A stretch of DNA of 64,000 bases from Macrostomum lignano (GCA_002269645.1 NIVC01002503.1:1-64000), one strand, 5' to 3'. Shown: positions 1 to 64,000, numbered from the stretch's first letter. The notes: generated by a model not told the origin, from the sequence alone. Numbers and translations are program-made.

Positions 1-527
1 TCTCTTAGGCATGTCGCTGGCGTTGCTGACTTCAGAATCTGCGAGGAAAAGAAATCAATTAAGATAGGCTTGCTTTAGTAATCATTAATAGGCTATAAAG
101 GAACCCTTTAATAGAACGTGTTCAACTAATGCTGGGTCTGTTTTGAAAAGTCAGAACTCAGAAGTAGTCGCGATTAGAATCAGTATTGTCCCAATAAGTG
201 CGACCCAACAAATGCTGTTCAAAAAATAGGCCTGGCTGCAATGTCCCAATAAATGCCCAACAAATTACTAGCCTTGAGCTAGGCTGGGCTGTGTTTACTA
301 TTCATTGCGTTTGTAGCTTGTGTCCCAACAATGCCACTGAGATTGTTGCATTGCTTTTGAATTGTGCTCTACCAGGTAACACAAGTACTCTGGTGTACAA
401 TACTTCTACAGCAGATAATACTCACCCAAAACAGATCGTCTCTTTCTCTTTAATCCTGTGCCGGACGGGTTTTCTTCAGATCCACCAGAAAATTCACAAA
501 TAGACTGACTGCCTGCACGGATAGCTG

Positions 528-572
<45 letters not shown>

Positions 573-1179
573 GGCTTGAGCAGCAAGTGAACCAAATGAC
601 GGATGCAGCGGCGAGATCAGAATGCTCGCTGCTGATCGTTAAAGCGCATTCTTGTCTCTTAGGCATGTCGCTGGCGTTGCTGACTTCAGAATCTGCGAGG
701 AAAAGAAATCAATTAAGATAGGCTTGCTTTAGTAATCATTAATAGGCTATAAAGGAACCCTTTAATAGAACGTGTTCAACTAATGCTGGGTCTGTTTTGA
801 AAAGTCAGAACTCAGAAGTAGTCGCGATTAGAATCAGTATTGTCCCAATAAGTGCGACCCAACAAATGCTGTTCAAAAAATAGGCCTGGCTGCAATGTCC
901 CAATAAATGCCCAACAAATTACTAGCCTTGAGCTAGGCTGGGCTGTGTTTACTATTCATTGCGTTTGTAGCTTGTGTCCCAACAATGCCACTGAGATTGT
1001 TGCATTGCTTTTGAATTGTGCTCTACCAAGTAACACAAGTACTCTGGTGTACAATACTTCTACAGCAGATAATACTCACCCAAAACAGATCGTCTCTTTC
1101 TCTTTAATCCTGTGCCGGACGGGTTTTCTTCAGATCCACCAGAAAATTCACAAATAGACTGACTGCCTGCACGGATAGC

Positions 1180-1221
<42 letters not shown>

Positions 1222-1823
1222 GGCTTGAGCAGCAAGTGAACCAAATGACGGATGCAGCGGCGAGATCAGAATGCTCGCTGCTGATCGTTAAAGCGCATTC
1301 TTGTCTCTTAGGCATGTCGCTGGCGTGCTGACTTCAGAATCTGCGAGGAAAAGAAATCAATTAAGATAGGCTTGCTTTAGTAATCATTAATAGGCTATAA
1401 AGGAACCCTTTAATAGAACGTGTTCAACTAATGCTGGGTCTGTTTTGAAAAGTCAGAACTCAGAAGTAGTCGCGATTAGAATCAGTATTGTCCCAATAAG
1501 TGCGACCCAACAAATGCTGTTCAAAAAATAGGCCTGGCTGCAATGTCCCAATAAATGCCCAACAAATTACTAGCCTTGAGCTAGGCTGGGCTGTGTTTAC
1601 TATTCATTGCGTTTGTAGCTTGTGTCCCAACAATGCCACTGAGATTGTTGCATTGCTTTTGAATTGTGCTCTACCAGTAACACAAGTACTCTGGTGTACA
1701 ATACTTCTACAGCAGATAATACTCCAAAACAGATCGTCTCTTTCTCTTTAATCCTGTGCCGGACGGGTTTTCTTCAGATCCACCAGAAAATTCACAAATA
1801 GACTGACTGCCTGCACGGATAGC

Positions 1824-1860
<37 letters not shown>

Positions 1861-2480
1861 GCTGCTGCTGCGGCTTGGCAGCAGCAAGTGAACCAAATGA
1901 CGGATGCAGCGGCGAGATCAGAATGCTCACTGCTGATCGTTAAAGCGCATTCTTGTCTCTTAGGCATGTCGCTGGCGTTGCTGACTTCAGAATCTGCGAG
2001 GAAAAGAAATCAATTAAGATAGGCTTGCTTTAGTAATCATTAATAGGCTATAAAGGAACCCTTTAATAGAACGTGTTCAACTAATGCTGGGTCTGTTTTG
2101 AAAAGTCAGAACTCAGAAGTAGTCGCGATTAGAATCAGTATTGTCCCAATAAGTGCGACCCAACAAATGCTGTTCAAAAAATAGGCCTGGCTGCAATGTC
2201 CCAATAAATGCCCAACAAATTACTAGCCTTGAGCTAGGCTGGGCTGTGTTTACTATTCATTGCGTTTGTAGCTTGTGTCCCAACAATGCCACTGAGATTG
2301 TTGCATTGCTTTTGAATTGTGCTCTACCAAGTAACACAAGTACTCTGGTGTACAATACTTCTACAGCAGATAATACTCACCCAAAACAGATCGTCTCTTT
2401 CTCTTTAATCCTGTGCCGGACGGGTTTTCTTCAGATCCACCAGAAAATTCACAAATAGACTGACTGCCTGCACGGATAGC

Positions 2481-2517
<37 letters not shown>

Positions 2518-3138
2518 GCTGCTGCTGCGGCTTGTGAGCAGCAAGTGAACCAAATGACGGATGCAGCGGCGAGATCAGAATGCTCGCTGCTGATCGTTAA
2601 AGCGCATTCTTGTCTCTTAGGCATGTCGCTGGCGTTGCTGACTTCAGAATCTGCGAGGAAAAGAAATCAATTAAGATAGGCTTGCCTTTAGTAATCATTA
2701 ATAGGCTATAAAGGAACCCTTTAATAGAACGTGTTCAACTAATGCTGGGTCTGTTTTGAAAAGTCAGAACTCAGAAGTAGTCGCGATTAGAATCAGTATT
2801 GTCCCAATAAGTGCGACCCAACAAATGCTGTTCAAAAAATAGGCCTGGCTGCAATGTCCCAATAAATGCCCAACAAATTACTAGCCTTGAGCTAGGCTGG
2901 GCTGTGTTTACTATTCATTGCGTTTGTAGCTTGTGTCCCAACAATGCCACTGAGATTGTTGCATTGCTTTTGAATTGTGCTCTACCAAGTAACACAAGTA
3001 CTCTGGTGTACAATACTTCTACAGCAGATAATACTCACCCAAAACAGATCGTCTCTTTCTCTTTAATCCTGTGCCGGACGGGTTTTCTTCAGATCCACCA
3101 GAAAATTCACAAATAGACTGACTGCCTGCACGGATAGC

Positions 3139-3186
<48 letters not shown>

Positions 3187-3797
3187 AGCGGCTTGTGAGC
3201 AGCAAGTGAACCAAATGACGGATGCAGCGGCGAGATCAGAATGCTCGCTGCTGATCGTTAAAGCGCATTCTTGTCTCTTAGGCATGTCGCTGGCGTTGCT
3301 GACTTCAGAATCTGCGAGAAAAGAAATCAATTAAGATAGGCTTGCTTTAGTAATCATTAATAGGCTATAAAGGAACCCTTTAATAGAACGTGTTCAACTA
3401 ATGCTGGGTCTGTTTTGAAAAGTCAGAACTCAGAAGTAGTCGCGATTAGAATCAGTATTGTCCCAATAAGTGCGACCCAACAAATGCTGTTCAAAAAATA
3501 GGCCTGGCTGCAATGTCCCAATAAATGCCCAACAAATTACTAGCCTTGAGCTAGGCTGGGCTGTGTTTACTATTCATTGCGTTTGTAGCTTGTGTCCCAA
3601 CAATGCCACTGAGATTGTTGCATTGCTTTTGAATTGTGCTCTACCAAGTAACACAAGTACTCTGGTGTACAATACTTCTACAGCAGATAATACTCACCCA
3701 AAACAGATCGTCTCTTTCTCTTTAATCCTGTGCCGGACGGGTTTTCTTCAGATCCACCAGAAAATTCACAAATAGACTGACTGCCTGCACGGATAGC

Positions 3798-3848
<51 letters not shown>

Positions 3849-4452
3849 GCTTGAGCAGCAAGTGAACCAAATGACGGATGCAGCGGCGAGATCAGAATGC
3901 TCGCTGCTGATCGTTAAAGCGCATTCTTGTCTCTTAGGCATGTCGCTGGCGTTGCTGACTTCAGAATCTGCGAGGAAAAGAAATCAATTAAGATAGGCTT
4001 GCTTTAGTAATCATTAATAGGCTATAAAGGAACCCTTTAATAGAACGTGTTCAACTAATGCTGGGTCTGTTTTGAAAAGTCAGAACTCAGAAGTAGTCGC
4101 GATTAGAATCAGTATTGTCCCAATAAGTGCGACCCAACAAATGCTGTTCAAAAAATAGGCCTGGCTGCAATGTCCCAATAAATGCCCAACAAATTACTAG
4201 CCTTGAGCTAGGCTGGGCTGTGTTTACTATTCATTGCGTTTGTAGCTTGTGTCCAACAATGCCACTGAGATTGTTGCATTGCTTTTGAATTGTGCTCTAC
4301 CAAGTAACACAAGTACTCTGGTGTACAATACTTCTACAGCAGATAATACTCACCCAAAACAGATCGTCTCTTTCTCTTTAATCCTGTGCCGGACGGGTTT
4401 TCTTCAGATCCACCAGAAAATTCACAAATAGACTGACTGCCTGCACGGATAG

Positions 4453-4509
<57 letters not shown>

Positions 4510-5117
4510 GGCTTGGAGCAGCAAGTGAACCAAATGACGGATGCAGCGGCGAGATCAGAATGCTCGCTGCTGATCGTTAAAGCGCATTCTTGTCTCTTAG
4601 GCATGTCGCTGGCGTTGCTGACTTCAGAATCTGCGAGGAAAAGAAATCAATTAAGATAGGCTTGCCTTTAGTAATCATTAATAGGCTATAAAGGAACCCT
4701 TTAATAGAACGTGTTCAACTAATGCTGGGTCTGTTTTGAAAAGTCAGAACTCAGAAGTAGTCGCGATTAGAATCAGTATTGTCCCAATAAGTGCGACCCA
4801 ACAAATGCTGTTCAAAAAATAGGCCTGGCTGCAATGTCCCAATAAATGCCCAACAAATTACTAGCCTTGAGCTAGGCTGGGCTGTGTTTACTATTCATTG
4901 CGTTTGTAGCTTGTGTCCAACAATGCCACTGAGATTGTTGCATTGCTTTTGAATTGTGCTCTACCAAGTAACACAAGTACTCTGGTGTACAATACTTCTA
5001 CAGCAGATAATACTCACCCAAAACAGATCGTCTCTTTCTCTTTAATCCTGTGCCGGACGGGTTTTCTTCAGATCCACCAGAAAATTCACAAATAGACTGA
5101 CTGCCTGCACGGATAGC

Positions 5118-5165
<48 letters not shown>

Positions 5166-5778
5166 AGCGGCTTGTGAGCAGCAAGTGAACCAAATGACGG
5201 ATGCAGCGGCGAGATCAGAATGCTCGCTGCTGATCGTTAAAGCGCATTCTTGTCTCTTAGGCATGTCGCTGGCGTTGCTGACTTCAGAATCTGCGAGGAA
5301 AAGAAATCAATTAAGATAGGCTTGCCTTTAGTAATCATTAATAGGCTATAAAGGAACCCTTTAATAGAACGTGTTCAACTAATGCTGGGTCTGTTTTGAA
5401 AAGTCAGAACTCAGAAGTAGTCGCGATTAGAATCAGTATTGTCCCAATAAGTGCGACCCAACAAATGCTGTTCAAAAAATAGGCCTGGCTGCAATGTCCC
5501 AATAAATGCCCAACAAATTACTAGCCTTGAGCTAGGCTGGGCTGTGTTTACTATTCATTGCGTTTGTAGCTTGTGTCCCAACAATGCCACTGAGATTGTT
5601 GCATAGCTTTTGAATTGTGCTCTACCAAGTAACACAAGTACTCTGGTGTACAATACTTCTACAGCAGATAATACTCACCCAAAACAGATCGTCTCTTTCT
5701 CTTTAATCCTGTGCCGGACGGGTTTTCTTCAGATCCACCAGAAAATTCACAAATAGACTGACTGCCTGCACGGATAGC

Positions 5779-5843
<65 letters not shown>

Positions 5844-6523
5844 GCGGCTGGCAGCAGCAAGTGAACCAAATGACGGATGCAGCGGCGAGATCAGAATGCT
5901 CACTGCTGATCGTTAAAGCGCATTCTTGTCTCTTAGGCATGTCGCTGGCGTTGCTGACTTCAGAATCTGCGAGGAAAAGAAATCAATTAAGATAGGCTTG
6001 CCTTTAGTAATCATTAATAGGCTATAAAGGAACCCTTTAATAGAACGTGTTCAACTAATGCTGGGTCTGTTTTGAAAAGTCAGAACTCAGAAGTAGTCGC
6101 GATTAGAATCAGTATTGTCCCAATAAGTGCGACCCAACAAATGCTGTTCAAAAAATAGGCCTGGCTGCAATGTCCCAATAAATGCCCAACAAATTACTAG
6201 CCTTGAGCTAGGCTGGGCTGTGTTTACTATTCATTGCGTTTGTAGCTTGTGTCCCAACAATGCCACTGAGATTGTTGCATAGCTTTTGAATTGTGCTCTA
6301 CCAAGTAACACAAGTACTCTGGTGTACAATACTTCTACAGCAGATAATACTCACCCAAAACAGATCGTCTCTTTCTCTTTAATCCTGTGCCGGACGGGTT
6401 TTCTTCAGATCCACCAGAAAATTCACAAATAGACTGACTGCCTGCACGGATAGCGGCTGCTGCTGCTGCTGCTGCTGCGGCTTGTGAGCAGCAAGTGAAA
6501 TAAATGACGGATGCAGCGGCGAG
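1..6523. repeat. Tandem array of ~650-660 bp units (10 complete plus a partial copy running off the left edge), each with an internal (GCT)n microsatellite
   Basis: A near-identical unit recurs (ORF-track starts 198, 852, 1500, 2153, 2811, 3470 and onward). Similarity ends at ~6523, where GCGGCGAG is followed by unique sequence. Confidence 0.97.
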
Positions 6524-6540
6524 TTTGAATGCGGACGAAC
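1..6540 (-). CDS. Putative tandemly repeated coding exons of an unknown gene (exons 6540-6355, 5966-5679, 5290-5018, 4630-4354, 3967-3698, 3311-3039, 2650-2381, 1993-~1722, 1340-1080, 692-426, 38-edge)
   Basis: Each unit has acceptor TTGATTTCTTTTCCTCGCAG| and donor G|GTGAGT, both phase 1. Only the poly-Ala frame is open from acceptor to donor: (D)SEVSNASDMPKRQECALTISSEHSDLAAASVIWFTCCSQ(A)nIRAGSQSICEFSGGSEENPSGTGLKRKRRSVL. No homology recognised and no expression data. Confidence 0.6.
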
Positions 6541-9003
6541 CTGTGCGTGGGCGCACATAAGAAAAATCACTTATTGAGAAATCTGTCTGATTTGTTTGAA
6601 AACAGATTTAAATGTCGCTTTTCTAATAAATGCTTCATTGTCAATGAAATTTTACTGTACAATTAAAATACTCGTAGTTTGTCCCAACGGTGCTGCTTGT
6701 GTGAGTCAGATGGAGTATGTACAAATTTTACTCTCTCGATAGTGCCGCAGCAACTTACTTTGCCCTTAGCTGACTGCAGGCAGGCTTGCTTGTTTTAATA
6801 ATGCCCTAGAAAACAAAACACTTATTGCAATTAAGTTTCAGTTACTGGGAGTTGCAATTTTCTGAGATCCTATCTCTTTGCTGACCGCCCATCTTCCAAT
6901 CAGATGAGCTTCTTTTTTGTTGCTGACTCTGCCCTGCTTTTCTTTCGGCGTTTGCCTTTGCAGTAAGCTTTGTTTCTCGTTCTAGAATGCTGTCATTTTA
7001 TACTGTTCTTTAGTTATGTAATAATACTGCTTTGAGTAGAAAAATAATTTGACTATCGAATTATAACAGTAATATATTATATTAGTTGCCCAGCAAACTC
7101 ACATGGTATTTCTCCAAGTCTCTAGTACTGTGGGCGATGTGTCATGCGAGATTTCTTTCCTAAATGTTTTGATTGAAACTTTTAGTAAAATTTGTTCTTC
7201 CTAGAAGTGTAAATTTTGCCTACTTATGATTGCTCAACTGGCTGTTGTAAATTAATTGATAAATAAGGTGATCGTGCCGCCTCTCTTATATTTCACTGAG
7301 CTCAGAGTATTACTAGGCTGCTTATTATTTTTTTCAACGTACAAAAAATACGACATATACGAGTACGAGACAAGACTTACTTGACAATGAAGGCAAATCT
7401 GTTTGTTATAGAAGAAAACGGTAGCTTATCGATATCAACGTATCTGGAATTTTAGAAAAGTTACATATGTAAATTCCAGTTAAGTTTTTATTTAATCATA
7501 AAATTTTAAAAAGAATTTTAAATTCTACTTACATATGTGTAATGGTTCCTAGCCAAATCTTTTCATGCCAGGTCATGCATGGAAACTCTTGTGACGTGGC
7601 ACATTTTGTCTGTGTAGTGCAGGTCTCGTAAATGAATTATATTCGTTTGAACATATGCAGTACCGCCAGTACGCCGTTTGTCAAAGGGAACTTCTACATG
7701 TACCTTTCCGTTAGAATTGGCTCTTCCTCTTGTAGGCCTCAACTTCAGTGTAAACTTTATCCGACTCCCTTGCGCCCGCCTCTCCTCCCCGCTTCCCCCC
7801 GCCGCGATAGGAATGTACGCGTGGCCTGGGTAAGGGATTGCCTGGGTCTTGTACACGCTTGTCCTAACACTTCTGCACTGTACGTGGGTTTATCTTTACG
7901 ATCCAAGATAAGCAGAATTGTTTTTCAGGAAGGCCTAGTAGTTAGTTTTGGGCCAAACTAGTCATCGATTTCGACTTTACAGTGACAGTGACACGCAAAC
8001 ATGTGCTAGCAGTAGTCCATGCAGTCATCTTAAGTTTCTTGGTATCTCAGTACATTTCAGTATACCAGACGATAATTATCATAATTCTAGGAAAAATTTT
8101 GCTACATAGTATAGCTGCCCAAACCCAGGCCAATAAGGAAGTCATTTAAAGCCTTAGAGATTAAACGTTTCCCTCTAATACTCGTCCTCGGTTTTCTCGG
8201 GAAATGCAAAGTTTTTCTTTGCCCTTTATTTCTTTGCTCTAAAAGCGCTTCATAAGACTGTGAGAATTTCCACCGGAAAACTACCTCACTCAAAGTGTCA
8301 CTTTACGTTAATGGCCTCCAGTCACTAACTTGAGTCAGTTAATACCCATTCACATATGACAAATAGATTAATGCAGCTGACTGAAAACGAGAATTTCAGT
8401 TAAAATGGCCGAGGGCACAGGCGGATGTAACCTTAATTTGCCATGTTTCGTGTATAAGTGAAATTGGAAGCTAATGAATTTAGATGCAAGCTGTTTCTAT
8501 GCAAAAATCTAAATATACTAAATCTATAAGGTTTGTATGCTTGATTGTAATATTCTAAATCTTTATTAAATTATTTCATATTTTATAGTAAACACGATGC
8601 CAAATGTCAGGATCCTTTCAAGTGTCGATTGGCAGCCCTGTGGAGAACCTCTATCTGTTACTTGTAGTAGACTTTCTTGATATTGTAAGAAATATTGTAA
8701 TAAAACGAGAACTCCGATTTGAGACCCAATTGTTCTGTTGGATCAGACCATCAGTTCGCATAATTTTTTAAACTTCTTAGGACACTGCAAATCATTAGAT
8801 ACCCCGTGTTTGATTAAAAATATGAAAAAATCACATTGATTTTTGAAAGGAGAATCGAAAGACGGTTCCAATGAATATTTTTTCATTTCAATAGAATTCA
8901 TTTTTGGAAGTGTCAGGACGCACTTATTGGGCCTGGCCCAACACATTTTTGGTCCTAATAGCACGGGTCAGTTTATACACGCTTGTCCCAAGAAATGCCT
9001 AAT

Positions 9004-9155
9004 GCACACACACACACACACACACACACAGACAGACACACACACACAGACAGACAGACAGACAGACAAACACACACACACACAGACAGACAGACACACA
9101 CACACAGATAGACAGACACACAGACAGGCAGACAGACACACAGACAGACGCACAC

Positions 9156-9186
<31 letters not shown>

Positions 9187-9293
9187 CACACACAGACAGA
9201 CACACAGACAGACACACACAGACACACAGACAGACACACACAGACAGACAGACAGACAGACACACAGACACACAGACAGGCAGACAGACAGAC
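9004..9293. repeat. Compound (CA)n/(GACA)n microsatellite starting at the KCTD-exon donor
   Basis: Direct reading. On the minus strand the intron begins GTCTGTCTGTCTGCC. Confidence 0.95.
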
Positions 9294-9620
9294 CTGCAGC
9301 CGCATGGATCTCAGGTAGTTGATCACGTGACAGAACACATCGCCATCTCTGTCGATGAAGACGCGGTCGTCGCTGTCGCGCACGCCGGGCAGAAAGCGGC
9401 CGCCGAACATGGCAGCCAGCATGGAGTCGGGGTCGCGGCAAAGGGTACCCCGGGTTGTGCTGAAGTGACGACCGCCGACATTCAAGTTCACGATGTCGTT
9501 GTGGTCGCAGGCGGGTCCTCCGGCGGGTGATGGTTGAGGCTTAGGGAGGGTGGAAGAGGTGGGAGTAGGAAATCGGTTGATGTGGCAACAACCTTGATAT
9601 AGAAGCGGCTTTGAGTTCAT
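9294..9620 (-). CDS. Exon encoding a KCTD-type BTB/POZ (T1-like) domain; rest of the gene not located and 5' boundary uncertain
   Basis: [34 protein letters not shown]...[18 protein letters not shown] is the classic KCTD BTB signature. It ends at donor CAG|GTCTGT (9294). Confidence 0.85.
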
Positions 9621-9649
9621 AAATTCATGTAGGATGATTCAGGAGGGAG

Positions 9650-10290
9650 AGGTGAGGGCGGGAGGGAGGTAGGGAGAGACGGGGAGGGAGAGATGAGAGA
9701 GGTAGGGGTGTGAGGGACGGAGAGATAAGGGACGGAGAGATGAGGGATGGAGAGATGAGGGAGGGAGAGACGAGGGAGGGAGAGATGAGGGACGGAGAGA
9801 TGATAGAGGGAGAGATGAGGGAGGGAGAGATGAGAGAGGGAGAGATAAGGGAGATAGAGATGAGGGATGGAGAGATGAGGGAGGGAGAGATGAGGGACGG
9901 AGAAATGATAGAGGGAGAGATGAGGGATGGAGAGATGAGGGAGGGAGAGACGAGGGAGGGAGAGATGAGGGACGGAGAGATGATAGAGGGAGAGATGAGG
10001 GAGGGAGAGATGAGAGAGGGAGAGATAAGGGAGATAGAGATGAGGGATGGAGAGATGAGGGAGGGAGAGATGAGGGACGGAGAGATGATAGAGGGAGAGA
10101 TGAGGGAGGGAGAGATGAGGGAGGGAGAGATAAGGGAGGGAGAGATGAGGGAGGGAGAGATAAGGGAGAGATGAGGGAGGGAGAGATAAGGGAGGGAGAG
10201 TCAGAGATGAGGGAGGGAGAGATAAGGGAGGGAGAGATGAGGGAGGGAGAAATGAGGGAGGGAGAGATGATGGAGGGAGAGAGGATAAAG
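9650..10290. repeat. Polypurine (GA-rich) ~15-bp minisatellite (GGGAGAGATGAGGGA-like)
   Basis: Direct reading. It produces the spurious MRDGE/MREGE ORF. Confidence 0.92.
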
Positions 10291-10876
10291 GAACGGAGAG
10301 TTTATAAAGGGAGAAACGAAAGGAAGGGATAATTTAATGACTGCACTGAAAGAATGGAAGTTCAGAGTTTAAGCAGCGGTGGCAATAAAACAATGTCAAG
10401 TAGATCTCGGTCTATAAAAAGCTCCAATATTTTAACGAGATGGCTCTCAAACAAAAGAGCATTAGGAACTTTGCTACAAATGTTGAATTCTAGCTCGCAT
10501 ATGTAAATTTTCAAGAGCCATAAGTTTCAAGACTTTTGATTTATGACTTTAATGGCTTTGTTGATTTTTATTGTTAAAGTTTTTTATGACATCACTGCCG
10601 TCTTGTTGCTTAGGTTACATGGGAAGGTTAAATGCAATATAAAGCAAGATAAAATCAAAACTCATGGTTCCAATTTAGCAAGGTTTGGTTCGAAGGTAAA
10701 AAAATCCATGACTAAGACCTTGAGTATAGTTGACCAGAATCCTTCTGAAAATAATTACAAAACAAAAAATGAGAAGCAAGGCTGGTTCAGAGGGGCACAT
10801 TTTTTCCTTTGCTTTGCCTATTCTGTTGTCAGAACGTCTTGTAAAATGACAATGAAAATCACATCTAGAAATACAT

Positions 10877-11206
10877 GTATCAGGGGCGGGTTTAGTGGAG
10901 TATCAGGGGCGGGTTTAGTGGAGTATCAGAGGCGGGTTTAGTGGAGTATCAGGGGCGGGTTTAGTGGAGTATCAGGGGCGGGTTTAGTGGAGTATCAGGG
11001 GCGGGTTTAGTGGAGTATCAGAGGCGGGTTTAGTGGAGTATCAGAGGCGGGTTTAGTGGAGTATCAGGGGCGGGTTTAGTGGAGTATCAGAGGCGGGTTT
11101 AGTGGAGTATCAGAGGCGGGTTTAGTGGAGTATCAGAGGCGGGTTTAGTGGAGTATCAGAGGCAGGTTTAGTGGAGTATCAAGGGCGGGTTTAAGGGAGT
11201 ATCAGG
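10877..11206. repeat. 23-bp G-rich minisatellite GTATCAGGGGCGGGTTTAGTGGA, left part
   Basis: About 14 tandem copies, interrupted at 11206 by the hAT element. Confidence 0.95.
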
Positions 11207-14200
11207 CATAGTTGCCACCCAGTTTTTAAAGAAAAGTAGCGCAAGGACTAATTTTTAGCGCAGGTCTTAAAAAACTCGCATCCTTCCCACAAACCAGTTT
11301 TTCTTTTCACTATGACAGACATTTAGTAAATTCGAAAACAAAAATGGTTTACATGTACAAGGAAAATTGTTTCAAGTTGCGCAGACAAAAATAAAAAGAA
11401 GCACCTCAGACAATAAAGACTACAGCATGAAGCTTAGAGTTATAGTTACTACAAACATTCAGTAAATTTTAAGCTGATAAAATGTACAAACATAGTCATT
11501 TCTTCTTCTTCTTTGATTTTGCTTCTTCACTGTCACCATGCCGCTTGCGTAGGGCATGCTCCTCCTTATCAGCAAGTGCGAGCATGTCCTGAGCCTTCTT
11601 GCGCATTTCGTCAATCTTTGTTTGGGCCTTTGCCTGCTTTTGTTGCTTCTGCTGCTGGAGCTCTTTCTCCTTTTCAGTAACCAGTCGTCGCTGCTCCTCC
11701 AGTGCTTGCTGAAGTCGCTTCATGGCCTTTTCGTTTTGCTTAGCTCGTCGTCGCTCATCGGCTTTGCTTTTGGCTTGAAAAGCTGTGTCCAGCAGGTTAG
11801 AATCAATAGTGACCTTGGCTGGGCCAGTGCTGTTGCATTTCATCCAAACTTTCACAGCCAAAATCGAGTCCAGCGTAACTTCTCCTAGCCTATTGCGCTG
11901 CTTGGTCAAGTTGTTGGCCACCCATTTCAAAACTCGTTCACTATCTGCATTACCGTGCGGTATGCAGCAGGCAGCACGACCTAGTTTAGAAAGATGAGGA
12001 TAATCTTCAACAGAAAGCTGTGCCCAAAAAGCCTCTGGTGTCTCCTTTGCTTTCTCAGTTGGGCAGGTCAGTCGAAGCCTTGTAGCTTCCAGCCGGATAT
12101 TATCCAGCAAGTCGGCAGAAATGACTGTGCTCATAGCACGCCCAACACGTAGAATGCTGTTGTCAAAGTTGAAGTCTGATCCCAACATGTATTCAGGATC
12201 CACAAACTGAAGGCCAGAAAGCACCTTGTTGTTGAAAGGTAAGTAGGCAAACAGTCGACTAATAATTTCAGAAAAGAAGCAGCGAACTGACTTAAAAAAG
12301 CCAATCTGCTCCATCTGACGTAACCGTGCAACAGTCTCACGGGTGGCCGAGCCGATGATTAGATCTTTGTTCATTAGTTGATTGTTGCGATCAGTAGCCC
12401 TGTCAACCAGGTCTGAAAGAGAGCGGCTGTTTTCAACAACTTCACTTCGCATGAAGCAAAGAAGAATGTCACTAAAAAGCTTTTCCAGCGAAGAAGCCAA
12501 GTGGTGAACCTGAGTGCTCTCCCGCTGAAAAATTTTCTCGAATGCTTCGCATCTTGGCAGCACTTGGCTTAAGAACTGGAGCTTGGCTAGCATCTCATCA
12601 GTAAGGGCCAGCTTGATTCGTCGTGCCCGAATGTTGTCCAGTTCTGAGGCACTAGCTTTCTCAAAGTGCAGCTTCAGGGCCTCCCATTGCTCTAGAATCC
12701 GTCGAATGACGTTTAGAATCTGGAGCCAGCGAGTTTCGACTCGGCGGATGAACACGTGTTCAGCCAGGTCCAGTGCATCCTGAATCTAAAAATTTTAATT
12801 TTTGTCAGGGAAGAAAAGCACATTCAAGATTAAGCAAAGTTTAAATTCATACCTCATGGAATGCTCCGCGCCTTTTCACAAATCGGAAATAGTTATAGAC
12901 ATCATCCATCAGTCCTTCAGCCTCGCCAGTGCTGTCAAATGCCTTAGTTGCATATTGAACACTATTATGTACATGATGGAGACTGCAGCCTCCAACATTA
13001 ATAAGCTGCGGCATAGCATCTTTCAGCTTGGTGAGAAGTCCATTGTGGATGCCTGAAATGTGAAAGGTGAATTATTTTAGGGACAGGATCTTTGTCAACA
13101 AGGATTACTCATCAAGCTATCTCGCATACCTCTCATTGCATTGCAGGAATCTGTCATCACGGAAATAACATTCCTTGCAGGCAATTTGGCTTGGGATAGC
13201 AACGACAAAACTGTGTCCTTCATATTTGACGCCGATGAATTTTTAAGCTCCTCTGAACCAATGTAGACAAGAATTGCCTTCTGCCTTTCAATGCAGAAAG
13301 TGCGGGCCAGTAAAACCAGCCAGCAGCGGTCACGTTTCGTGCCCTCATCAAGCAGAATTGAAAAGGGAGAGTCACGAAGGCTCTTAAACATTTCCTCCTT
13401 AGCATGTGGGCAAGTGCATCAGTGACCAGGTACGTTGTCTTGGTTCTTCCACATGAAAAGTTCTGAGCAACACTGCTATCAGGAATAGCAACAGGCAGTG
13501 TTTCAGAAATTTCGTCCATAGTTTTGAATGATAGGTCTTTCCGAACAACAAGCAGTCCGAATCGTAGGCTCGCCGCCATGGTCTGTTGGGGCAAAGATGC
13601 CTCTGCCTCCACTTTTTTTAGTTGTTGGTTCTCAGATGGAGTGATTGGGAAAAAAGCATTGATTTTTTGCTGACTGTAAGCAGCAACCATAGCCCGAGAA
13701 AGAGCCTTGTGCTTTGCACCATCAGCATGTTGTCGCAAAGCAGCAATGCCATGTTGACGAAAATTTACCCCACGGTTGCACAATCTACATGTGGCTTCAT
13801 CGTCATTGTCGTCGTCTTTCTGGCACCATCGTGATATTTTGACCCCAGAATGGTCATGTTCAGATAACCAGGTAGCATTACACTTCGTTTTTCGATCAGT
13901 GGGCATTAGAATGTGGCTGAAATGTGACTTGAATTTTATACGAGCGTAGTACCTAAACTACTACTTCCCTAGATTCCCACTTTAGTACTTTCACTACTTA
14001 TACATATAATATACTTATACATAGACTTATACGTATAAGTTTATAGAGAAAATTACAAAATTAATGACCCAAAAAGTATAGGAACAAGAATCATTTTGAC
14101 CTTTCTTACTTTATTTAGAATGACTTTTTAGCAATAGAAGTAAAAAATAGACAAGCAAAAAAATAATTACTTTTTTGAGCAGAACCAAATAAAATTGAGC

Positions 14201-14262
14201 ATTTGAGCAGCTTAAATTTTTTTGAGCAATTGCTCAAAATTTGAGCAGGGGTGGCAACTATG
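11207..14262 (-). mobile_element. Full-length hAT-superfamily DNA transposon (3056 bp)
   Basis: Perfect 14-bp TIRs CATAGTTGCCACCC (11207-11220) and GGGTGGCAACTATG (14249-14262). 8-bp TSD GTATCAGG (11199-11206, 14263-14270). Subterminal TTGAGCA repeats at ~14170-14247. Internal transposase gene. Confidence 0.95.
11496..13906 (-). CDS. hAT transposase, 3 exons (13906-13130, 13052-12853, 12785-11496), ~755 aa if one missing base near 13408 is restored
   Basis: N-terminal Cys/His zinc finger (CRLC...HADGAKH), catalytic-type motifs LLDE, MTDS, CSLH, TRW and PHGNADSERV, and C-terminal KSKKKKK. Both GT-AG introns are phase-compatible. There is a single -1 shift in GCCCACAT (DALA-HML vs DALAPHAKEEMFK). 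Confidence 0.9.
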
Positions 14263-14885
14263 GTATCAGGGGCGGTTTTCAAGTAAGTGTCAGGGGCGGG
14301 TTTAGTGGAGTATCAGAGGCGGGTTTAGTGGAGTATCAGAGGCGGGTTTAGTGGAGTATCAGAGGCGGGTTTAGTGGAGTATCAGAGGCGGATTTAGTGG
14401 AGTATCAGAGGCAGGTTAAGTGGAGTATCAGGGGCGGGTTTAGTAAAGTATCAGGGGCGGGTTTAAGGGAGTATCAGGGGCGGTTTTAGAGGAGTATCAG
14501 AGGGGGGGGGGTTAGTGGAGCATCAGGCGCGAGTTTAGGAAATATAAGGGGCGGGTTTAGTCGAGTATCAGGGGCGGGTTTAGGGAAGTATCAGGGGCGG
14601 GTTTAGTGGAGTATCAGGGGCGGGTTTAGTGGAGTATCAGGGGCGGGTTTAGTGGAGTATCAGGGGCGGGTTTATTGGAGTATCAGGGGCGGGTTTAGTC
14701 GAGTATCAGGGGCGGGTTTATTGGAGTATCAGGGGCGGGTTTAGTGGAGTATCAGGGGCGGGTTTAGTGGAGTATCAGGGGCGGGTTTAGTGGAGTATCA
14801 GGGGCGGGTTTAGTGGAGTATCAGGGGCGGGTTTATTGGAGTATCAGGGGGGGTTTAGTGGAGTATCAGGGTGGGTTTAGTGGGG
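14263..14885. repeat. 23-bp G-rich minisatellite, right part
   Basis: Same unit as 10877-11206, resuming directly after the TSD. Confidence 0.95.
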
Positions 14886-16009
14886 ATTTATTGTTAGAAT
14901 ATCATTCTCATAAATATTTCAAATTTACTTACTGTTAATGCCGACATCTTAACGATAGAATCCAAGCCAAATTGAAGACACAATTTAAACAGAAATTACA
15001 TGTTTTTTTAGGACTAGCACCGGGTAATAAGGTCTAGTTGAAGGATTGTATGCCCTCTAAAAATCCTCTGAGTTTATCGGAGATCTCTAGTAGGATATGT
15101 ATAATACACTAAAAGAAGTTTATATAGCATAGAAAATATCTGGGGAAAAGCGAACCAAGCGAGGTGAGGCCACGGCCACGCATTCATTGGCTCTCTTCGG
15201 TTCAAAACTGAGCGGGAGAGCATACGGGGTCAAATGAGGTAACCCGGGTGGGGTGGATGGGGTTACCCCATTCCCCTATAACACTGGCGAGCGGGCTTCA
15301 GGCCCAACCCTCCCCCACCGTCCTCAATTTTTCCAACTCCATTACACTCGCGGCGGCAGTGGGAGGGGTGGTGGGGTGGCGGGGCGCGCGCGGTGTCAGA
15401 GGGGGCAGAGAAGAGAGAACCCCTCCCCCTCCCTCCCCCTAGTCTTTTACAAGTCGCTGCGCAATGTCCTCAGCTGAACCCCCAAGCCCCCAAGCGTGGC
15501 CTTCACTGTTCAGTCTAAAAATAGAATCAATTCAACTCGCTTTGCCCCCTTCCTTCTCTCTGCGTCCAATTCCAGAGCCAAGCCAAGACAAGAGGATAAA
15601 GCACAACTTAGTTCGGCGAAAAACGAACAAGAAAAAATCATATTTTAATAGAAGCAGTTGTAGCTGGCGAAAATTTTATTGCCAAAATTGGTTTACCTTA
15701 ACTAGCAGCCTAGCCAAGCAAGGTTGAAGGGCCCTGTGGCCATGCTAACTACGAGCTAAATGTATATATCGTAACAGTTCGTTAATGCAACATTTTGTCG
15801 CAGGTTTCCTACAGTACTAAAGTACTATTACAATAGATTATCTTCGTCGAGGTTCTCAGAGATGAGATACTCATTGCCAAAGTTCGCAGAATAGATATTA
15901 TCATTGCCGAAGATCTGAGAGATGAGATTCTTTTTTCTCATTGCCGAAGTTCTCAATAAAGACATTATCATTGCCTAGGTTAGATTATCATTATCAGATT
16001 AGACTATCA

Positions 16010-16340
16010 GATTATCATTGGCATGGTTCTCAGGGATGAGATTATCTTTCTCATGTTTCTCAGGGATGAAATTATCATTGGCATGGTTCTCAGGGATGAG
16101 ATTATCATTGCCATTGTTCTCAGGGATGAGTTTATCATTGGCATAGTTCTCAGGGATGAGATTATCATTGCCATTGTTCTCAGGGATGAGATTATCATTG
16201 CCATTGTTCTCAGGGATGAGATTATCATTGGCATTGTTCTCAGGGATGAGATTATCATTGGCATAGTTCTGAGGGTTGAGATTATCATTGTCATGTTTCT
16301 CAAGAATGAGATATCGTTGGCATGGCTCTTAGGGATGAGA
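16010..16340. repeat. 30-bp minisatellite (ATTATCATTGCCATTGTTCTCAGGGATGAG)
   Basis: About 10 near-perfect copies with degenerate flanking copies from ~15840. Confidence 0.9.
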
Positions 16341-16844
16341 TTATCAACATGCGGATTAAACGCACTGAAAAAAGTAAAAATAAAACATTAATGCGATTTA
16401 CTATTTAATAGGAATTTCGCACGCTAAAAATAAAAAAAACAAAAGAAATTTATTTCTTAAAAATCACACGGTGCGCTCTACATCGGCTACTTTTACGATA
16501 TCACAGCAGTAGTAAAAACAGGGCTCTAAGTCTTCATGACGGACGGAACAAAATTTCAAAGCTCTCTGCTTTGTGGCAATACAGTGAAAAGTTTTTTTTT
16601 CACAAGTACATCAAGAACTCTGTTATCAAATATTATAAAAGTACATTTTGTCCTGTACCAACTATCAAGTTCAATTTTGTATTGAATTGTAATCAATACA
16701 AACGGAAGTTCGTGAACTCAATCTCACTCGGCATACTACTGATAGAATATTTATAGTACATATAGTTTGAAATTCCCGACAGGTAAATAATTCGAAAAGT
16801 GCAACTTGTACTCTACATATAAAAATAAAGTTTCTATCGGCCTC

Positions 16845-19800
16845 TCAAGAGGCGGCGCCGGCGCGTCGGCTTCGCTGGATGAGCGCCGTTTCGACAGCGG
16901 CGGCGGCGCCAACTGGTTCGTCGTCTGGTTGGCGTTGGCTCTCTCGGAGGATGAGGTCAGCCAGTCGGCCGACTTCGCCTCGGTCAGCCAGGAGGGCGTC
17001 GCGGGCGCGGTCCAGGGCGCGCGAGTGCTCGATGTGGCGCTTCTGCCTGCGAGGGGAGATGGGGTGGAGATTAGTTTATAATTAGTTGTCGCAGGAGGGC
17101 CGAGGAAATTCTGCCCATTCTGCTGTCTACAGTACACTAATAACAGGCAGAATACAGTAAGAAACAGACAATACGGTAAAAAACCGGCAGAATACAGTAA
17201 GAAACAGACAGAATACAGTAAAAAACAGGCAGCATACAGTAAAAAACAGACAGAATACAGTAAGAAACAGACAATACAGTAAGAAACAGGCAGCATACAG
17301 TAAAAAACAGACAGAATACAGTAAGAAACAGACAATACAGTAAGAAACAGGCAGCATACAGTAAAAAACAGACAGAATACAGTAAGAAACAGACAATACA
17401 GTAAGAAACAGGCAGCATACAGTAAGAAACAGGCACAAAAACAGTAGAGAATTGCAGCGCAAAACCAAGCGACACTAACTGGGCCAGCAGAGCCGCCTCG
17501 CCTCGCCGTCGCTTCGCCCTGAACGCCGCAGATTCGGCCGCCTGTTTCTGGGTCTCGGCGGCCAAAAATTCAGCGTAGGTCGGCGCGTCCATCGCTGGCA
17601 GGTCGCGCAGTTCAAGCCGGCCGACTAGGGCATCGGTGCCGGCCTCGGACAGCAGACGATGCCGGGAGAGAAACTGGCGCACCATTGGCGACCGGCCGTT
17701 TGTGTTGAATACCAAATGCCGTTCGGTTGGGCCCGGGCCAAGGGGATGCGACTCCTGCTTGGAGGGTTTCGTATAGAAGATGGGGGTATATCATGTTTTT
17801 TTCCTGTTAAATGTGCATTCAAAACAGATTTGGAAGTGCCATTTTTCGGTTTTAGTTTAGTTTAGCAGTTTATGCTACTGTTAGTAGGCTTCCGTAGCTA
17901 AAATAGTTAAGATTTAGCCTTTTAAATCTTTTAGCTAAATAGTTAGGATTAGCTTTGTAGCTAACAAAGCTGCAGTTTTATCATAGGTTTAGGGCCAAAA
18001 TAGTTAAAATTTAGCATTTTATACTACTGTTAGTAGGTTTCAGTAGCTTCAAAAGTCATCTGTAACAGATTGTGATTGTAAGTGATGTGATACAAAGCAT
18101 AGATGGCATCAAAGCCATGGCATCAAAGCCCTATCCCACCTTTTTGCCTGTCGACAGCCGCGCAGCATTGGGAGACTTCGTCGACAAACTGGATTTAGCT
18201 AGCGATCGAGCGGTCAAGTTTGTTGCCTTTGAGCGACTCTGAAGCAGCCCCTGCTGCTGCTGAAGACTGACAGCAGACGTTGTGGCTTCCCCTGCTATTT
18301 GCGTGGCTGAGTCGTTTGGAGCTGAGCTGCCGCTCTGAACAAGAGCCTTGTCCAGCAGCTGGAAGGTGTCTGCCGGCGGGGGAGTGCGGTGGATTGCTAG
18401 TCTAGACAACATCATGAAGGATAAAGGAATAGAATGGATTGCTAGTCTAGACAACATCATGAAGGATGAAGGAATAGAATGGATTGCTAATCTAGCCAAC
18501 ATCATGAAGGATGAAGGAATAGAATGGATTGCTAATCTAGCCAACATCATGATGGATGAAAGAATAGAATGGATTGCTAATCTAGCCAACATCATGAAGG
18601 ATGAAGGAATATAATGGATTGCTAATCTAGCCAACATCATGATGGATGAAGGAATAGAATGGATTGCTAATCTAGCCAACATCATAAAGGATGAAGGAAT
18701 AGAATGGATTGCTAATCTAGCCAACATCATAAAGGATGAAGGAATAGAATGGATTGCTAATCTAGCCAACATCATAAAGGATGAAGGAATAGAATGGATT
18801 GCTAATCTAGCCAACATCATGAAGGATGAAGGAATATAATGGATTGCTAATCTAGCCAACATCATGAAGGATGAAGGAATAGAATGGATTGCTAATCTAG
18901 CCAACATCATAAAGGATGAAGGAATAGAATGGATTGCTAATCTAGCCAACATCATAAAGGATGAAGGAATAGAATGGATTGCTAATCTAGCCAACATCAT
19001 GATGGATGAAGGAATAGAATGGATTGCTAATCTAGACAACATCATGATGGATGAAGGAATAGAATGGATTGCTAATCTAGCCAACATCATGAAGGATGAA
19101 GGAATAGAATGGATTGCTAATCTAGCCAACATCATGATGGATGAAGGAATAGAATGGATTGCTAATCTAGCCAACATCATGATGGATGAAGGAATAGAAT
19201 GGATTGCTAATCTACCCAACATCATGAAGGATGAAGGAATAGAATGGATTGCTAATCTAGCCAACATCATGAAGGATAAAGGAATAGAATGGATTGCTAA
19301 TCTAGCCAACATCATGATGGATGAAGGAATAGAATGGATTGCTAATCTAGCCAACATCATGAAGGATAAAGGAATAGAATGGATTGCTAATCTAGCCAAC
19401 ATCATGAAGGATGAAGGAATAGAATGGATTGCTAATCTAGCCAACATCATGAAGGATAAAGGAATAGAATGGATTGCTAATCTAGCCAACATCATGAAGG
19501 ATGAAGGAATATAATGGATTGCTAATCTAGCCAACATCATGAAGGATGAAGGAATATAATGGATTGCTAATCTAGCCAAAATCATGATAGATGAAGGAAT
19601 ACAATGGATTGCTAATCTAGCCAACATCATGAAGGATGAAGGAATATAATGGATTGCTAATCTAGCCAACATCATGAAGGATGAAGGAATATAATGGATT
19701 GCTAATCTAGCCAACATCATGAAGGATGAAGGAATAGATAGAATGGATTGCTAGTCTAATCAACATCATGATGGATGAAATTATTTGCATATTTGTGTAA

Positions 19801-22800
19801 TTATTTACATACTAATACGAGGTACAAAATAACTAAGGGCTTTATTTCTAACTGCTCTGCAGCAGCTGGCAACCAATATAACATTTTATTCTATATGACT
19901 GCGAATTATAAAAGAAATATGCAGGTAACGGTGCGCTAGTGCCAGTTGTATAATAATTGATCTTAAATAACAAATTTGTGTTCACAAATGAATGCTGTAA
20001 TGCAATGCGAGCTGTCAATTGATACCGTGAACAATTTCGTGACTTTCATGTCAAAATCAGGTTGTTAACTCGAGTGTAGAGGTGCGAATACAAGATAGAG
20101 TAGCATGCTTATCAAATCGGATACCAAAGGGAGCTACGAACTTACCTTTGTAGTGTTGCTTAATTTTACGTTGCCTGAGTATCGCCTTGCTGACTGATTG
20201 ATTTGATTTGAGTTTGAGTAGCGCTTTACTTTGCATTAGTTGGTTGCATTATTAGGTTTTAAAATAACTAGATGGGCCACTCAGGCATATTTACTTAGCA
20301 AAACAGCTTTCTACTTTCAGTTCAGTAGCAAAGAAGAATACATAAGCTATTTTATAAAAATAAAGGCAGCTGAAATTACTTTGATAAGTTTAGAAGCCCA
20401 ACCTTCCAGGCGTAAACAACTTGCTAATTGGTTCAGCAATAATGTACATTGGCCAGTCCACTGAAATGTACATGGCCGCTTTAGGCTGGAATTCCGAGAA
20501 AGGCAATAAAAATTGGGGCGGGCGGGGCGGGGGGTAGAGTGGTAGGCGCGGTTGAAGGGTTTAAGTTGTGAGGGTAAGAGCCAATAAATGAGCCTTGGCT
20601 TTGAAAAAACAATAAAATGCTTCTGCTTAACTTGCTACTGAACTGACAGTAGCTTACACGCAAATGTGCTGAGTGGCCCATCTAGTTATTCCAGTATCTG
20701 TGGTTTATTTTAGATGAATAACATAGGCCACAGTCACAACTGATGTGGCGGATTCACAGGGGAGGAGGGGGGTTTAGGGAGGTCAGTTGACTGTCTCCGA
20801 GAAAACTACATACATATTCATGACCCCCGCTGGAGTAGACAGACATACAAAATTCCTATTAAATTGAATTATCTTAAATCTTTACTACGCAACATATCGG
20901 TAGACAAAAATCAACATTCTAAACTTTATCTAACCTTTTTTCTCGCTTTCAGCTTTGAGCAATTCCTCTCTATGGCGAATGACGCTCGGCTCCAGAGCGT
21001 CCTTGTTCCAGTCCAGCCACAGGCGGCACCGAGGTTGCAGACCGGTCAGCCATCGGTGTACCAGGCACACGATGCCTTCTTTGAATTCGGCTTGGAATTT
21101 GCTAAAGCTGTGCGGAAATGCGTTGCAGTAGGCGCTGTACACCGCCTGGGAGAGCAGGCTGGGGTAGCTCTGGAATGGCGGTAAGGGATTTAGACAGGAG
21201 CAAGACCTGTTAGACTGGACTGGGACCTGTTAGACTGGACTGGGACCCGTTAGACAGGAATGTCTATCTGTTAGACTGAACTGGGACCCGTTAGACTGGA
21301 CTGGGACCTGTTAGACAGGAATGTCTATCTGTTAGACTGAACTGGGACCCGTTAGACTGGACTGGGACCTGTTAGACAGGAGTGTCTATCTGTTAGACTG
21401 AACTGGGACCCGTTAGACTGGACTGGGACCTGTTAGACAGGAGTGTCCATCCTGGACTGGGACCCGTTAGACTGGACTGGGACCTGCTGTTAGACTGGAC
21501 GGGGACCTGTTAGACAGGAGTGTCTATCGGTTAGACAGGAGTGTCCATCGGTTAGACAGGAGTGTCCATCGGTTAGACAGGAGGGTCCATCGGTTAGACA
21601 GGAGTGTCCATCGGTTAGACAGGAGTGTCCACCTGTTAGACAGGAGTGTCCACCTGTTAGACAGGAGTGTCCACCTGTTAGACAGGGGTGTGTCTACCTG
21701 TTAGACAGGGGTGTGTCTACCTGTTAGACAGGGGTGTGTCTACCTGTTAGACTACCTGTTGTCTAACAGTCTACCTGTTGTCTACCTGCTAGATAAAGGT
21801 GTCATCAAAAAAGCATAGGGCACAGAAAAAGCTTATCCAACCTTGAGAAACGCATCGCGAAAATGTTCCACCTTGATCATGAACAGCATCTGCGAGTAGT
21901 TATGAGCGATGCGATTGTAAAACCTGGGCATCTCCGGCTTATCATAGTCCTGACCGTAATGGTCCAGAAAGTGATGCCAAAACGCGTCTTGAAGGACAGC
22001 TTTTGACGCCTCGCTTAGAAAGCAGCGATCCAGTTGAGCTTTGTACTGGCTCTGCGAAGTTTGTTTGCATTAATGACACTGTTAGCAAAAGTGTCATAAG
22101 TTCCCAGCTGCATTTTATAATACCTAACCAAGTAATATAGATTGGGTCCGTAGCCCAGTGGTCTGGCGTGGCGTTCTGACTTGCCAGCGGTCCCAGGCTC
22201 GATTCCAAGTGCAGTCACATTAATTTGGGGCTAAATTGGAATCTCGGCTTGGCTCTGCTTAACTTCCTTGAGCGCCAACCCCTCTAAGCACAGTGAAGTG
22301 GACATGCCTAACGATAAATAAAGTTAGGGCCGCTGTACACTCCTGTGTGAGTGAGTGCCTGCGCGTATGAATGCGTACGTATCCGCGCGTTTGTGTGCCT
22401 GCTCAGGGGAGTCGGCGGAATGGATAGTAATGCCTCTCGCCGGTTGTGCGACAATGTAGCTTAAAGTGAGCCAGGGTGCACACATAGCCCTGCCTCTAAC
22501 TGAAAAAAACGAAGCAATACTGTATATGCTGGCCAATGAAACATGCTTCAGTATTTGGCTTAAGACAACTCATGATTTGAGTCTTGAGTCATAGATAATT
22601 ACCTAATCAGTCATAGACAACTACCTAATCAGTCATAGACAACTACCTAATCAGTAATAGACAACTACCTAATCAGTCATAGACAACTACCTAATCAGTC
22701 ATAGACAACTACCTAATCAGTCATAGACAACTACCTAATCAGTCATAGACAACTACCTAATCAGTCATAGACAACTACCTAATCAGTCATAGACAACTAC

Positions 22801-25800
22801 CTAATCAGTCATAGACAACTACCTAATCAGTCATAGACAACTACCTAATCAGTCATAGACAACTAAGCTCAAGCACAGAAGAAGCCGTCCTTGCAAAAGT
22901 TCTCCAACAGTAGCGCACTAAACGACAAGTTCTACATGGCAGCGCTGGTCCTACATGGCTCTACAATCTCCCTCTCTAGCTCTCACTAGTCTCTCTGTCA
23001 GCCAGTCTCACCGAGAATCTGCCAGGCTGAGCAGCCATGACTCGAATCAGGATGTCAACCGGTTGAACTCCGCACGGCAGCGGCGTCAACTCGCGCTGAT
23101 TGTAGCCGGGAAACTGGCACAGCTGCAAGAAGATGGAAGAAACAAGGACTAATAACGGGCGTGAGTTACACAACAGATGCTATTGATCTGAGAAAATTCC
23201 GGAATATTAATTTTGCCGCTACAGAGGATCGAACTCGCGACCTTCTGCGCGACGTTCGGACGCCTTCAGGTCCGGCCTCTCCCAACCCCGCTTATGAAGA
23301 GATAATTAAGAGCATTATAAAATGAGAGATAGTAGGAGATAAAAAAGTAAAATTCGCACCTCAACAAATTGTGGCCTGTCATTTTGTGCGCCTTTTGGCG
23401 ACGAGTAGAAATTCGATGTCTTCTTTTGCATTGAGATCTTCTCAATCTTTTTCACTCGTTCAGAGTTGGGCAGGCCGAAGTCTGGAATAATTGGGTAAGA
23501 ATTTTATGTTGCTATACGTATAGCTAACGTTTTCTAGTTTTTTTGCAGTTATCCTGTTAAAAAGTTACTCCATTTCAAACACTCTACTATGAGTAGGCAA
23601 CACGAGAATACGAGTATGTTAACTATAATTTATCTGCTTTATTGAAAAACTGAAATAAACCTTGAGCTAGTTGTTTAGAAAGCACTCGTCAAACAGTTGA
23701 AGGTCAAACGTTTTTTAGGAGTTTGAATCGTTATGATGAGTAGGAAACAAACAAAACAAGCCAACAAACAAGGATCTCACTGGTTCCGAAGGAATAAACA
23801 CCAGCAAATTTGGTTTTCTCAAGCATCTGCTGGTCTGTTGAATTTTTTAATGAGAAATAATAATAAAATACAAATTGGCGCATCCCTTAAGCATAAAACA
23901 CTGAAAATAGCTACGCACATCGAACACTAATTCAGCTACTGTTAGTAGGCAAGTAACAAGTGGTAGGGATTTAATAAACTTCTTAATAATAAAATCTAAG
24001 AATACTAAATAATTATCTTAAGCTAAAAGAAAGCAAATTGCTTACCAAAACTGAACTGAGGAGTGGAGTCTGTGTAAATTTTCTGGTTGGCTTAAATCCA
24101 AATTTATAAAGCATAAAGTAAAGTTAAGGGTCTTTGTAGCACTAGAGATCACAAAAAAGCGATGGTTCTTTGTAGCACCAGAGATTGATCCAAAGTATGA
24201 CCTAAGGTCTTTGTAGCACCAAAGATTGATCCAAAGGATGAGGGGTCTTTGTAGCACCAAAGATTGATCCAAAGGATGAGGGCTCTTTGTAGCACCAGAT
24301 ATTGATCCAAAGTATGAGCTGGGGTCTTTGTAGCACCAAAGATTGATCCAAAGGATGAGGGGTCTTTGTAGCACCAGATATTGATCCAAAGTATGAGCTG
24401 GGGTCTTTGTAGCACCAAAGATTGATCCAAAGGATGAGGGGTCTTTGTAGCACTAAAGATTGATCCAAAGGATGAGGGCTCTTTGTAGCACCAGATATTG
24501 ATCCAAAGTATGAGCTGGGGTCTTTGTAGCACCAAAGATTGATCCAAAGGATGAGGGGTCTTTGTAGCACCAGATATTGATCCAAAGTATGAGCTGGGGT
24601 CTTTGTAGCACCAAAGATTGATCCAAAGGATGAGGGGTCTTTGTAGCACTAAAGATTGATCCAAAGGATGAGGGCTCTTTGTAGCACCAGATGTTGATCC
24701 AAAGAATGAGGTCTTTGTAGCACCAGATATTGATCCAAAGGATGAGGGGTCTTTGTAGCACCAGATATTGATCCAAAGTATGAGGGGTCTTTGTAGCACC
24801 AAAGATTGATCCAAAGAATGAGGTCTTTGTAGCACCAGATATTGATCCAAAGTATGAGGTGTCTTTGTAGCACCAGAGATTGCACAGTGTCTGTAGTCCA
24901 ACATTGGCACTTACCAGTAACAATGTCTTTAACGCTCATATTTGCTCGCACATCAATGTCATCCACAAAGAGGCTCTCCTTAGAAACATCGTCCGGTGTG
25001 AACTCTTTTAACTTCCGGTCGAGCTTGCCAATTCTTTGGCTGATAAGCTCAACTGAGCCAATTTGAAATGCTAAAATTCGATTATGAGTAGGAGACCGGA
25101 TGACTATTAAAGTAAGGATGCATAAATTATACACCTGCATCTCTCATTTACTCCCTGGATCTCTCATTCACTCCCTGCATCTCTCATTCACTCCCTGCAT
25201 CTCTCATTCACTCTCTGCATCTCTCATTCACTCACTGCATCTCTCTTTCCCTCTCTGCATCTCTCATTTACTCCCTGGATCTCTCATTCACTCCCTGCAT
25301 CTCTCATTCACTCTCTGCATCTCTCATTCACTTCCTGGATCTCTCATTCACTCCCTGCATCTCTCATTCACTCCCTGCATCTCTCATTCACTCTCTGCAT
25401 CTCTCATTCACTTCCTGGATCTCTCATTCACTCCCTGCATCTCTCATTCACTCCCTGCATCTCTCATTCACTCCTGCATCTCTCATTCACTTCCTGGATC
25501 TCTCATTCACTCCCTGCATCTCTCATTCACTTCCTGGATCTCTCATCATTCAATCCCTGTATCCCTCGTCATTTCCTGTAAATATCCATCACTCATGAAA
25601 TCAGTCGATGCACAATACAAATTTCAAAATTTCCAACTCTAATCACTATATGGTCTCTACCCAGAGAAAATAGTAAGTCACTCACGCGATCGAGTCTGGC
25701 TTTGCTTCTCATACTCAGCCACGATTTTCTTATGCGTGTCCTGATCCAAGGGCACCTCGGTGTCGAAGTGCAGCATTGGCGAGCCGTTCCGATTCAAGTA

Positions 25801-25806
25801 GTTCAT
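16845..25806 (-). CDS. FAM227: FAM227-family (FWWh-domain) protein, 11 exons, ~584 aa: 25806-25686, 25070-24915, 24090-24046, 23481-23360, 23122-23012, 22051-21842, 21169-20935, 20193-20146, 18369-18140, 17754-17480, 17046-16845
   Basis: The spliced translation gives [67 protein letters not shown]...W..W and [19 protein letters not shown], recognised from memory as FAM227A/B conserved blocks. All 10 GT-AG introns are phase-compatible. Confidence 0.85.
17140..17430. repeat. Intronic minisatellite, ~20-bp ATACAGTAAGAAACAG subunits in a ~61-bp higher-order unit
   Basis: Direct reading. It lies in the last FAM227 intron. Confidence 0.85.
18390..19740. repeat. 45-bp minisatellite (~30 copies) GGATTGCTAATCTAGCCAACATCATGAAGGATGAAGGAATAGAAT
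   Basis: Direct reading. It is intronic and ends ~20 nt from the acceptor at 18370. Confidence 0.97.
20267..20686. mobile_element. MITE-like non-autonomous element (~420 bp), TIR ACTAGATGGGCCACTCAG, probable TA target duplication
   Basis: Perfect inverted repeat 20263-20284 / 20669-20690. A second, inverted copy lies at 56153-56569. Confidence 0.8.
21195..21790. repeat. Intronic minisatellite built on a CTGTTAGAC core (18-22 bp variants)
   Basis: Direct reading. Confidence 0.88.
22144..22509 (+). mobile_element. tRNA-derived SINE, copy 1
   Basis: A-box-like TAGCCCAGTGG, B-box-like GGCTCGATTCC and an A-rich 3' end. Colinear with the copy at 37609-37968. Confidence 0.85.
22598..22865. repeat. 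22-bp minisatellite ACCTAATCAGTCATAGACAACT (~12 copies)
   Basis: Direct reading. Confidence 0.95.
23213..23270 (-). other. tRNA/SINE-like fragment (T-arm/B-box GGTCGCGAGTTCGATCCTC)
   Basis: B-box/T-loop motif on the minus strand. No complete cloverleaf found. Confidence 0.35.
24128..24880. repeat. 38-42-bp minisatellite (TCTTTGTAGCACCAAAGATTGATCCAAAGGATGAGGGG)
   Basis: Direct reading. It fills FAM227 intron 2. Confidence 0.93.
25134..25545. repeat. 20-bp pyrimidine-rich minisatellite CTGCATCTCTCATTCACTCC
   Basis: Direct reading. It lies in FAM227 intron 1. Confidence 0.93.
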
Positions 25807-25845
25807 TGCGCCGGCATGCAAGTGTTTGTGTACTGGTACTATAGA

Positions 25846-25847
<2 letters not shown>

Positions 25848-25902
<55 letters not shown>

Positions 25903-26094
25903 CCTATCTATCTATCTATCTATCTACCTATCTACCTATCTATCTATCTATCTATCTACCTATCTATCTATCTACCTATCTACCTATCTATCTATCTATC
26001 TATCTACCTATCTATCTATCTACCTATCTACCTATCTATCTATCTATCTACCTATCTATCTATCTATCTATCTACCTATCTACCTATCTATCTG

Positions 26095-26133
<39 letters not shown>

Positions 26134-26198
26134 GTCTATCTATCAATCTATCTATCTATCTATCTATCTATCGGTCTATCTATCTATCTATCTGTCTG

Positions 26199-26238
<40 letters not shown>

Positions 26239-26328
26239 ATCATCTACATATACATGAAAATACCTATATTAAGTATATTAGACATAAGGTATTTCGGTAG
26301 GCAGACAGACAAGCACACAGAGAGGCAC

Positions 26329-26420
<92 letters not shown>
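25848..26420. repeat. (TATC)n tract 25848-26235 followed by (GACA)n tract 26303-26420
   Basis: Direct reading. Confidence 0.95.
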
Positions 26421-26422
<2 letters not shown>

Positions 26423-27061
26423 AACATAGCTACTGGCAGAAGACACTCAATATAATTGATTGTCTAGACTATGATAGTTCCTAAATAGAAACAGAAAGAA
26501 TATAGGACTGCAGAAAATCAATTATTTAAAAGCTTCTTGTGCGTTCATAAAATCTGCAGGTCATTTGGTTAATTAAAAAAGTTCAATAGACAGGTAAAAA
26601 AACTGCTAATTTACATCTAGTAATTAAAAAAAAGAGAATAAAATAGAACTTGCCGTAAAGGGAATGCTATGCACTAAACAACTACTCAATAAAATGTACA
26701 AAACAAAGAGCCTAGATTTATTTACTCACAAAAAGTCATTTTTTATTTCTCGCCGATATGTATCGAAAAAGGACTTTACAGAGCGGATCTAGTCATACAG
26801 GAAACTTTAACGCCAATTCAGCAAAAATATCACAAAACCTACTCGGTGAGGAATGAAAAAGTAAAAAATAAAAAGGCCATAATAACGAATAAAAATTGTT
26901 CCAATATTTGGGCGGAACAGCTTGGTTAAAGTTGGAAAAGGCACGGAACTTTCTTTCAGTATTTAAGGCAAGCCAACTATGAATTACTCTGGATGGCTCC
27001 AAAAAACTAGTAGAGAAGCATCAATTTAGGAAAATAACGGCGGTACTTCAAAAAGAAAAAG

Positions 27062-27300
27062 CGACGACACATTAAAGGGAAGTTAGGACAGCTGAGATGG
27101 AATGGAAATCCCGGCGGCACATCAAAGGGAAATTCCGGCGGCACATCAAAGGGAAATTCCGGCGGCACATCAAAGGGAAATTCCGGCGGCACATCAAAGG
27201 GAGATACCGGCGGCACATCAAAGGAAAATTCCAGCGGCACATCATAGGGAGATATCGGCGGCACATCAAAGGGAAATTCCGGCGGCATATCAAAGGGAAA
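27062..27300. repeat. 24-bp minisatellite CGGCGGCACATCAAAGGGAAATTC
   Basis: About 9 copies just downstream of the ERICH2 stop. Confidence 0.9.
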
Positions 27301-27347
27301 ACATATCTCAGATAAGCTACTTCCCACAGTGAATCAAGCAGCCAACA

Positions 27348-27974
27348 TCAAGGATTTCTATTAGAATCGCTGCCCAATCCTTCGTCCTCTTCGGTTCCAG
27401 CTTCTCCATCCTCTTGATCATCGTCATCGTCTTCGTCGTCATCGTCGCTATCATCGCCATCCTCGGTGTCGTCATCGTCGTCATCTTCGTTGCCAGAGCT
27501 CAGCTGATCCAGCAGCAGCCTGTCTGAGATGACGGCTCTGAACTGCAGCGCCTCCAGATTGTTAGGCTCGTACAGCAGAATCATTTCGCATAGTTTTGCC
27601 GCGTTATTAAAATCTTTAGTCATAACGCATTCGACGAATTCCATTAGCAGTTCGTTGGGAGCCTCCCGGCGTGGCGTCGCTGGACCTGCGGCGGAAGCGC
27701 CGGTCGCTGCTGACGTCTGTCTGGCGCTGCCGATGCCGCTGTCAAGTCCGCTGCTGCGAGACGTTGACGAGGCCGAGGCAGGCGAGGCGGCGGGCTGAGA
27801 TGCCTGTTGACGCCGTCTGGACGCCGCGGCAGCTGGCGACACGGTGGACGGCGCAGAGCCAGCTGGCCGTTGAGAGATTGACAGCAGAGGCGATGCGGTC
27901 GGAGCCAGCTGCGGCTGCCGCTTCTGTGGAGACAAGCCGCTGCCGCCTCTTCCGCCGCGTGGAGCTGTTGCCAT
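27348..27974 (-). CDS. ERICH2: Glutamate-rich protein 2 homologue, single coding exon, 208 aa
   Basis: APNELLMEFVECVMTKDFNNAAKLCEMILLYEPNNLEALQF matches the remembered ERICH2 core (APLELMAEFL...AKKLCQMILIYEPEN.EA.EF), followed by an acidic tail. The start was chosen at MATAP. Confidence 0.8.
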   Translation of the reverse strand: MATAPRGGRGGSGLSPQKRQPQLAPTASPLLSISQRPAGSAPSTVSPAAAASRRRQQASQPAASPASASSTSRSSGLDSGIGSARQTSAATGASAAGPATPRREAPNELLMEFVECVMTKDFNNAAKLCEMILLYEPNNLEALQFRAVISDRLLLDQLSSGNEDDDDDDTEDGDDSDDDDEDDDDDQEDGEAGTEEDEGLGSDSNRNP

Positions 27975-27980
27975 GATGAC
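27967..27980. promoter_or_regulatory. Candidate RFX X-box GTTGCCATGATGAC overlapping the ERICH2 start codon
   Basis: Matches the GYTRYY-N2-RRHRAC consensus exactly. Function untested. Confidence 0.45.
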
Positions 27981-28119
27981 AGATTGACTCATGAAAAGCA
28001 AAACAAAAATCAACTTGGAAATTTTAGATTAGTCACCTAAGTCACTTTAGTCACTTCACTAAAGCGAAACTTCCCCAGCAACAGTGCACTATCGAATATC
28101 CGATCGCAGTTCTAACAGG

Positions 28120-28510
28120 GCAAAGGGAGATGGGAGTGGAGGGAAGAGGGGAGGTGGAAGGGAGATGGAGGGGAGAGGGGAGATGGAGAGGGAGGAGGGG
28201 AGATGGAGGAGAGAGGGGAGATGGAAGGGAGATGGAGAGAAGGGAGATGGAGGAGAGATTGAGAGAAGGGAGATCAAGTGATAGAGAAGAAAAGGGAGAT
28301 GAAGGGGAGAGGGGAGATGGAAGAGAGAGGGAGATGGAGGGGAGAAAGGAGATTGAAAATAGATGGAGGGGAGAGAGGAGATGGAGGGGAGAGAGGAGAT
28401 GGAGGGGAGAGAGGAGATGGAGGGGAGAGAGGAGATGGAGGGGAGATGGAGAGTAGGGAGATAGAGGGGAGAGTGGGGAAGGGAAGATGAGAGATAGAGA
28501 GAGGGAGAAG
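28120..28510. repeat. Polypurine GA-rich low-complexity tract
   Basis: Direct reading. Confidence 0.9.
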
Positions 28511-29914
28511 TAAGAGAGGCGAAGCACGCGAGCGAGGACACAAGATACTCGTCCAGACGCTACACGCAAGTAGTCCTAGCTGGGCAAATGCTTCAAGACT
28601 TAAACAAACAATTTAAACAAAAAAAATGGACACAGACAGACTTTCTGCGACACAAAAAGCGGGCACACACTGGGACGAGAGAAAAGCACACGGGCTGATG
28701 GTGTGTGCAGACATATATATATATATATTTAATAATATAAATATCGAGCATAAAAACACTGAAAAAAATAAATAAAACTTATCAGTTTCGACAATAATAA
28801 TAATGTTATACCAACCCAAAAAATCTAATTAACTATGCTGTTGATGTTGTAAGATAAGCCTATTGAATAATAGCATTTCATTGTACATATTAAAACTAAA
28901 TATAACTTTGCTAAGACAATTCAGGTGTTTTAATCGGTCATTGTTTAAAAATAAACAAGAACAGGGAAGAGCCGCAATAAGAGACGTCAAAATAATATTA
29001 GCAGTGATAATAAAATAATAATAATACAGGTCAATAAGCCACGGACAAAACCGACAAACAATAAAAACGCAAGTACATTTGGAACTTCTATATAGGAAAA
29101 ATAGTTGGTCAAGAAAGCGCTGAAAAAGATTATAACAAATATAAAGACAGATTAAACATATAGGAAGATTTGCAATAGAGCGCTTACGGATTTTTTTTCA
29201 CTGAGTTTAGTAAAACAAAAAAAACAACACAAATCAATTATAACAAAGCATTTAAACAAAAATTGAATAATTTTTTAAATCAAGCACGGGAAATCCGTGG
29301 CCGATAGAAACTTTAAACAAAAAACAACAAACAAATCTATAAGACTTAAAACTTTTATTAATTAAAACAAAAATAAAATTTAAAATAAATTCGAATGGAA
29401 TATAATTTACGCTCCGTCACATTAAGTCCGTCTGCCTGACAGAAAAATGAAACAGACTTATCAAAACGTCACGGATATCCTGCCAATAAGAATTAAATTA
29501 AACGATAACGATTCACCTCATCATACCTGACAAGCAGGTAATAATATTTAATACTCCATAGAAAGTAATGCGATAACCCGCCTACATAATGTTTATATTG
29601 ATTGCTCGCGACAACGCAAATACTTATTTACTCTAATAATAATTCTTAAAGTTGATTTAAATAGTCAACGCGCAATGCAAAATGAAGTATCAATGTAGGT
29701 CAAAATTCTTCAAGAGAAAATTCTAAAATCCAGGAGCGCAGGAGTAGTCGTTTGAGAATAGAAAATAATAAATTAATTATCGATGTAACGAGTGCACACT
29801 GTCCACAGAGTGATGACCTGTGCGTGATATTGACAAATACTTTTAAGAAAAATCTCATCCTTTACAAGACACTTATGGTATCAAATCCCTCTTGAAAGGA
29901 CCTGCTTATTTCAA

Positions 29915-30355
29915 CAAAATCTCACCCTTCAAAACAGCCGTTTGACTACAAAATCTCACAGTTCAAAACATGTTTCACTGAAAATCTCACCCTTCAAAAC
30001 ATCAGCTTGAATACAAAATCTCACCCTTCAAAACAGCCGTCTGACTACAAAATCTCACCCTTCAAAACAGCCGTTTGACTACAAAATCTCACAGTTTAAA
30101 ACATGTATTTCACTAAAAGTCTCACCTTTCAAAACATCAGCTTGAATACAAAATCTCCCACTTTAAAATGTCTGTTTAACTACAAAAACTCACCCTTCAA
30201 AACATCTGATTGACAGCAAAATCTTACCCTTCAAAATATCAGTTTGACTACAAAATCTCACCCTTCAAAACAGCGGTTTGACGGCAAAATCTCACCCTTC
30301 AGAACAGCTGTTTGACAGCAAAATCTCACCCTTCAGAACACAGCTGTTTGACAGC
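29915..30355. repeat. Degenerate ~33-bp minisatellite (CAAAATCTCACCCTTCAAAACAGCCGTTTGACTA)
   Basis: About 13 diverged copies downstream of the SLC15 stop. Confidence 0.8.
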
Positions 30356-30563
30356 AATCTCTCCCCATGTAAAGCACAGGCAGGCATCACAAAGGACAGT
30401 TGCTACCAGAGGAGTTAAGTACACAGTTATAATGATGAGGTACGCACAAGGGGCGGAGATGAAAAAAACTGACTGACAACAAAAAATATAATGAAAAAAT
30501 CTTCAGTCTTAAGACGCATTTTCAGCAGCTTAATTTACGCTTACAAAATAAGCTGTCATCCCC

Positions 30564-33500
30564 TTAGTCTTCGGCAGTGTATCCGCTGTTAACGTTGCTC
30601 TTATCATCTTGCTCGGTTAATGGGGCCGGTTTAGAAGTTGGCGGCACCATTGGCAGCTCACTGTCGGGGTCCGCACTGAATGGCTGATAGCGCATGGCCA
30701 ATAGGATGAAGACAAACACGTTCAGCAGCATTAGCAGGGCGAACATCAGGAACTCGTAGCTCTGATAGGGTATAATTCTAACCTCGCTTACAACCATAAC
30801 AACCACGTTGCCAATAGCAACGCACATTAGCCAGAGCGCTTGGACAAGAGATTTCATGGAGGCTGGCGCTTCAGCATAGGAGAGAGCCAGGCCGGAGATG
30901 GAGAAGAGCACTTCAGCGATTGAGATTAGCACGTACTGCGGCACCTGCCACATCATTGAGACGGAATTAGCTCGGACCTCTTCGATTAGGAAGGAGCGAA
31001 TTTTACCGTCAGAGTCTTCGTAGAGAACCAGAGAGATAATCTGGCCGTCTGCGGGCGGGGGCGGGCGGCTGCGCGATAGTTAATGCGCTACGAGCGTAAT
31101 TAGGGGAGATGGGAATCAGGTACAGATCGAAGGGACCGCGAGGAGTTAGGGAAAACAAAAGCGGAAAGAGAGTGGGAGAGAGCGGACAGAGTGGGAGAGA
31201 GCGGAGAGTGGGAGAGAGCGGACAGAGTGGGAGAGAGCGGAGAGTGGGAGAGAGCGGACAGAGTGGGAGAGAGCGGAGAGTGGGAGAGAGCGGACAGAGT
31301 GGAAGAGAGCGGACGGAGTGGGAGAGAGCGGACAGAGTGGAAGAGAGCGGACAGAGTGGGAGAGAGCGGACAGAGTGGGAGAGAGCGGACAGAGTGGGAG
31401 AGAGCGGAAAGAGTGGGAGAGAGCGGGGAGAGTGAGAGAGTGGAAGAGCGGAGAGTGGGAGAGAGCGGACAGAGCGGGGGAGAGCGGACAGAGCGGGGGA
31501 GAGAGCGGACAGAGTGGGAGAGAGAGTGGAAGAGCGGAGAGGTGAGAGTAGAAACGGAAAGACCAGACCAAGTCAAACTGTAACAATCCAACAATAAAGC
31601 ATGAAATCTTTAATGAACTTGTCAAACAGAAAATTGCAAACATTTCTAAATTCCAAAATACCAGTGCCAAAGTGGAACCCTGACAGTATGCATGTGAAAT
31701 TGCATATACTAGTAAAATTATGAATTTCCGCTGTCAAAAAGTTACAAGCCACGCCCAAACTGCCTCTCTTAGCATCTCTCACTCAGCCTAGATTATTTAC
31801 ACACACACACACACACACACTCTCACACACTGTTGAGATACCCCTGAACACGCTATTCTCATTGCTCGTGCTCAGCTGCCATACATATAGTATTTAAGAA
31901 TTTTCTGTGTACATTATTATTATAATGTTTTATAGCTAAATTTAACCCATGGTCAACAATAGCACTGGTTTGGTCAGGCTTCAAATGTATGAACTATTTT
32001 ATTTCAAAAAAACTATTAACAAGAATGGTTTCGTAATAAAAAAGTTTGCTAATAATTTAGTTAAAGCTCGAGCATCCTTTTTAAAGGACTATATAGAACT
32101 ATTGTAGCGTCGAAAATTGATGTTAAACACTTCTCTTGACGGGCTGTCTATAATGAAATAGTTTATGGTACACTAGTCTATCGTACAATAGTCTATGGTA
32201 CGATAGTCTATGGTACAATAGTCTATCGTACAATAGTCTATGGTACGATAGTCTATGGTACGATAGTCTATGGTACAATAGTCTATGGTACGATAGTCTA
32301 TGGTACGATAGTCTATGGTACGATAGTCTATGGTACGATAGTCTATGGTACGATAGTCTATGGTACGATAGTCTATGGTACAAATAGTTTGTTACAATAG
32401 TCTATGGTTAAAAATTCTATTTCATTTTATTTTTTTACCCTATCTAAAGCGAGTTTGCTTCTTTGCCAGACTAATAAAAAATTGACCAAGCCCTGTATCA
32501 ACTTTCTATTCTGGTTTAGTATGCCTAAAAATTCCAAAAAATGTAAGAAATCTGAAAGAAACTTCTTCCATACTTTCTGGAAGTATCTCGGAAGCGGACA
32601 ACATTGCCTTCTTATTTTTTCTAACATTTTTAATATCCGCTTAGGATCGCGTGCGAGATTAACTGGGGTTGGGGGTAAACTCACTCAGATTTCCTAGGGG
32701 ACCGCCTATAGGGTATATCTTGTGAAAAAGTATATTCCAATTTCAAGGTTAACTCTCTTTCGATCCAATCCCAACATTCTTATCGCCAGGAAGCAGGCTG
32801 GGTCGCTTTTAATCTGCTGTCAGCTCAACTCAAGCAGTTAAAATCTTTGTTGTGAAAATGTAATTTAAAAATTCGTGATTTTAAGAAGCTATTTTTTACC
32901 TATTCTATGGCCAAGATATTTCCACTCATCATTAGTCTATGGCCAAGATATCTCCGCTCACCATTAGTCTATGGCCAAGATATCTCCACTCATCATTAGT
33001 CTATGGCCAAGATATCTCCACTCATCATTAGTCTATGGCCAAGATATCTCCACTCATCATTAGTCTATGGCCAAGATATCTCCACTCATCATTAGTCTAT
33101 GGCCAAGATATCTCCACTCACCATTAGTCTATGGCCAAGATATCTCCACTCATCATTAGTCTATGGCCAAGATATCTCCACTCATCATTAGTCTATGGCC
33201 AAGATATCTCCACTCACCATTAGTCTATGGCCAAGATATCTCCACTCATCATTAGTCTATGGCCAAGATATCTCCACTCATCATTAGTCTATGACCAAGA
33301 TATTTCCACTCATCATTAGTCTATGGCCAAGATATCTCCACTCATCATTAGTCTATGGCCAAGATATTTCCACTCACCATTAGTCTATGGCCAAGATATT
33401 TCCACTCACCATTAGTCTATGGCCAAGATATCTCCACTCATCATTAGTCTATGGCCAAGATATCTCCACTCACCATTAGTCTATGGCCAAGATATCTCCA

Positions 33501-36500
33501 CTCACCATTAGTCTATGGCCAAGATATTTCCACTCATCATTAGTCTATGGCCAAGATGTCTCCACTCATCATTAGTCTATGGCAAAGATATTTCCACTCA
33601 TCATTAGTCTATGGCCAAGATGTCTCCACTCATCATTAGTCTATGGCCAAGATATCTCCACTCATCATTAGTCTATGGCCAAGATATTTCCACTCACCAT
33701 TAGTCTATGGCCAAGATATTTCCACTCATCATTAGTCTATGGCCAAGATGTCTCCACTCATCATTAGTCTATGGCCAAGATATCTCCACTCATCATTAGT
33801 CTATGGCCAAGATATTTCCACTCACCATTAGTCTATGGCCAAGATATTTCCACTCACCATTAGTCTATGGCCAAGATATCTCCACTCATCATTAGTCTAT
33901 GGCCAAGATATCTCCACTCATCATTAGTCTATGGCCAAGATATCTCCACTCATCATTAGTCTATGGCCAAGATATTTACACTCATCATTAGTCTATGGGC
34001 AAAGCATAATTCATCAAAGAACCGAAATAATAACCTAACTTCTTGATGCGTACAAATCGTTGCAAAAAGCGAAGGCAATAATACCCCAACGAACAAACAA
34101 TCAACTGCATAAACGCAATCAGTTTGACATACATTAAATTATTAACTTGTAAACATAATGAGATTTAAGCCGAATTAAGCGCCATACTTACGACCGTGAT
34201 GCATCCAATCTGAGCTTACAGATCCTATATTTACACGTTACAAATACACTGTTAGAAGAAATTATTTTAATAAATATTTTGGTGTCTGTGTTTGCCATTT
34301 GGAATTCACAACTCCTAAGGTTCATGTATTTGCTAAAGACAGAAGCCGTTTAGAAAATGGGATTAAGGAACGGTTTAGGGAAGGATTAAGGAGCGGTTTA
34401 GGGAAGGATTAAGGAATGGTTTAGGGAAGGATTAAGGAACGGTTTAGGGAAGGATTAAGGAATGGTTTAGGGAAGGATTAAGGAACGGTTTAGGGAAGGA
34501 TTGAGGAACGGTTTGGGGAAGGATTGAGGAACGGTTTGGGAAAGGATTGAGGAACGGTTTGGGGAAGGATTGAGGAACGGTTTGGGGAAGGATTGAGGAA
34601 CGGTTTGGGAAGGATTGAGGAACGGTTTAGGGAAGGATTAAGGAACGGTTTAGGGAAGGATTGAGGAACGGTTTGGGGAAGGATTGAGGAACGGTTTGGG
34701 AAAGGATTGAGGAACGGTTTGGGGAAGGATTGAGGAACGGTTTGGGGAAGGATTGAGGAACGGTTTAGGGAAGGATTGAGGAACGGTTTAGGGAAGGATT
34801 AAGGAACGGTTTAGGGAAGGATTGAGGAACGGTTTGGGGAAGGATTGAGGAACGGTTTGGGAAAGGATTGAGGAACGGTTTGGGAAAGGATTGAGGAACG
34901 GTTTGGGGAAGGATTGAGGAACGGTTTGGGAAAGGATTGAGGAACGGTTTGGGGAAGGATTGAGGAACGGTTTGGGAAAGGATTGAGGAACGGTTTGGGG
35001 AAGGATTGAGGAACGGTTTGGGGAAGGATTAAGGAACGGTTTAGGGAAGGATTGAGGAACGGTTAAAGAAAGGATTAAGGAGTTTTTAGGGAAGGATTTT
35101 AGGGAAGGATTAAGCAACGGTTTAGAGGTGGTTTAAGGAACGACTTAGAGGGGGGTGGATTAACGAGAAGATTTTTACACATTTCAAGAATCATTCAGGC
35201 AGAAACTACTATATTTAGAACCGGTTTAAAAAACATTACATTCCTGTGTTACCAAAGGAATACCCAATTGCCAAACAGTTTGATTGACAGGTGTCCATAA
35301 GTAAAATAACTCACTGCTAAAGCCAACATTAGGCAGCTCCGGCTCGCCCCGGCCAGTGTAGTTGCCAACCAGCTGAACAGAATAAAATCCACTGTGCACC
35401 GGTTGGTAATCCGTGAACCGAATATCGCCCTTAGCAACCGAACTTTTCGGGCTGGCTGTTAAATTCAAGGCGAAATCGATGCCCTCTTTGACTCGGCTGA
35501 TCTTTCTAAGAATCAGCTTGTCGTCGAGCAGACGATCGGCCAGTTTCGGATTGGTCAGCATCACGCGGATGAGGCTGAGGCCTTTGCGGTTCTTCTCGGT
35601 GGCTGCCGGGACCGCGGCCAGCCTGCCGGAGCCATAGACTATGACGTCATAGGAGTTGTTGCCGCCCGGCAGGGTGAGATTGGCGGCTCTTTTCACCGTG
35701 TCTGGGCAGTCCGGACTCGTGTGCATCGCTACGTTCCACAGATGAGGCGTCTGTGGTGGAGTGGGAATCCATGGATTGGCTTCAGCCATCCCAGCTGGAG
35801 AACTGGCTAGAGTCTAACATTTAGAAAAGCAACTGCGGATTTGGGAGACCGGCCCAGCAACTGGGGATCTGAGGATCTTGGAGGCTGGCCATGAAACTGA
35901 GGATCTGGGAGAATGGCCCAGCAACGTGGGATCTGGGAGGCTGGCCCAGCAAAGTGGGATCTGGGAGGCTGGCCCAGCAACGTGGGATCTGGGAGGCTGG
36001 CCCAGCAACAGAGGATCTGGGAGGCTGGCCCAGCAGCTGAGGATTTGGGAAACTGGCCCAACAACTGAGGATCTGGGAGGCTGGCCCAGCAACAGGGGAT
36101 CTGGGAGGCTGGCCCAGCAACAGGGGATCCGTCATGAGCTCACCTTGGTATGCAGGCTGGCCCTAGAGAAACCGAGATGCGCCAGATCTCGAGTGACGCC
36201 GTCGTACTCAAAGATGACTCCACAGGGCGAAGACGTGCCAGTCAAGGAATTGACGAACTTCAGTTTGATCTGGCCAGTTTTGGGCACGGTGGGCAGCTCC
36301 GCGTCGATGCGCATCTGGACGGCCATGGCGGCGATGAAGGCAGAAGAGGCCAACAGCATGCCGACGCCCATTCGCTTGCACAGGGTGGTAGACAGGTGCA
36401 GCTTACCTGTTGCGGAGCAATCAATCAATGCGTGGAGCGATTAAAAAACGTGCATTAAACGTTATATTAACACCTTGCATTACCTTTTTTTCAAAATAGA

Positions 36501-39500
36501 TCAATAATCACAGACCCTGTATTATTTTATCTTAATCCGATTATCCCTTCATTAGAGTTTTATAGGGTTGTTTATTGGCTATAGAACTGTGCAATCTGCC
36601 TGTTTTATGGGGGTTGTTTATTGGCTATAGAACTGTGCAATCTGCCTGTTTTATGGGGGTTGTTTATTGGCTATAGAACTGTGCAATCTGCCTGTTTTAT
36701 GGGGGGGGGGTTGTTTATTGGCTATAGAACTGTGCAATCTGCCTGTTTTATGGGGGTTGTTTATTGGCTATAGAACTGTGCAATCTGCCTGTTTTATGGG
36801 GGGGGGGTTGTTTATTGGCTATAGAACTGTGCAATCTGCCTGTTTTATGGGGGTTGTTTATTGGCTATAGAACTGTGCAATCTGCCTGTTTTATGGGGGT
36901 TGTTTATTGGCTATAGAACTGTGCAATCTGCCTGTTTTATGGGGGGTTGTTTATTGGCTATAGAACTGTGCAATCTGCCTGTTTTATGGGGGGTTGTTTT
37001 TTGGCTATAGAACTGTGCAATCTGCCTGTTTTATGGGGGGTTGTTTATTTGCTATAGAACTGTGCAATCTGCCTGTTTTATGGGGGGTTGTTTATTGGCT
37101 ATAGAACTGTGCAATCTGCCTGTTTTATGGGGGTTGTTTATTGGCTAAAGAACTGTGCAATCTGCCTGTTTTATGGGGGGTTGTTTATTGGCTATAGAAC
37201 TGTGCAATCTGCCTGTTTTATGGGGGTTGTTTATTGGCTATAGAACTGTGCAATCTGCCTGTTTTATGGGGGGTTGTTTATTGGCTATAGAACTGTGCAA
37301 TCTGCCTGTTTTATGGGGGGTTGTTTATTGGCTATAGAACTGTGCAATCTGCCTGTTTTATGGGGGGGGGGTTGTTTATTGGCTATAGAACTGTGCAATC
37401 TGCCTGTTTTATGGGAGGGGGGTATTTTATTGGCTATGGAACTGTGCAATCTGCATTGTTTTATAAAAGTAATGTATAATCTACTAATCTATACAATTTT
37501 ATTCTAAAAAACGTAATAATAGATTCATCAACTAAATCAACTAGATCAGAAAAATCGATAATTTAAATTATCTTGCAGTAAAATTTCTTGTTGACAAATA
37601 AAAACATCGGGGGCCGTAGCCCAGCGGTAGCGCAGCTGCTCTGGTGTGCCGCGACCCAGGCTCGATTCCAAGTGCAGCCACATTCATTTGGGGCTGGATT
37701 GGAATCTTGGCTTGGCTCGCTTGTGCAATTAACGGCCTTGAGAGCCAACCCCCCCCCCCCAAGGCGCAGTGAAGTGTACATGCCTAACAATTGATAAAGT
37801 TAGGGCCGCTGTACACTCCTGTGTGAGTGTATGCCTGCGTACGTATCCGCTCGCTTGTATGCCTGCTCAGGGGAGTCGGCGGAATGGGCAGTAATGCCTC
37901 TCGCCGGTTGTGTGCCAATGACGCTTAAATTGCGCCAGGGTGCACACAACCCCCCTGCCTCTAATAATAAATAAAAACATCAGACTTGTTTGCCTAAACA
38001 TTGGATAGCTGAAACCGTAAACAAACTCAAAATATAATCACCGGTTTTCAAACAAATTTAACGCAATTTCAAGACAATTACGCAATCACAACATTTTTAT
38101 TGCAAAACCGCCAACTGCCCATAATCGTGGAAAACTAAAAAATCACAAAATACAAATCACTTCTAACAAACCAAACAAACGAGTTCTATCAAATGGTTTA
38201 TCTTACCTTGCCATCTGCCTGAAATGCAGAATTACTTTATTAAAATGATCCAATTTATTGACAAATAAAAAATCTCATACTTTTACGGCTGTCGACAAGG
38301 CAGAGACATATTTAAGCATCTGCAAGTACACTGAATAGTTAACTGCATATTGACGCGAGTTTTAAACAGTTACTCAAAAAGCAAGTAACAGAATCGAACC
38401 CAGGGCACTCAGGTGCAACAGTCACAGAGTCGAATCCAGGACACTCAGGTGCAGCAGTCACAGAATCGAACCCAGGGGGCACTCAGGTGCAACAGTCACA
38501 GAATCGAACCCAGGACACTCAGGTGCAACAGTCACAGAATCGAACTTGGACACTCAGGTGCAACAGTCACAGAATCGAACCCAGGACACTCAGGTGCAAC
38601 AGTCACAGAATCGAACCCAGGACACTCAGGTGCAATAGTCACAGAATCGAACCCAGGCACTCAGGTGTAACAGTCACAGAATCGAATCCAGGACACTCAG
38701 GTGCAACAGTCAAAGAATCGAACCCAGGACACTCAGGTGCAACAGTCACAGAATCGAACTTGGACACTCAGGTGCAACAGTCACAGAATCGAACCCAGGC
38801 ACTCAGGTGCAACAGTCACAGAATCGAACTTGGACACTCAGGTGCAACAGTCACAGAATCGAACCCAGGCACTCAGGTGTAACAGTCACAGAATCGAACC
38901 CAGGCACTCAGGTGCAACAGTCACAGAATCGAACCCAGGGGGCACTCAGGTGCAACAGTCACAGAATCGAACCCAGGCACTCAGGTGCAACAGTCACAGA
39001 ATCGAACCCAGGACACTCAGGTGCAACAGTCACAGAATCGAACCCAGGACACTCAGGTGCAATAGTCACAGAATCGAACCCAGGCACTCAGGTGTAACAG
39101 TCACAGAATCGAATCCAGGACACTCAGGTGCAACAGTCACAGAATCGAACCCAGGACACTCAGGTGCAACAGTCACAGAATCGAACTTGGACACTCAGGT
39201 GCAACAGTCACAGAATCGAACCCAGGCACTCAGATGCAACAGTCACAGAATCGAACTTGGACACTCAGGTGCAACAGTCACAGAATCGAACCCAGGCACT
39301 CAGGTGTAACAGTCACAGAATCGAACCCAGGCACTCAGGTGCAACAGTCACAGAATCGAACCCAGGACACTCAGGTGCAACAGTTACAGAATCAAACCCA
39401 GGACACTCAGGTGCAACAGTCACAGAATCGAACCCAGGACACTCAGGTGCAACAGTCACAGAATCAAACCCAGGACACTCAGGTGCAACAGTCACAGAAT

Positions 39501-41098
39501 CGAACCCAGGCACTCAGGTGCAACAGTCACAGAATCGAACCCAGGCACTCAGGTGCAACAGTCACAGAATCGAACCCAGGACACTCAGGTGCAACAGTCA
39601 CAGAATCGAATCCAGGACACTCAAGGTGCAGCAGTCACAGAATCAAACCCAGGGGGCACTCAGGTGCAACAGTCACAGAATCGAACCCAGGACACTCAGG
39701 TGCAAGAGTCACAGAATCGAACCCAGAAACTCAGGTGCAATAGTCACAGAATCGAACCCAGGCACTCAGGTGCAAGAGTCACAGAATCGAACCCAGGCAC
39801 TCAGGTGCAACAGTCACAGAATCGAACCCAGGACACTCAGGTGCAACAGTCACAGAATCGAACCCAGGACACTCAGGTGCAACAGTCACAGAATCGAACC
39901 CAGGCACTCGGGTACAACAGTCACAGAATCGAACCCAGGCACTCGGCTACAAGAGTCCAACGCGCCAGCAGCACTCACTGAGCAGCGGGTAGATGCAGCA
40001 GTCGAAAATCGGTATGAGCACCAGAATCAGCAGCGAATTCAATGCCTGCATCTGATCGGGCAGAATTGACCAATCCCAGAACATGTAGCCGTCCATCAGT
40101 GACGCTTGAATAGTCCATCTCGAACCCATCTGATCGAACAGGGCCCAGAAGATGGGGAACGGGATATACAGCAGCAATAGGCGGCTGAACTGCCTCAGAT
40201 CGCGCACAAACTCCGGCGGGAATCGGTCAGAATCGGCGTAGTCAAGGAACTGCCTATCCGCGTCTTTGACAGAGGCGGCCCTGTAGTTCTTGGCGGCGCT
40301 GACAATGCAGCAGGCAGCCTGGCCGACTACACTTTTGCCTGGCTGGACCATTCGGTACATTGGCTTGCCAACAATGAAGATTACAATGGCCAGCGCCATA
40401 GCGACAGCGGGCATGCCGAAAGCCAATGCGTAGCAATTGTCGTCCATGCAGTAGACATTGGAGCGAACCACCGGAATTAGAATGGTAGACAGAAGCGAGC
40501 CCAGGTTGATAGCAAAATAGAATGTTGAGAAGAATGCCTCGCGCATCCAGGCCTTGCCCTCTGGGATTTGATCGGCGCCAAAGGCGGCAACATTCGGCTT
40601 GATTCCGCCGGTGCCCAGGCCAATCAGCAACAGGCCGATCAGGGCGCCAGCTAAGCCAAGATGAGGAACTGCTGTAGCCGCAAGCACCACCCCGCCAATA
40701 CAGTAGACAATGGACAAGATGACAATAGTCCAGAATCTGCCCAACAAGCTATCAGCAACGATACCGCCAATGATTGGCGAGAAATAGCAGACCACAACAA
40801 ACAGGTGAAAGATGGCGGTTGAATGATCCGAGCTCAGGCCGATAAACTTTAGCAAGTAAAGTGTCAGGATGGTTCGAACGCCAAAGTAGTTAAACCGTTC
40901 GCAGAATTCGTTGGTCACAATGAAATAAACGGACAAAGGAAAGCGACAGAATGCTGGCGAGCATCCGGCTCGTTCGACCTCTTCATCTTCTGCAGCATCT
41001 TTGCTGGTCACTTGCTTGCCAGCAGATTCTTGGTTCAGCTCGGCTTGCTTTGACAGACCATCTGCTCCAATTAGTTTGGTCTGCTCCCCACTGGACAT
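30564..41098 (-). CDS. SLC15A: Proton-coupled oligopeptide transporter (SLC15A1/A2, PEPT-like), 4 exons, ~767 aa: 41098-39979, 36406-36144, 35750-35315, 31048-30564
   Basis: NEFCERFNYFG (ExxER), GTGGIKPNVAAFGADQ, FYFAINLGS, FWALFDQMGSRW, PDQMQALN and WQVPQY..EVLFSISGL..SYAEAPASMKS are present. Exon phases are compatible. Confidence 0.93.
31160..31550. repeat. Polypurine ~20-bp minisatellite (GTGGGAGAGAGCGGACAGA)
   Basis: Direct reading. It lies in the last SLC15 intron. Confidence 0.9.
32160..32405. repeat. 15-bp minisatellite GTCTATGGTACGATA
   Basis: Direct reading. Confidence 0.93.
32905..34000. repeat. 32-bp minisatellite CTATGGCCAAGATATCTCCACTCATCATTAGT (~34 copies)
   Basis: Direct reading. 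Confidence 0.96.
34355..35130. repeat. 23-bp minisatellite GGATTGAGGAACGGTTTGGGGAA
   Basis: Direct reading. Confidence 0.94.
35845..36130. repeat. 28-bp minisatellite GGATCTGGGAGGCTGGCCCAGCAACGTG
   Basis: Direct reading. It fills SLC15 intron 2. Confidence 0.9.
36565..37455. repeat. 46-47-bp minisatellite with a variable G run (~19 copies)
   Basis: Unit GTTGTTTATTGGCTATAGAACTGTGCAATCTGCCTGTTTTATGGGG(G)n. Confidence 0.95.
37609..37968 (+). mobile_element. tRNA-derived SINE, copy 2, full length with 13-bp TSD
   Basis: Starts GGGGGCCGTAGCCCAGCGG, has B-box-like GGCTCGATTCC and a TAATAAT tail. TSD AAATAAAAACATC at 37596-37608 and 37969-37981. Confidence 0.9.
38385..39950. repeat. 35-36-bp minisatellite (~44 copies) GCAACAGTCACAGAATCGAACCCAGGACACTCAGGT
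   Basis: Direct reading. It starts ~25 nt inside SLC15 intron 1. Confidence 0.96.
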
Positions 41099-43676
41099 TG
41101 TTCCAAAGGAAATTATAACAAAACTAAAAGGAAATAACTAGAAGAGTTAGTTTAACTACTACAATGAGAAGACAAAGTCTTGTTTTGTTTAGTTGTGAGC
41201 AGTGGTTGAAGTTTCTTGCTCATGAATTCGACAAGTATTTATAATAACTTATAAGTTATTTAAGTTTGAGATATATATTTATAAAGCTCATTATTATTTA
41301 TGCCTTATTTAAACTATAACTGATTACAAATGGAACAAATATATCTCTTTAATTGGTTTGTCATTTTATTAATTAAATATACATATATATATTAAGGAAA
41401 AAGACTTGTAAATAGCCTATACTCATAGTCATTTATTTCACATAATTTTGTCTATTCCTGTATTACATGTGCCTAATAAAATCAATTTATATTTTTGTTT
41501 TATATATTTTCTATTGCTTTACCTGCAAAAAATAGTTTACTAGTAGCCACACTAAATTTGCACACAGATAGAAACCAGTTTAAGTTTGTTTTACTAAGCA
41601 AAATATTGGCAATAACAATTTCTTAGTATACATTAGATGCTACCAAACTATATTAGAATGCTACCAGATAATCACCAATAGTTACCAGAAATGTACTAAC
41701 AAAAAATATTACAATTAGTTATAAGAGAGCCAATACGCCTGTTACAACTTTGGTAACACCTGTGAGGAATACTAAAGACAAGGAAAACAGACCTAGCACA
41801 ACTTGGTAGCATCAGTGGGATTTTGCAAAGATAGGAACAAAACCACTGTAAGACTTTACAAAGAATAAAATTAAAATCTATATAAAATAAACTTTATATA
41901 CATTTTTGGCAAAGCAAAAAAAGCAAAAATATGTATACATATGTTTTTTTTATTTTTAATTTTTTATAAATATTATTTAAGCTTAACTATGACTAGATAG
42001 GTTAATAAAAACATATTTTAAGCTATAATAATACCAAGTTTTTCTACTTATTTTTTTATTTCCTAGTTAGAAGTTACAACAACAAACTATAGCAACCCTA
42101 GGCAAGCTATCAAAATATGTATGTAAAATGTAAGTATAGATTTCCGTAGAATAGCAAGTCTATAGGGGATGGAGATTTCAGCATCTCTTAAAAGCAAGTC
42201 AACAAAATGCAGAATTCTTGCCTGACCAAGCCATTGTAGCCCTTGAAGGGATAGTAGCAGCACATCTTAAAGCTACTCAGGGTAGTACTGCTCAGTGCTT
42301 TGCCTAGATGACATGGCTGGCCAGCTATAGGTGCTGGATATGCAGCAGCTGGCTAGGTTGGGAAAGCTGGGCTTGTCAGTATAACTTGTCATGGCTGGTG
42401 TTGATGGTAGCAGCTGGCAAATACATTATAAGTTAGAATATTAAAAAGAAGTGGCTATTCAAAGTATAACTATATAACATTACCAATTAAATTTAATTAA
42501 AAAACTTTGAAATATATTTATTAACTTTTTATTTAGTCAATTATTCTTAAAATTATTAATATAACTATATAAGGATGAATCCTATCTAGCTAGAGGGCCA
42601 ATTTCTCTATATAGTATCAAACAATCAATAAGGGGAGGGACTAATATTAATTAGGCCTAGGCCTTTGTTAATGTTGGGATTGTTGGCTAATATTGAAGAA
42701 TATACATATACTGAAGAATATAGTAGAGAATATACCACTGAAACAAAACAACAAAACCACAATTACCATATACTAAAAATGGTTTGTCTAACAAACAAAT
42801 GGTATAGTTAAACATGTTAACATTTTTAAGTTTTAGCTTAGCTCTAAAGACAATGTAATAATAATAGGGGCCTAATAGGCCTACTATCTTATTAAATAGG
42901 CCCTAGCTAAATTCTATGCGCCTGTCTGATTTTTTGGCTTGGTTTGAGAACTGTTACAACTTTGGTAACACCTGTGCATAAGGCCTACACTCTAGGCCTA
43001 TCCATAGTTGCCTAATAAATGAAACGATCTATTACTATTTCTTAACATCAATTGGTATCTTACTTAAGGCGAAGTTAAGGCATAGATCTAGAACATTTTT
43101 GAGGAGGGGGAGGGGGCAACACAAAGCTGCTTCAAAAGTATCAAAGTTTCAAAAACTATTTAGACTAGACAATTAAAAAAGTGGCGAAAAATTGGCTGGG
43201 GTAGCTTTAGTGTCTTGCAATTTTCCCTGTATTTATCACTGTTGTAATTATAAAAACACCATCCTACTCAGAAAAGGTTTTGTAAACTTTATTCTGACCA
43301 TTTTATTTTTAGTGTAGTGTATCTAGGCCTAGTGAATTTAATTTTAATAGAAATATTTTATTATTGTCAAATTTCTTTGGAAAACAAACAGCATTACTTA
43401 AAGCATTAAAATAATAATAATTTTATTACTATTTTAAAAAATAAACTTTTTTTAAAACTTTCACAAGCATTAAGTTTGTTTTTGCTTTGCAGCTAGGCTT
43501 TAAAAATTCTTTATTTGCTTTACTGGGTCATCGTTCGCGCTCTTTTTTAAAGAGTTAAATTGTGAGAAAGATCACGGTTTCTTGTTAGAAAACTTCGGCT
43601 TCGCTCATTGCTTCATTTTACTTACTATAAAGTAAAAACAGTTAAATTTTATCAAAATAAAAATCACAGTTGCACT

Positions 43677-46600
43677 ATGACAGCCAATAATTTCTTTCTG
43701 TGTGTTTTTGGATTTATTGTCGGCATAATTTCTGCCACAAATGCTGAAAAATGTCAAAATTATGGCGATAGTCAAGTTTACCCTCAAGAGTCGAGCCCAA
43801 CTTGGAGCCACTCACTTCATATTAGCAAAGCCCAAAGTAAGTGAAATAATATGAATTTTTCAATTTTTCATTTTTTCACAAATTTAATAAATTTATTATT
43901 ATTAAATAATTATTTGGCCTACTACACTTATTGTATGTCAATTGTGCCTAGGCCTAGGCCTATGGCTTTTTTTCTAAACTTAATCTAATAGGCCCTACCT
44001 GATTCTAGGCTTATTGTACTGTTTCCTTTGTAACTACTTGCAAGCCATAGTGCGGAAGGACGGGTATACGCTAGAAATCTCCGTCGTTCACAGGGATTGC
44101 CTGTCGTACATGTCGTACATTGCTAATTTTTTGGGGCGCTATGTCGTACACTGTCGCCATGGTCAGGAAGGTGCAGCGTGTGCACCGGAATAGCATCCAT
44201 CAAAATTTTTGTTGTGCGCCGCGTGCGCCGAGAAAAAAAAATTACTTGTGCGCCATGCGCTGAGAAAAATACACTTAAAAAAGCACCATCAAGTATTAAG
44301 TATCTAAATTGAATCAATACCAATGGAAGTTCAAGCAGTTCAATCATAGCTTCTATTTGCAAAATATAAGCAAAAAGACGCAACAAAAGCCGCGAAAGGC
44401 GCAAATTTGTTAAGTTTGTTAAGTCGATTAATGAAATTTGAAATAGAAACAACATTGGAAATAACGACTATCGTATCGACTATCGTTTATTTTATTGATT
44501 GATTGACATTTAATATACAATATCATTATTATATTGTCACGTACACTGACGTACCTTGTGCGCCATGCGCCGAGCCATGCACCGATGCACCGAGCCATGC
44601 GCCGATGCGCCGAGCCCATGCGCGCGGCGCAGTGAAGTGTGCGCCGTGCGCCGGCAAATTGCTGATTTGCGCCGGAAAATTCCGAGGATTCTACCGTCTT
44701 CCTGGCTGTGGCACTGTCGTACATGTAAACATGTTACATGTCTGTCTGTCGTACACTTGTCAATGTCATATGACTCATACGTGAAGTATAGACGTAGTTA
44801 GTATTCCTTTGATGGACAATCGGACACCAGTACCAGATACTCCTAGTCTCGTAACTAACTCATAACATCATTGTTAACGTATTGCGTTGAAGCAAAGAAG
44901 TAAAAATTCAATAGTTGCACTTTTCCACTCAAAGTGTAATTTAAATTATCAGTATTATATTTGTACAAACTCTTAAATTCAATTTTATTGGCGCAAAACT
45001 ATACTTGACATTGCAAGCAGAAAAGTACAATATATCTGTTGTTTTACTTTGCATATAAAAAAAACGCAATATCAAGAAATTTCCCGCACCTACCCACATA
45101 TGTAAGTGCCACTATTTTTGTCATACAGCACTTCCTTAAACTCTAACTCTGTCGTACAACACTAGTACCATTTTCCAATCCCTGTCGTACTGTCATACAA
45201 CAGGCCGAAATGAAAATTTACCTTCCGTCGTATACAGAAATCCTTCCGCACTATGGCTTGCAAGTAACCACTGATAATCATAGATAAGAATTTATTCATT
45301 TTTTGTTAGTTTGTAATATAGTAATACATTAGTACTATTATTATTATTATTATAAATAAAATAGGCCTTCACAATAAATATAGGCCCCCTAATGTTGGTG
45401 GTAGACCCTATATGCAGCTAATGGCCATTATTATTAATATGGACAGTTTCTGGCATAGATTGGCCTTTAGTAGTATAGGCATGTTCACACTTAGGATTAT
45501 GCCATAGTCAGGATCATGTCATGGTATACGCTGGAATAAAAAGTCCCCTAAAAAATCTATGCCACTTCATACTGAAATGTATGCCAAGGTCCTAGGAACT
45601 TATGCCAGGTTTTCTAGGCTTTGCGACAATAAATGACCTTTTTTCGTGTTATACATTTTTTTAACAATAAAAATTTAACAAATATGTGGTTTCATCACAT
45701 GATTAGTTTGCGTGGAATTTTAAATTTTTATAAATCACAAATAGTTATGAACTTTTATCTTACAAGTTTTACAGTTTTTATGTTTTTATAATAAGATTCT
45801 GAGGTTACAGCGTTATGCCAACAATTGTTAATATTAACTTTGGCATGAAGGTTGGAGTTGGCGTACGCTGCTTGGCATATTTACGCCACGGCGTCACACC
45901 AAAAGGTACGCCAAATACATTTTGCCTCATTTTTTACGCCAATTGTATGCCAAAAAAAGTAAAATTTTCAATTGTACGCCAGAAATTTCCGGCATAATGT
46001 ACATCATCCTGAGTATGGGGATTATGTTATTTGCACCAAAATTTTTTGGTACAAACTTGTATAAGCTGGCAAATATTTGCCTGACTTTTAGGCTTTTCAT
46101 ATTACCCATTCTAGAACCAGAATCAGTTTGAAGCTTTTTATATTGTCTGTTCTATTATCAGAATTGGCTCTAGAACTGATTTAATTTTGGAATTCAGTTC
46201 CAAGAAATTTTCTCAATTTTTTAGGCCTATTATGTTTCTATAGAAACAATAGGACTAATTTGGGACTTTTTGAACTTTAGGTAGATAAAATAGTTGTAAT
46301 TTTAATAGGATCATAATTTTGTCTCTATAGAGGTTTTTGATAGTGCTGATTTCAAATTTGAGCTTCATTTTTCATAGCTTAAAGCCAACTACCAGGGCAT
46401 GAGGAATGGGGGGGGGTTAGGATAGGGAGAAGCTTCATGGGGATTGATTTTACCTACCTAAACTTTAATAGAGGCCTGGGGGTCTATTGAAGATTAGGTA
46501 GGTAAATTCTGAACCCAAGGGTGGGGTGGGCCAATAACCACCAACCATTGTAGCATGGGGAATGGGGTTTAGGGTGGGGAAAATCTTTGTGGGGATTGAT

Positions 46601-49600
46601 TTTATGTACCTAAACTTCAATAGAGGCATAGGGGTCTATTTTAGATTAGGTAGATAAATTTGGAGACTAAGAGTGTCTAGGGAAAAAATTGTAATGCAGC
46701 TTAAATTAAAAATTCTGAAATTTATCAAATACCTCTATAGAGAAAAAGTTATAATCTTAGCAATCTATTTGATATCAGCAGCTATAGTTACCTTTTAGAA
46801 TAGAGACAACAATGCAAATTAGTAGAAATTAAGTATAGGTAAACAAGTAAAGAATGTACAGCTACTAGCTAGGCCTAGTCACAACCATAAGAGAATGACT
46901 GCAAATCAAAAGCAAGAGTTGAAAGGGTGGCAAACTGTGAATCAGCATTTTTTAAAAACACTAATTTAATGTGGTACTCTCATTGCACTTTAACAAACTG
47001 AATAAAGAAAGGTTAGAATAGACACTCTTTTTATTGGAGTTAAAATCTAACCCTCCAAATGTTTTTTTTGAATGAATTCATTAATCTGAGGAAAATATTT
47101 ATCTTTAAAAGTCATGATTCTAATAAAAGTTGAATTTTCAAATATACAATTCTCCAAAACTAACATACAGGATTAACAAATTGAGCTCCGGTTAACTTTG
47201 AAGATATATTTTGCAGTTTTCTTTGTTTTATTATCATTTTGGACAGCCTCCAAGACTCTGGCAAAAGGTTTATAAAAATTGGAAAATTGCAAGTATTTTA
47301 TACATACCTAAAGTTCAAGAAGTCCCTAATTTGAAAAAAAATATTTAAACATTTCAAAAAGAATACTAGTTTCTCAATTTTTGATAAGAATGTTTTTATC
47401 TTTTGAGAAATAATGTAATCAAATAAAAAAGAGCTTACAATAAAAGATTTGATGCTTTTCATTTTCCTGCTAATTCTGGTTCTGGAATGGGAATTTTTCT
47501 GGTTTTGGAAGCAATCTTTATGAAAAGTCTATTGTTGCACACATTTTCTTAAAAAGTCTTGTGGTGCATATATGCCTGGATTATTGTATATAGGGCTTTA
47601 CTATATGTTGTATATATTACTTATTTAAATTTTAAAAGGCTTTACCCCACTTGTATAACTATAAACATAAAAAAGTAAAATGTAAAAATGTATTATTTTC
47701 TCAAAATGATAATAGCCTTATAAAAATATATGTAATTTTTTAAATAAATATATATTTAATAATGCCAGAATAAGCTTAGGGGCTAGAAGATTATATACTT
47801 ATTGCTAGCATACCTGGCACACTATTGATTTTGCCTAATATACCTGGCATACAATCTAAAAGATTTTTGGGTAACTTCTAGTGCACATGTAATGTAATAT
47901 GATCCTGACTATTCTGTTGGCATCCTGACACAGTTTAGCACAAGATAGAGGGTGTCTAATGTGGTTTAGACCTTTGCTACAATAGGGGTAGCAGATCTAG
48001 ATTAGAGGGGACAGGAAGTGGTTGCCCATATTAGGGTAAGTATAGTATATGCAGGAAAATTCTACTGTATAAATGATTTAGCTAATGTTTTAATACATAT
48101 GATATACAAGGAGGAAATATAATTTTCTGGCATACAAGCTGACAAGCATAATCATTGGCTTATAATTCTTAACTATACGTTTTCAAGTTTGTAGCACAGC
48201 ATACAAAAGCATTGAAATATGTGTCATGATTGCATAAATTATGCTAAACAATCATTGTAGCAAATTTAATTTCAAAATTACAATAAAAAATTTTGTTTAT
48301 ACCTCAATCAATAATATATATACCCTATTTTGTTTTACTAATTTTTCTATTTGTTGTATAATATTTGTTTTTTTCTGCAGCAATTTTTGCCATGCCTACT
48401 GCTAGTTGCATAAGTCAAATTTCAGGATGCAATTTGGAAAGGCAGGATATTATATAGCACCTTTATTGTATAAACAAGCCTAAAAAACCTACATGTAGGC
48501 TGGGTTTTTTTGCTAGTGCTTAGATTCAAAATTGCATCCAAGGTCTAATTTTAGGATGCAATTTTGAAAGTCAGGATGCTATACTATCTGGTATCCCTAT
48601 TCCCTATTGAACAAAAAACCTAGGCTTAAAGTATATAGTGCAAGCTAAAGGATCAGGGAGAAGCATGCAGTACCAGCTGAAGGATCAGAGAGAAGCATGT
48701 AGTACCAGCTGAAGGATCAGGGAGAAGCATGCAGTACCAGCTGAAGGATCAGGGAGAAGCATGTTGTGCCAGCTAAAGGATCAGGGAGAAGCATGCAGTG
48801 CCAGCTAAAGGATCAGGGAGAAGCATGTTGTGCCAGCTAAAGGATCAGGGAGAAGCATGCAGTAAAAGGTTCTCCCTGATGATCCTAAAGGATCAGGGAG
48901 AAGCTGCAGTACCAGCTAAATGATCAGGGAGAAGCATGCAGTACCAGCTGAAGGATCAGGGAGAAGCATGCAGTACCAGCTGAAGGATCAGGGAGAAGCA
49001 TGCAGTACCAGCTAAAGGATCAGGGAGAAGCAGTACGAGCTTGTATTAGAGCATTATCTTAGAACCATTCTAAAACTATTCGAAATTCGAAAGTAATCGT
49101 TAAGAGCAAAATTGTTTTATGACTCCTTAGCAATAAGAGCAGAGCATGTTCTACATGGATCTTCACCAAATTTTTCTAGTCTCGAAGCCGGCCCCAGCAT
49201 TCAGCGGTACAGCCGTCATCAACCGCCAGATGAAGGAGATTAAACTGTCGGACTACAAAGGCAAATACCTTGTCTTCTTTTTCTATCCGTTGGATTTCAC
49301 CTTTGTCTGTCCAACCGAGATCATAGCATTCAGCGATCGGGTTAACGATTTCCGCAAAATCAACACCGAAGTTGTGGCCGCCTCGGTTGACAGTCCGTTC
49401 ACTCACCTGGCCTGGCTGAAGACTCCGCGCGATAAAGGCGGCCTTGGCGATCTGCAGATTCCACTGCTGTCCGATCTGACCCATCAGGTATTTATAAATC
49501 AGAGAGCTTGATCTTTTCTCTCAGGTGTGAGATTCCATGAGTGAGTTCTCAAATCTCAGGTGCGAGATTCCATCAGTTCTCAAATCTCAGGTGTGAGATT

Positions 49601-50331
49601 CCATGAGTCAGTTCTCAAATCTCAGGTGTGAGATTCCATGAGTCAGTTCTCAAATCTCAGGTGTGAGATTCCATGAGTGAGTTCTCAAATCTCAGGTGCG
49701 AGATTCCATGAGTGAGTTCTCAAATCTCAGGTGTGAGATTCCATGAGTGAGTTCTCAAATCTCAGGTGTGAGATTCCATGAGTGAGTTCTCAAATCTCAG
49801 GTGTGAGATTCCATGAGTGAGTTCTCAAATCTCAGGTGTGAGATTCCATGAGTGAGTTCTCAAATCTCAGGTGTGAGATTCCATGAGTGAGTTCTCAAAT
49901 CTCAGGTGTGAGATTCCATGAGTGAGTTCTCAAATCTCAGGTGTGAGATTCCATCAGTTCTCAAATCTCAGGTGTGAGATTTCATCAGTTCTCGAATCTC
50001 AGGCTACCTTATTAAAGTAGACTATCTAACCATAAAACCAAATCATTACCAGATTGCCAAAGACTATGGCGTCTATCTGGAATCAGCCGGTCACAGTCTC
50101 CGCGGCCTCTTCATCATTGACGACAAAGGCGTGCTCAGGCAGATCACTATGAACGACCTGCCCGTTGGTCGCTCGGTTGACGAGACCCTTCGACTAGTGC
50201 AGGCGTTCCAGTACACTGACAAGCACGGCGAGGTTTGCCCGGCTGGCTGGCGTCCAGGTGCCGCCACCATCATCCCGGATCCGGAGAAGAAGGAAGAGTA
50301 TTTCCGCAAGACACACGGCGGCGATCTGTGA
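43677..50331 (+). CDS. PRDX4: Peroxiredoxin-4 (secretory-pathway 2-Cys Prx), 3 exons, 248 aa: 43677-43836, 49180-49487, 50053-50331
   Basis: A hydrophobic signal peptide is followed by [28 protein letters not shown] (Prx4-specific N-terminus), [26 protein letters not shown] and the YF motif. Splice phases are compatible. Confidence 0.95.
44045..45256. mobile_element. Non-autonomous DNA transposon (1212 bp) with 16-bp TIRs and 8-bp TSD, superfamily unassigned
   Basis: TIRs CCATAGTGCGGAAGGA / TCCTTCCGCACTATGG. TSD CTTGCAAG (44037-44044, 45257-45264). Repeated subterminal TGTCGTAC motifs. No transposase ORF seen. Confidence 0.85.
45504..47912. mobile_element. Older degenerate TIR element(s): outer IR ATAGTCAGGATCAT, inner IR CCCATTC(T/C)AGAACCAGAAT at 46105 and 47491
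   Basis: 14-bp perfect outer IR and an 18/19 inner IR, plus further inverted similarity between ~46262-46290 and ~47297-47327. No clean TSD. Confidence 0.5.
48645..49030. repeat. 32-bp minisatellite GAAGGATCAGGGAGAAGCATGCAGTACCAGCT
   Basis: About 12 copies near the 3' end of PRDX4 intron 1. Confidence 0.93.
49515..50003. repeat. 35-bp minisatellite with internal hairpin AATCTCA-GGTG-TGAGATT (~14 copies)
   Basis: Direct reading. It fills PRDX4 intron 2. Confidence 0.95.
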
Positions 50332-53300
50332 GCGCGGATTGGATGTGTTTTCTCTTAAAGTACATTCATTTTTTGCGTCTAGATTAAAGTGCTGCGAACT
50401 GGAGTCTCTTAGGAGTATTTTCTAATAATTCTCGGGATTTCTTTACGATATTAAGACTGATTTAACTGAAGATGCTTGAATTAATAGTCTTAGTTCCAAA
50501 AAACATTTATCTGTCAAATGTAAAGTCTTTATTCCGAAAGTAGCTGGTTGATAAAAAGGATCTTTTTTGTTGCAAGGATATGGCATGTTTGAGTTAAGAC
50601 TTAAGAGTCTTTGTTTCGAGCGTAGGCTATGCTTGAATTAACAGTCTTGGTTGTTGCACAAATAAGAGTTCTCTGTTAAAGCAGGAGTCTTTGTTTATTG
50701 CTGTATTGGATGAGTAGGAAAAAATTTGTGGTTTTTGTTCAGATAAATGATTTACTACTGGAGCATATTAGATATAAAAAATTACAATTTGGCCATTACG
50801 CACGGATTTTTAGCCGAGTCTCAGTCTATAAGTAATAAGTCAGTTCTAACTTTCATGATCATTACAAGTAGACCTGGCAATGTACACTTTCTGTGTCATT
50901 TTTATTATAGTTGTATTGCATTATCAGATTTGGTTTCCAGTCTTCTCGTCTTTATCGAAAATTTATGAAAATCTATTACTGTATGTGCATCTCTGTACTT
51001 ATTTCTATACTTTATTATATTTTCACTATTCCTGTTTTCCTGATGCGCAATCAATAAATTTTTAAGTAGTCTCGTTCATATTACTTTAAGTAGAATTGAC
51101 CGATTCATTTATTTCAACAATGCAGCCTTAATGTGAAGTCTACTATAATAATTTATTGTTTTACCGTTGTTTCGTGTCTTATTTTATAAAATTAATTAAT
51201 TTTCACCTGTTCGTGTGTTGTGTGTACGGGTTTCCGGTTGAAAGTTTTTTCCCAGTGTTTCTCTTTTTCATTATTACTTTTGCTTTTGTACCATTATTTT
51301 TTCCTTCTCGTTTTTATGTTCAGCTACTGTAAGTAGCGACTAACTAGTTTTTTGTTTTTGCTTTTCTATTCAAAAAGGTTAACGGTTGTTTTGTGTGTTT
51401 GATTGTTTAAAATATATTTCGAAGGTGGATATTGGCACTTGATGAAGAAACAATTGGATTTAGGCATGTTGCATTGTCACGTGACTTGCGGTGCAAAATT
51501 TTTAGACTTTCAAGCTATCAATGCCGCAATTTTTTGCGTCAAAATTAAATACGAACAAGAAAGCTGTGTTTAAATCGTAAAATCCTCATATTCATGTACA
51601 TGTAGCCGAATTAAAATTTTGCCATAAAAATTCAGCATGAAATACCACTATCTGTGAACACTCATCGAGTGGTGGAAGACGTACGCACCCGTGTGGCTTA
51701 GCCAGGGAATCCTATTGGCTCGCTGCGCTCCACAGCGTAGGATACGATTCAAAACAAATAGGATTCCCTGGCTTCGCAAACTGTCAAAGTCAAGCCATGA
51801 ATTAGCCGGCATCAGTCTGCCTGTGCAAGCTAGGTTCGACCCCCACTTTAAGTGTGTTGCAACGGACCTGTCGTATACTACCTTTCCGTGCAGATCAGCA
51901 CTTGATGGATTCTTAGTTTTTTGTCTCCCGTACATGTGCATGTATACACTGTCAATTCCATGGCGACAACTCCCTGTATTAAGTGCGAGTACTATGTAAA
52001 AGGCAACTTTCAGTTTTAAGAAGCGCGATAGAAAGATGTATGAAAGGTGTCAATTTAGTAACGTTTACGCACTTTTCTTAATAATTTAGCTTTTAAAAAG
52101 CTTCATAGCGAGCTAGTGAATTAAAAGCGTTTATTTTGTATTCAAAGTAATTGCTTTTACAGTGATTATCGACTGATTAAAAAACTTAAAGTAACCTATA
52201 ACAGTTTGAAGTGGAACTTTAAGATTTCAAACCTTGGTCAAAACTCATTTGTTTTAAATCTTTATATCTTGCCTTAGTAACACTAAGAAACATTTAAAAT
52301 ATTTTAAATGCCTATCTGAAGATGGAAATTTCAGCTCATTCTGTCTCTTTTGTACCGTAAAACTTAAAAATAAGTTTGATCGTCTAGTCTAGTGACTTAA
52401 TTGAAGTTAAAGGGAATGCTTTCTTATTTATTATTCTGCTAAAAATTGACATACTCTAGCTCAAATCAATCAAACGAATGATTTTGGCATAACTTGATCG
52501 CTTTCTTCATTTGTTGTTTGTTTTATGTTTTTTTTCTGAACGAGACATACATGCAGGAAACATGTATTGATTTTATCAGTCGTTCTTTAGTAATTATCAG
52601 TTCTAGCTCGTATGTGTCGTCTTACATGTACTGCATCTTAAATTTCGTATTAAAGTACATCAACTTGAATGCATTAAACGAATTAGTAATGGTCCTGACA
52701 ATGTGTGTAGCTCATATTAGAATTAACTTTTTATCAAGTGTATACTTCTTATTACAATTCTATTACAATATCTATTTAGTTTTATTTTATGATTTTGAAT
52801 CGTATTATAGTTTCTTATAAGTTATATATTATAATGTACTATACCATCAACAATTATTCTAGATAGTATCACTTTTTATTGTCTTAACATTAGCATTTGT
52901 ATTCTTTATCTCTTCTCTGCTTAAAATAAAATGTAATAAAGTCAAAATGTGACAAGATTTAAAATATATTATATAGTAATGTTGCATGGGCTATAAGAAA
53001 ATAGTAAAAATTAAATGCCCATGTTGCATGTAACTAATTTTTTATGAGTAAATTTTGATGAATAATTTAGATTAATAAAGTATATTTTATGAATCTAAAA
53101 AGTTTTTATTAAGGTAGAAAATAGAGAAATAGAAAAGAGTCGTTTTGTTGATTATATAACAATTCTACTAACAATTTTTACTGTTTTTAGCAAGATAGTT
53201 TTTTAATTGTATTTCTTAGCTTTTAGCTTGACCTGTAGGCCTATACTGTGGCTTTATGGTAATCATAAGTTACTTATTATATTTTATTTGAACATGCATG

Positions 53301-53926
53301 TCAAATAAGCAGTGACACAACTAAAATTTCATTAAAGTAGGCCAAAAGTATGAAGACCCAAGAGGTCAAAAGATGAGAATACATATTTTCAAAAAAGTGC
53401 TTGGTCTTTTCTATAGGCTTCTGTAAAAAGGGGGAGGGCAACTATCTCCCTTATCCTCTGATTGATTGTGTCCCTGGATATAAGCATTATACAATTAGTA
53501 AATCTAATTTGGAAATGTTTTATTGGCATGAAAGTAATTTAAAGCTCTTATTACTTTTAAGTATTCTTAAAAATACTTTGATATTTAAAATTTTAGCTAT
53601 TTAAAAAAATTAAAATGTTGTTATAGTCCCTTGTATTATTCATTGATAGCTTCAAAATATTGAAAAATAGAAGTGTCATTAGTAAAATAATTTTTAATAG
53701 TTTTATTTCATTTTATGTATTCTTTTTACAATATTAGTATAAATAGCTTCTAGAATATGCTTGCTTTTGTTTATCCAAATACAATCATATACAAGATGCT
53801 ATGAATAAATAACAGGAGGCACATTTATTCTGCAAATTGCATGAAAAATTCTTTCAGCAGAAATCCATTCATAGTGAAAGTTAAAGCCTGCAATTCTGAA
53901 AGTCTGCATCACTGACCTATCTCAGC

Positions 53927-56900
53927 ATGGCATCAATGCGCAGAGCCTACCAAGAGCAGCAGGCAAAGCAGCTGCGCACAGAGCAGGCTCGCGAGGATCG
54001 AACAAAGGAGATTCTCAATAACAGGCGGGCGGAGGAGGCCCTGCACAATGATGAGAAGGTTTGTGTGGTTCCAGTCTGGGGGGAGCAGAGCAGGTTTGCT
54101 GCTGCATTTTGTGTGCACAATAATAGGCCATGCGATTTACAGCACAGAGAGTGTACATACCTGACGATTAAAAATCATTAGTCAGCGAAATTGGTAGACT
54201 AGGTAGAATGGAAGTTTAGAAGGCGCCAGTTCGTGGCTGTTAGGGGTGCCAAAGTGGAGTGTCAGAGGTAGGGTGATTTCATATCTCCGAAAAGCTTTAA
54301 CCCTAATGGAGATATAAGGTTTTGGAGTTGTGAAAGATGCTGGTAAACTGAAGTGTCGGAGATATGAAATGTCGGAGTTGTATAGCAAGTTTGTTTTCGA
54401 AAATATGAAGCCACTTTTCAGAAGTGCTTATTAGGGGCTTCCAGTGTGTTTGTGTCCTAAAGCGTCTTGCCAAAATAGCTTCAAGTTACCTTTAACTGCC
54501 ATTTTAAGTAGTCTTGCACTAAAAAACCGCCCTAAAAACGTGCGCAGATTGAAAAGAAGCGCCTACTCCGCCTAGCTGAGCAGCAGCGCCAGGAGCTGGA
54601 GCTGGGCGAGCGCCTATCCCGGGCGGCCGCTGAGCGCCAGATGCGGGACCGGCAGCGGGAGCAGGAGGAGCAGCTGGCCAGACAGTTGGAGCGAGTCAAA
54701 GCAGAGGCCACAAAAGACGAGAAGATGCGACAGCAGGTGGGTACTACTTTTATTTGATCATTAGGGGTATTATTACTATAAATGGCGCAATGTCCATCAA
54801 TTTTTATAAAAAAATCAATTGTGCGCAGATTCGCGAAGGCAGCACTGAAATCCGCGAGCTTGAAGCCAAACTGCGTGCCGCCTACGTTGCCAAAGAGCGC
54901 GCGGCCCAGATGGCCGAGCGCCGGGCGCGCGAATACGACGAGATGCACGGCGACGCCGAACTTGTGCGCCAGATGGCTGAGGAGGCGGAGCGCGCCAAAT
55001 TGGCTGACGAAGAGCGCCGGGTGATCAAGGTCAATATATGTTTGAAATATTTTCTGTTTTCTTTTGTATATTTTTAGACTAGCAGCGATACCCCCTTGAA
55101 GGGGGGACTGCTCACATTGTAACCACTGCAGTTAATTGATTTTAGTATATTGGACTAGCGGTGATGCCCCCATTAAGGGCGACTGCTCGTATTGTACCAC
55201 TGCAGTTAATTGATTTTAGTATATTGGACTAGCGGTGATGCCCCCCTTAAGGGCGACTGCTCGTATTGTACCACTGCAGTTAATTGATTTTAGTATATTG
55301 GACTAGCAACGATGCCCCCTTAAGGGCGACTGCTCGTATTGTACCACTGCAGTTAATTGATTTTAGTATATTGGACTAGCAACGATGCCCCCCTTAAGGG
55401 CGACTGCTCGTATTGTACCACTGCAGTTAATTGATTTTAGTATATTGGACTAGCAGCGATGCCCCCTTAAGGGCGACTGCTCACATTGTGCCACTGTGAT
55501 CTGAATGTTTCTTAATCTGGCTTCGATTGTTAAATTTACATGTCGCCCCTTAACCTCGCCAATCCATCAGGCCAAGGAGAAGGCCGAGTACCAAGCACAG
55601 CTGGAGCGCCAGCTAGAGGACCAGGAGCGCGCCCGTCAGGCCGCCTACGCAGAGTTCCTCAAAGAGAAGCTCATGATCGACGAGATTGTCCGCCGGCTGC
55701 ACGACGAAGACGAGCGCGAGCGTCAGCGCGAGATGGAGAAGCGCCACGCCACTCAGCAGTACATCCGCGAGTTCCAAGCGGAACGCGCCGCCTGGAAGGA
55801 GGCTGAAAGGCGCCGATTGGAGGAAGAGAACGCCAAGATTAAGCGATTCCTTCAGTCGCAGGGCGCTCGCGAGGCGGCCGTCGCGGCCGAGAGGCGCGCA
55901 CGCGAGGAGGCGCAGGATCGCGTCAGGGCGGAGCTGCACGCTCGCATCCAGGCGGAGGAGGCCGCCAAACGGGAGCTGGAAGACGTGAGATGGCGGCTCT
56001 GAGACGCTTTTGTCTTTGGAATTGTTTTGCTTAAAGGACAAATTTGCATTAACTCGTTCGTTCCAGGTTGACCCAGGTTGACTTTGAGGCTCAGATATAA
56101 TATCAGATTGCAGTAGCACTTACCCTTAGGCACAGCTACTAAATGTAGAATAACTAGATAGGCCACTCAGCACAATTGCGTGTAAGCTACTGTTAGTTCA
56201 GTAGTAAGTTAAACAGAAGCATTTTATTGTATTTTTAAAGCCTCAGGCTCTAAAGCCAAGGCTTATTTATTGGCTCTTACCCACCCAACTTAAACCCCCA
56301 ACCGCGCCTTTCCACACTACCCCCCCACCCGCCCCAATTTTATTGCCTTTCTCGGAATTCCAGCCTAAAGTTTCAGTGTTTCAGTGTTCATTGGCCAGTA
56401 CATTTCAGTGTACTGGCCAATGTACATTATTGCTGAACCAATTAGCAAGTTGTTTACGCCTGCAAGCTTGGGCTTCTAAACTTATCAAAGTCATTTCAGC
56501 CGCCTAGTTTTTATAAAATAGCTTATGTATTCTTCTTTGCTACTGAACTGAAAGTAGAAAGCTGTTTTACTGGCTCCCAGGGTTGATCCCGTTAGTCGTT
56601 TAAGCAACAAAATATTGCAAAAGTCTGCATAAGTAAACAGCAAGAGTAACTATACCTTTCGTTGCTAAAAAGTAAGCCTCGCCACATTATTAGCAAAATA
56701 CCGATATGACTTCGACGGTAAACGGCAAGAGTAACCAAGCCTGTATATGCTTCGTCGTCTAATTAACCATTCAATCGACGCCCACCGCAACCATTCTAAG
56801 GTTCGCCAAGAGCTCGTCGAAGAGGAGGCCGCCGCTCGGGCTCGCCGAGCCGAGCGCGATGAGGCCGAACGTCGAATCCGACAGCGGCTGGAGATGCGCG

Positions 56901-58273
56901 CCCAGCACGAGCAGCAGCTGGAGGCCAAGGAGGCCCGGCTGGCAGCCGAGCGAGCCGAGGAGGAGCGCTACCGGCAGCAGATGCTGGCCAAGTTTGCCGA
57001 GGACGACCGGTTAGAGCAGATGAATGCGCAGAAACGGCGCCTAAAACAGGCGGAGCACAAGCGCGAGGTCGAACGACTTCTGGAGGAGCGCCGGGCAGCG
57101 TTCGCGGCGCAGCGCCAGGCCGAGGACGCTGCGGCGGAGCAGGAGCGCCAGCAGGAGGAGTACCGACGTCGCATTGTGGAGGAGGAGCGGCAGAGGCTCG
57201 TGCGCGAGCACGCCAGCAAGTGAGTTGCCAAGGGAGCCGGCTGAACTTCTTCAAGTGATGGTCGGCTTTGCTGGGATCTTGGCTCCCCAAATAATTGATT
57301 AGAGTTTGAGAATCTTTGGATTTGGGATACTTAATAACTCAGAGACGTGAGGATTTATGTATAGGAATTGGGATTTTTGAGGATTTTTGAGGATTTCTAG
57401 GTAGGATCGGGGATTTTATGGATCTTTGAGTAAGATTGAGATTTTAGAGATCTTTGAATAGGATTGGGATTTTAAAAAGCTTTGTTTAAATAGCATCAGG
57501 GATTTTATGGATATTTGGATAGATTTTGGAATTTTAGGGATCTCTAAGTTCTCGTAGGATCGGCGATTTTAAAGGATCTTTGAGTAGGATTGGGGATTTT
57601 GGGGATCTTTAAGTAGAATTGGAGATTTTAGGGATCTTTGAGTAGGATTGGGGATTTGGGAATCTTTGAGTAGAATTGGAGATTTTAGAGATCTTTGAGT
57701 AGGATTAGGGATTTTAAAGGATCTTTGAGTAGGATTGAAGATTTTAGGGATCTTTGAGTAGAATTGAAGATTTTAGAGATCTTTGGGTAGGATCGGGGAT
57801 TTATGGGATCTTTGACTAGGATCGGGGATTCGGGGATCATTAGGTAGGATTGGGGATTTTAGGGATCTTTAAGTAGTATTGGGGATTTTGGAAAGCTTTG
57901 AGTAGGATTTGGGATCTTAAGGAATCTTTGAGTAGGATTGGGGATTTTAAGGATCTGGATTGGGGATTTTAGGTATCTTTTAGTAGGATTGGGGATTTTA
58001 GGGATCTTTGAGTAGGATTTGGGATCTTAAGGAATCTTTGAGTAGGATTGGGGATTTTGGGGGATCTTTGAGTAGGATTGGGGATTCGTTAGTCTTAAAT
58101 CCCAAATTCCGATTCGCATTCATTCCAATCTGCAATCTGAAACCTATTCCAGACTCATCGGCTACCTGCCCCGCGGGGTGATTCTGTCCGAGGCCGACCT
58201 CGAACTGCTCGGCCCGGAAGCGGCCGCCGAGTACCGGCGTCGCAAAGCCGAAGACGGCGAGGACTTTTACTGA
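53927..58273 (+). CDS. MNS1: Meiosis-specific nuclear structural protein 1 (axonemal coiled-coil protein), 6 coding exons, 491 aa: 53927-54058, 54548-54736, 54829-55029, 55571-55984, 56801-57219, 58153-58273
   Basis: KDEKMRQQIRE..ELEAKLRAAY..KERAAQ, LKEKLMIDEIVR, MLAKFAEDDRLEQMNAQKRRLKQAEH and EHASKLIGYLPRGV match MNS1 as remembered. All phases are compatible. Confidence 0.93.
55079..55499 (-). repeat. ~74-bp tandem repeat (6 CTAG-ended units), each unit TC...hairpin...CTAG, Helitron-like
   Basis: GACTAGC recurs about every 74 bp, with a CCCTTAAGGG-type palindrome ~8-11 nt from CTAG. The repeat is certain; the Helitron origin is inference. Confidence 0.7.
56153..56569. mobile_element. Second (inverted, one end lost) copy of the MITE at 20267-20686
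   Basis: Begins TA|ACTAGATAGGCCACTCAG and is colinear with the reverse complement of copy 1 to ~56569. Confidence 0.8.
57330..58085. repeat. Degenerate ~29-bp repeat (GGGATCTTTGAGTAGGATTGGGGATTTTA)
   Basis: Direct reading. It lies in the last MNS1 intron. Confidence 0.8.
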
Positions 58274-58341
58274 AATTTGGACAATTAATCTCCGTCAGGT
58301 GTGATGATTATAATCCTAAGATTATATTACTAAAAAATTTG

Positions 58342-58347
58342 AATAAA
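58342..58347 (+). terminator. Probable polyadenylation signal AATAAA of MNS1
   Basis: About 70 nt downstream of the stop codon. Confidence 0.5.
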
Positions 58348-59019
58348 ATACGGTCTTTTCCATATAAAAATGCATGCCTTCAGTTATTTTGCAGTTGTTT
58401 TTTTGATTTGTTAAAATAACTGTTTTCTCAAAATTTTGGTAATGAATTTGCAGCACACGCTACTGCTGCATCGAGTTGGTCAGTAGTGTTTTTGTGAACA
58501 TCGCTGTCGCTTTAGTAAATACAGGACCCGATGTTGCCTTGTTGAAGTTTTTTTCTCTTCAGAGCTTTCTATGAAACGCTCTTGACCCTCAAATGATCCG
58601 TGTCCAAAATGGGATGTTTTCAAGTCCGTCCACTTTGACACAGAAACAAAGTTTTATCTAGCTATTTATGCTTTATTATCACACTTGGCTCTGTTGTCTG
58701 GCCAATTTCAGTTCAAATGTAGCTTTAAAATTCTATATTTTCTCTATTTACTACTTACTAACATTCTCAGTGTAAGTAGTATTTCGAGGGTGAAGATTGC
58801 CAGTTAATAATCAAATATAAATAAAATAAAATAAGCTGTGATGTGTAGCCCTGCTAATAATGTTTGAATACTGGCAATTCGCCAAGACTAACCGTTTGTG
58901 AGCTCACTTTGACTTTATTTTTACGATGTTGGTAAGACTCAGTGAAAGCCTTATGGATTTTTGTGGTCCAACAACGTACCGCAGATCAGTCTGAAAGCTG
59001 CTGACCTACTCTCAGATTT

Positions 59020-60725
59020 TTAGGGCCACCACCGTTCTTTGTTGATCCTTTTTTGGGCCACCACCGTTCCTTGTAATCCTTTTGGGGCCACCACCTTTTC
59101 CTGTGATCTTTTTAGGGCCACCACCTTTTCCTGTGATCTTTTTAGGGCCACCACCGTTCCTTGTGATTCTTTGGGGCCATCACCGTTCCATGTTGATCTT
59201 TTGGGGCCACCACCTTCCCTGTGATTCTTTGGGGCCACCACCGTTTCCTGTGATTCTTTTTGGGCCACCGCCGTTCCCTGTGATCCTTTTGGGGCCAACA
59301 ACGTTCCCTGTTTATCTTTTGTGGCCATCACCGTTCCCTGTGATTCTTTGGGGCCATCACCGTTCCCTGTGATTCTTTGGGGCCACCACCGTTCCCTGTT
59401 TATCTTTTGGGGCCACCACCTTCCCTGTGATTCTTTGGGGCCACCACCTTCCCTGTGATTCTTTGGGGCCACCACCTTCCCTGTGATTCTTTGGGGCCAC
59501 CACCTTCCCTGTGATTCTTTGGAGCCACCACTGTTCCCTGTGATTCTTTGGGGCCACCACCGCTCCTGTGATTCTTTGGGGCCACCACCGTTCCCTGTAA
59601 TTCTTTGGGGCCACCACCGCTCCTGTGATTCTTTGGGGCCACCACCGTTCCCTGTGATTCTTTGGGGCCACCACCTTCCCTGTAATTCTTTGGGGCCATC
59701 ACCGTTCCATGTTGATCTTTTGGGGCACCACCTTCCCTGTGATTCTTTGGGGCCACCACCGTTTCCTGTGATTCTTTTTGGGCCACCGCCGTTCCCTGTG
59801 ATCCTTTTGGGGCCAACAACGTTCCCTGTTTATCTTTTGTGGCCATCACCGTTCCCTGTGATTCTTTGGGGCCATCACCGTTCCCTGTGATTCTTTGGGG
59901 CCATCACCGTTCCCTGTGATTCTTTGGGGCCACCACCGTTCCCTGTTTATCTTTTGGGGCCACCACCTTCCCTGTGATTCTTTGGGGCCACCACCTTCCC
60001 TGTGATTCTTTGGGGCCACCACTGTTCCCTGTGATTCTTTGGGGCCACCACCGCTCCTGTGATTCTTTGGGGCCACCACCGTTCCCTGTAATTCTTTGGG
60101 GCCACCACCGCTCCTGTGATTCTTTGGGGCCACCACCGTTCCCTGTGATTCTTTGGGGCCACCACCTTCCCTGTAATTCTTTGGGGCCATCACCGTTCCA
60201 TGTTGATCTTTTGGGGCCACCACCTTCCCTGTGATTCTTTGGGGCCACCACCGTTTCCTGTGATTCTTTTTGGGCCACCGCCGTTCCCTGTGATCCTTTT
60301 GGGGCCAACAACGTTCCCTGTTTATCTTTTGTGGCCATCACCGTTCCCTGTGATTCTTTGGGGCCACCACCTTCCCTGTGATTCTTTGGGGCCACCACCG
60401 TTCCCTGTTTATCTTTTGGGGCCACCACCTTCCCTGTGATTCTTTGGGGCCACCACCTTCCCTGTGATTCTTTGGGGCCACCACCTTCCCTGTGATTCTT
60501 TGGGGCCACCACCGTTCCCTGTGATTCTTTGGGGCCACCACCGCTCCTTGTGATCCTTTTAGGGCCACTACCGCTCCTGTGATTCTTTGGGGCCACCGCC
60601 GTTCCCTGTGATTCTTTGGGGCCACCACCGCTCCTGTGATTCTTTGGGGCCAACACCGTTCCCTGTGATTCTTTGGGGCCACCACCGTTCCCTGTGATTC
60701 TTTGGGGCCACCACCGCTCCTTGTT
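59020..60725. repeat. ~29-bp minisatellite TCTTTGGGGCCACCACCGTTCCCTGTGAT with ~500-bp higher-order blocks
   Basis: Direct reading. A diagnostic variant block recurs at 59177, 59696 and 60187. Confidence 0.95.
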
Positions 60726-60998
60726 GATCTTTTTTGAGTTTTTTAGGTTGGGGCCAAGGCAATTCGTGTTTATAAAATTTAATGGTTGAAGGTCTGTGCG
60801 TACTTCTTGTGTTTCAATGCACTGGAAGTTGGGAATTATTATTTTTTTGGATCAGCAAGCGACCCGCCGTCTGTCATGAAAGGTTAGAGTGCAGCGTTTT
60901 CACATGAAAATACTGAAGTGTGAGCTGAGCCTTGAGATTGGTTAATCCTATGAGCTTACTTTCTTTATCGATTGACTTCCAATATCGGTCTATATAAA

Positions 60999-61906
60999 TC
61001 AGTACTGAAAGTATATATAATACACTATTTTAGTGTTGGTAAAGTCCTGAAGCCATTTTTCTGGGAATTGCTCATCTTCTCTCGCAGCTCTTCCTCTTGG
61101 TTTTCCCTTCAGCAGCTCGGGCTTCGAGCTCTCGGTAAGGGATATCAGTTTCAAGTCCCCCCTCCAACCAGTCTCTCTGTTGGAAGAAATTCCAAATGAA
61201 GATTTATATTTTTCTCCTGCCCCGACTCAATTCGTATTGGTCGTTGACTGACTGCATAGTGCAAGTGGGCGACCGATGGGGGAGGGCGAGCGACCTCCTT
61301 GGCGCTCAGGAAAAGCCTCATCTCTCAGCGGCCCTGACAACCAATCGTTATATAGGATAGAAAAGTCTGCCTTACCTCCTCCATTCTGCTTCTTTTTCTG
61401 TCGCTGTTCTATTAGAAGCTTGGATCATCTTCTTCTTTTTACTTTTTATATCGTTCAGTTCTGGTTGAGTCTCCCAGAGGATCCGGTACCTACTGTCAGA
61501 TTATTTTCTTGCAAGACAGCCAAGTTGTACCGGTACTCTCAACTAAAAAACCTGATTGATGGCGCCCAGCAGGCAGCCGTTTCAACAATCGGCATTTGTT
61601 GGCACTACTTGCGTGTATGTAACCAGCTTATTTGGTTTGATAATGACTTTGCTATTGACCTACAGCTGTTCCGGTAAGCTGATATATACGTTAACTATTA
61701 TAACTACAGTACATTCCTTAGATTCTTGACTTTACAGTATATGAGATTTTATTATAGAGTATAAGCAGCTTGGCGTATGCTGAGGGTCAGATTGCACCTA
61801 AATAAAACAGGCTCATCCATTTCGTCAGAGGTTTTCGACGAATGACAGGAGCCAAACTTTTTGCTAGATCTTTCTTGGATGTGAGTGACATCCACGATCC
61901 ACCCGT
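60999..61906. other. Probable exons of an unidentified gene; strand unresolved
   Basis: Phase-compatible three-exon chains can be built on either strand (see findings). No homology recognised. Confidence 0.35.
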
Positions 61907-61931
61907 CTAAGAGACAGAGGTAGGAGCGCTC

Positions 61932-62818
61932 ACAGGGGCGCCAACCAAGAGACAGGGGCGCCAACCAAGAGACAGGGGCGCCAACCAAAAGACAGGGGCG
62001 CCAACCAAGAGACAGGGGCGCCAACCAAGAGACAGGGGCGCCAATTAAGAGACAGGGACGCCCACCAAGAGACAGGGGCGCCAACCAAGAGACAGGGGCG
62101 CCAACCAAAAGACAGGGGCGCCAACCAAGAGACAGGGGCGCCAACCAAGAGACAGGGGCGCCAACCAAGAGACAGGGGCGCCAACCAAAAGACAGGGGCG
62201 CCAACCAAAAGACAGGGGCGCCAACCAAGAGACAGGGGCGCCAATTAAGAGACAGGGACGCCCACCAAGAGACAGGGGCGCCAACCAAGAGACAGGGGCG
62301 CCAACCAAGAGACAGGGGCGCCAACCAAGAGACAGGGGCGCCAACCAAGAGACAGGGGCGCCAACCAAGAGACAGGGGCGCCAATTAAGAGACAGGGACG
62401 CCCACCAAGAGACAGGGACGCCAACCAAGAGACAGGGGCGCCAACCAAGAGACAGGGGCGCCAACCAAGAGACAGGGGCGCCAACCAAGAGACAGGGGCG
62501 CCAACCAAGAGACAGGGGCGCCAACCAAGAGACAGAGACGCCAACCAAGAGACAGGGGCGCCAACCAAGAGACAGGGGCGCCAACCAAGAGACAGGGGCG
62601 CCAACCAAAAGACAGGGGCGCCAACCAAGAGACAGGGGCGCCAACCAAGAGACAGGGGCGCCAACCAAGAGACAGGGGCGCCAACCAAGAGACAGGGGCG
62701 CCAACCAAGAGACAGGGGCGCCAACCAAGAGACAGGGGCGCCAACCAAGAGACAGGGACGCCAACCAAGGGACAAGAAAGCTAACCAAGAGACAAGGGCG
62801 CCCACCAAGAGACAGGCG
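61932..62818. repeat. 20-bp minisatellite CAGGGGCGCCAACCAAGAGA (~44 copies)
   Basis: Direct reading. Confidence 0.96.
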
Positions 62819-63524
62819 CTAACAGGACTCAAATTGGCTGACTTAATGACGAGAAAGTCAGGCTGTCAGGGCCGCTGTAAACCCTATTTACCATCTCTGG
62901 AATTCAGGGCGTTTAAAATCCTTAAAAAGAACATTGGAGGTGAACTCTAAGCGTTATGCATATACATGAACACATGTACATGTATAGTTAGCGTTTCGTG
63001 TGCACATGCAGAAGCCAATGCAAGAGATCTGCGACAAAACTACTTCAGTGTCTTTAGACAGAATAAATTTGCAAGGCATACTAATACTTTACCTAGTAAG
63101 AATGCAGGTACTTCTTTTTGGGCAACAAAAGTTCACAATGTCCACAATGATTTGACTGCGGTATAAACATTGTCTTCCCTATATAAAGTCAGCAATTTTG
63201 GTGTAGTGGACCAAAACAAGAAATTGCAGGCCTATCAAGTGGCCTGAAAAAAAAATAGCGTATATAAAGTTTGTTTGGCATCTGGTGTCCAGGTTGTATT
63301 TAGAGTGCTTATAATGAATTTACTGGCTAAAGTTATGTCTGCAATAAAGATATCAATCGACTGTATTTTTACAAAACAAACCTGACCGCGTCATTTTTTT
63401 ACTCTTTACAAAGTCGTCCTTCAAAAGGGATATTAGTGCACCGTCTTTTCACTGGCCATAAAAGCAGCTTTTTCTGGGCCAAAAAATTACTTTGCCGTTT
63501 CTATTTGAGCCAGCAGCGTTCCTT

Positions 63525-64000
63525 TGGTGACACGGCCATCGCTTTCTGTGATCCTTTTGGGGCCACCACCGTTCCCTGTGATCCTTTTGGGACCACCACC
63601 GTTCCCTGTGATCCTTTTGGGGCCAGCACTGTTCCATGTGAATCTTTGGGGCCATCACGGTTTCCTGTATTTCTTTGGGGCCCAATGCCGTTCCCTGTGA
63701 TCCTTTTGGGGCCACCACCGTTCCCTGTGATCCTTTTGGGGCCAGCACTGTTCCATGTGAATCTTTGGGGCCATCACGGTTTCCTGTATTTCTTTGGGGC
63801 CCAATGCCGTTCCCTGTGATCCTTTTGGGGCCACCACCGTTCCCTGTGATCCTTTTGGGGCCATCACGGTTTTCTGTAATTTTTTGGGGCCACCACCGCT
63901 CGTTGCTGATATTTTTGGGACAACCACCGTACCTTGTGATTCTTTTAGGGCCAGTACTGTTCCCTGTAATTCTTTGGGGCCACCACCGTTTCATGTGATT
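63525..64000. repeat. Second array of the ~29-bp minisatellite family of 59020-60725, running off the window
   Basis: Same GGGGCCACCACCGTTCCCTGTGAT core. Confidence 0.92.

What the first reader, a model, noticed from the sequence alone, without database searches (positions are those of the whole stretch)
1..6540. The 655-bp satellite looks like a tandem array of spliceable, in-frame poly-Ala exons
Seen: on the minus strand every unit has a polypyrimidine acceptor (TTTCTTTTCCTCGCAG|), ~270 nt of sequence, a consensus donor (G|GTGAGT) and a ~390-nt intron. Acceptor and donor are both phase 1. In internal copies the other two frames hit stops soon after the acceptor, so only the poly-Ala frame is open. 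Six of ten complete copies are intact. Splicing them would build a protein of at least 10 repeats of ~90 aa, each with a Cys-Cys motif, a poly-Ala tract and a KRKRR basic motif (possible NLS). Inference: this is either a repeat-expanded protein or a bank of skippable or mutually exclusive exons; symmetric phase lets any subset be used. An array in which each exon carries its own variable microsatellite is a two-level diversity generator that I do not recognise from any described gene.
Basis: partly seen in the sequence, partly recalled or inferred. Interest (0 to 1): 0.85.

Follow-up and report, generated by a model that had tools for sequence, protein, structure and literature searches.

The report
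Mobile element carrying spliced exon array
The 655-bp "satellite" is the inner repeat array of a young mobile element (about 45 copies) in the flatworm Macrostomum lignano; each repeat really is an exon plus an intron that public gene models splice as predicted, but nothing shows that the poly-alanine protein is under selection or works as a diversity generator.

Summary
On the minus strand, 1-6540 holds one partial and nine complete ~655-bp units, plus one cut by the contig start. Each unit has a pyrimidine-tract/CAG acceptor, a 261-288-nt phase-1/phase-1 exon open only in the poly-Ala frame, and a G|GTGAGT donor. One donor is deleted and two frames are broken.

The splicing inference is supported. 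The genome is Macrostomum lignano Mlig_3_7. UniProt and RNA-seq-based GenBank gene models join consecutive units at exactly the predicted junction (...KRKRRSVL|DSEVS...). No intron-less copy of that junction exists in the genome.

The array is not a single gene. It is the core of a 6-21 kb element present about 45 times (at least 554 units). The element has 12-bp subterminal inverted repeats. It sits inside (GT)n microsatellites, and two paralogous empty sites still carry the uninterrupted (GT)n.

In 118 units, exons vary as much as introns. Exon substitutions are mostly non-synonymous and 17% of units are frame-broken. Only 2 of 6 complete elements keep the full ORF. No homologue was found outside this species.

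The best reading is a gene-like, spliced, mobile macrosatellite cassette with unproven coding function. The "two-level diversity generator" idea is unsupported.

The parts
9008..9293 (.). (CTGT)n/(GT)n microsatellite abutting the 5' end of the element. It is the occupied remnant of the microsatellite target.
   Evidence: TRF; sequence. Other copies carry (GT)n here and both empty sites carry (GT)n.
8996..9007 (-). 5' subterminal inverted repeat, GTGCATTAGGCA. Its 3' partner, TGCCTCGTGCAC, lies off this contig.
   Evidence: The 12-mers match 10/12 in inverted orientation, at offsets 3 and 0 from the two ends. The 28-nt 5' terminus is found 42 times in the genome, including C2503:8980-9007.
6541..9007 (-). 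5' arm of the element (~2.5 kb). It has no ORF of 130 aa or more and no Pfam, tRNA or Rfam match.
   Evidence: It is 97-99% identical to the 5' arms at C1001, C271, C3919, C868, C2610 and C3645, while the sequence beyond differs.
6355..6540 (-). First exon, a partial diverged unit behind the acceptor ...CGCACAG|GTTCGTCC. It is phase 1 in the poly-Ala frame and contains no ATG.
   Evidence: Sequence. The ML2 model P0029 starts exactly at this base (VRPHSNS...).
5967..6354 (-). Intron 1 (GTGAGT...CTCGCAG). The same ~388-nt intron recurs between all exons.
5679..5966 (-). Exon, intact, 288 nt, (GCA)n tract of 69 nt.
5018..5290 (-). Exon, intact, 273 nt.
4354..4630 (-). Exon, 277 nt, frameshifted at the microsatellite (runs into the poly-Gln frame and stops).
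3698..3967 (-). Exon, intact, 270 nt.
3039..3311 (-). Exon, intact, 273 nt (acceptor tract variant ATTTCTTTTCTCGCAG).
2381..2650 (-). Exon, intact, 270 nt.
1724..1993 (-). Exon with an open frame whose donor is destroyed by a 3-bp deletion (GTTTTGG|AGTATT).
1080..1340 (-). Exon, 261 nt, with an early frameshift and an in-frame stop.
426..692 (-). Exon, open, 267 nt. The repeat tract reads poly-Ser because of two compensating shifts.
1..38 (-). Start of a further exon, cut by the contig end. The rest of the array and the 3' arm (38-bp minisatellite, hairpin, 3' subTIR, (GT)n) are missing here.
   Evidence: The 3' arm is seen in other copies.

Best explanation
The array is the core of a young, species-specific mobile element of Macrostomum lignano. 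The element is laid out as (GT)n | 12-bp subTIR | 1.8-2.5 kb 5' arm | first partial exon | N x [~385-nt intron + 237-300-nt exon] | last exon running into a ~1.1 kb 3' arm (38-bp minisatellite, hairpin, subTIR) | (GT)n. About 45 copies of 5.6-21 kb sit at different places, and each lies inside a (GT)n microsatellite.

The element is a self-contained, gene-like transcription unit. Read-through RNA is cis-spliced at every monomer, which removes the spacer and joins the exons in phase 1. The first AUG of the spliced RNA (MPKRQ, in exon 2) opens the only open frame, the poly-Ala frame. That frame ends at a TAA in the last exon, 123 nt before an AATAAA.

Shown: the anatomy, the dispersal, the insertion into (GT)n, and the spliced junction in public models. 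Inferred: the monomer descends from a real exon plus intron that was tandemly amplified. The repeat protein (a hydrophobic Ala/Cys stretch plus an RKRR site in each repeat) is at present an unconstrained and possibly untranslated product. Integration may use homology with (GT)n, for example through a circular or template-switch intermediate.
For: Organism: assembly size and scaffold number match Mlig_3_7, and the UniRef names give TaxID 282301.

Splicing: proteins P0010, P0012, P0014, P0013 and P0016 join repeats at SVL|D/ASEVS. Genomic matches to P0013 lie exon by exon, ~636 bp apart. The A-variant acceptor CAG|CTTCTG occurs 137 times. The GenBank annotation derives from STAR/StringTie RNA-seq models. 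The spliced junction is absent from the genome even allowing 2 mismatches. Only 4/20,000 shuffled monomers are exon-like.

Dispersal: 145 or more units at 12 loci. 554 acceptor contexts genome-wide. 42 5' ends and 47 3' ends, paired on the same contigs 5.6-21 kb apart. Arms are conserved at 97-99% while flanks are unrelated.

Insertion: the concatenated flanks of the C385 and C3919 copies match contiguously at C2069 and C1449. Those empty sites read ...GAGG(GT)5GGCGACC... and ...AAGG(TG)~15CA....

Gene-like ends: a 933-aa ORF through 13 exons (C868) and a 333-aa ORF through 5 exons (C385), with TAA followed by AATAAA 123 nt later.

No constraint on the frame: variable sites are 14/388 in the intron and 13/208 in the exon (Fisher p=0.15). 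Exon substitutions run about 12 non-synonymous to 2 synonymous. Indel types number 24 in the intron and 10 in the exon, and 9 of those 10 shift the frame. 20 of 118 units are broken, and 4 of 6 complete elements have a truncated ORF.

No relatives outside M. lignano among 1.8 billion representative proteins. No Pfam domain. AlphaFold mean pLDDT is 42.
Against: I could not see raw RNA-seq reads, so splicing rests on gene models. The UniProt/ML2 models may be partly ab initio. They mix frames chaotically.

The family is so young (termini identical in 39/42 and 41/47 copies) that the selection tests have little power. Some 1-bp indels may be assembly errors from the long-read assembly.

Several gene-like features argue that a protein may be made. 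These are the only-open symmetric frame, the first AUG lying in that frame, the stop followed by a poly(A) signal, and fully open 933-aa and 333-aa ORFs in two of six complete elements.

The transposition mechanism and the element class are unresolved. The subTIR match is only 10/12, and 6% of shuffles reach that score somewhere in the 60-bp ends. No autonomous partner was found.
Confidence: 0.7

Rival explanations
1. A functional, recently expanded protein-coding gene family. Each cassette would encode a repeat polyprotein with 4-30 repeats of ~79-96 aa, each carrying a hydrophobic Ala/Cys segment and an RKRR furin-type site. The product would be made in quantity or cut into peptides. Array length and poly-Ala length would then give product variation. 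The mobile-element-like spread would be how the family grew.
For: Only the poly-Ala frame is open, and the exons are symmetric and divisible by 3. The first AUG of the spliced RNA is in that frame, and the ORF ends in the last exon with AATAAA 123 nt later. Complete ORFs of 933 and 333 aa exist. The arrays at C3156, C3645, C868 and C906 have 49 of 49 units intact. TransDecoder-called ORFs passed the GenBank filters. UniProt labels some models 'Secreted protein'. The exon-like pattern is improbable by chance.
Against: There is no sign of purifying selection. The exon is at least as variable as the intron, non-synonymous changes greatly outnumber synonymous ones, and exon indels shift the frame. 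17% of units and 4 of 6 complete elements are broken. There is no homologue outside the species, no domain and no confident fold. A hydrophobic segment every ~80 aa is odd for a secreted polyprotein. The hydropathy peak is 1.51, which is borderline.
Confidence: 0.22
2. An exon bank of a single host gene, here the KCTD/BTB gene whose first exon lies just upstream at 9620-9294. The repeats would be skipped or used in a mutually exclusive way to diversify that gene's product.
For: The element lies in sense orientation directly after the BTB exon's donor, CAG|GT at 9294/9293. Symmetric phase would allow any subset of exons to be included.
Against: The same cassette occurs about 45 times with unrelated flanks, so it does not belong to this gene. 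The BTB exon ends in phase 0 while the array exons need phase 1, so joining them reads ILKSATPATCLRDKNAL*. The gene models hold consecutive repeats, not one per transcript. The repeats are 97-100% identical, so choosing among them adds almost no diversity.
Confidence: 0.03
3. An ordinary untranscribed satellite whose splice-like motifs and open frame are coincidence copied ten times.
For: The monomers are near-identical, so repetition of the motifs is not independent evidence. The microsatellite is open in all frames.
Against: Spliced junctions are present in public models, and the junction sequence is absent from genomic DNA. Only 4/20,000 shuffles are exon-like. The arrays are short, dispersed and embedded in a bounded element.
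Confidence: 0.03

Closest known systems
Helentron-associated interspersed elements (HINE/DINE-1 type) carrying central satellite-like tandem repeats, e.g. Cg_HINE of Crassostrea gigas (PMC7492417)
   Same: Both are non-autonomous dispersed elements with two arms around a short tandem array in fixed orientation. Both have 11-12-bp subterminal inverted repeats, a palindrome near one end and an associated microsatellite. Both lack a target-site duplication. In both cases empty sites can be found by joining the flanks.
   Different: Monomers here are 625-680 bp rather than ~150-170 bp, and each is an exon plus intron that is spliced. The arms are kilobases long. The microsatellites lie outside the subTIRs at both ends rather than inside the left arm. 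Insertion is into (GT)n, not T-rich/TT sites. The palindrome precedes the 3' subTIR instead of following it. No Rep/Hel partner was found.
Copy-number-variable exon-intron tandem arrays inside genes (human LPA kringle IV-2 repeat, NBPF Olduvai units); from my own knowledge
   Same: The repeat unit contains an exon plus intron. The exons are symmetric and in frame, so the number of units sets the protein length.
   Different: Those are single-locus host genes with folded domains under selection. This is a cassette at ~45 loci that inserts into microsatellites, has no recognisable domain and shows no detectable constraint.
SVA composite retrotransposons (PMC3287187, PMC10681720)
   Same: Both are composite non-autonomous elements with a simple repeat at the end and an internal VNTR. 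Both carry splice sites that are used in transcripts (exon trapping).
   Different: SVA has a poly(A) tail, target-site duplications and L1-type insertion, and its VNTR units are 35-50 bp without exon-intron structure. None of those hallmarks are present here. The retained introns and the absence of processed copies argue against spread through the spliced RNA.
Microsatellite-targeting transposable elements (target-specific non-LTR lineages, PMC4640811; rice Micron, from my own knowledge)
   Same: Insertion is inside a microsatellite, so the copy is flanked by the same simple repeat on both sides.
   Different: There is no RT/endonuclease ORF and no 3' tail typical of LINEs. The class is unknown.
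Macrosatellites with a gene per unit (D4Z4/DUX4, RS447/USP17); from my own knowledge
   Same: Large tandem units carry coding potential, and array size is variable.
   Different: In those, each unit is a whole intronless gene at one or two loci. Here each unit is one exon plus intron of a longer spliced product, and the arrays are mobile.

Membership tests
HINE / Helentron non-autonomous element with central tandem repeats | 11-12-bp subterminal inverted repeats at both ends | tested here: inconclusive
   GTGCATTAGGCA versus rc(TGCCTCGTGCAC) match 10/12, right at both ends. However, 121/2000 shuffles reach 10/12 somewhere in the 60-bp ends.
HINE / Helentron non-autonomous element with central tandem repeats | Short palindrome following the 3' subTIR | tested here: inconclusive
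   A hairpin with a 7-bp stem, TGTGCAAgtttTTGCACA, is present. It lies ~15 nt upstream of the 3' subTIR, not after it.
HINE / Helentron non-autonomous element with central tandem repeats | Microsatellite inside the left arm, between the IR and the array | tested here: not met
   (GT)n/(CTGT)n lie outside the subTIRs at both ends, and no internal microsatellite was seen in the 5' arm.
HINE / Helentron non-autonomous element with central tandem repeats | Insertion at TT or T-rich sites without a target-site duplication | tested here: not met
   No TSD was seen, but both empty sites are (GT)n microsatellites.
HINE / Helentron non-autonomous element with central tandem repeats | A related autonomous Rep/helicase element in the genome | not tested
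The arms have no ORF or Pfam hit.
Host gene with in-frame tandem exon duplication (LPA KIV-2 type) | The unit is exon plus intron, with symmetric phase and a length divisible by 3 | tested here: met
   Phase 1 at both ends. Intact exons are 237-291 nt long and all divisible by 3.
Host gene with in-frame tandem exon duplication (LPA KIV-2 type) | Units are spliced together in the mRNA | tested here: met
   The junction SVL|DSEVS or SVL|ASEVS appears in UniProt models and in RNA-seq-based GenBank models, and it is absent from the genome. This is indirect: no reads were seen.
Host gene with in-frame tandem exon duplication (LPA KIV-2 type) | A single heritable locus with orthologues | tested here: not met
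   About 45 dispersed copies with empty paralogous sites. No homologue outside the species.
Host gene with in-frame tandem exon duplication (LPA KIV-2 type) | Purifying selection on the coding frame | tested here: not met
   13/208 exon sites vary against 14/388 intron sites. Substitutions run about 12 non-synonymous to 2 synonymous. 9/10 exon indel types shift the frame. Power is low because the copies are so young.
Mutually exclusive exon cluster (Dscam type) | One exon of the cluster per transcript, and exons that are diverged alternatives | tested here: not met
   The models contain 2-6 consecutive repeats. The units are 97-100% identical.
Classical satellite DNA | Long, non-coding, untranscribed homogeneous arrays, not bounded by element arms | tested here: not met
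   Arrays of 4-30 units are bounded by conserved arms at ~45 sites, and they are spliced in gene models.
SVA-like / LINE-mobilised composite retrotransposon | Poly(A) or LINE-type tail, target-site duplication, 5' truncations | tested here: not met
   Both ends are precise and identical in nearly all copies. There is no A-tail and no TSD.
Microsatellite-targeting transposable element | The empty site is an uninterrupted microsatellite and the filled site has it on both sides | tested here: met
   C2069 carries (GT)5 and C1449 carries (TG)~15 at the exact insertion points. The filled copies are flanked by (GT)n on both sides.
Convertase-processed secreted polyprotein | An N-terminal signal peptide plus repeated peptides, each ended by R-X-K/R-R | tested here: inconclusive
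   RKRR is present in every repeat. The hydrophobic stretch recurs in every repeat, starts ~26 aa from the Met and has a KD peak of 1.51. No signal-peptide predictor was available.

The most novel reading that the evidence does not exclude
A mobile element whose cargo is an expandable array of symmetric, in-frame exons. In this reading it is a transposable 'macrosatellite gene' that is really translated into a furin-cleavable Ala/Cys-rich repeat polyprotein in M. lignano. Array length and poly-Ala length would vary between copies and individuals. Because it targets (GT)n microsatellites, it would spread with little harm to the host.
Probability: 0.15. Interest if true: 0.75.

Novelty: new variant of a known kind. 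Interest (0 to 1): 0.45.

Why it matters
Satellite arrays carried inside mobile elements are known, and so are genes with tandemly repeated exon-intron units. I found no description of the two combined, where every monomer of a transposon-borne array is a functioning exon plus intron and the whole element forms a gene-like transcription unit. The literature searches found nothing for M. lignano.

For M. lignano genomics, the finding explains a set of odd 'uncharacterized' or 'secreted' protein models. It also explains why several contigs break at these arrays. It gives a clean example of microsatellite-targeted insertion with readable empty sites. If the protein is real, this would be a route by which a new repeat protein can be born, amplified and spread by a mobile element.

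Tried and rejected
Selection tests therefore rest on 118 units from 12 loci.
- The look-up of encoding contigs for P0001, P0013 and P0016: nothing on record, as records of this genome are left out. I could not inspect cDNA-like contigs.
- First empty-site pattern with anchors next to the junction: no match because of mismatches. Wider anchors worked.
- Search for a chimeric KCTD-repeat protein: only distant KCTD relatives were returned, and none from this genome.
- Rfam, tRNA and Pfam scans of the arms and the repeat: nothing real. The Bd3614_N hit on P0010 has no stretch that passes on its own.
- Arm-versus-arm and arm-versus-unit BLAST: only the (GT)n ends and a shared 17-nt motif, with no LTR or long TIR.
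- Literature: no paper mentions Mlig026960 or Mlig003618, or a Macrostomum satellite of this kind.
- AlphaFold on three repeats without an alignment: pLDDT 42, which is uninformative.
- A per-nucleotide test of AG/GT conservation across all 554 units was considered and dropped. At the observed singleton rate, the expected number of mutated splice dinucleotides is about 1, so the test has no power.

Full report
**1. What is in the window**

On the minus strand of 1-6540 there is a tandem array with a period of ~655-676 bp. TRF picks up its internal (GCT)n tract every ~655-660 bp. TTTCTTTTCCTCGCAG| occurs nine times exactly (a tenth acceptor, at 3311, has a variant tract) and G|GTGAGT occurs nine times.

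Nine complete exon-like segments (261-288 nt) are separated by ~388-nt spacers. A tenth segment is cut by the contig start. A diverged partial unit (6540-6355) opens the array behind its own acceptor...CGCACAG|.

Acceptor and donor are both phase 1, and intact segments are multiples of three. The other two frames stop after 17 codons and after 1 codon.

Four units depart from the canonical form:
- 4630-4354 is frameshifted at the microsatellite.
- 1340-1080 has an early frameshift and a stop.
- 1993-1724 has lost GTG of its donor.
- 692-426 is open but reads poly-Ser.

The ten copies are 97-100% identical, so they count as one observation. For one monomer, only 4 of 20,000 composition-matched shuffles show an acceptor, a donor, a length divisible by 3 and an open frame. 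The monomer therefore looks like a real exon plus intron, not a coincidence.

**2. Whose genome, and is it spliced?**

The assembly has 764,410,778 bp in 5,269 contigs. This matches Macrostomum lignano Mlig_3_7, reported as 764 Mb in 5,270 scaffolds. The protein hits are named M. lignano, TaxID 282301.

A HMMER search of one repeat against 1.84 billion representative proteins found only M. lignano proteins, plus two weak low-complexity hits. Those proteins contain several repeats joined head to tail.
- P0010 (A0A1I8HGF2, 442 aa) and P0012 (A0A1I8GFZ0, 395 aa) read ...GLKRKRRSVL|DSEVSHASDMPKRQ... five times over.
- Two GenBank proteins, BOX15_Mlig026960g1 and BOX15_Mlig003618g1 (P0013, P0016), show SVL|ASEVS. 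That is the same junction in a sister subfamily whose exon starts CAG|CTTCTG, and that acceptor occurs 137 times in the genome.

The GenBank annotation of Mlig_3_7 was made from STAR/StringTie/TACO RNA-seq models plus a de novo transcriptome, with ORFs called by TransDecoder. Genomic matches to P0013 lie exon by exon, ~636 bp apart. The joined junction sequence does not exist anywhere in the genome, even allowing two mismatches. It can therefore only arise by splicing.

I could not inspect reads, so this evidence is strong but indirect. Many ML2/UniProt models switch frames and use internal cryptic sites, namely the donor GGCA|GTCAGT and the acceptor CAGCAG|CGAGC. I would not trust those models in detail.

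**3. It is not one gene: it is the core of a dispersed element**

The monomer occurs at many loci. A DNA search scored 145 units on 12 contigs. The acceptor context CCTCGCNNNTTCTGAAGTCAGC occurs 554 times.

Comparing 12 loci shows conserved arms around every array. The 5' arm is 1.8-2.5 kb (window 9007-6541) and the 3' arm is ~1.1 kb. Both are 97-99% identical between loci, and homology stops abruptly at (GT)n tracts, beyond which the flanks are unrelated.

The 28-nt 5' terminus occurs 42 times and the 27-nt 3' terminus 47 times. They are paired on the same contigs, in the same orientation, 5.6-21 kb apart. That gives about 45 elements with roughly 12 units each. The window copy lacks its 3' part because the contig begins inside the array.

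The ends carry a 12-bp inverted match, GTGCATTAGGCA ... TGCCTCGTGCAC (10/12). A hairpin with a 7-bp stem lies near the 3' end. The 3' arm holds a 38-bp minisatellite. Its TTGTTGGGACA motif recurs in the intron part of each monomer, and a related TTGGGAC core recurs at the 5' terminus.

**4. It is an insertion, into (GT)n**

I joined the flanks of the C385 copy and searched the genome. The search gave a contiguous 613-bp match at C2069 for the 600-nt query (95% identity). Doing the same for the C3919 copy gave a contiguous 490-bp match at C1449 for the 453-nt query (91% identity).

Reading those sites by pattern search shows ...GGTAATTGAGG(GT)5GGCGACC... and ...GTATAAGG(TG)~15CA.... Each empty site is an uninterrupted (GT)n microsatellite exactly where the filled copy has (GT)n-element-(GT)n.

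So the family inserts into (GT)n without a visible target-site duplication. In the window, the 5' side is the (CTGT/GT)n tract at 9293-9008.

How the element moves is not shown. No ORF of 130 aa or more and no Pfam hit lies in the arms. There is no A-tail, and there are no processed copies. One inference is integration through (GT)n homology, via a circular or template-switch intermediate. It would fit the direct (GT)n on both sides and the head-to-tail pair on C90 separated by ~50 bp.

**5. Is the reading frame kept by selection?**

I aligned 118 complete units from 12 loci.
- Variable sites: 14 of 388 in the intron against 13 of 208 in the exon outside the microsatellite (Fisher p=0.15). The exon is, if anything, the more variable.
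- Exon substitutions: about 12 non-synonymous against 2 synonymous. The common non-synonymous ones include H/N and I/L.
- Indel types: 24 in the intron and 10 in the exon, of which 9 shift the frame.
- Broken units: 20 of 118 have a broken frame.

In-silico splicing of six complete elements gives a full ORF in two of them: C868 (13 exons, 933 aa) and C385 (5 exons, 333 aa). In the other four the ORF is truncated at exons 2-7.

This is the pattern of neutral decay. Two caveats apply. The family is so young that power is low, and some 1-bp indels may be assembly errors.

**6. Gene-like features that keep the coding rival alive**

The first exon holds no ATG. The first AUG of the spliced RNA is the in-frame MPKRQ in exon 2. 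The ORF ends at a TAA a few codons after the last unit diverges into the 3' arm, and AATAAA follows 123 nt later.

Each repeat has an Ala/Cys-rich hydrophobic stretch (KD peak 1.51), Cys-Cys, poly-Ala and an RKRR site. There is no Pfam domain and no confident fold (pLDDT 42 without an alignment).

If translation instead entered the first exon at its first base, for example from an upstream start, it would read the poly-Gln frame and stop near 6379. I have not shown which start is used.

**7. Comparison with known systems**

The anatomy (two arms, central array in fixed orientation, subTIRs, a palindrome, an associated microsatellite, no TSD, recoverable empty sites) resembles Helentron-derived HINE elements that carry satellite-like repeats (PMC7492417). 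Three defining details fail. The microsatellite is terminal rather than internal. The target is (GT)n rather than TT. The palindrome is on the wrong side of the subTIR. I therefore do not file it as a HINE.

The exon-intron monomer works like the LPA KIV-2 or Olduvai arrays (own knowledge), but those are single-locus, constrained host genes. SVA shares the composite, VNTR and exon-trapping character (PMC3287187, PMC10681720) but not the retrotransposon hallmarks. Microsatellite targeting is known for other element classes (PMC4640811).

A Dscam-like exon bank is excluded. The models contain consecutive repeats, and the repeats are nearly identical.

**8. Verdict**

The framing as a unique gene and 'two-level diversity generator' does not.

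The best-supported description is a young, (GT)n-targeting, non-autonomous mobile element of M. lignano. Its internal macrosatellite is made of spliced exon-intron monomers and forms a gene-like transcription unit. Coding function is unproven and currently looks unconstrained. I rate it a new variant of known kinds (satellites carried by mobile elements; exon-intron VNTRs) and of moderate interest.

Noticed in passing
window 9294-9620 (-): A KCTD-type BTB_2 exon (Pfam E=1.5e-14; 53-61% identical to KCTD7-like proteins of other animals) starts at the ATG at 9620 and ends at the donor CAG|GT at 9294/9293. It runs straight into the microsatellite and the element, which therefore sits in sense orientation in what would be its first intron. 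The phases do not match (0 against 1). The rest of the gene is off the contig.
   Followed up: partly
window 10877-14883: A hAT-like ORF (11496-12785, minus strand; Dimer_Tnp_hAT E=4e-7) and a second ORF (13220-13957, minus strand) are bracketed by two arrays of the same 23-bp minisatellite, GTATCAGGGGCGGGTTTAGTGGA (10877-11206 and 14263-14883). This may be a hAT element or a domesticated copy with subterminal repeats.
   Followed up: no
window 30564-31079 and 39947-41137 (-): Exons of a POT/SLC15 peptide transporter (PTR2, E=1e-74 and 8e-11), separated by ~9 kb packed with minisatellites.
   Followed up: no
window 54600-57250 (+): Exons of a coiled-coil gene with a trichohyalin-plectin-homology (TPH) domain (E=3e-24). 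A 74-bp tandem repeat lies in one of its introns (55077-55496).
   Followed up: no
window 12000-64000: Very high minisatellite density: 54 TRF rows in 52 kb. Many arrays are open in long artificial ORFs, for example 45 bp x 31 at 18390-19779, which gives a 539-aa ORF. This fits the 15% simple and tandem repeats reported for this genome.
   Followed up: no
G000:C90:277285-296545: Two elements lie head to tail. The 3' end of the first is at 288465 and the 5' end of the next is at 288514, so they are separated only by about one (GT)n tract.
   Followed up: no
G000:C630:418786, C1526:126155, C2092:84009, C2516:70506: Four 3'-end-like sequences share the same two mismatches (CACGTGGCCAATAAGTGCCCCGTGCAC) and have no matching 5' end. 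They may belong to a sister family or to an autonomous relative.
   Followed up: no
G000:C385 flanks (C385:473434-473733 and 480101-480400): The C385 copy is inserted in a ~240-bp high-copy repeat (3,610 first-look candidates, ~87% identical). All other copies of that repeat are uninterrupted at that point.
   Followed up: partly
each monomer, 3' arm and 5' terminus (e.g. window 5590-5440; L013/L033 element 3' arm): The motif TTGTTGGGACA / ATTGGGAC recurs three or four times in each intron part, in every unit of the 38-bp minisatellite of the 3' arm, and as TTCTTGGGACA at the 5' terminus. It may be a binding site.
   Followed up: no
contig ends: C2503:1, C3156:1, C192:1, C813:140, C1277:271, C690:553, ends of C3645 and C2610: Many arrays sit at contig ends, so these arrays break the assembly. 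Copy and unit numbers given here are therefore lower bounds.
   Followed up: no
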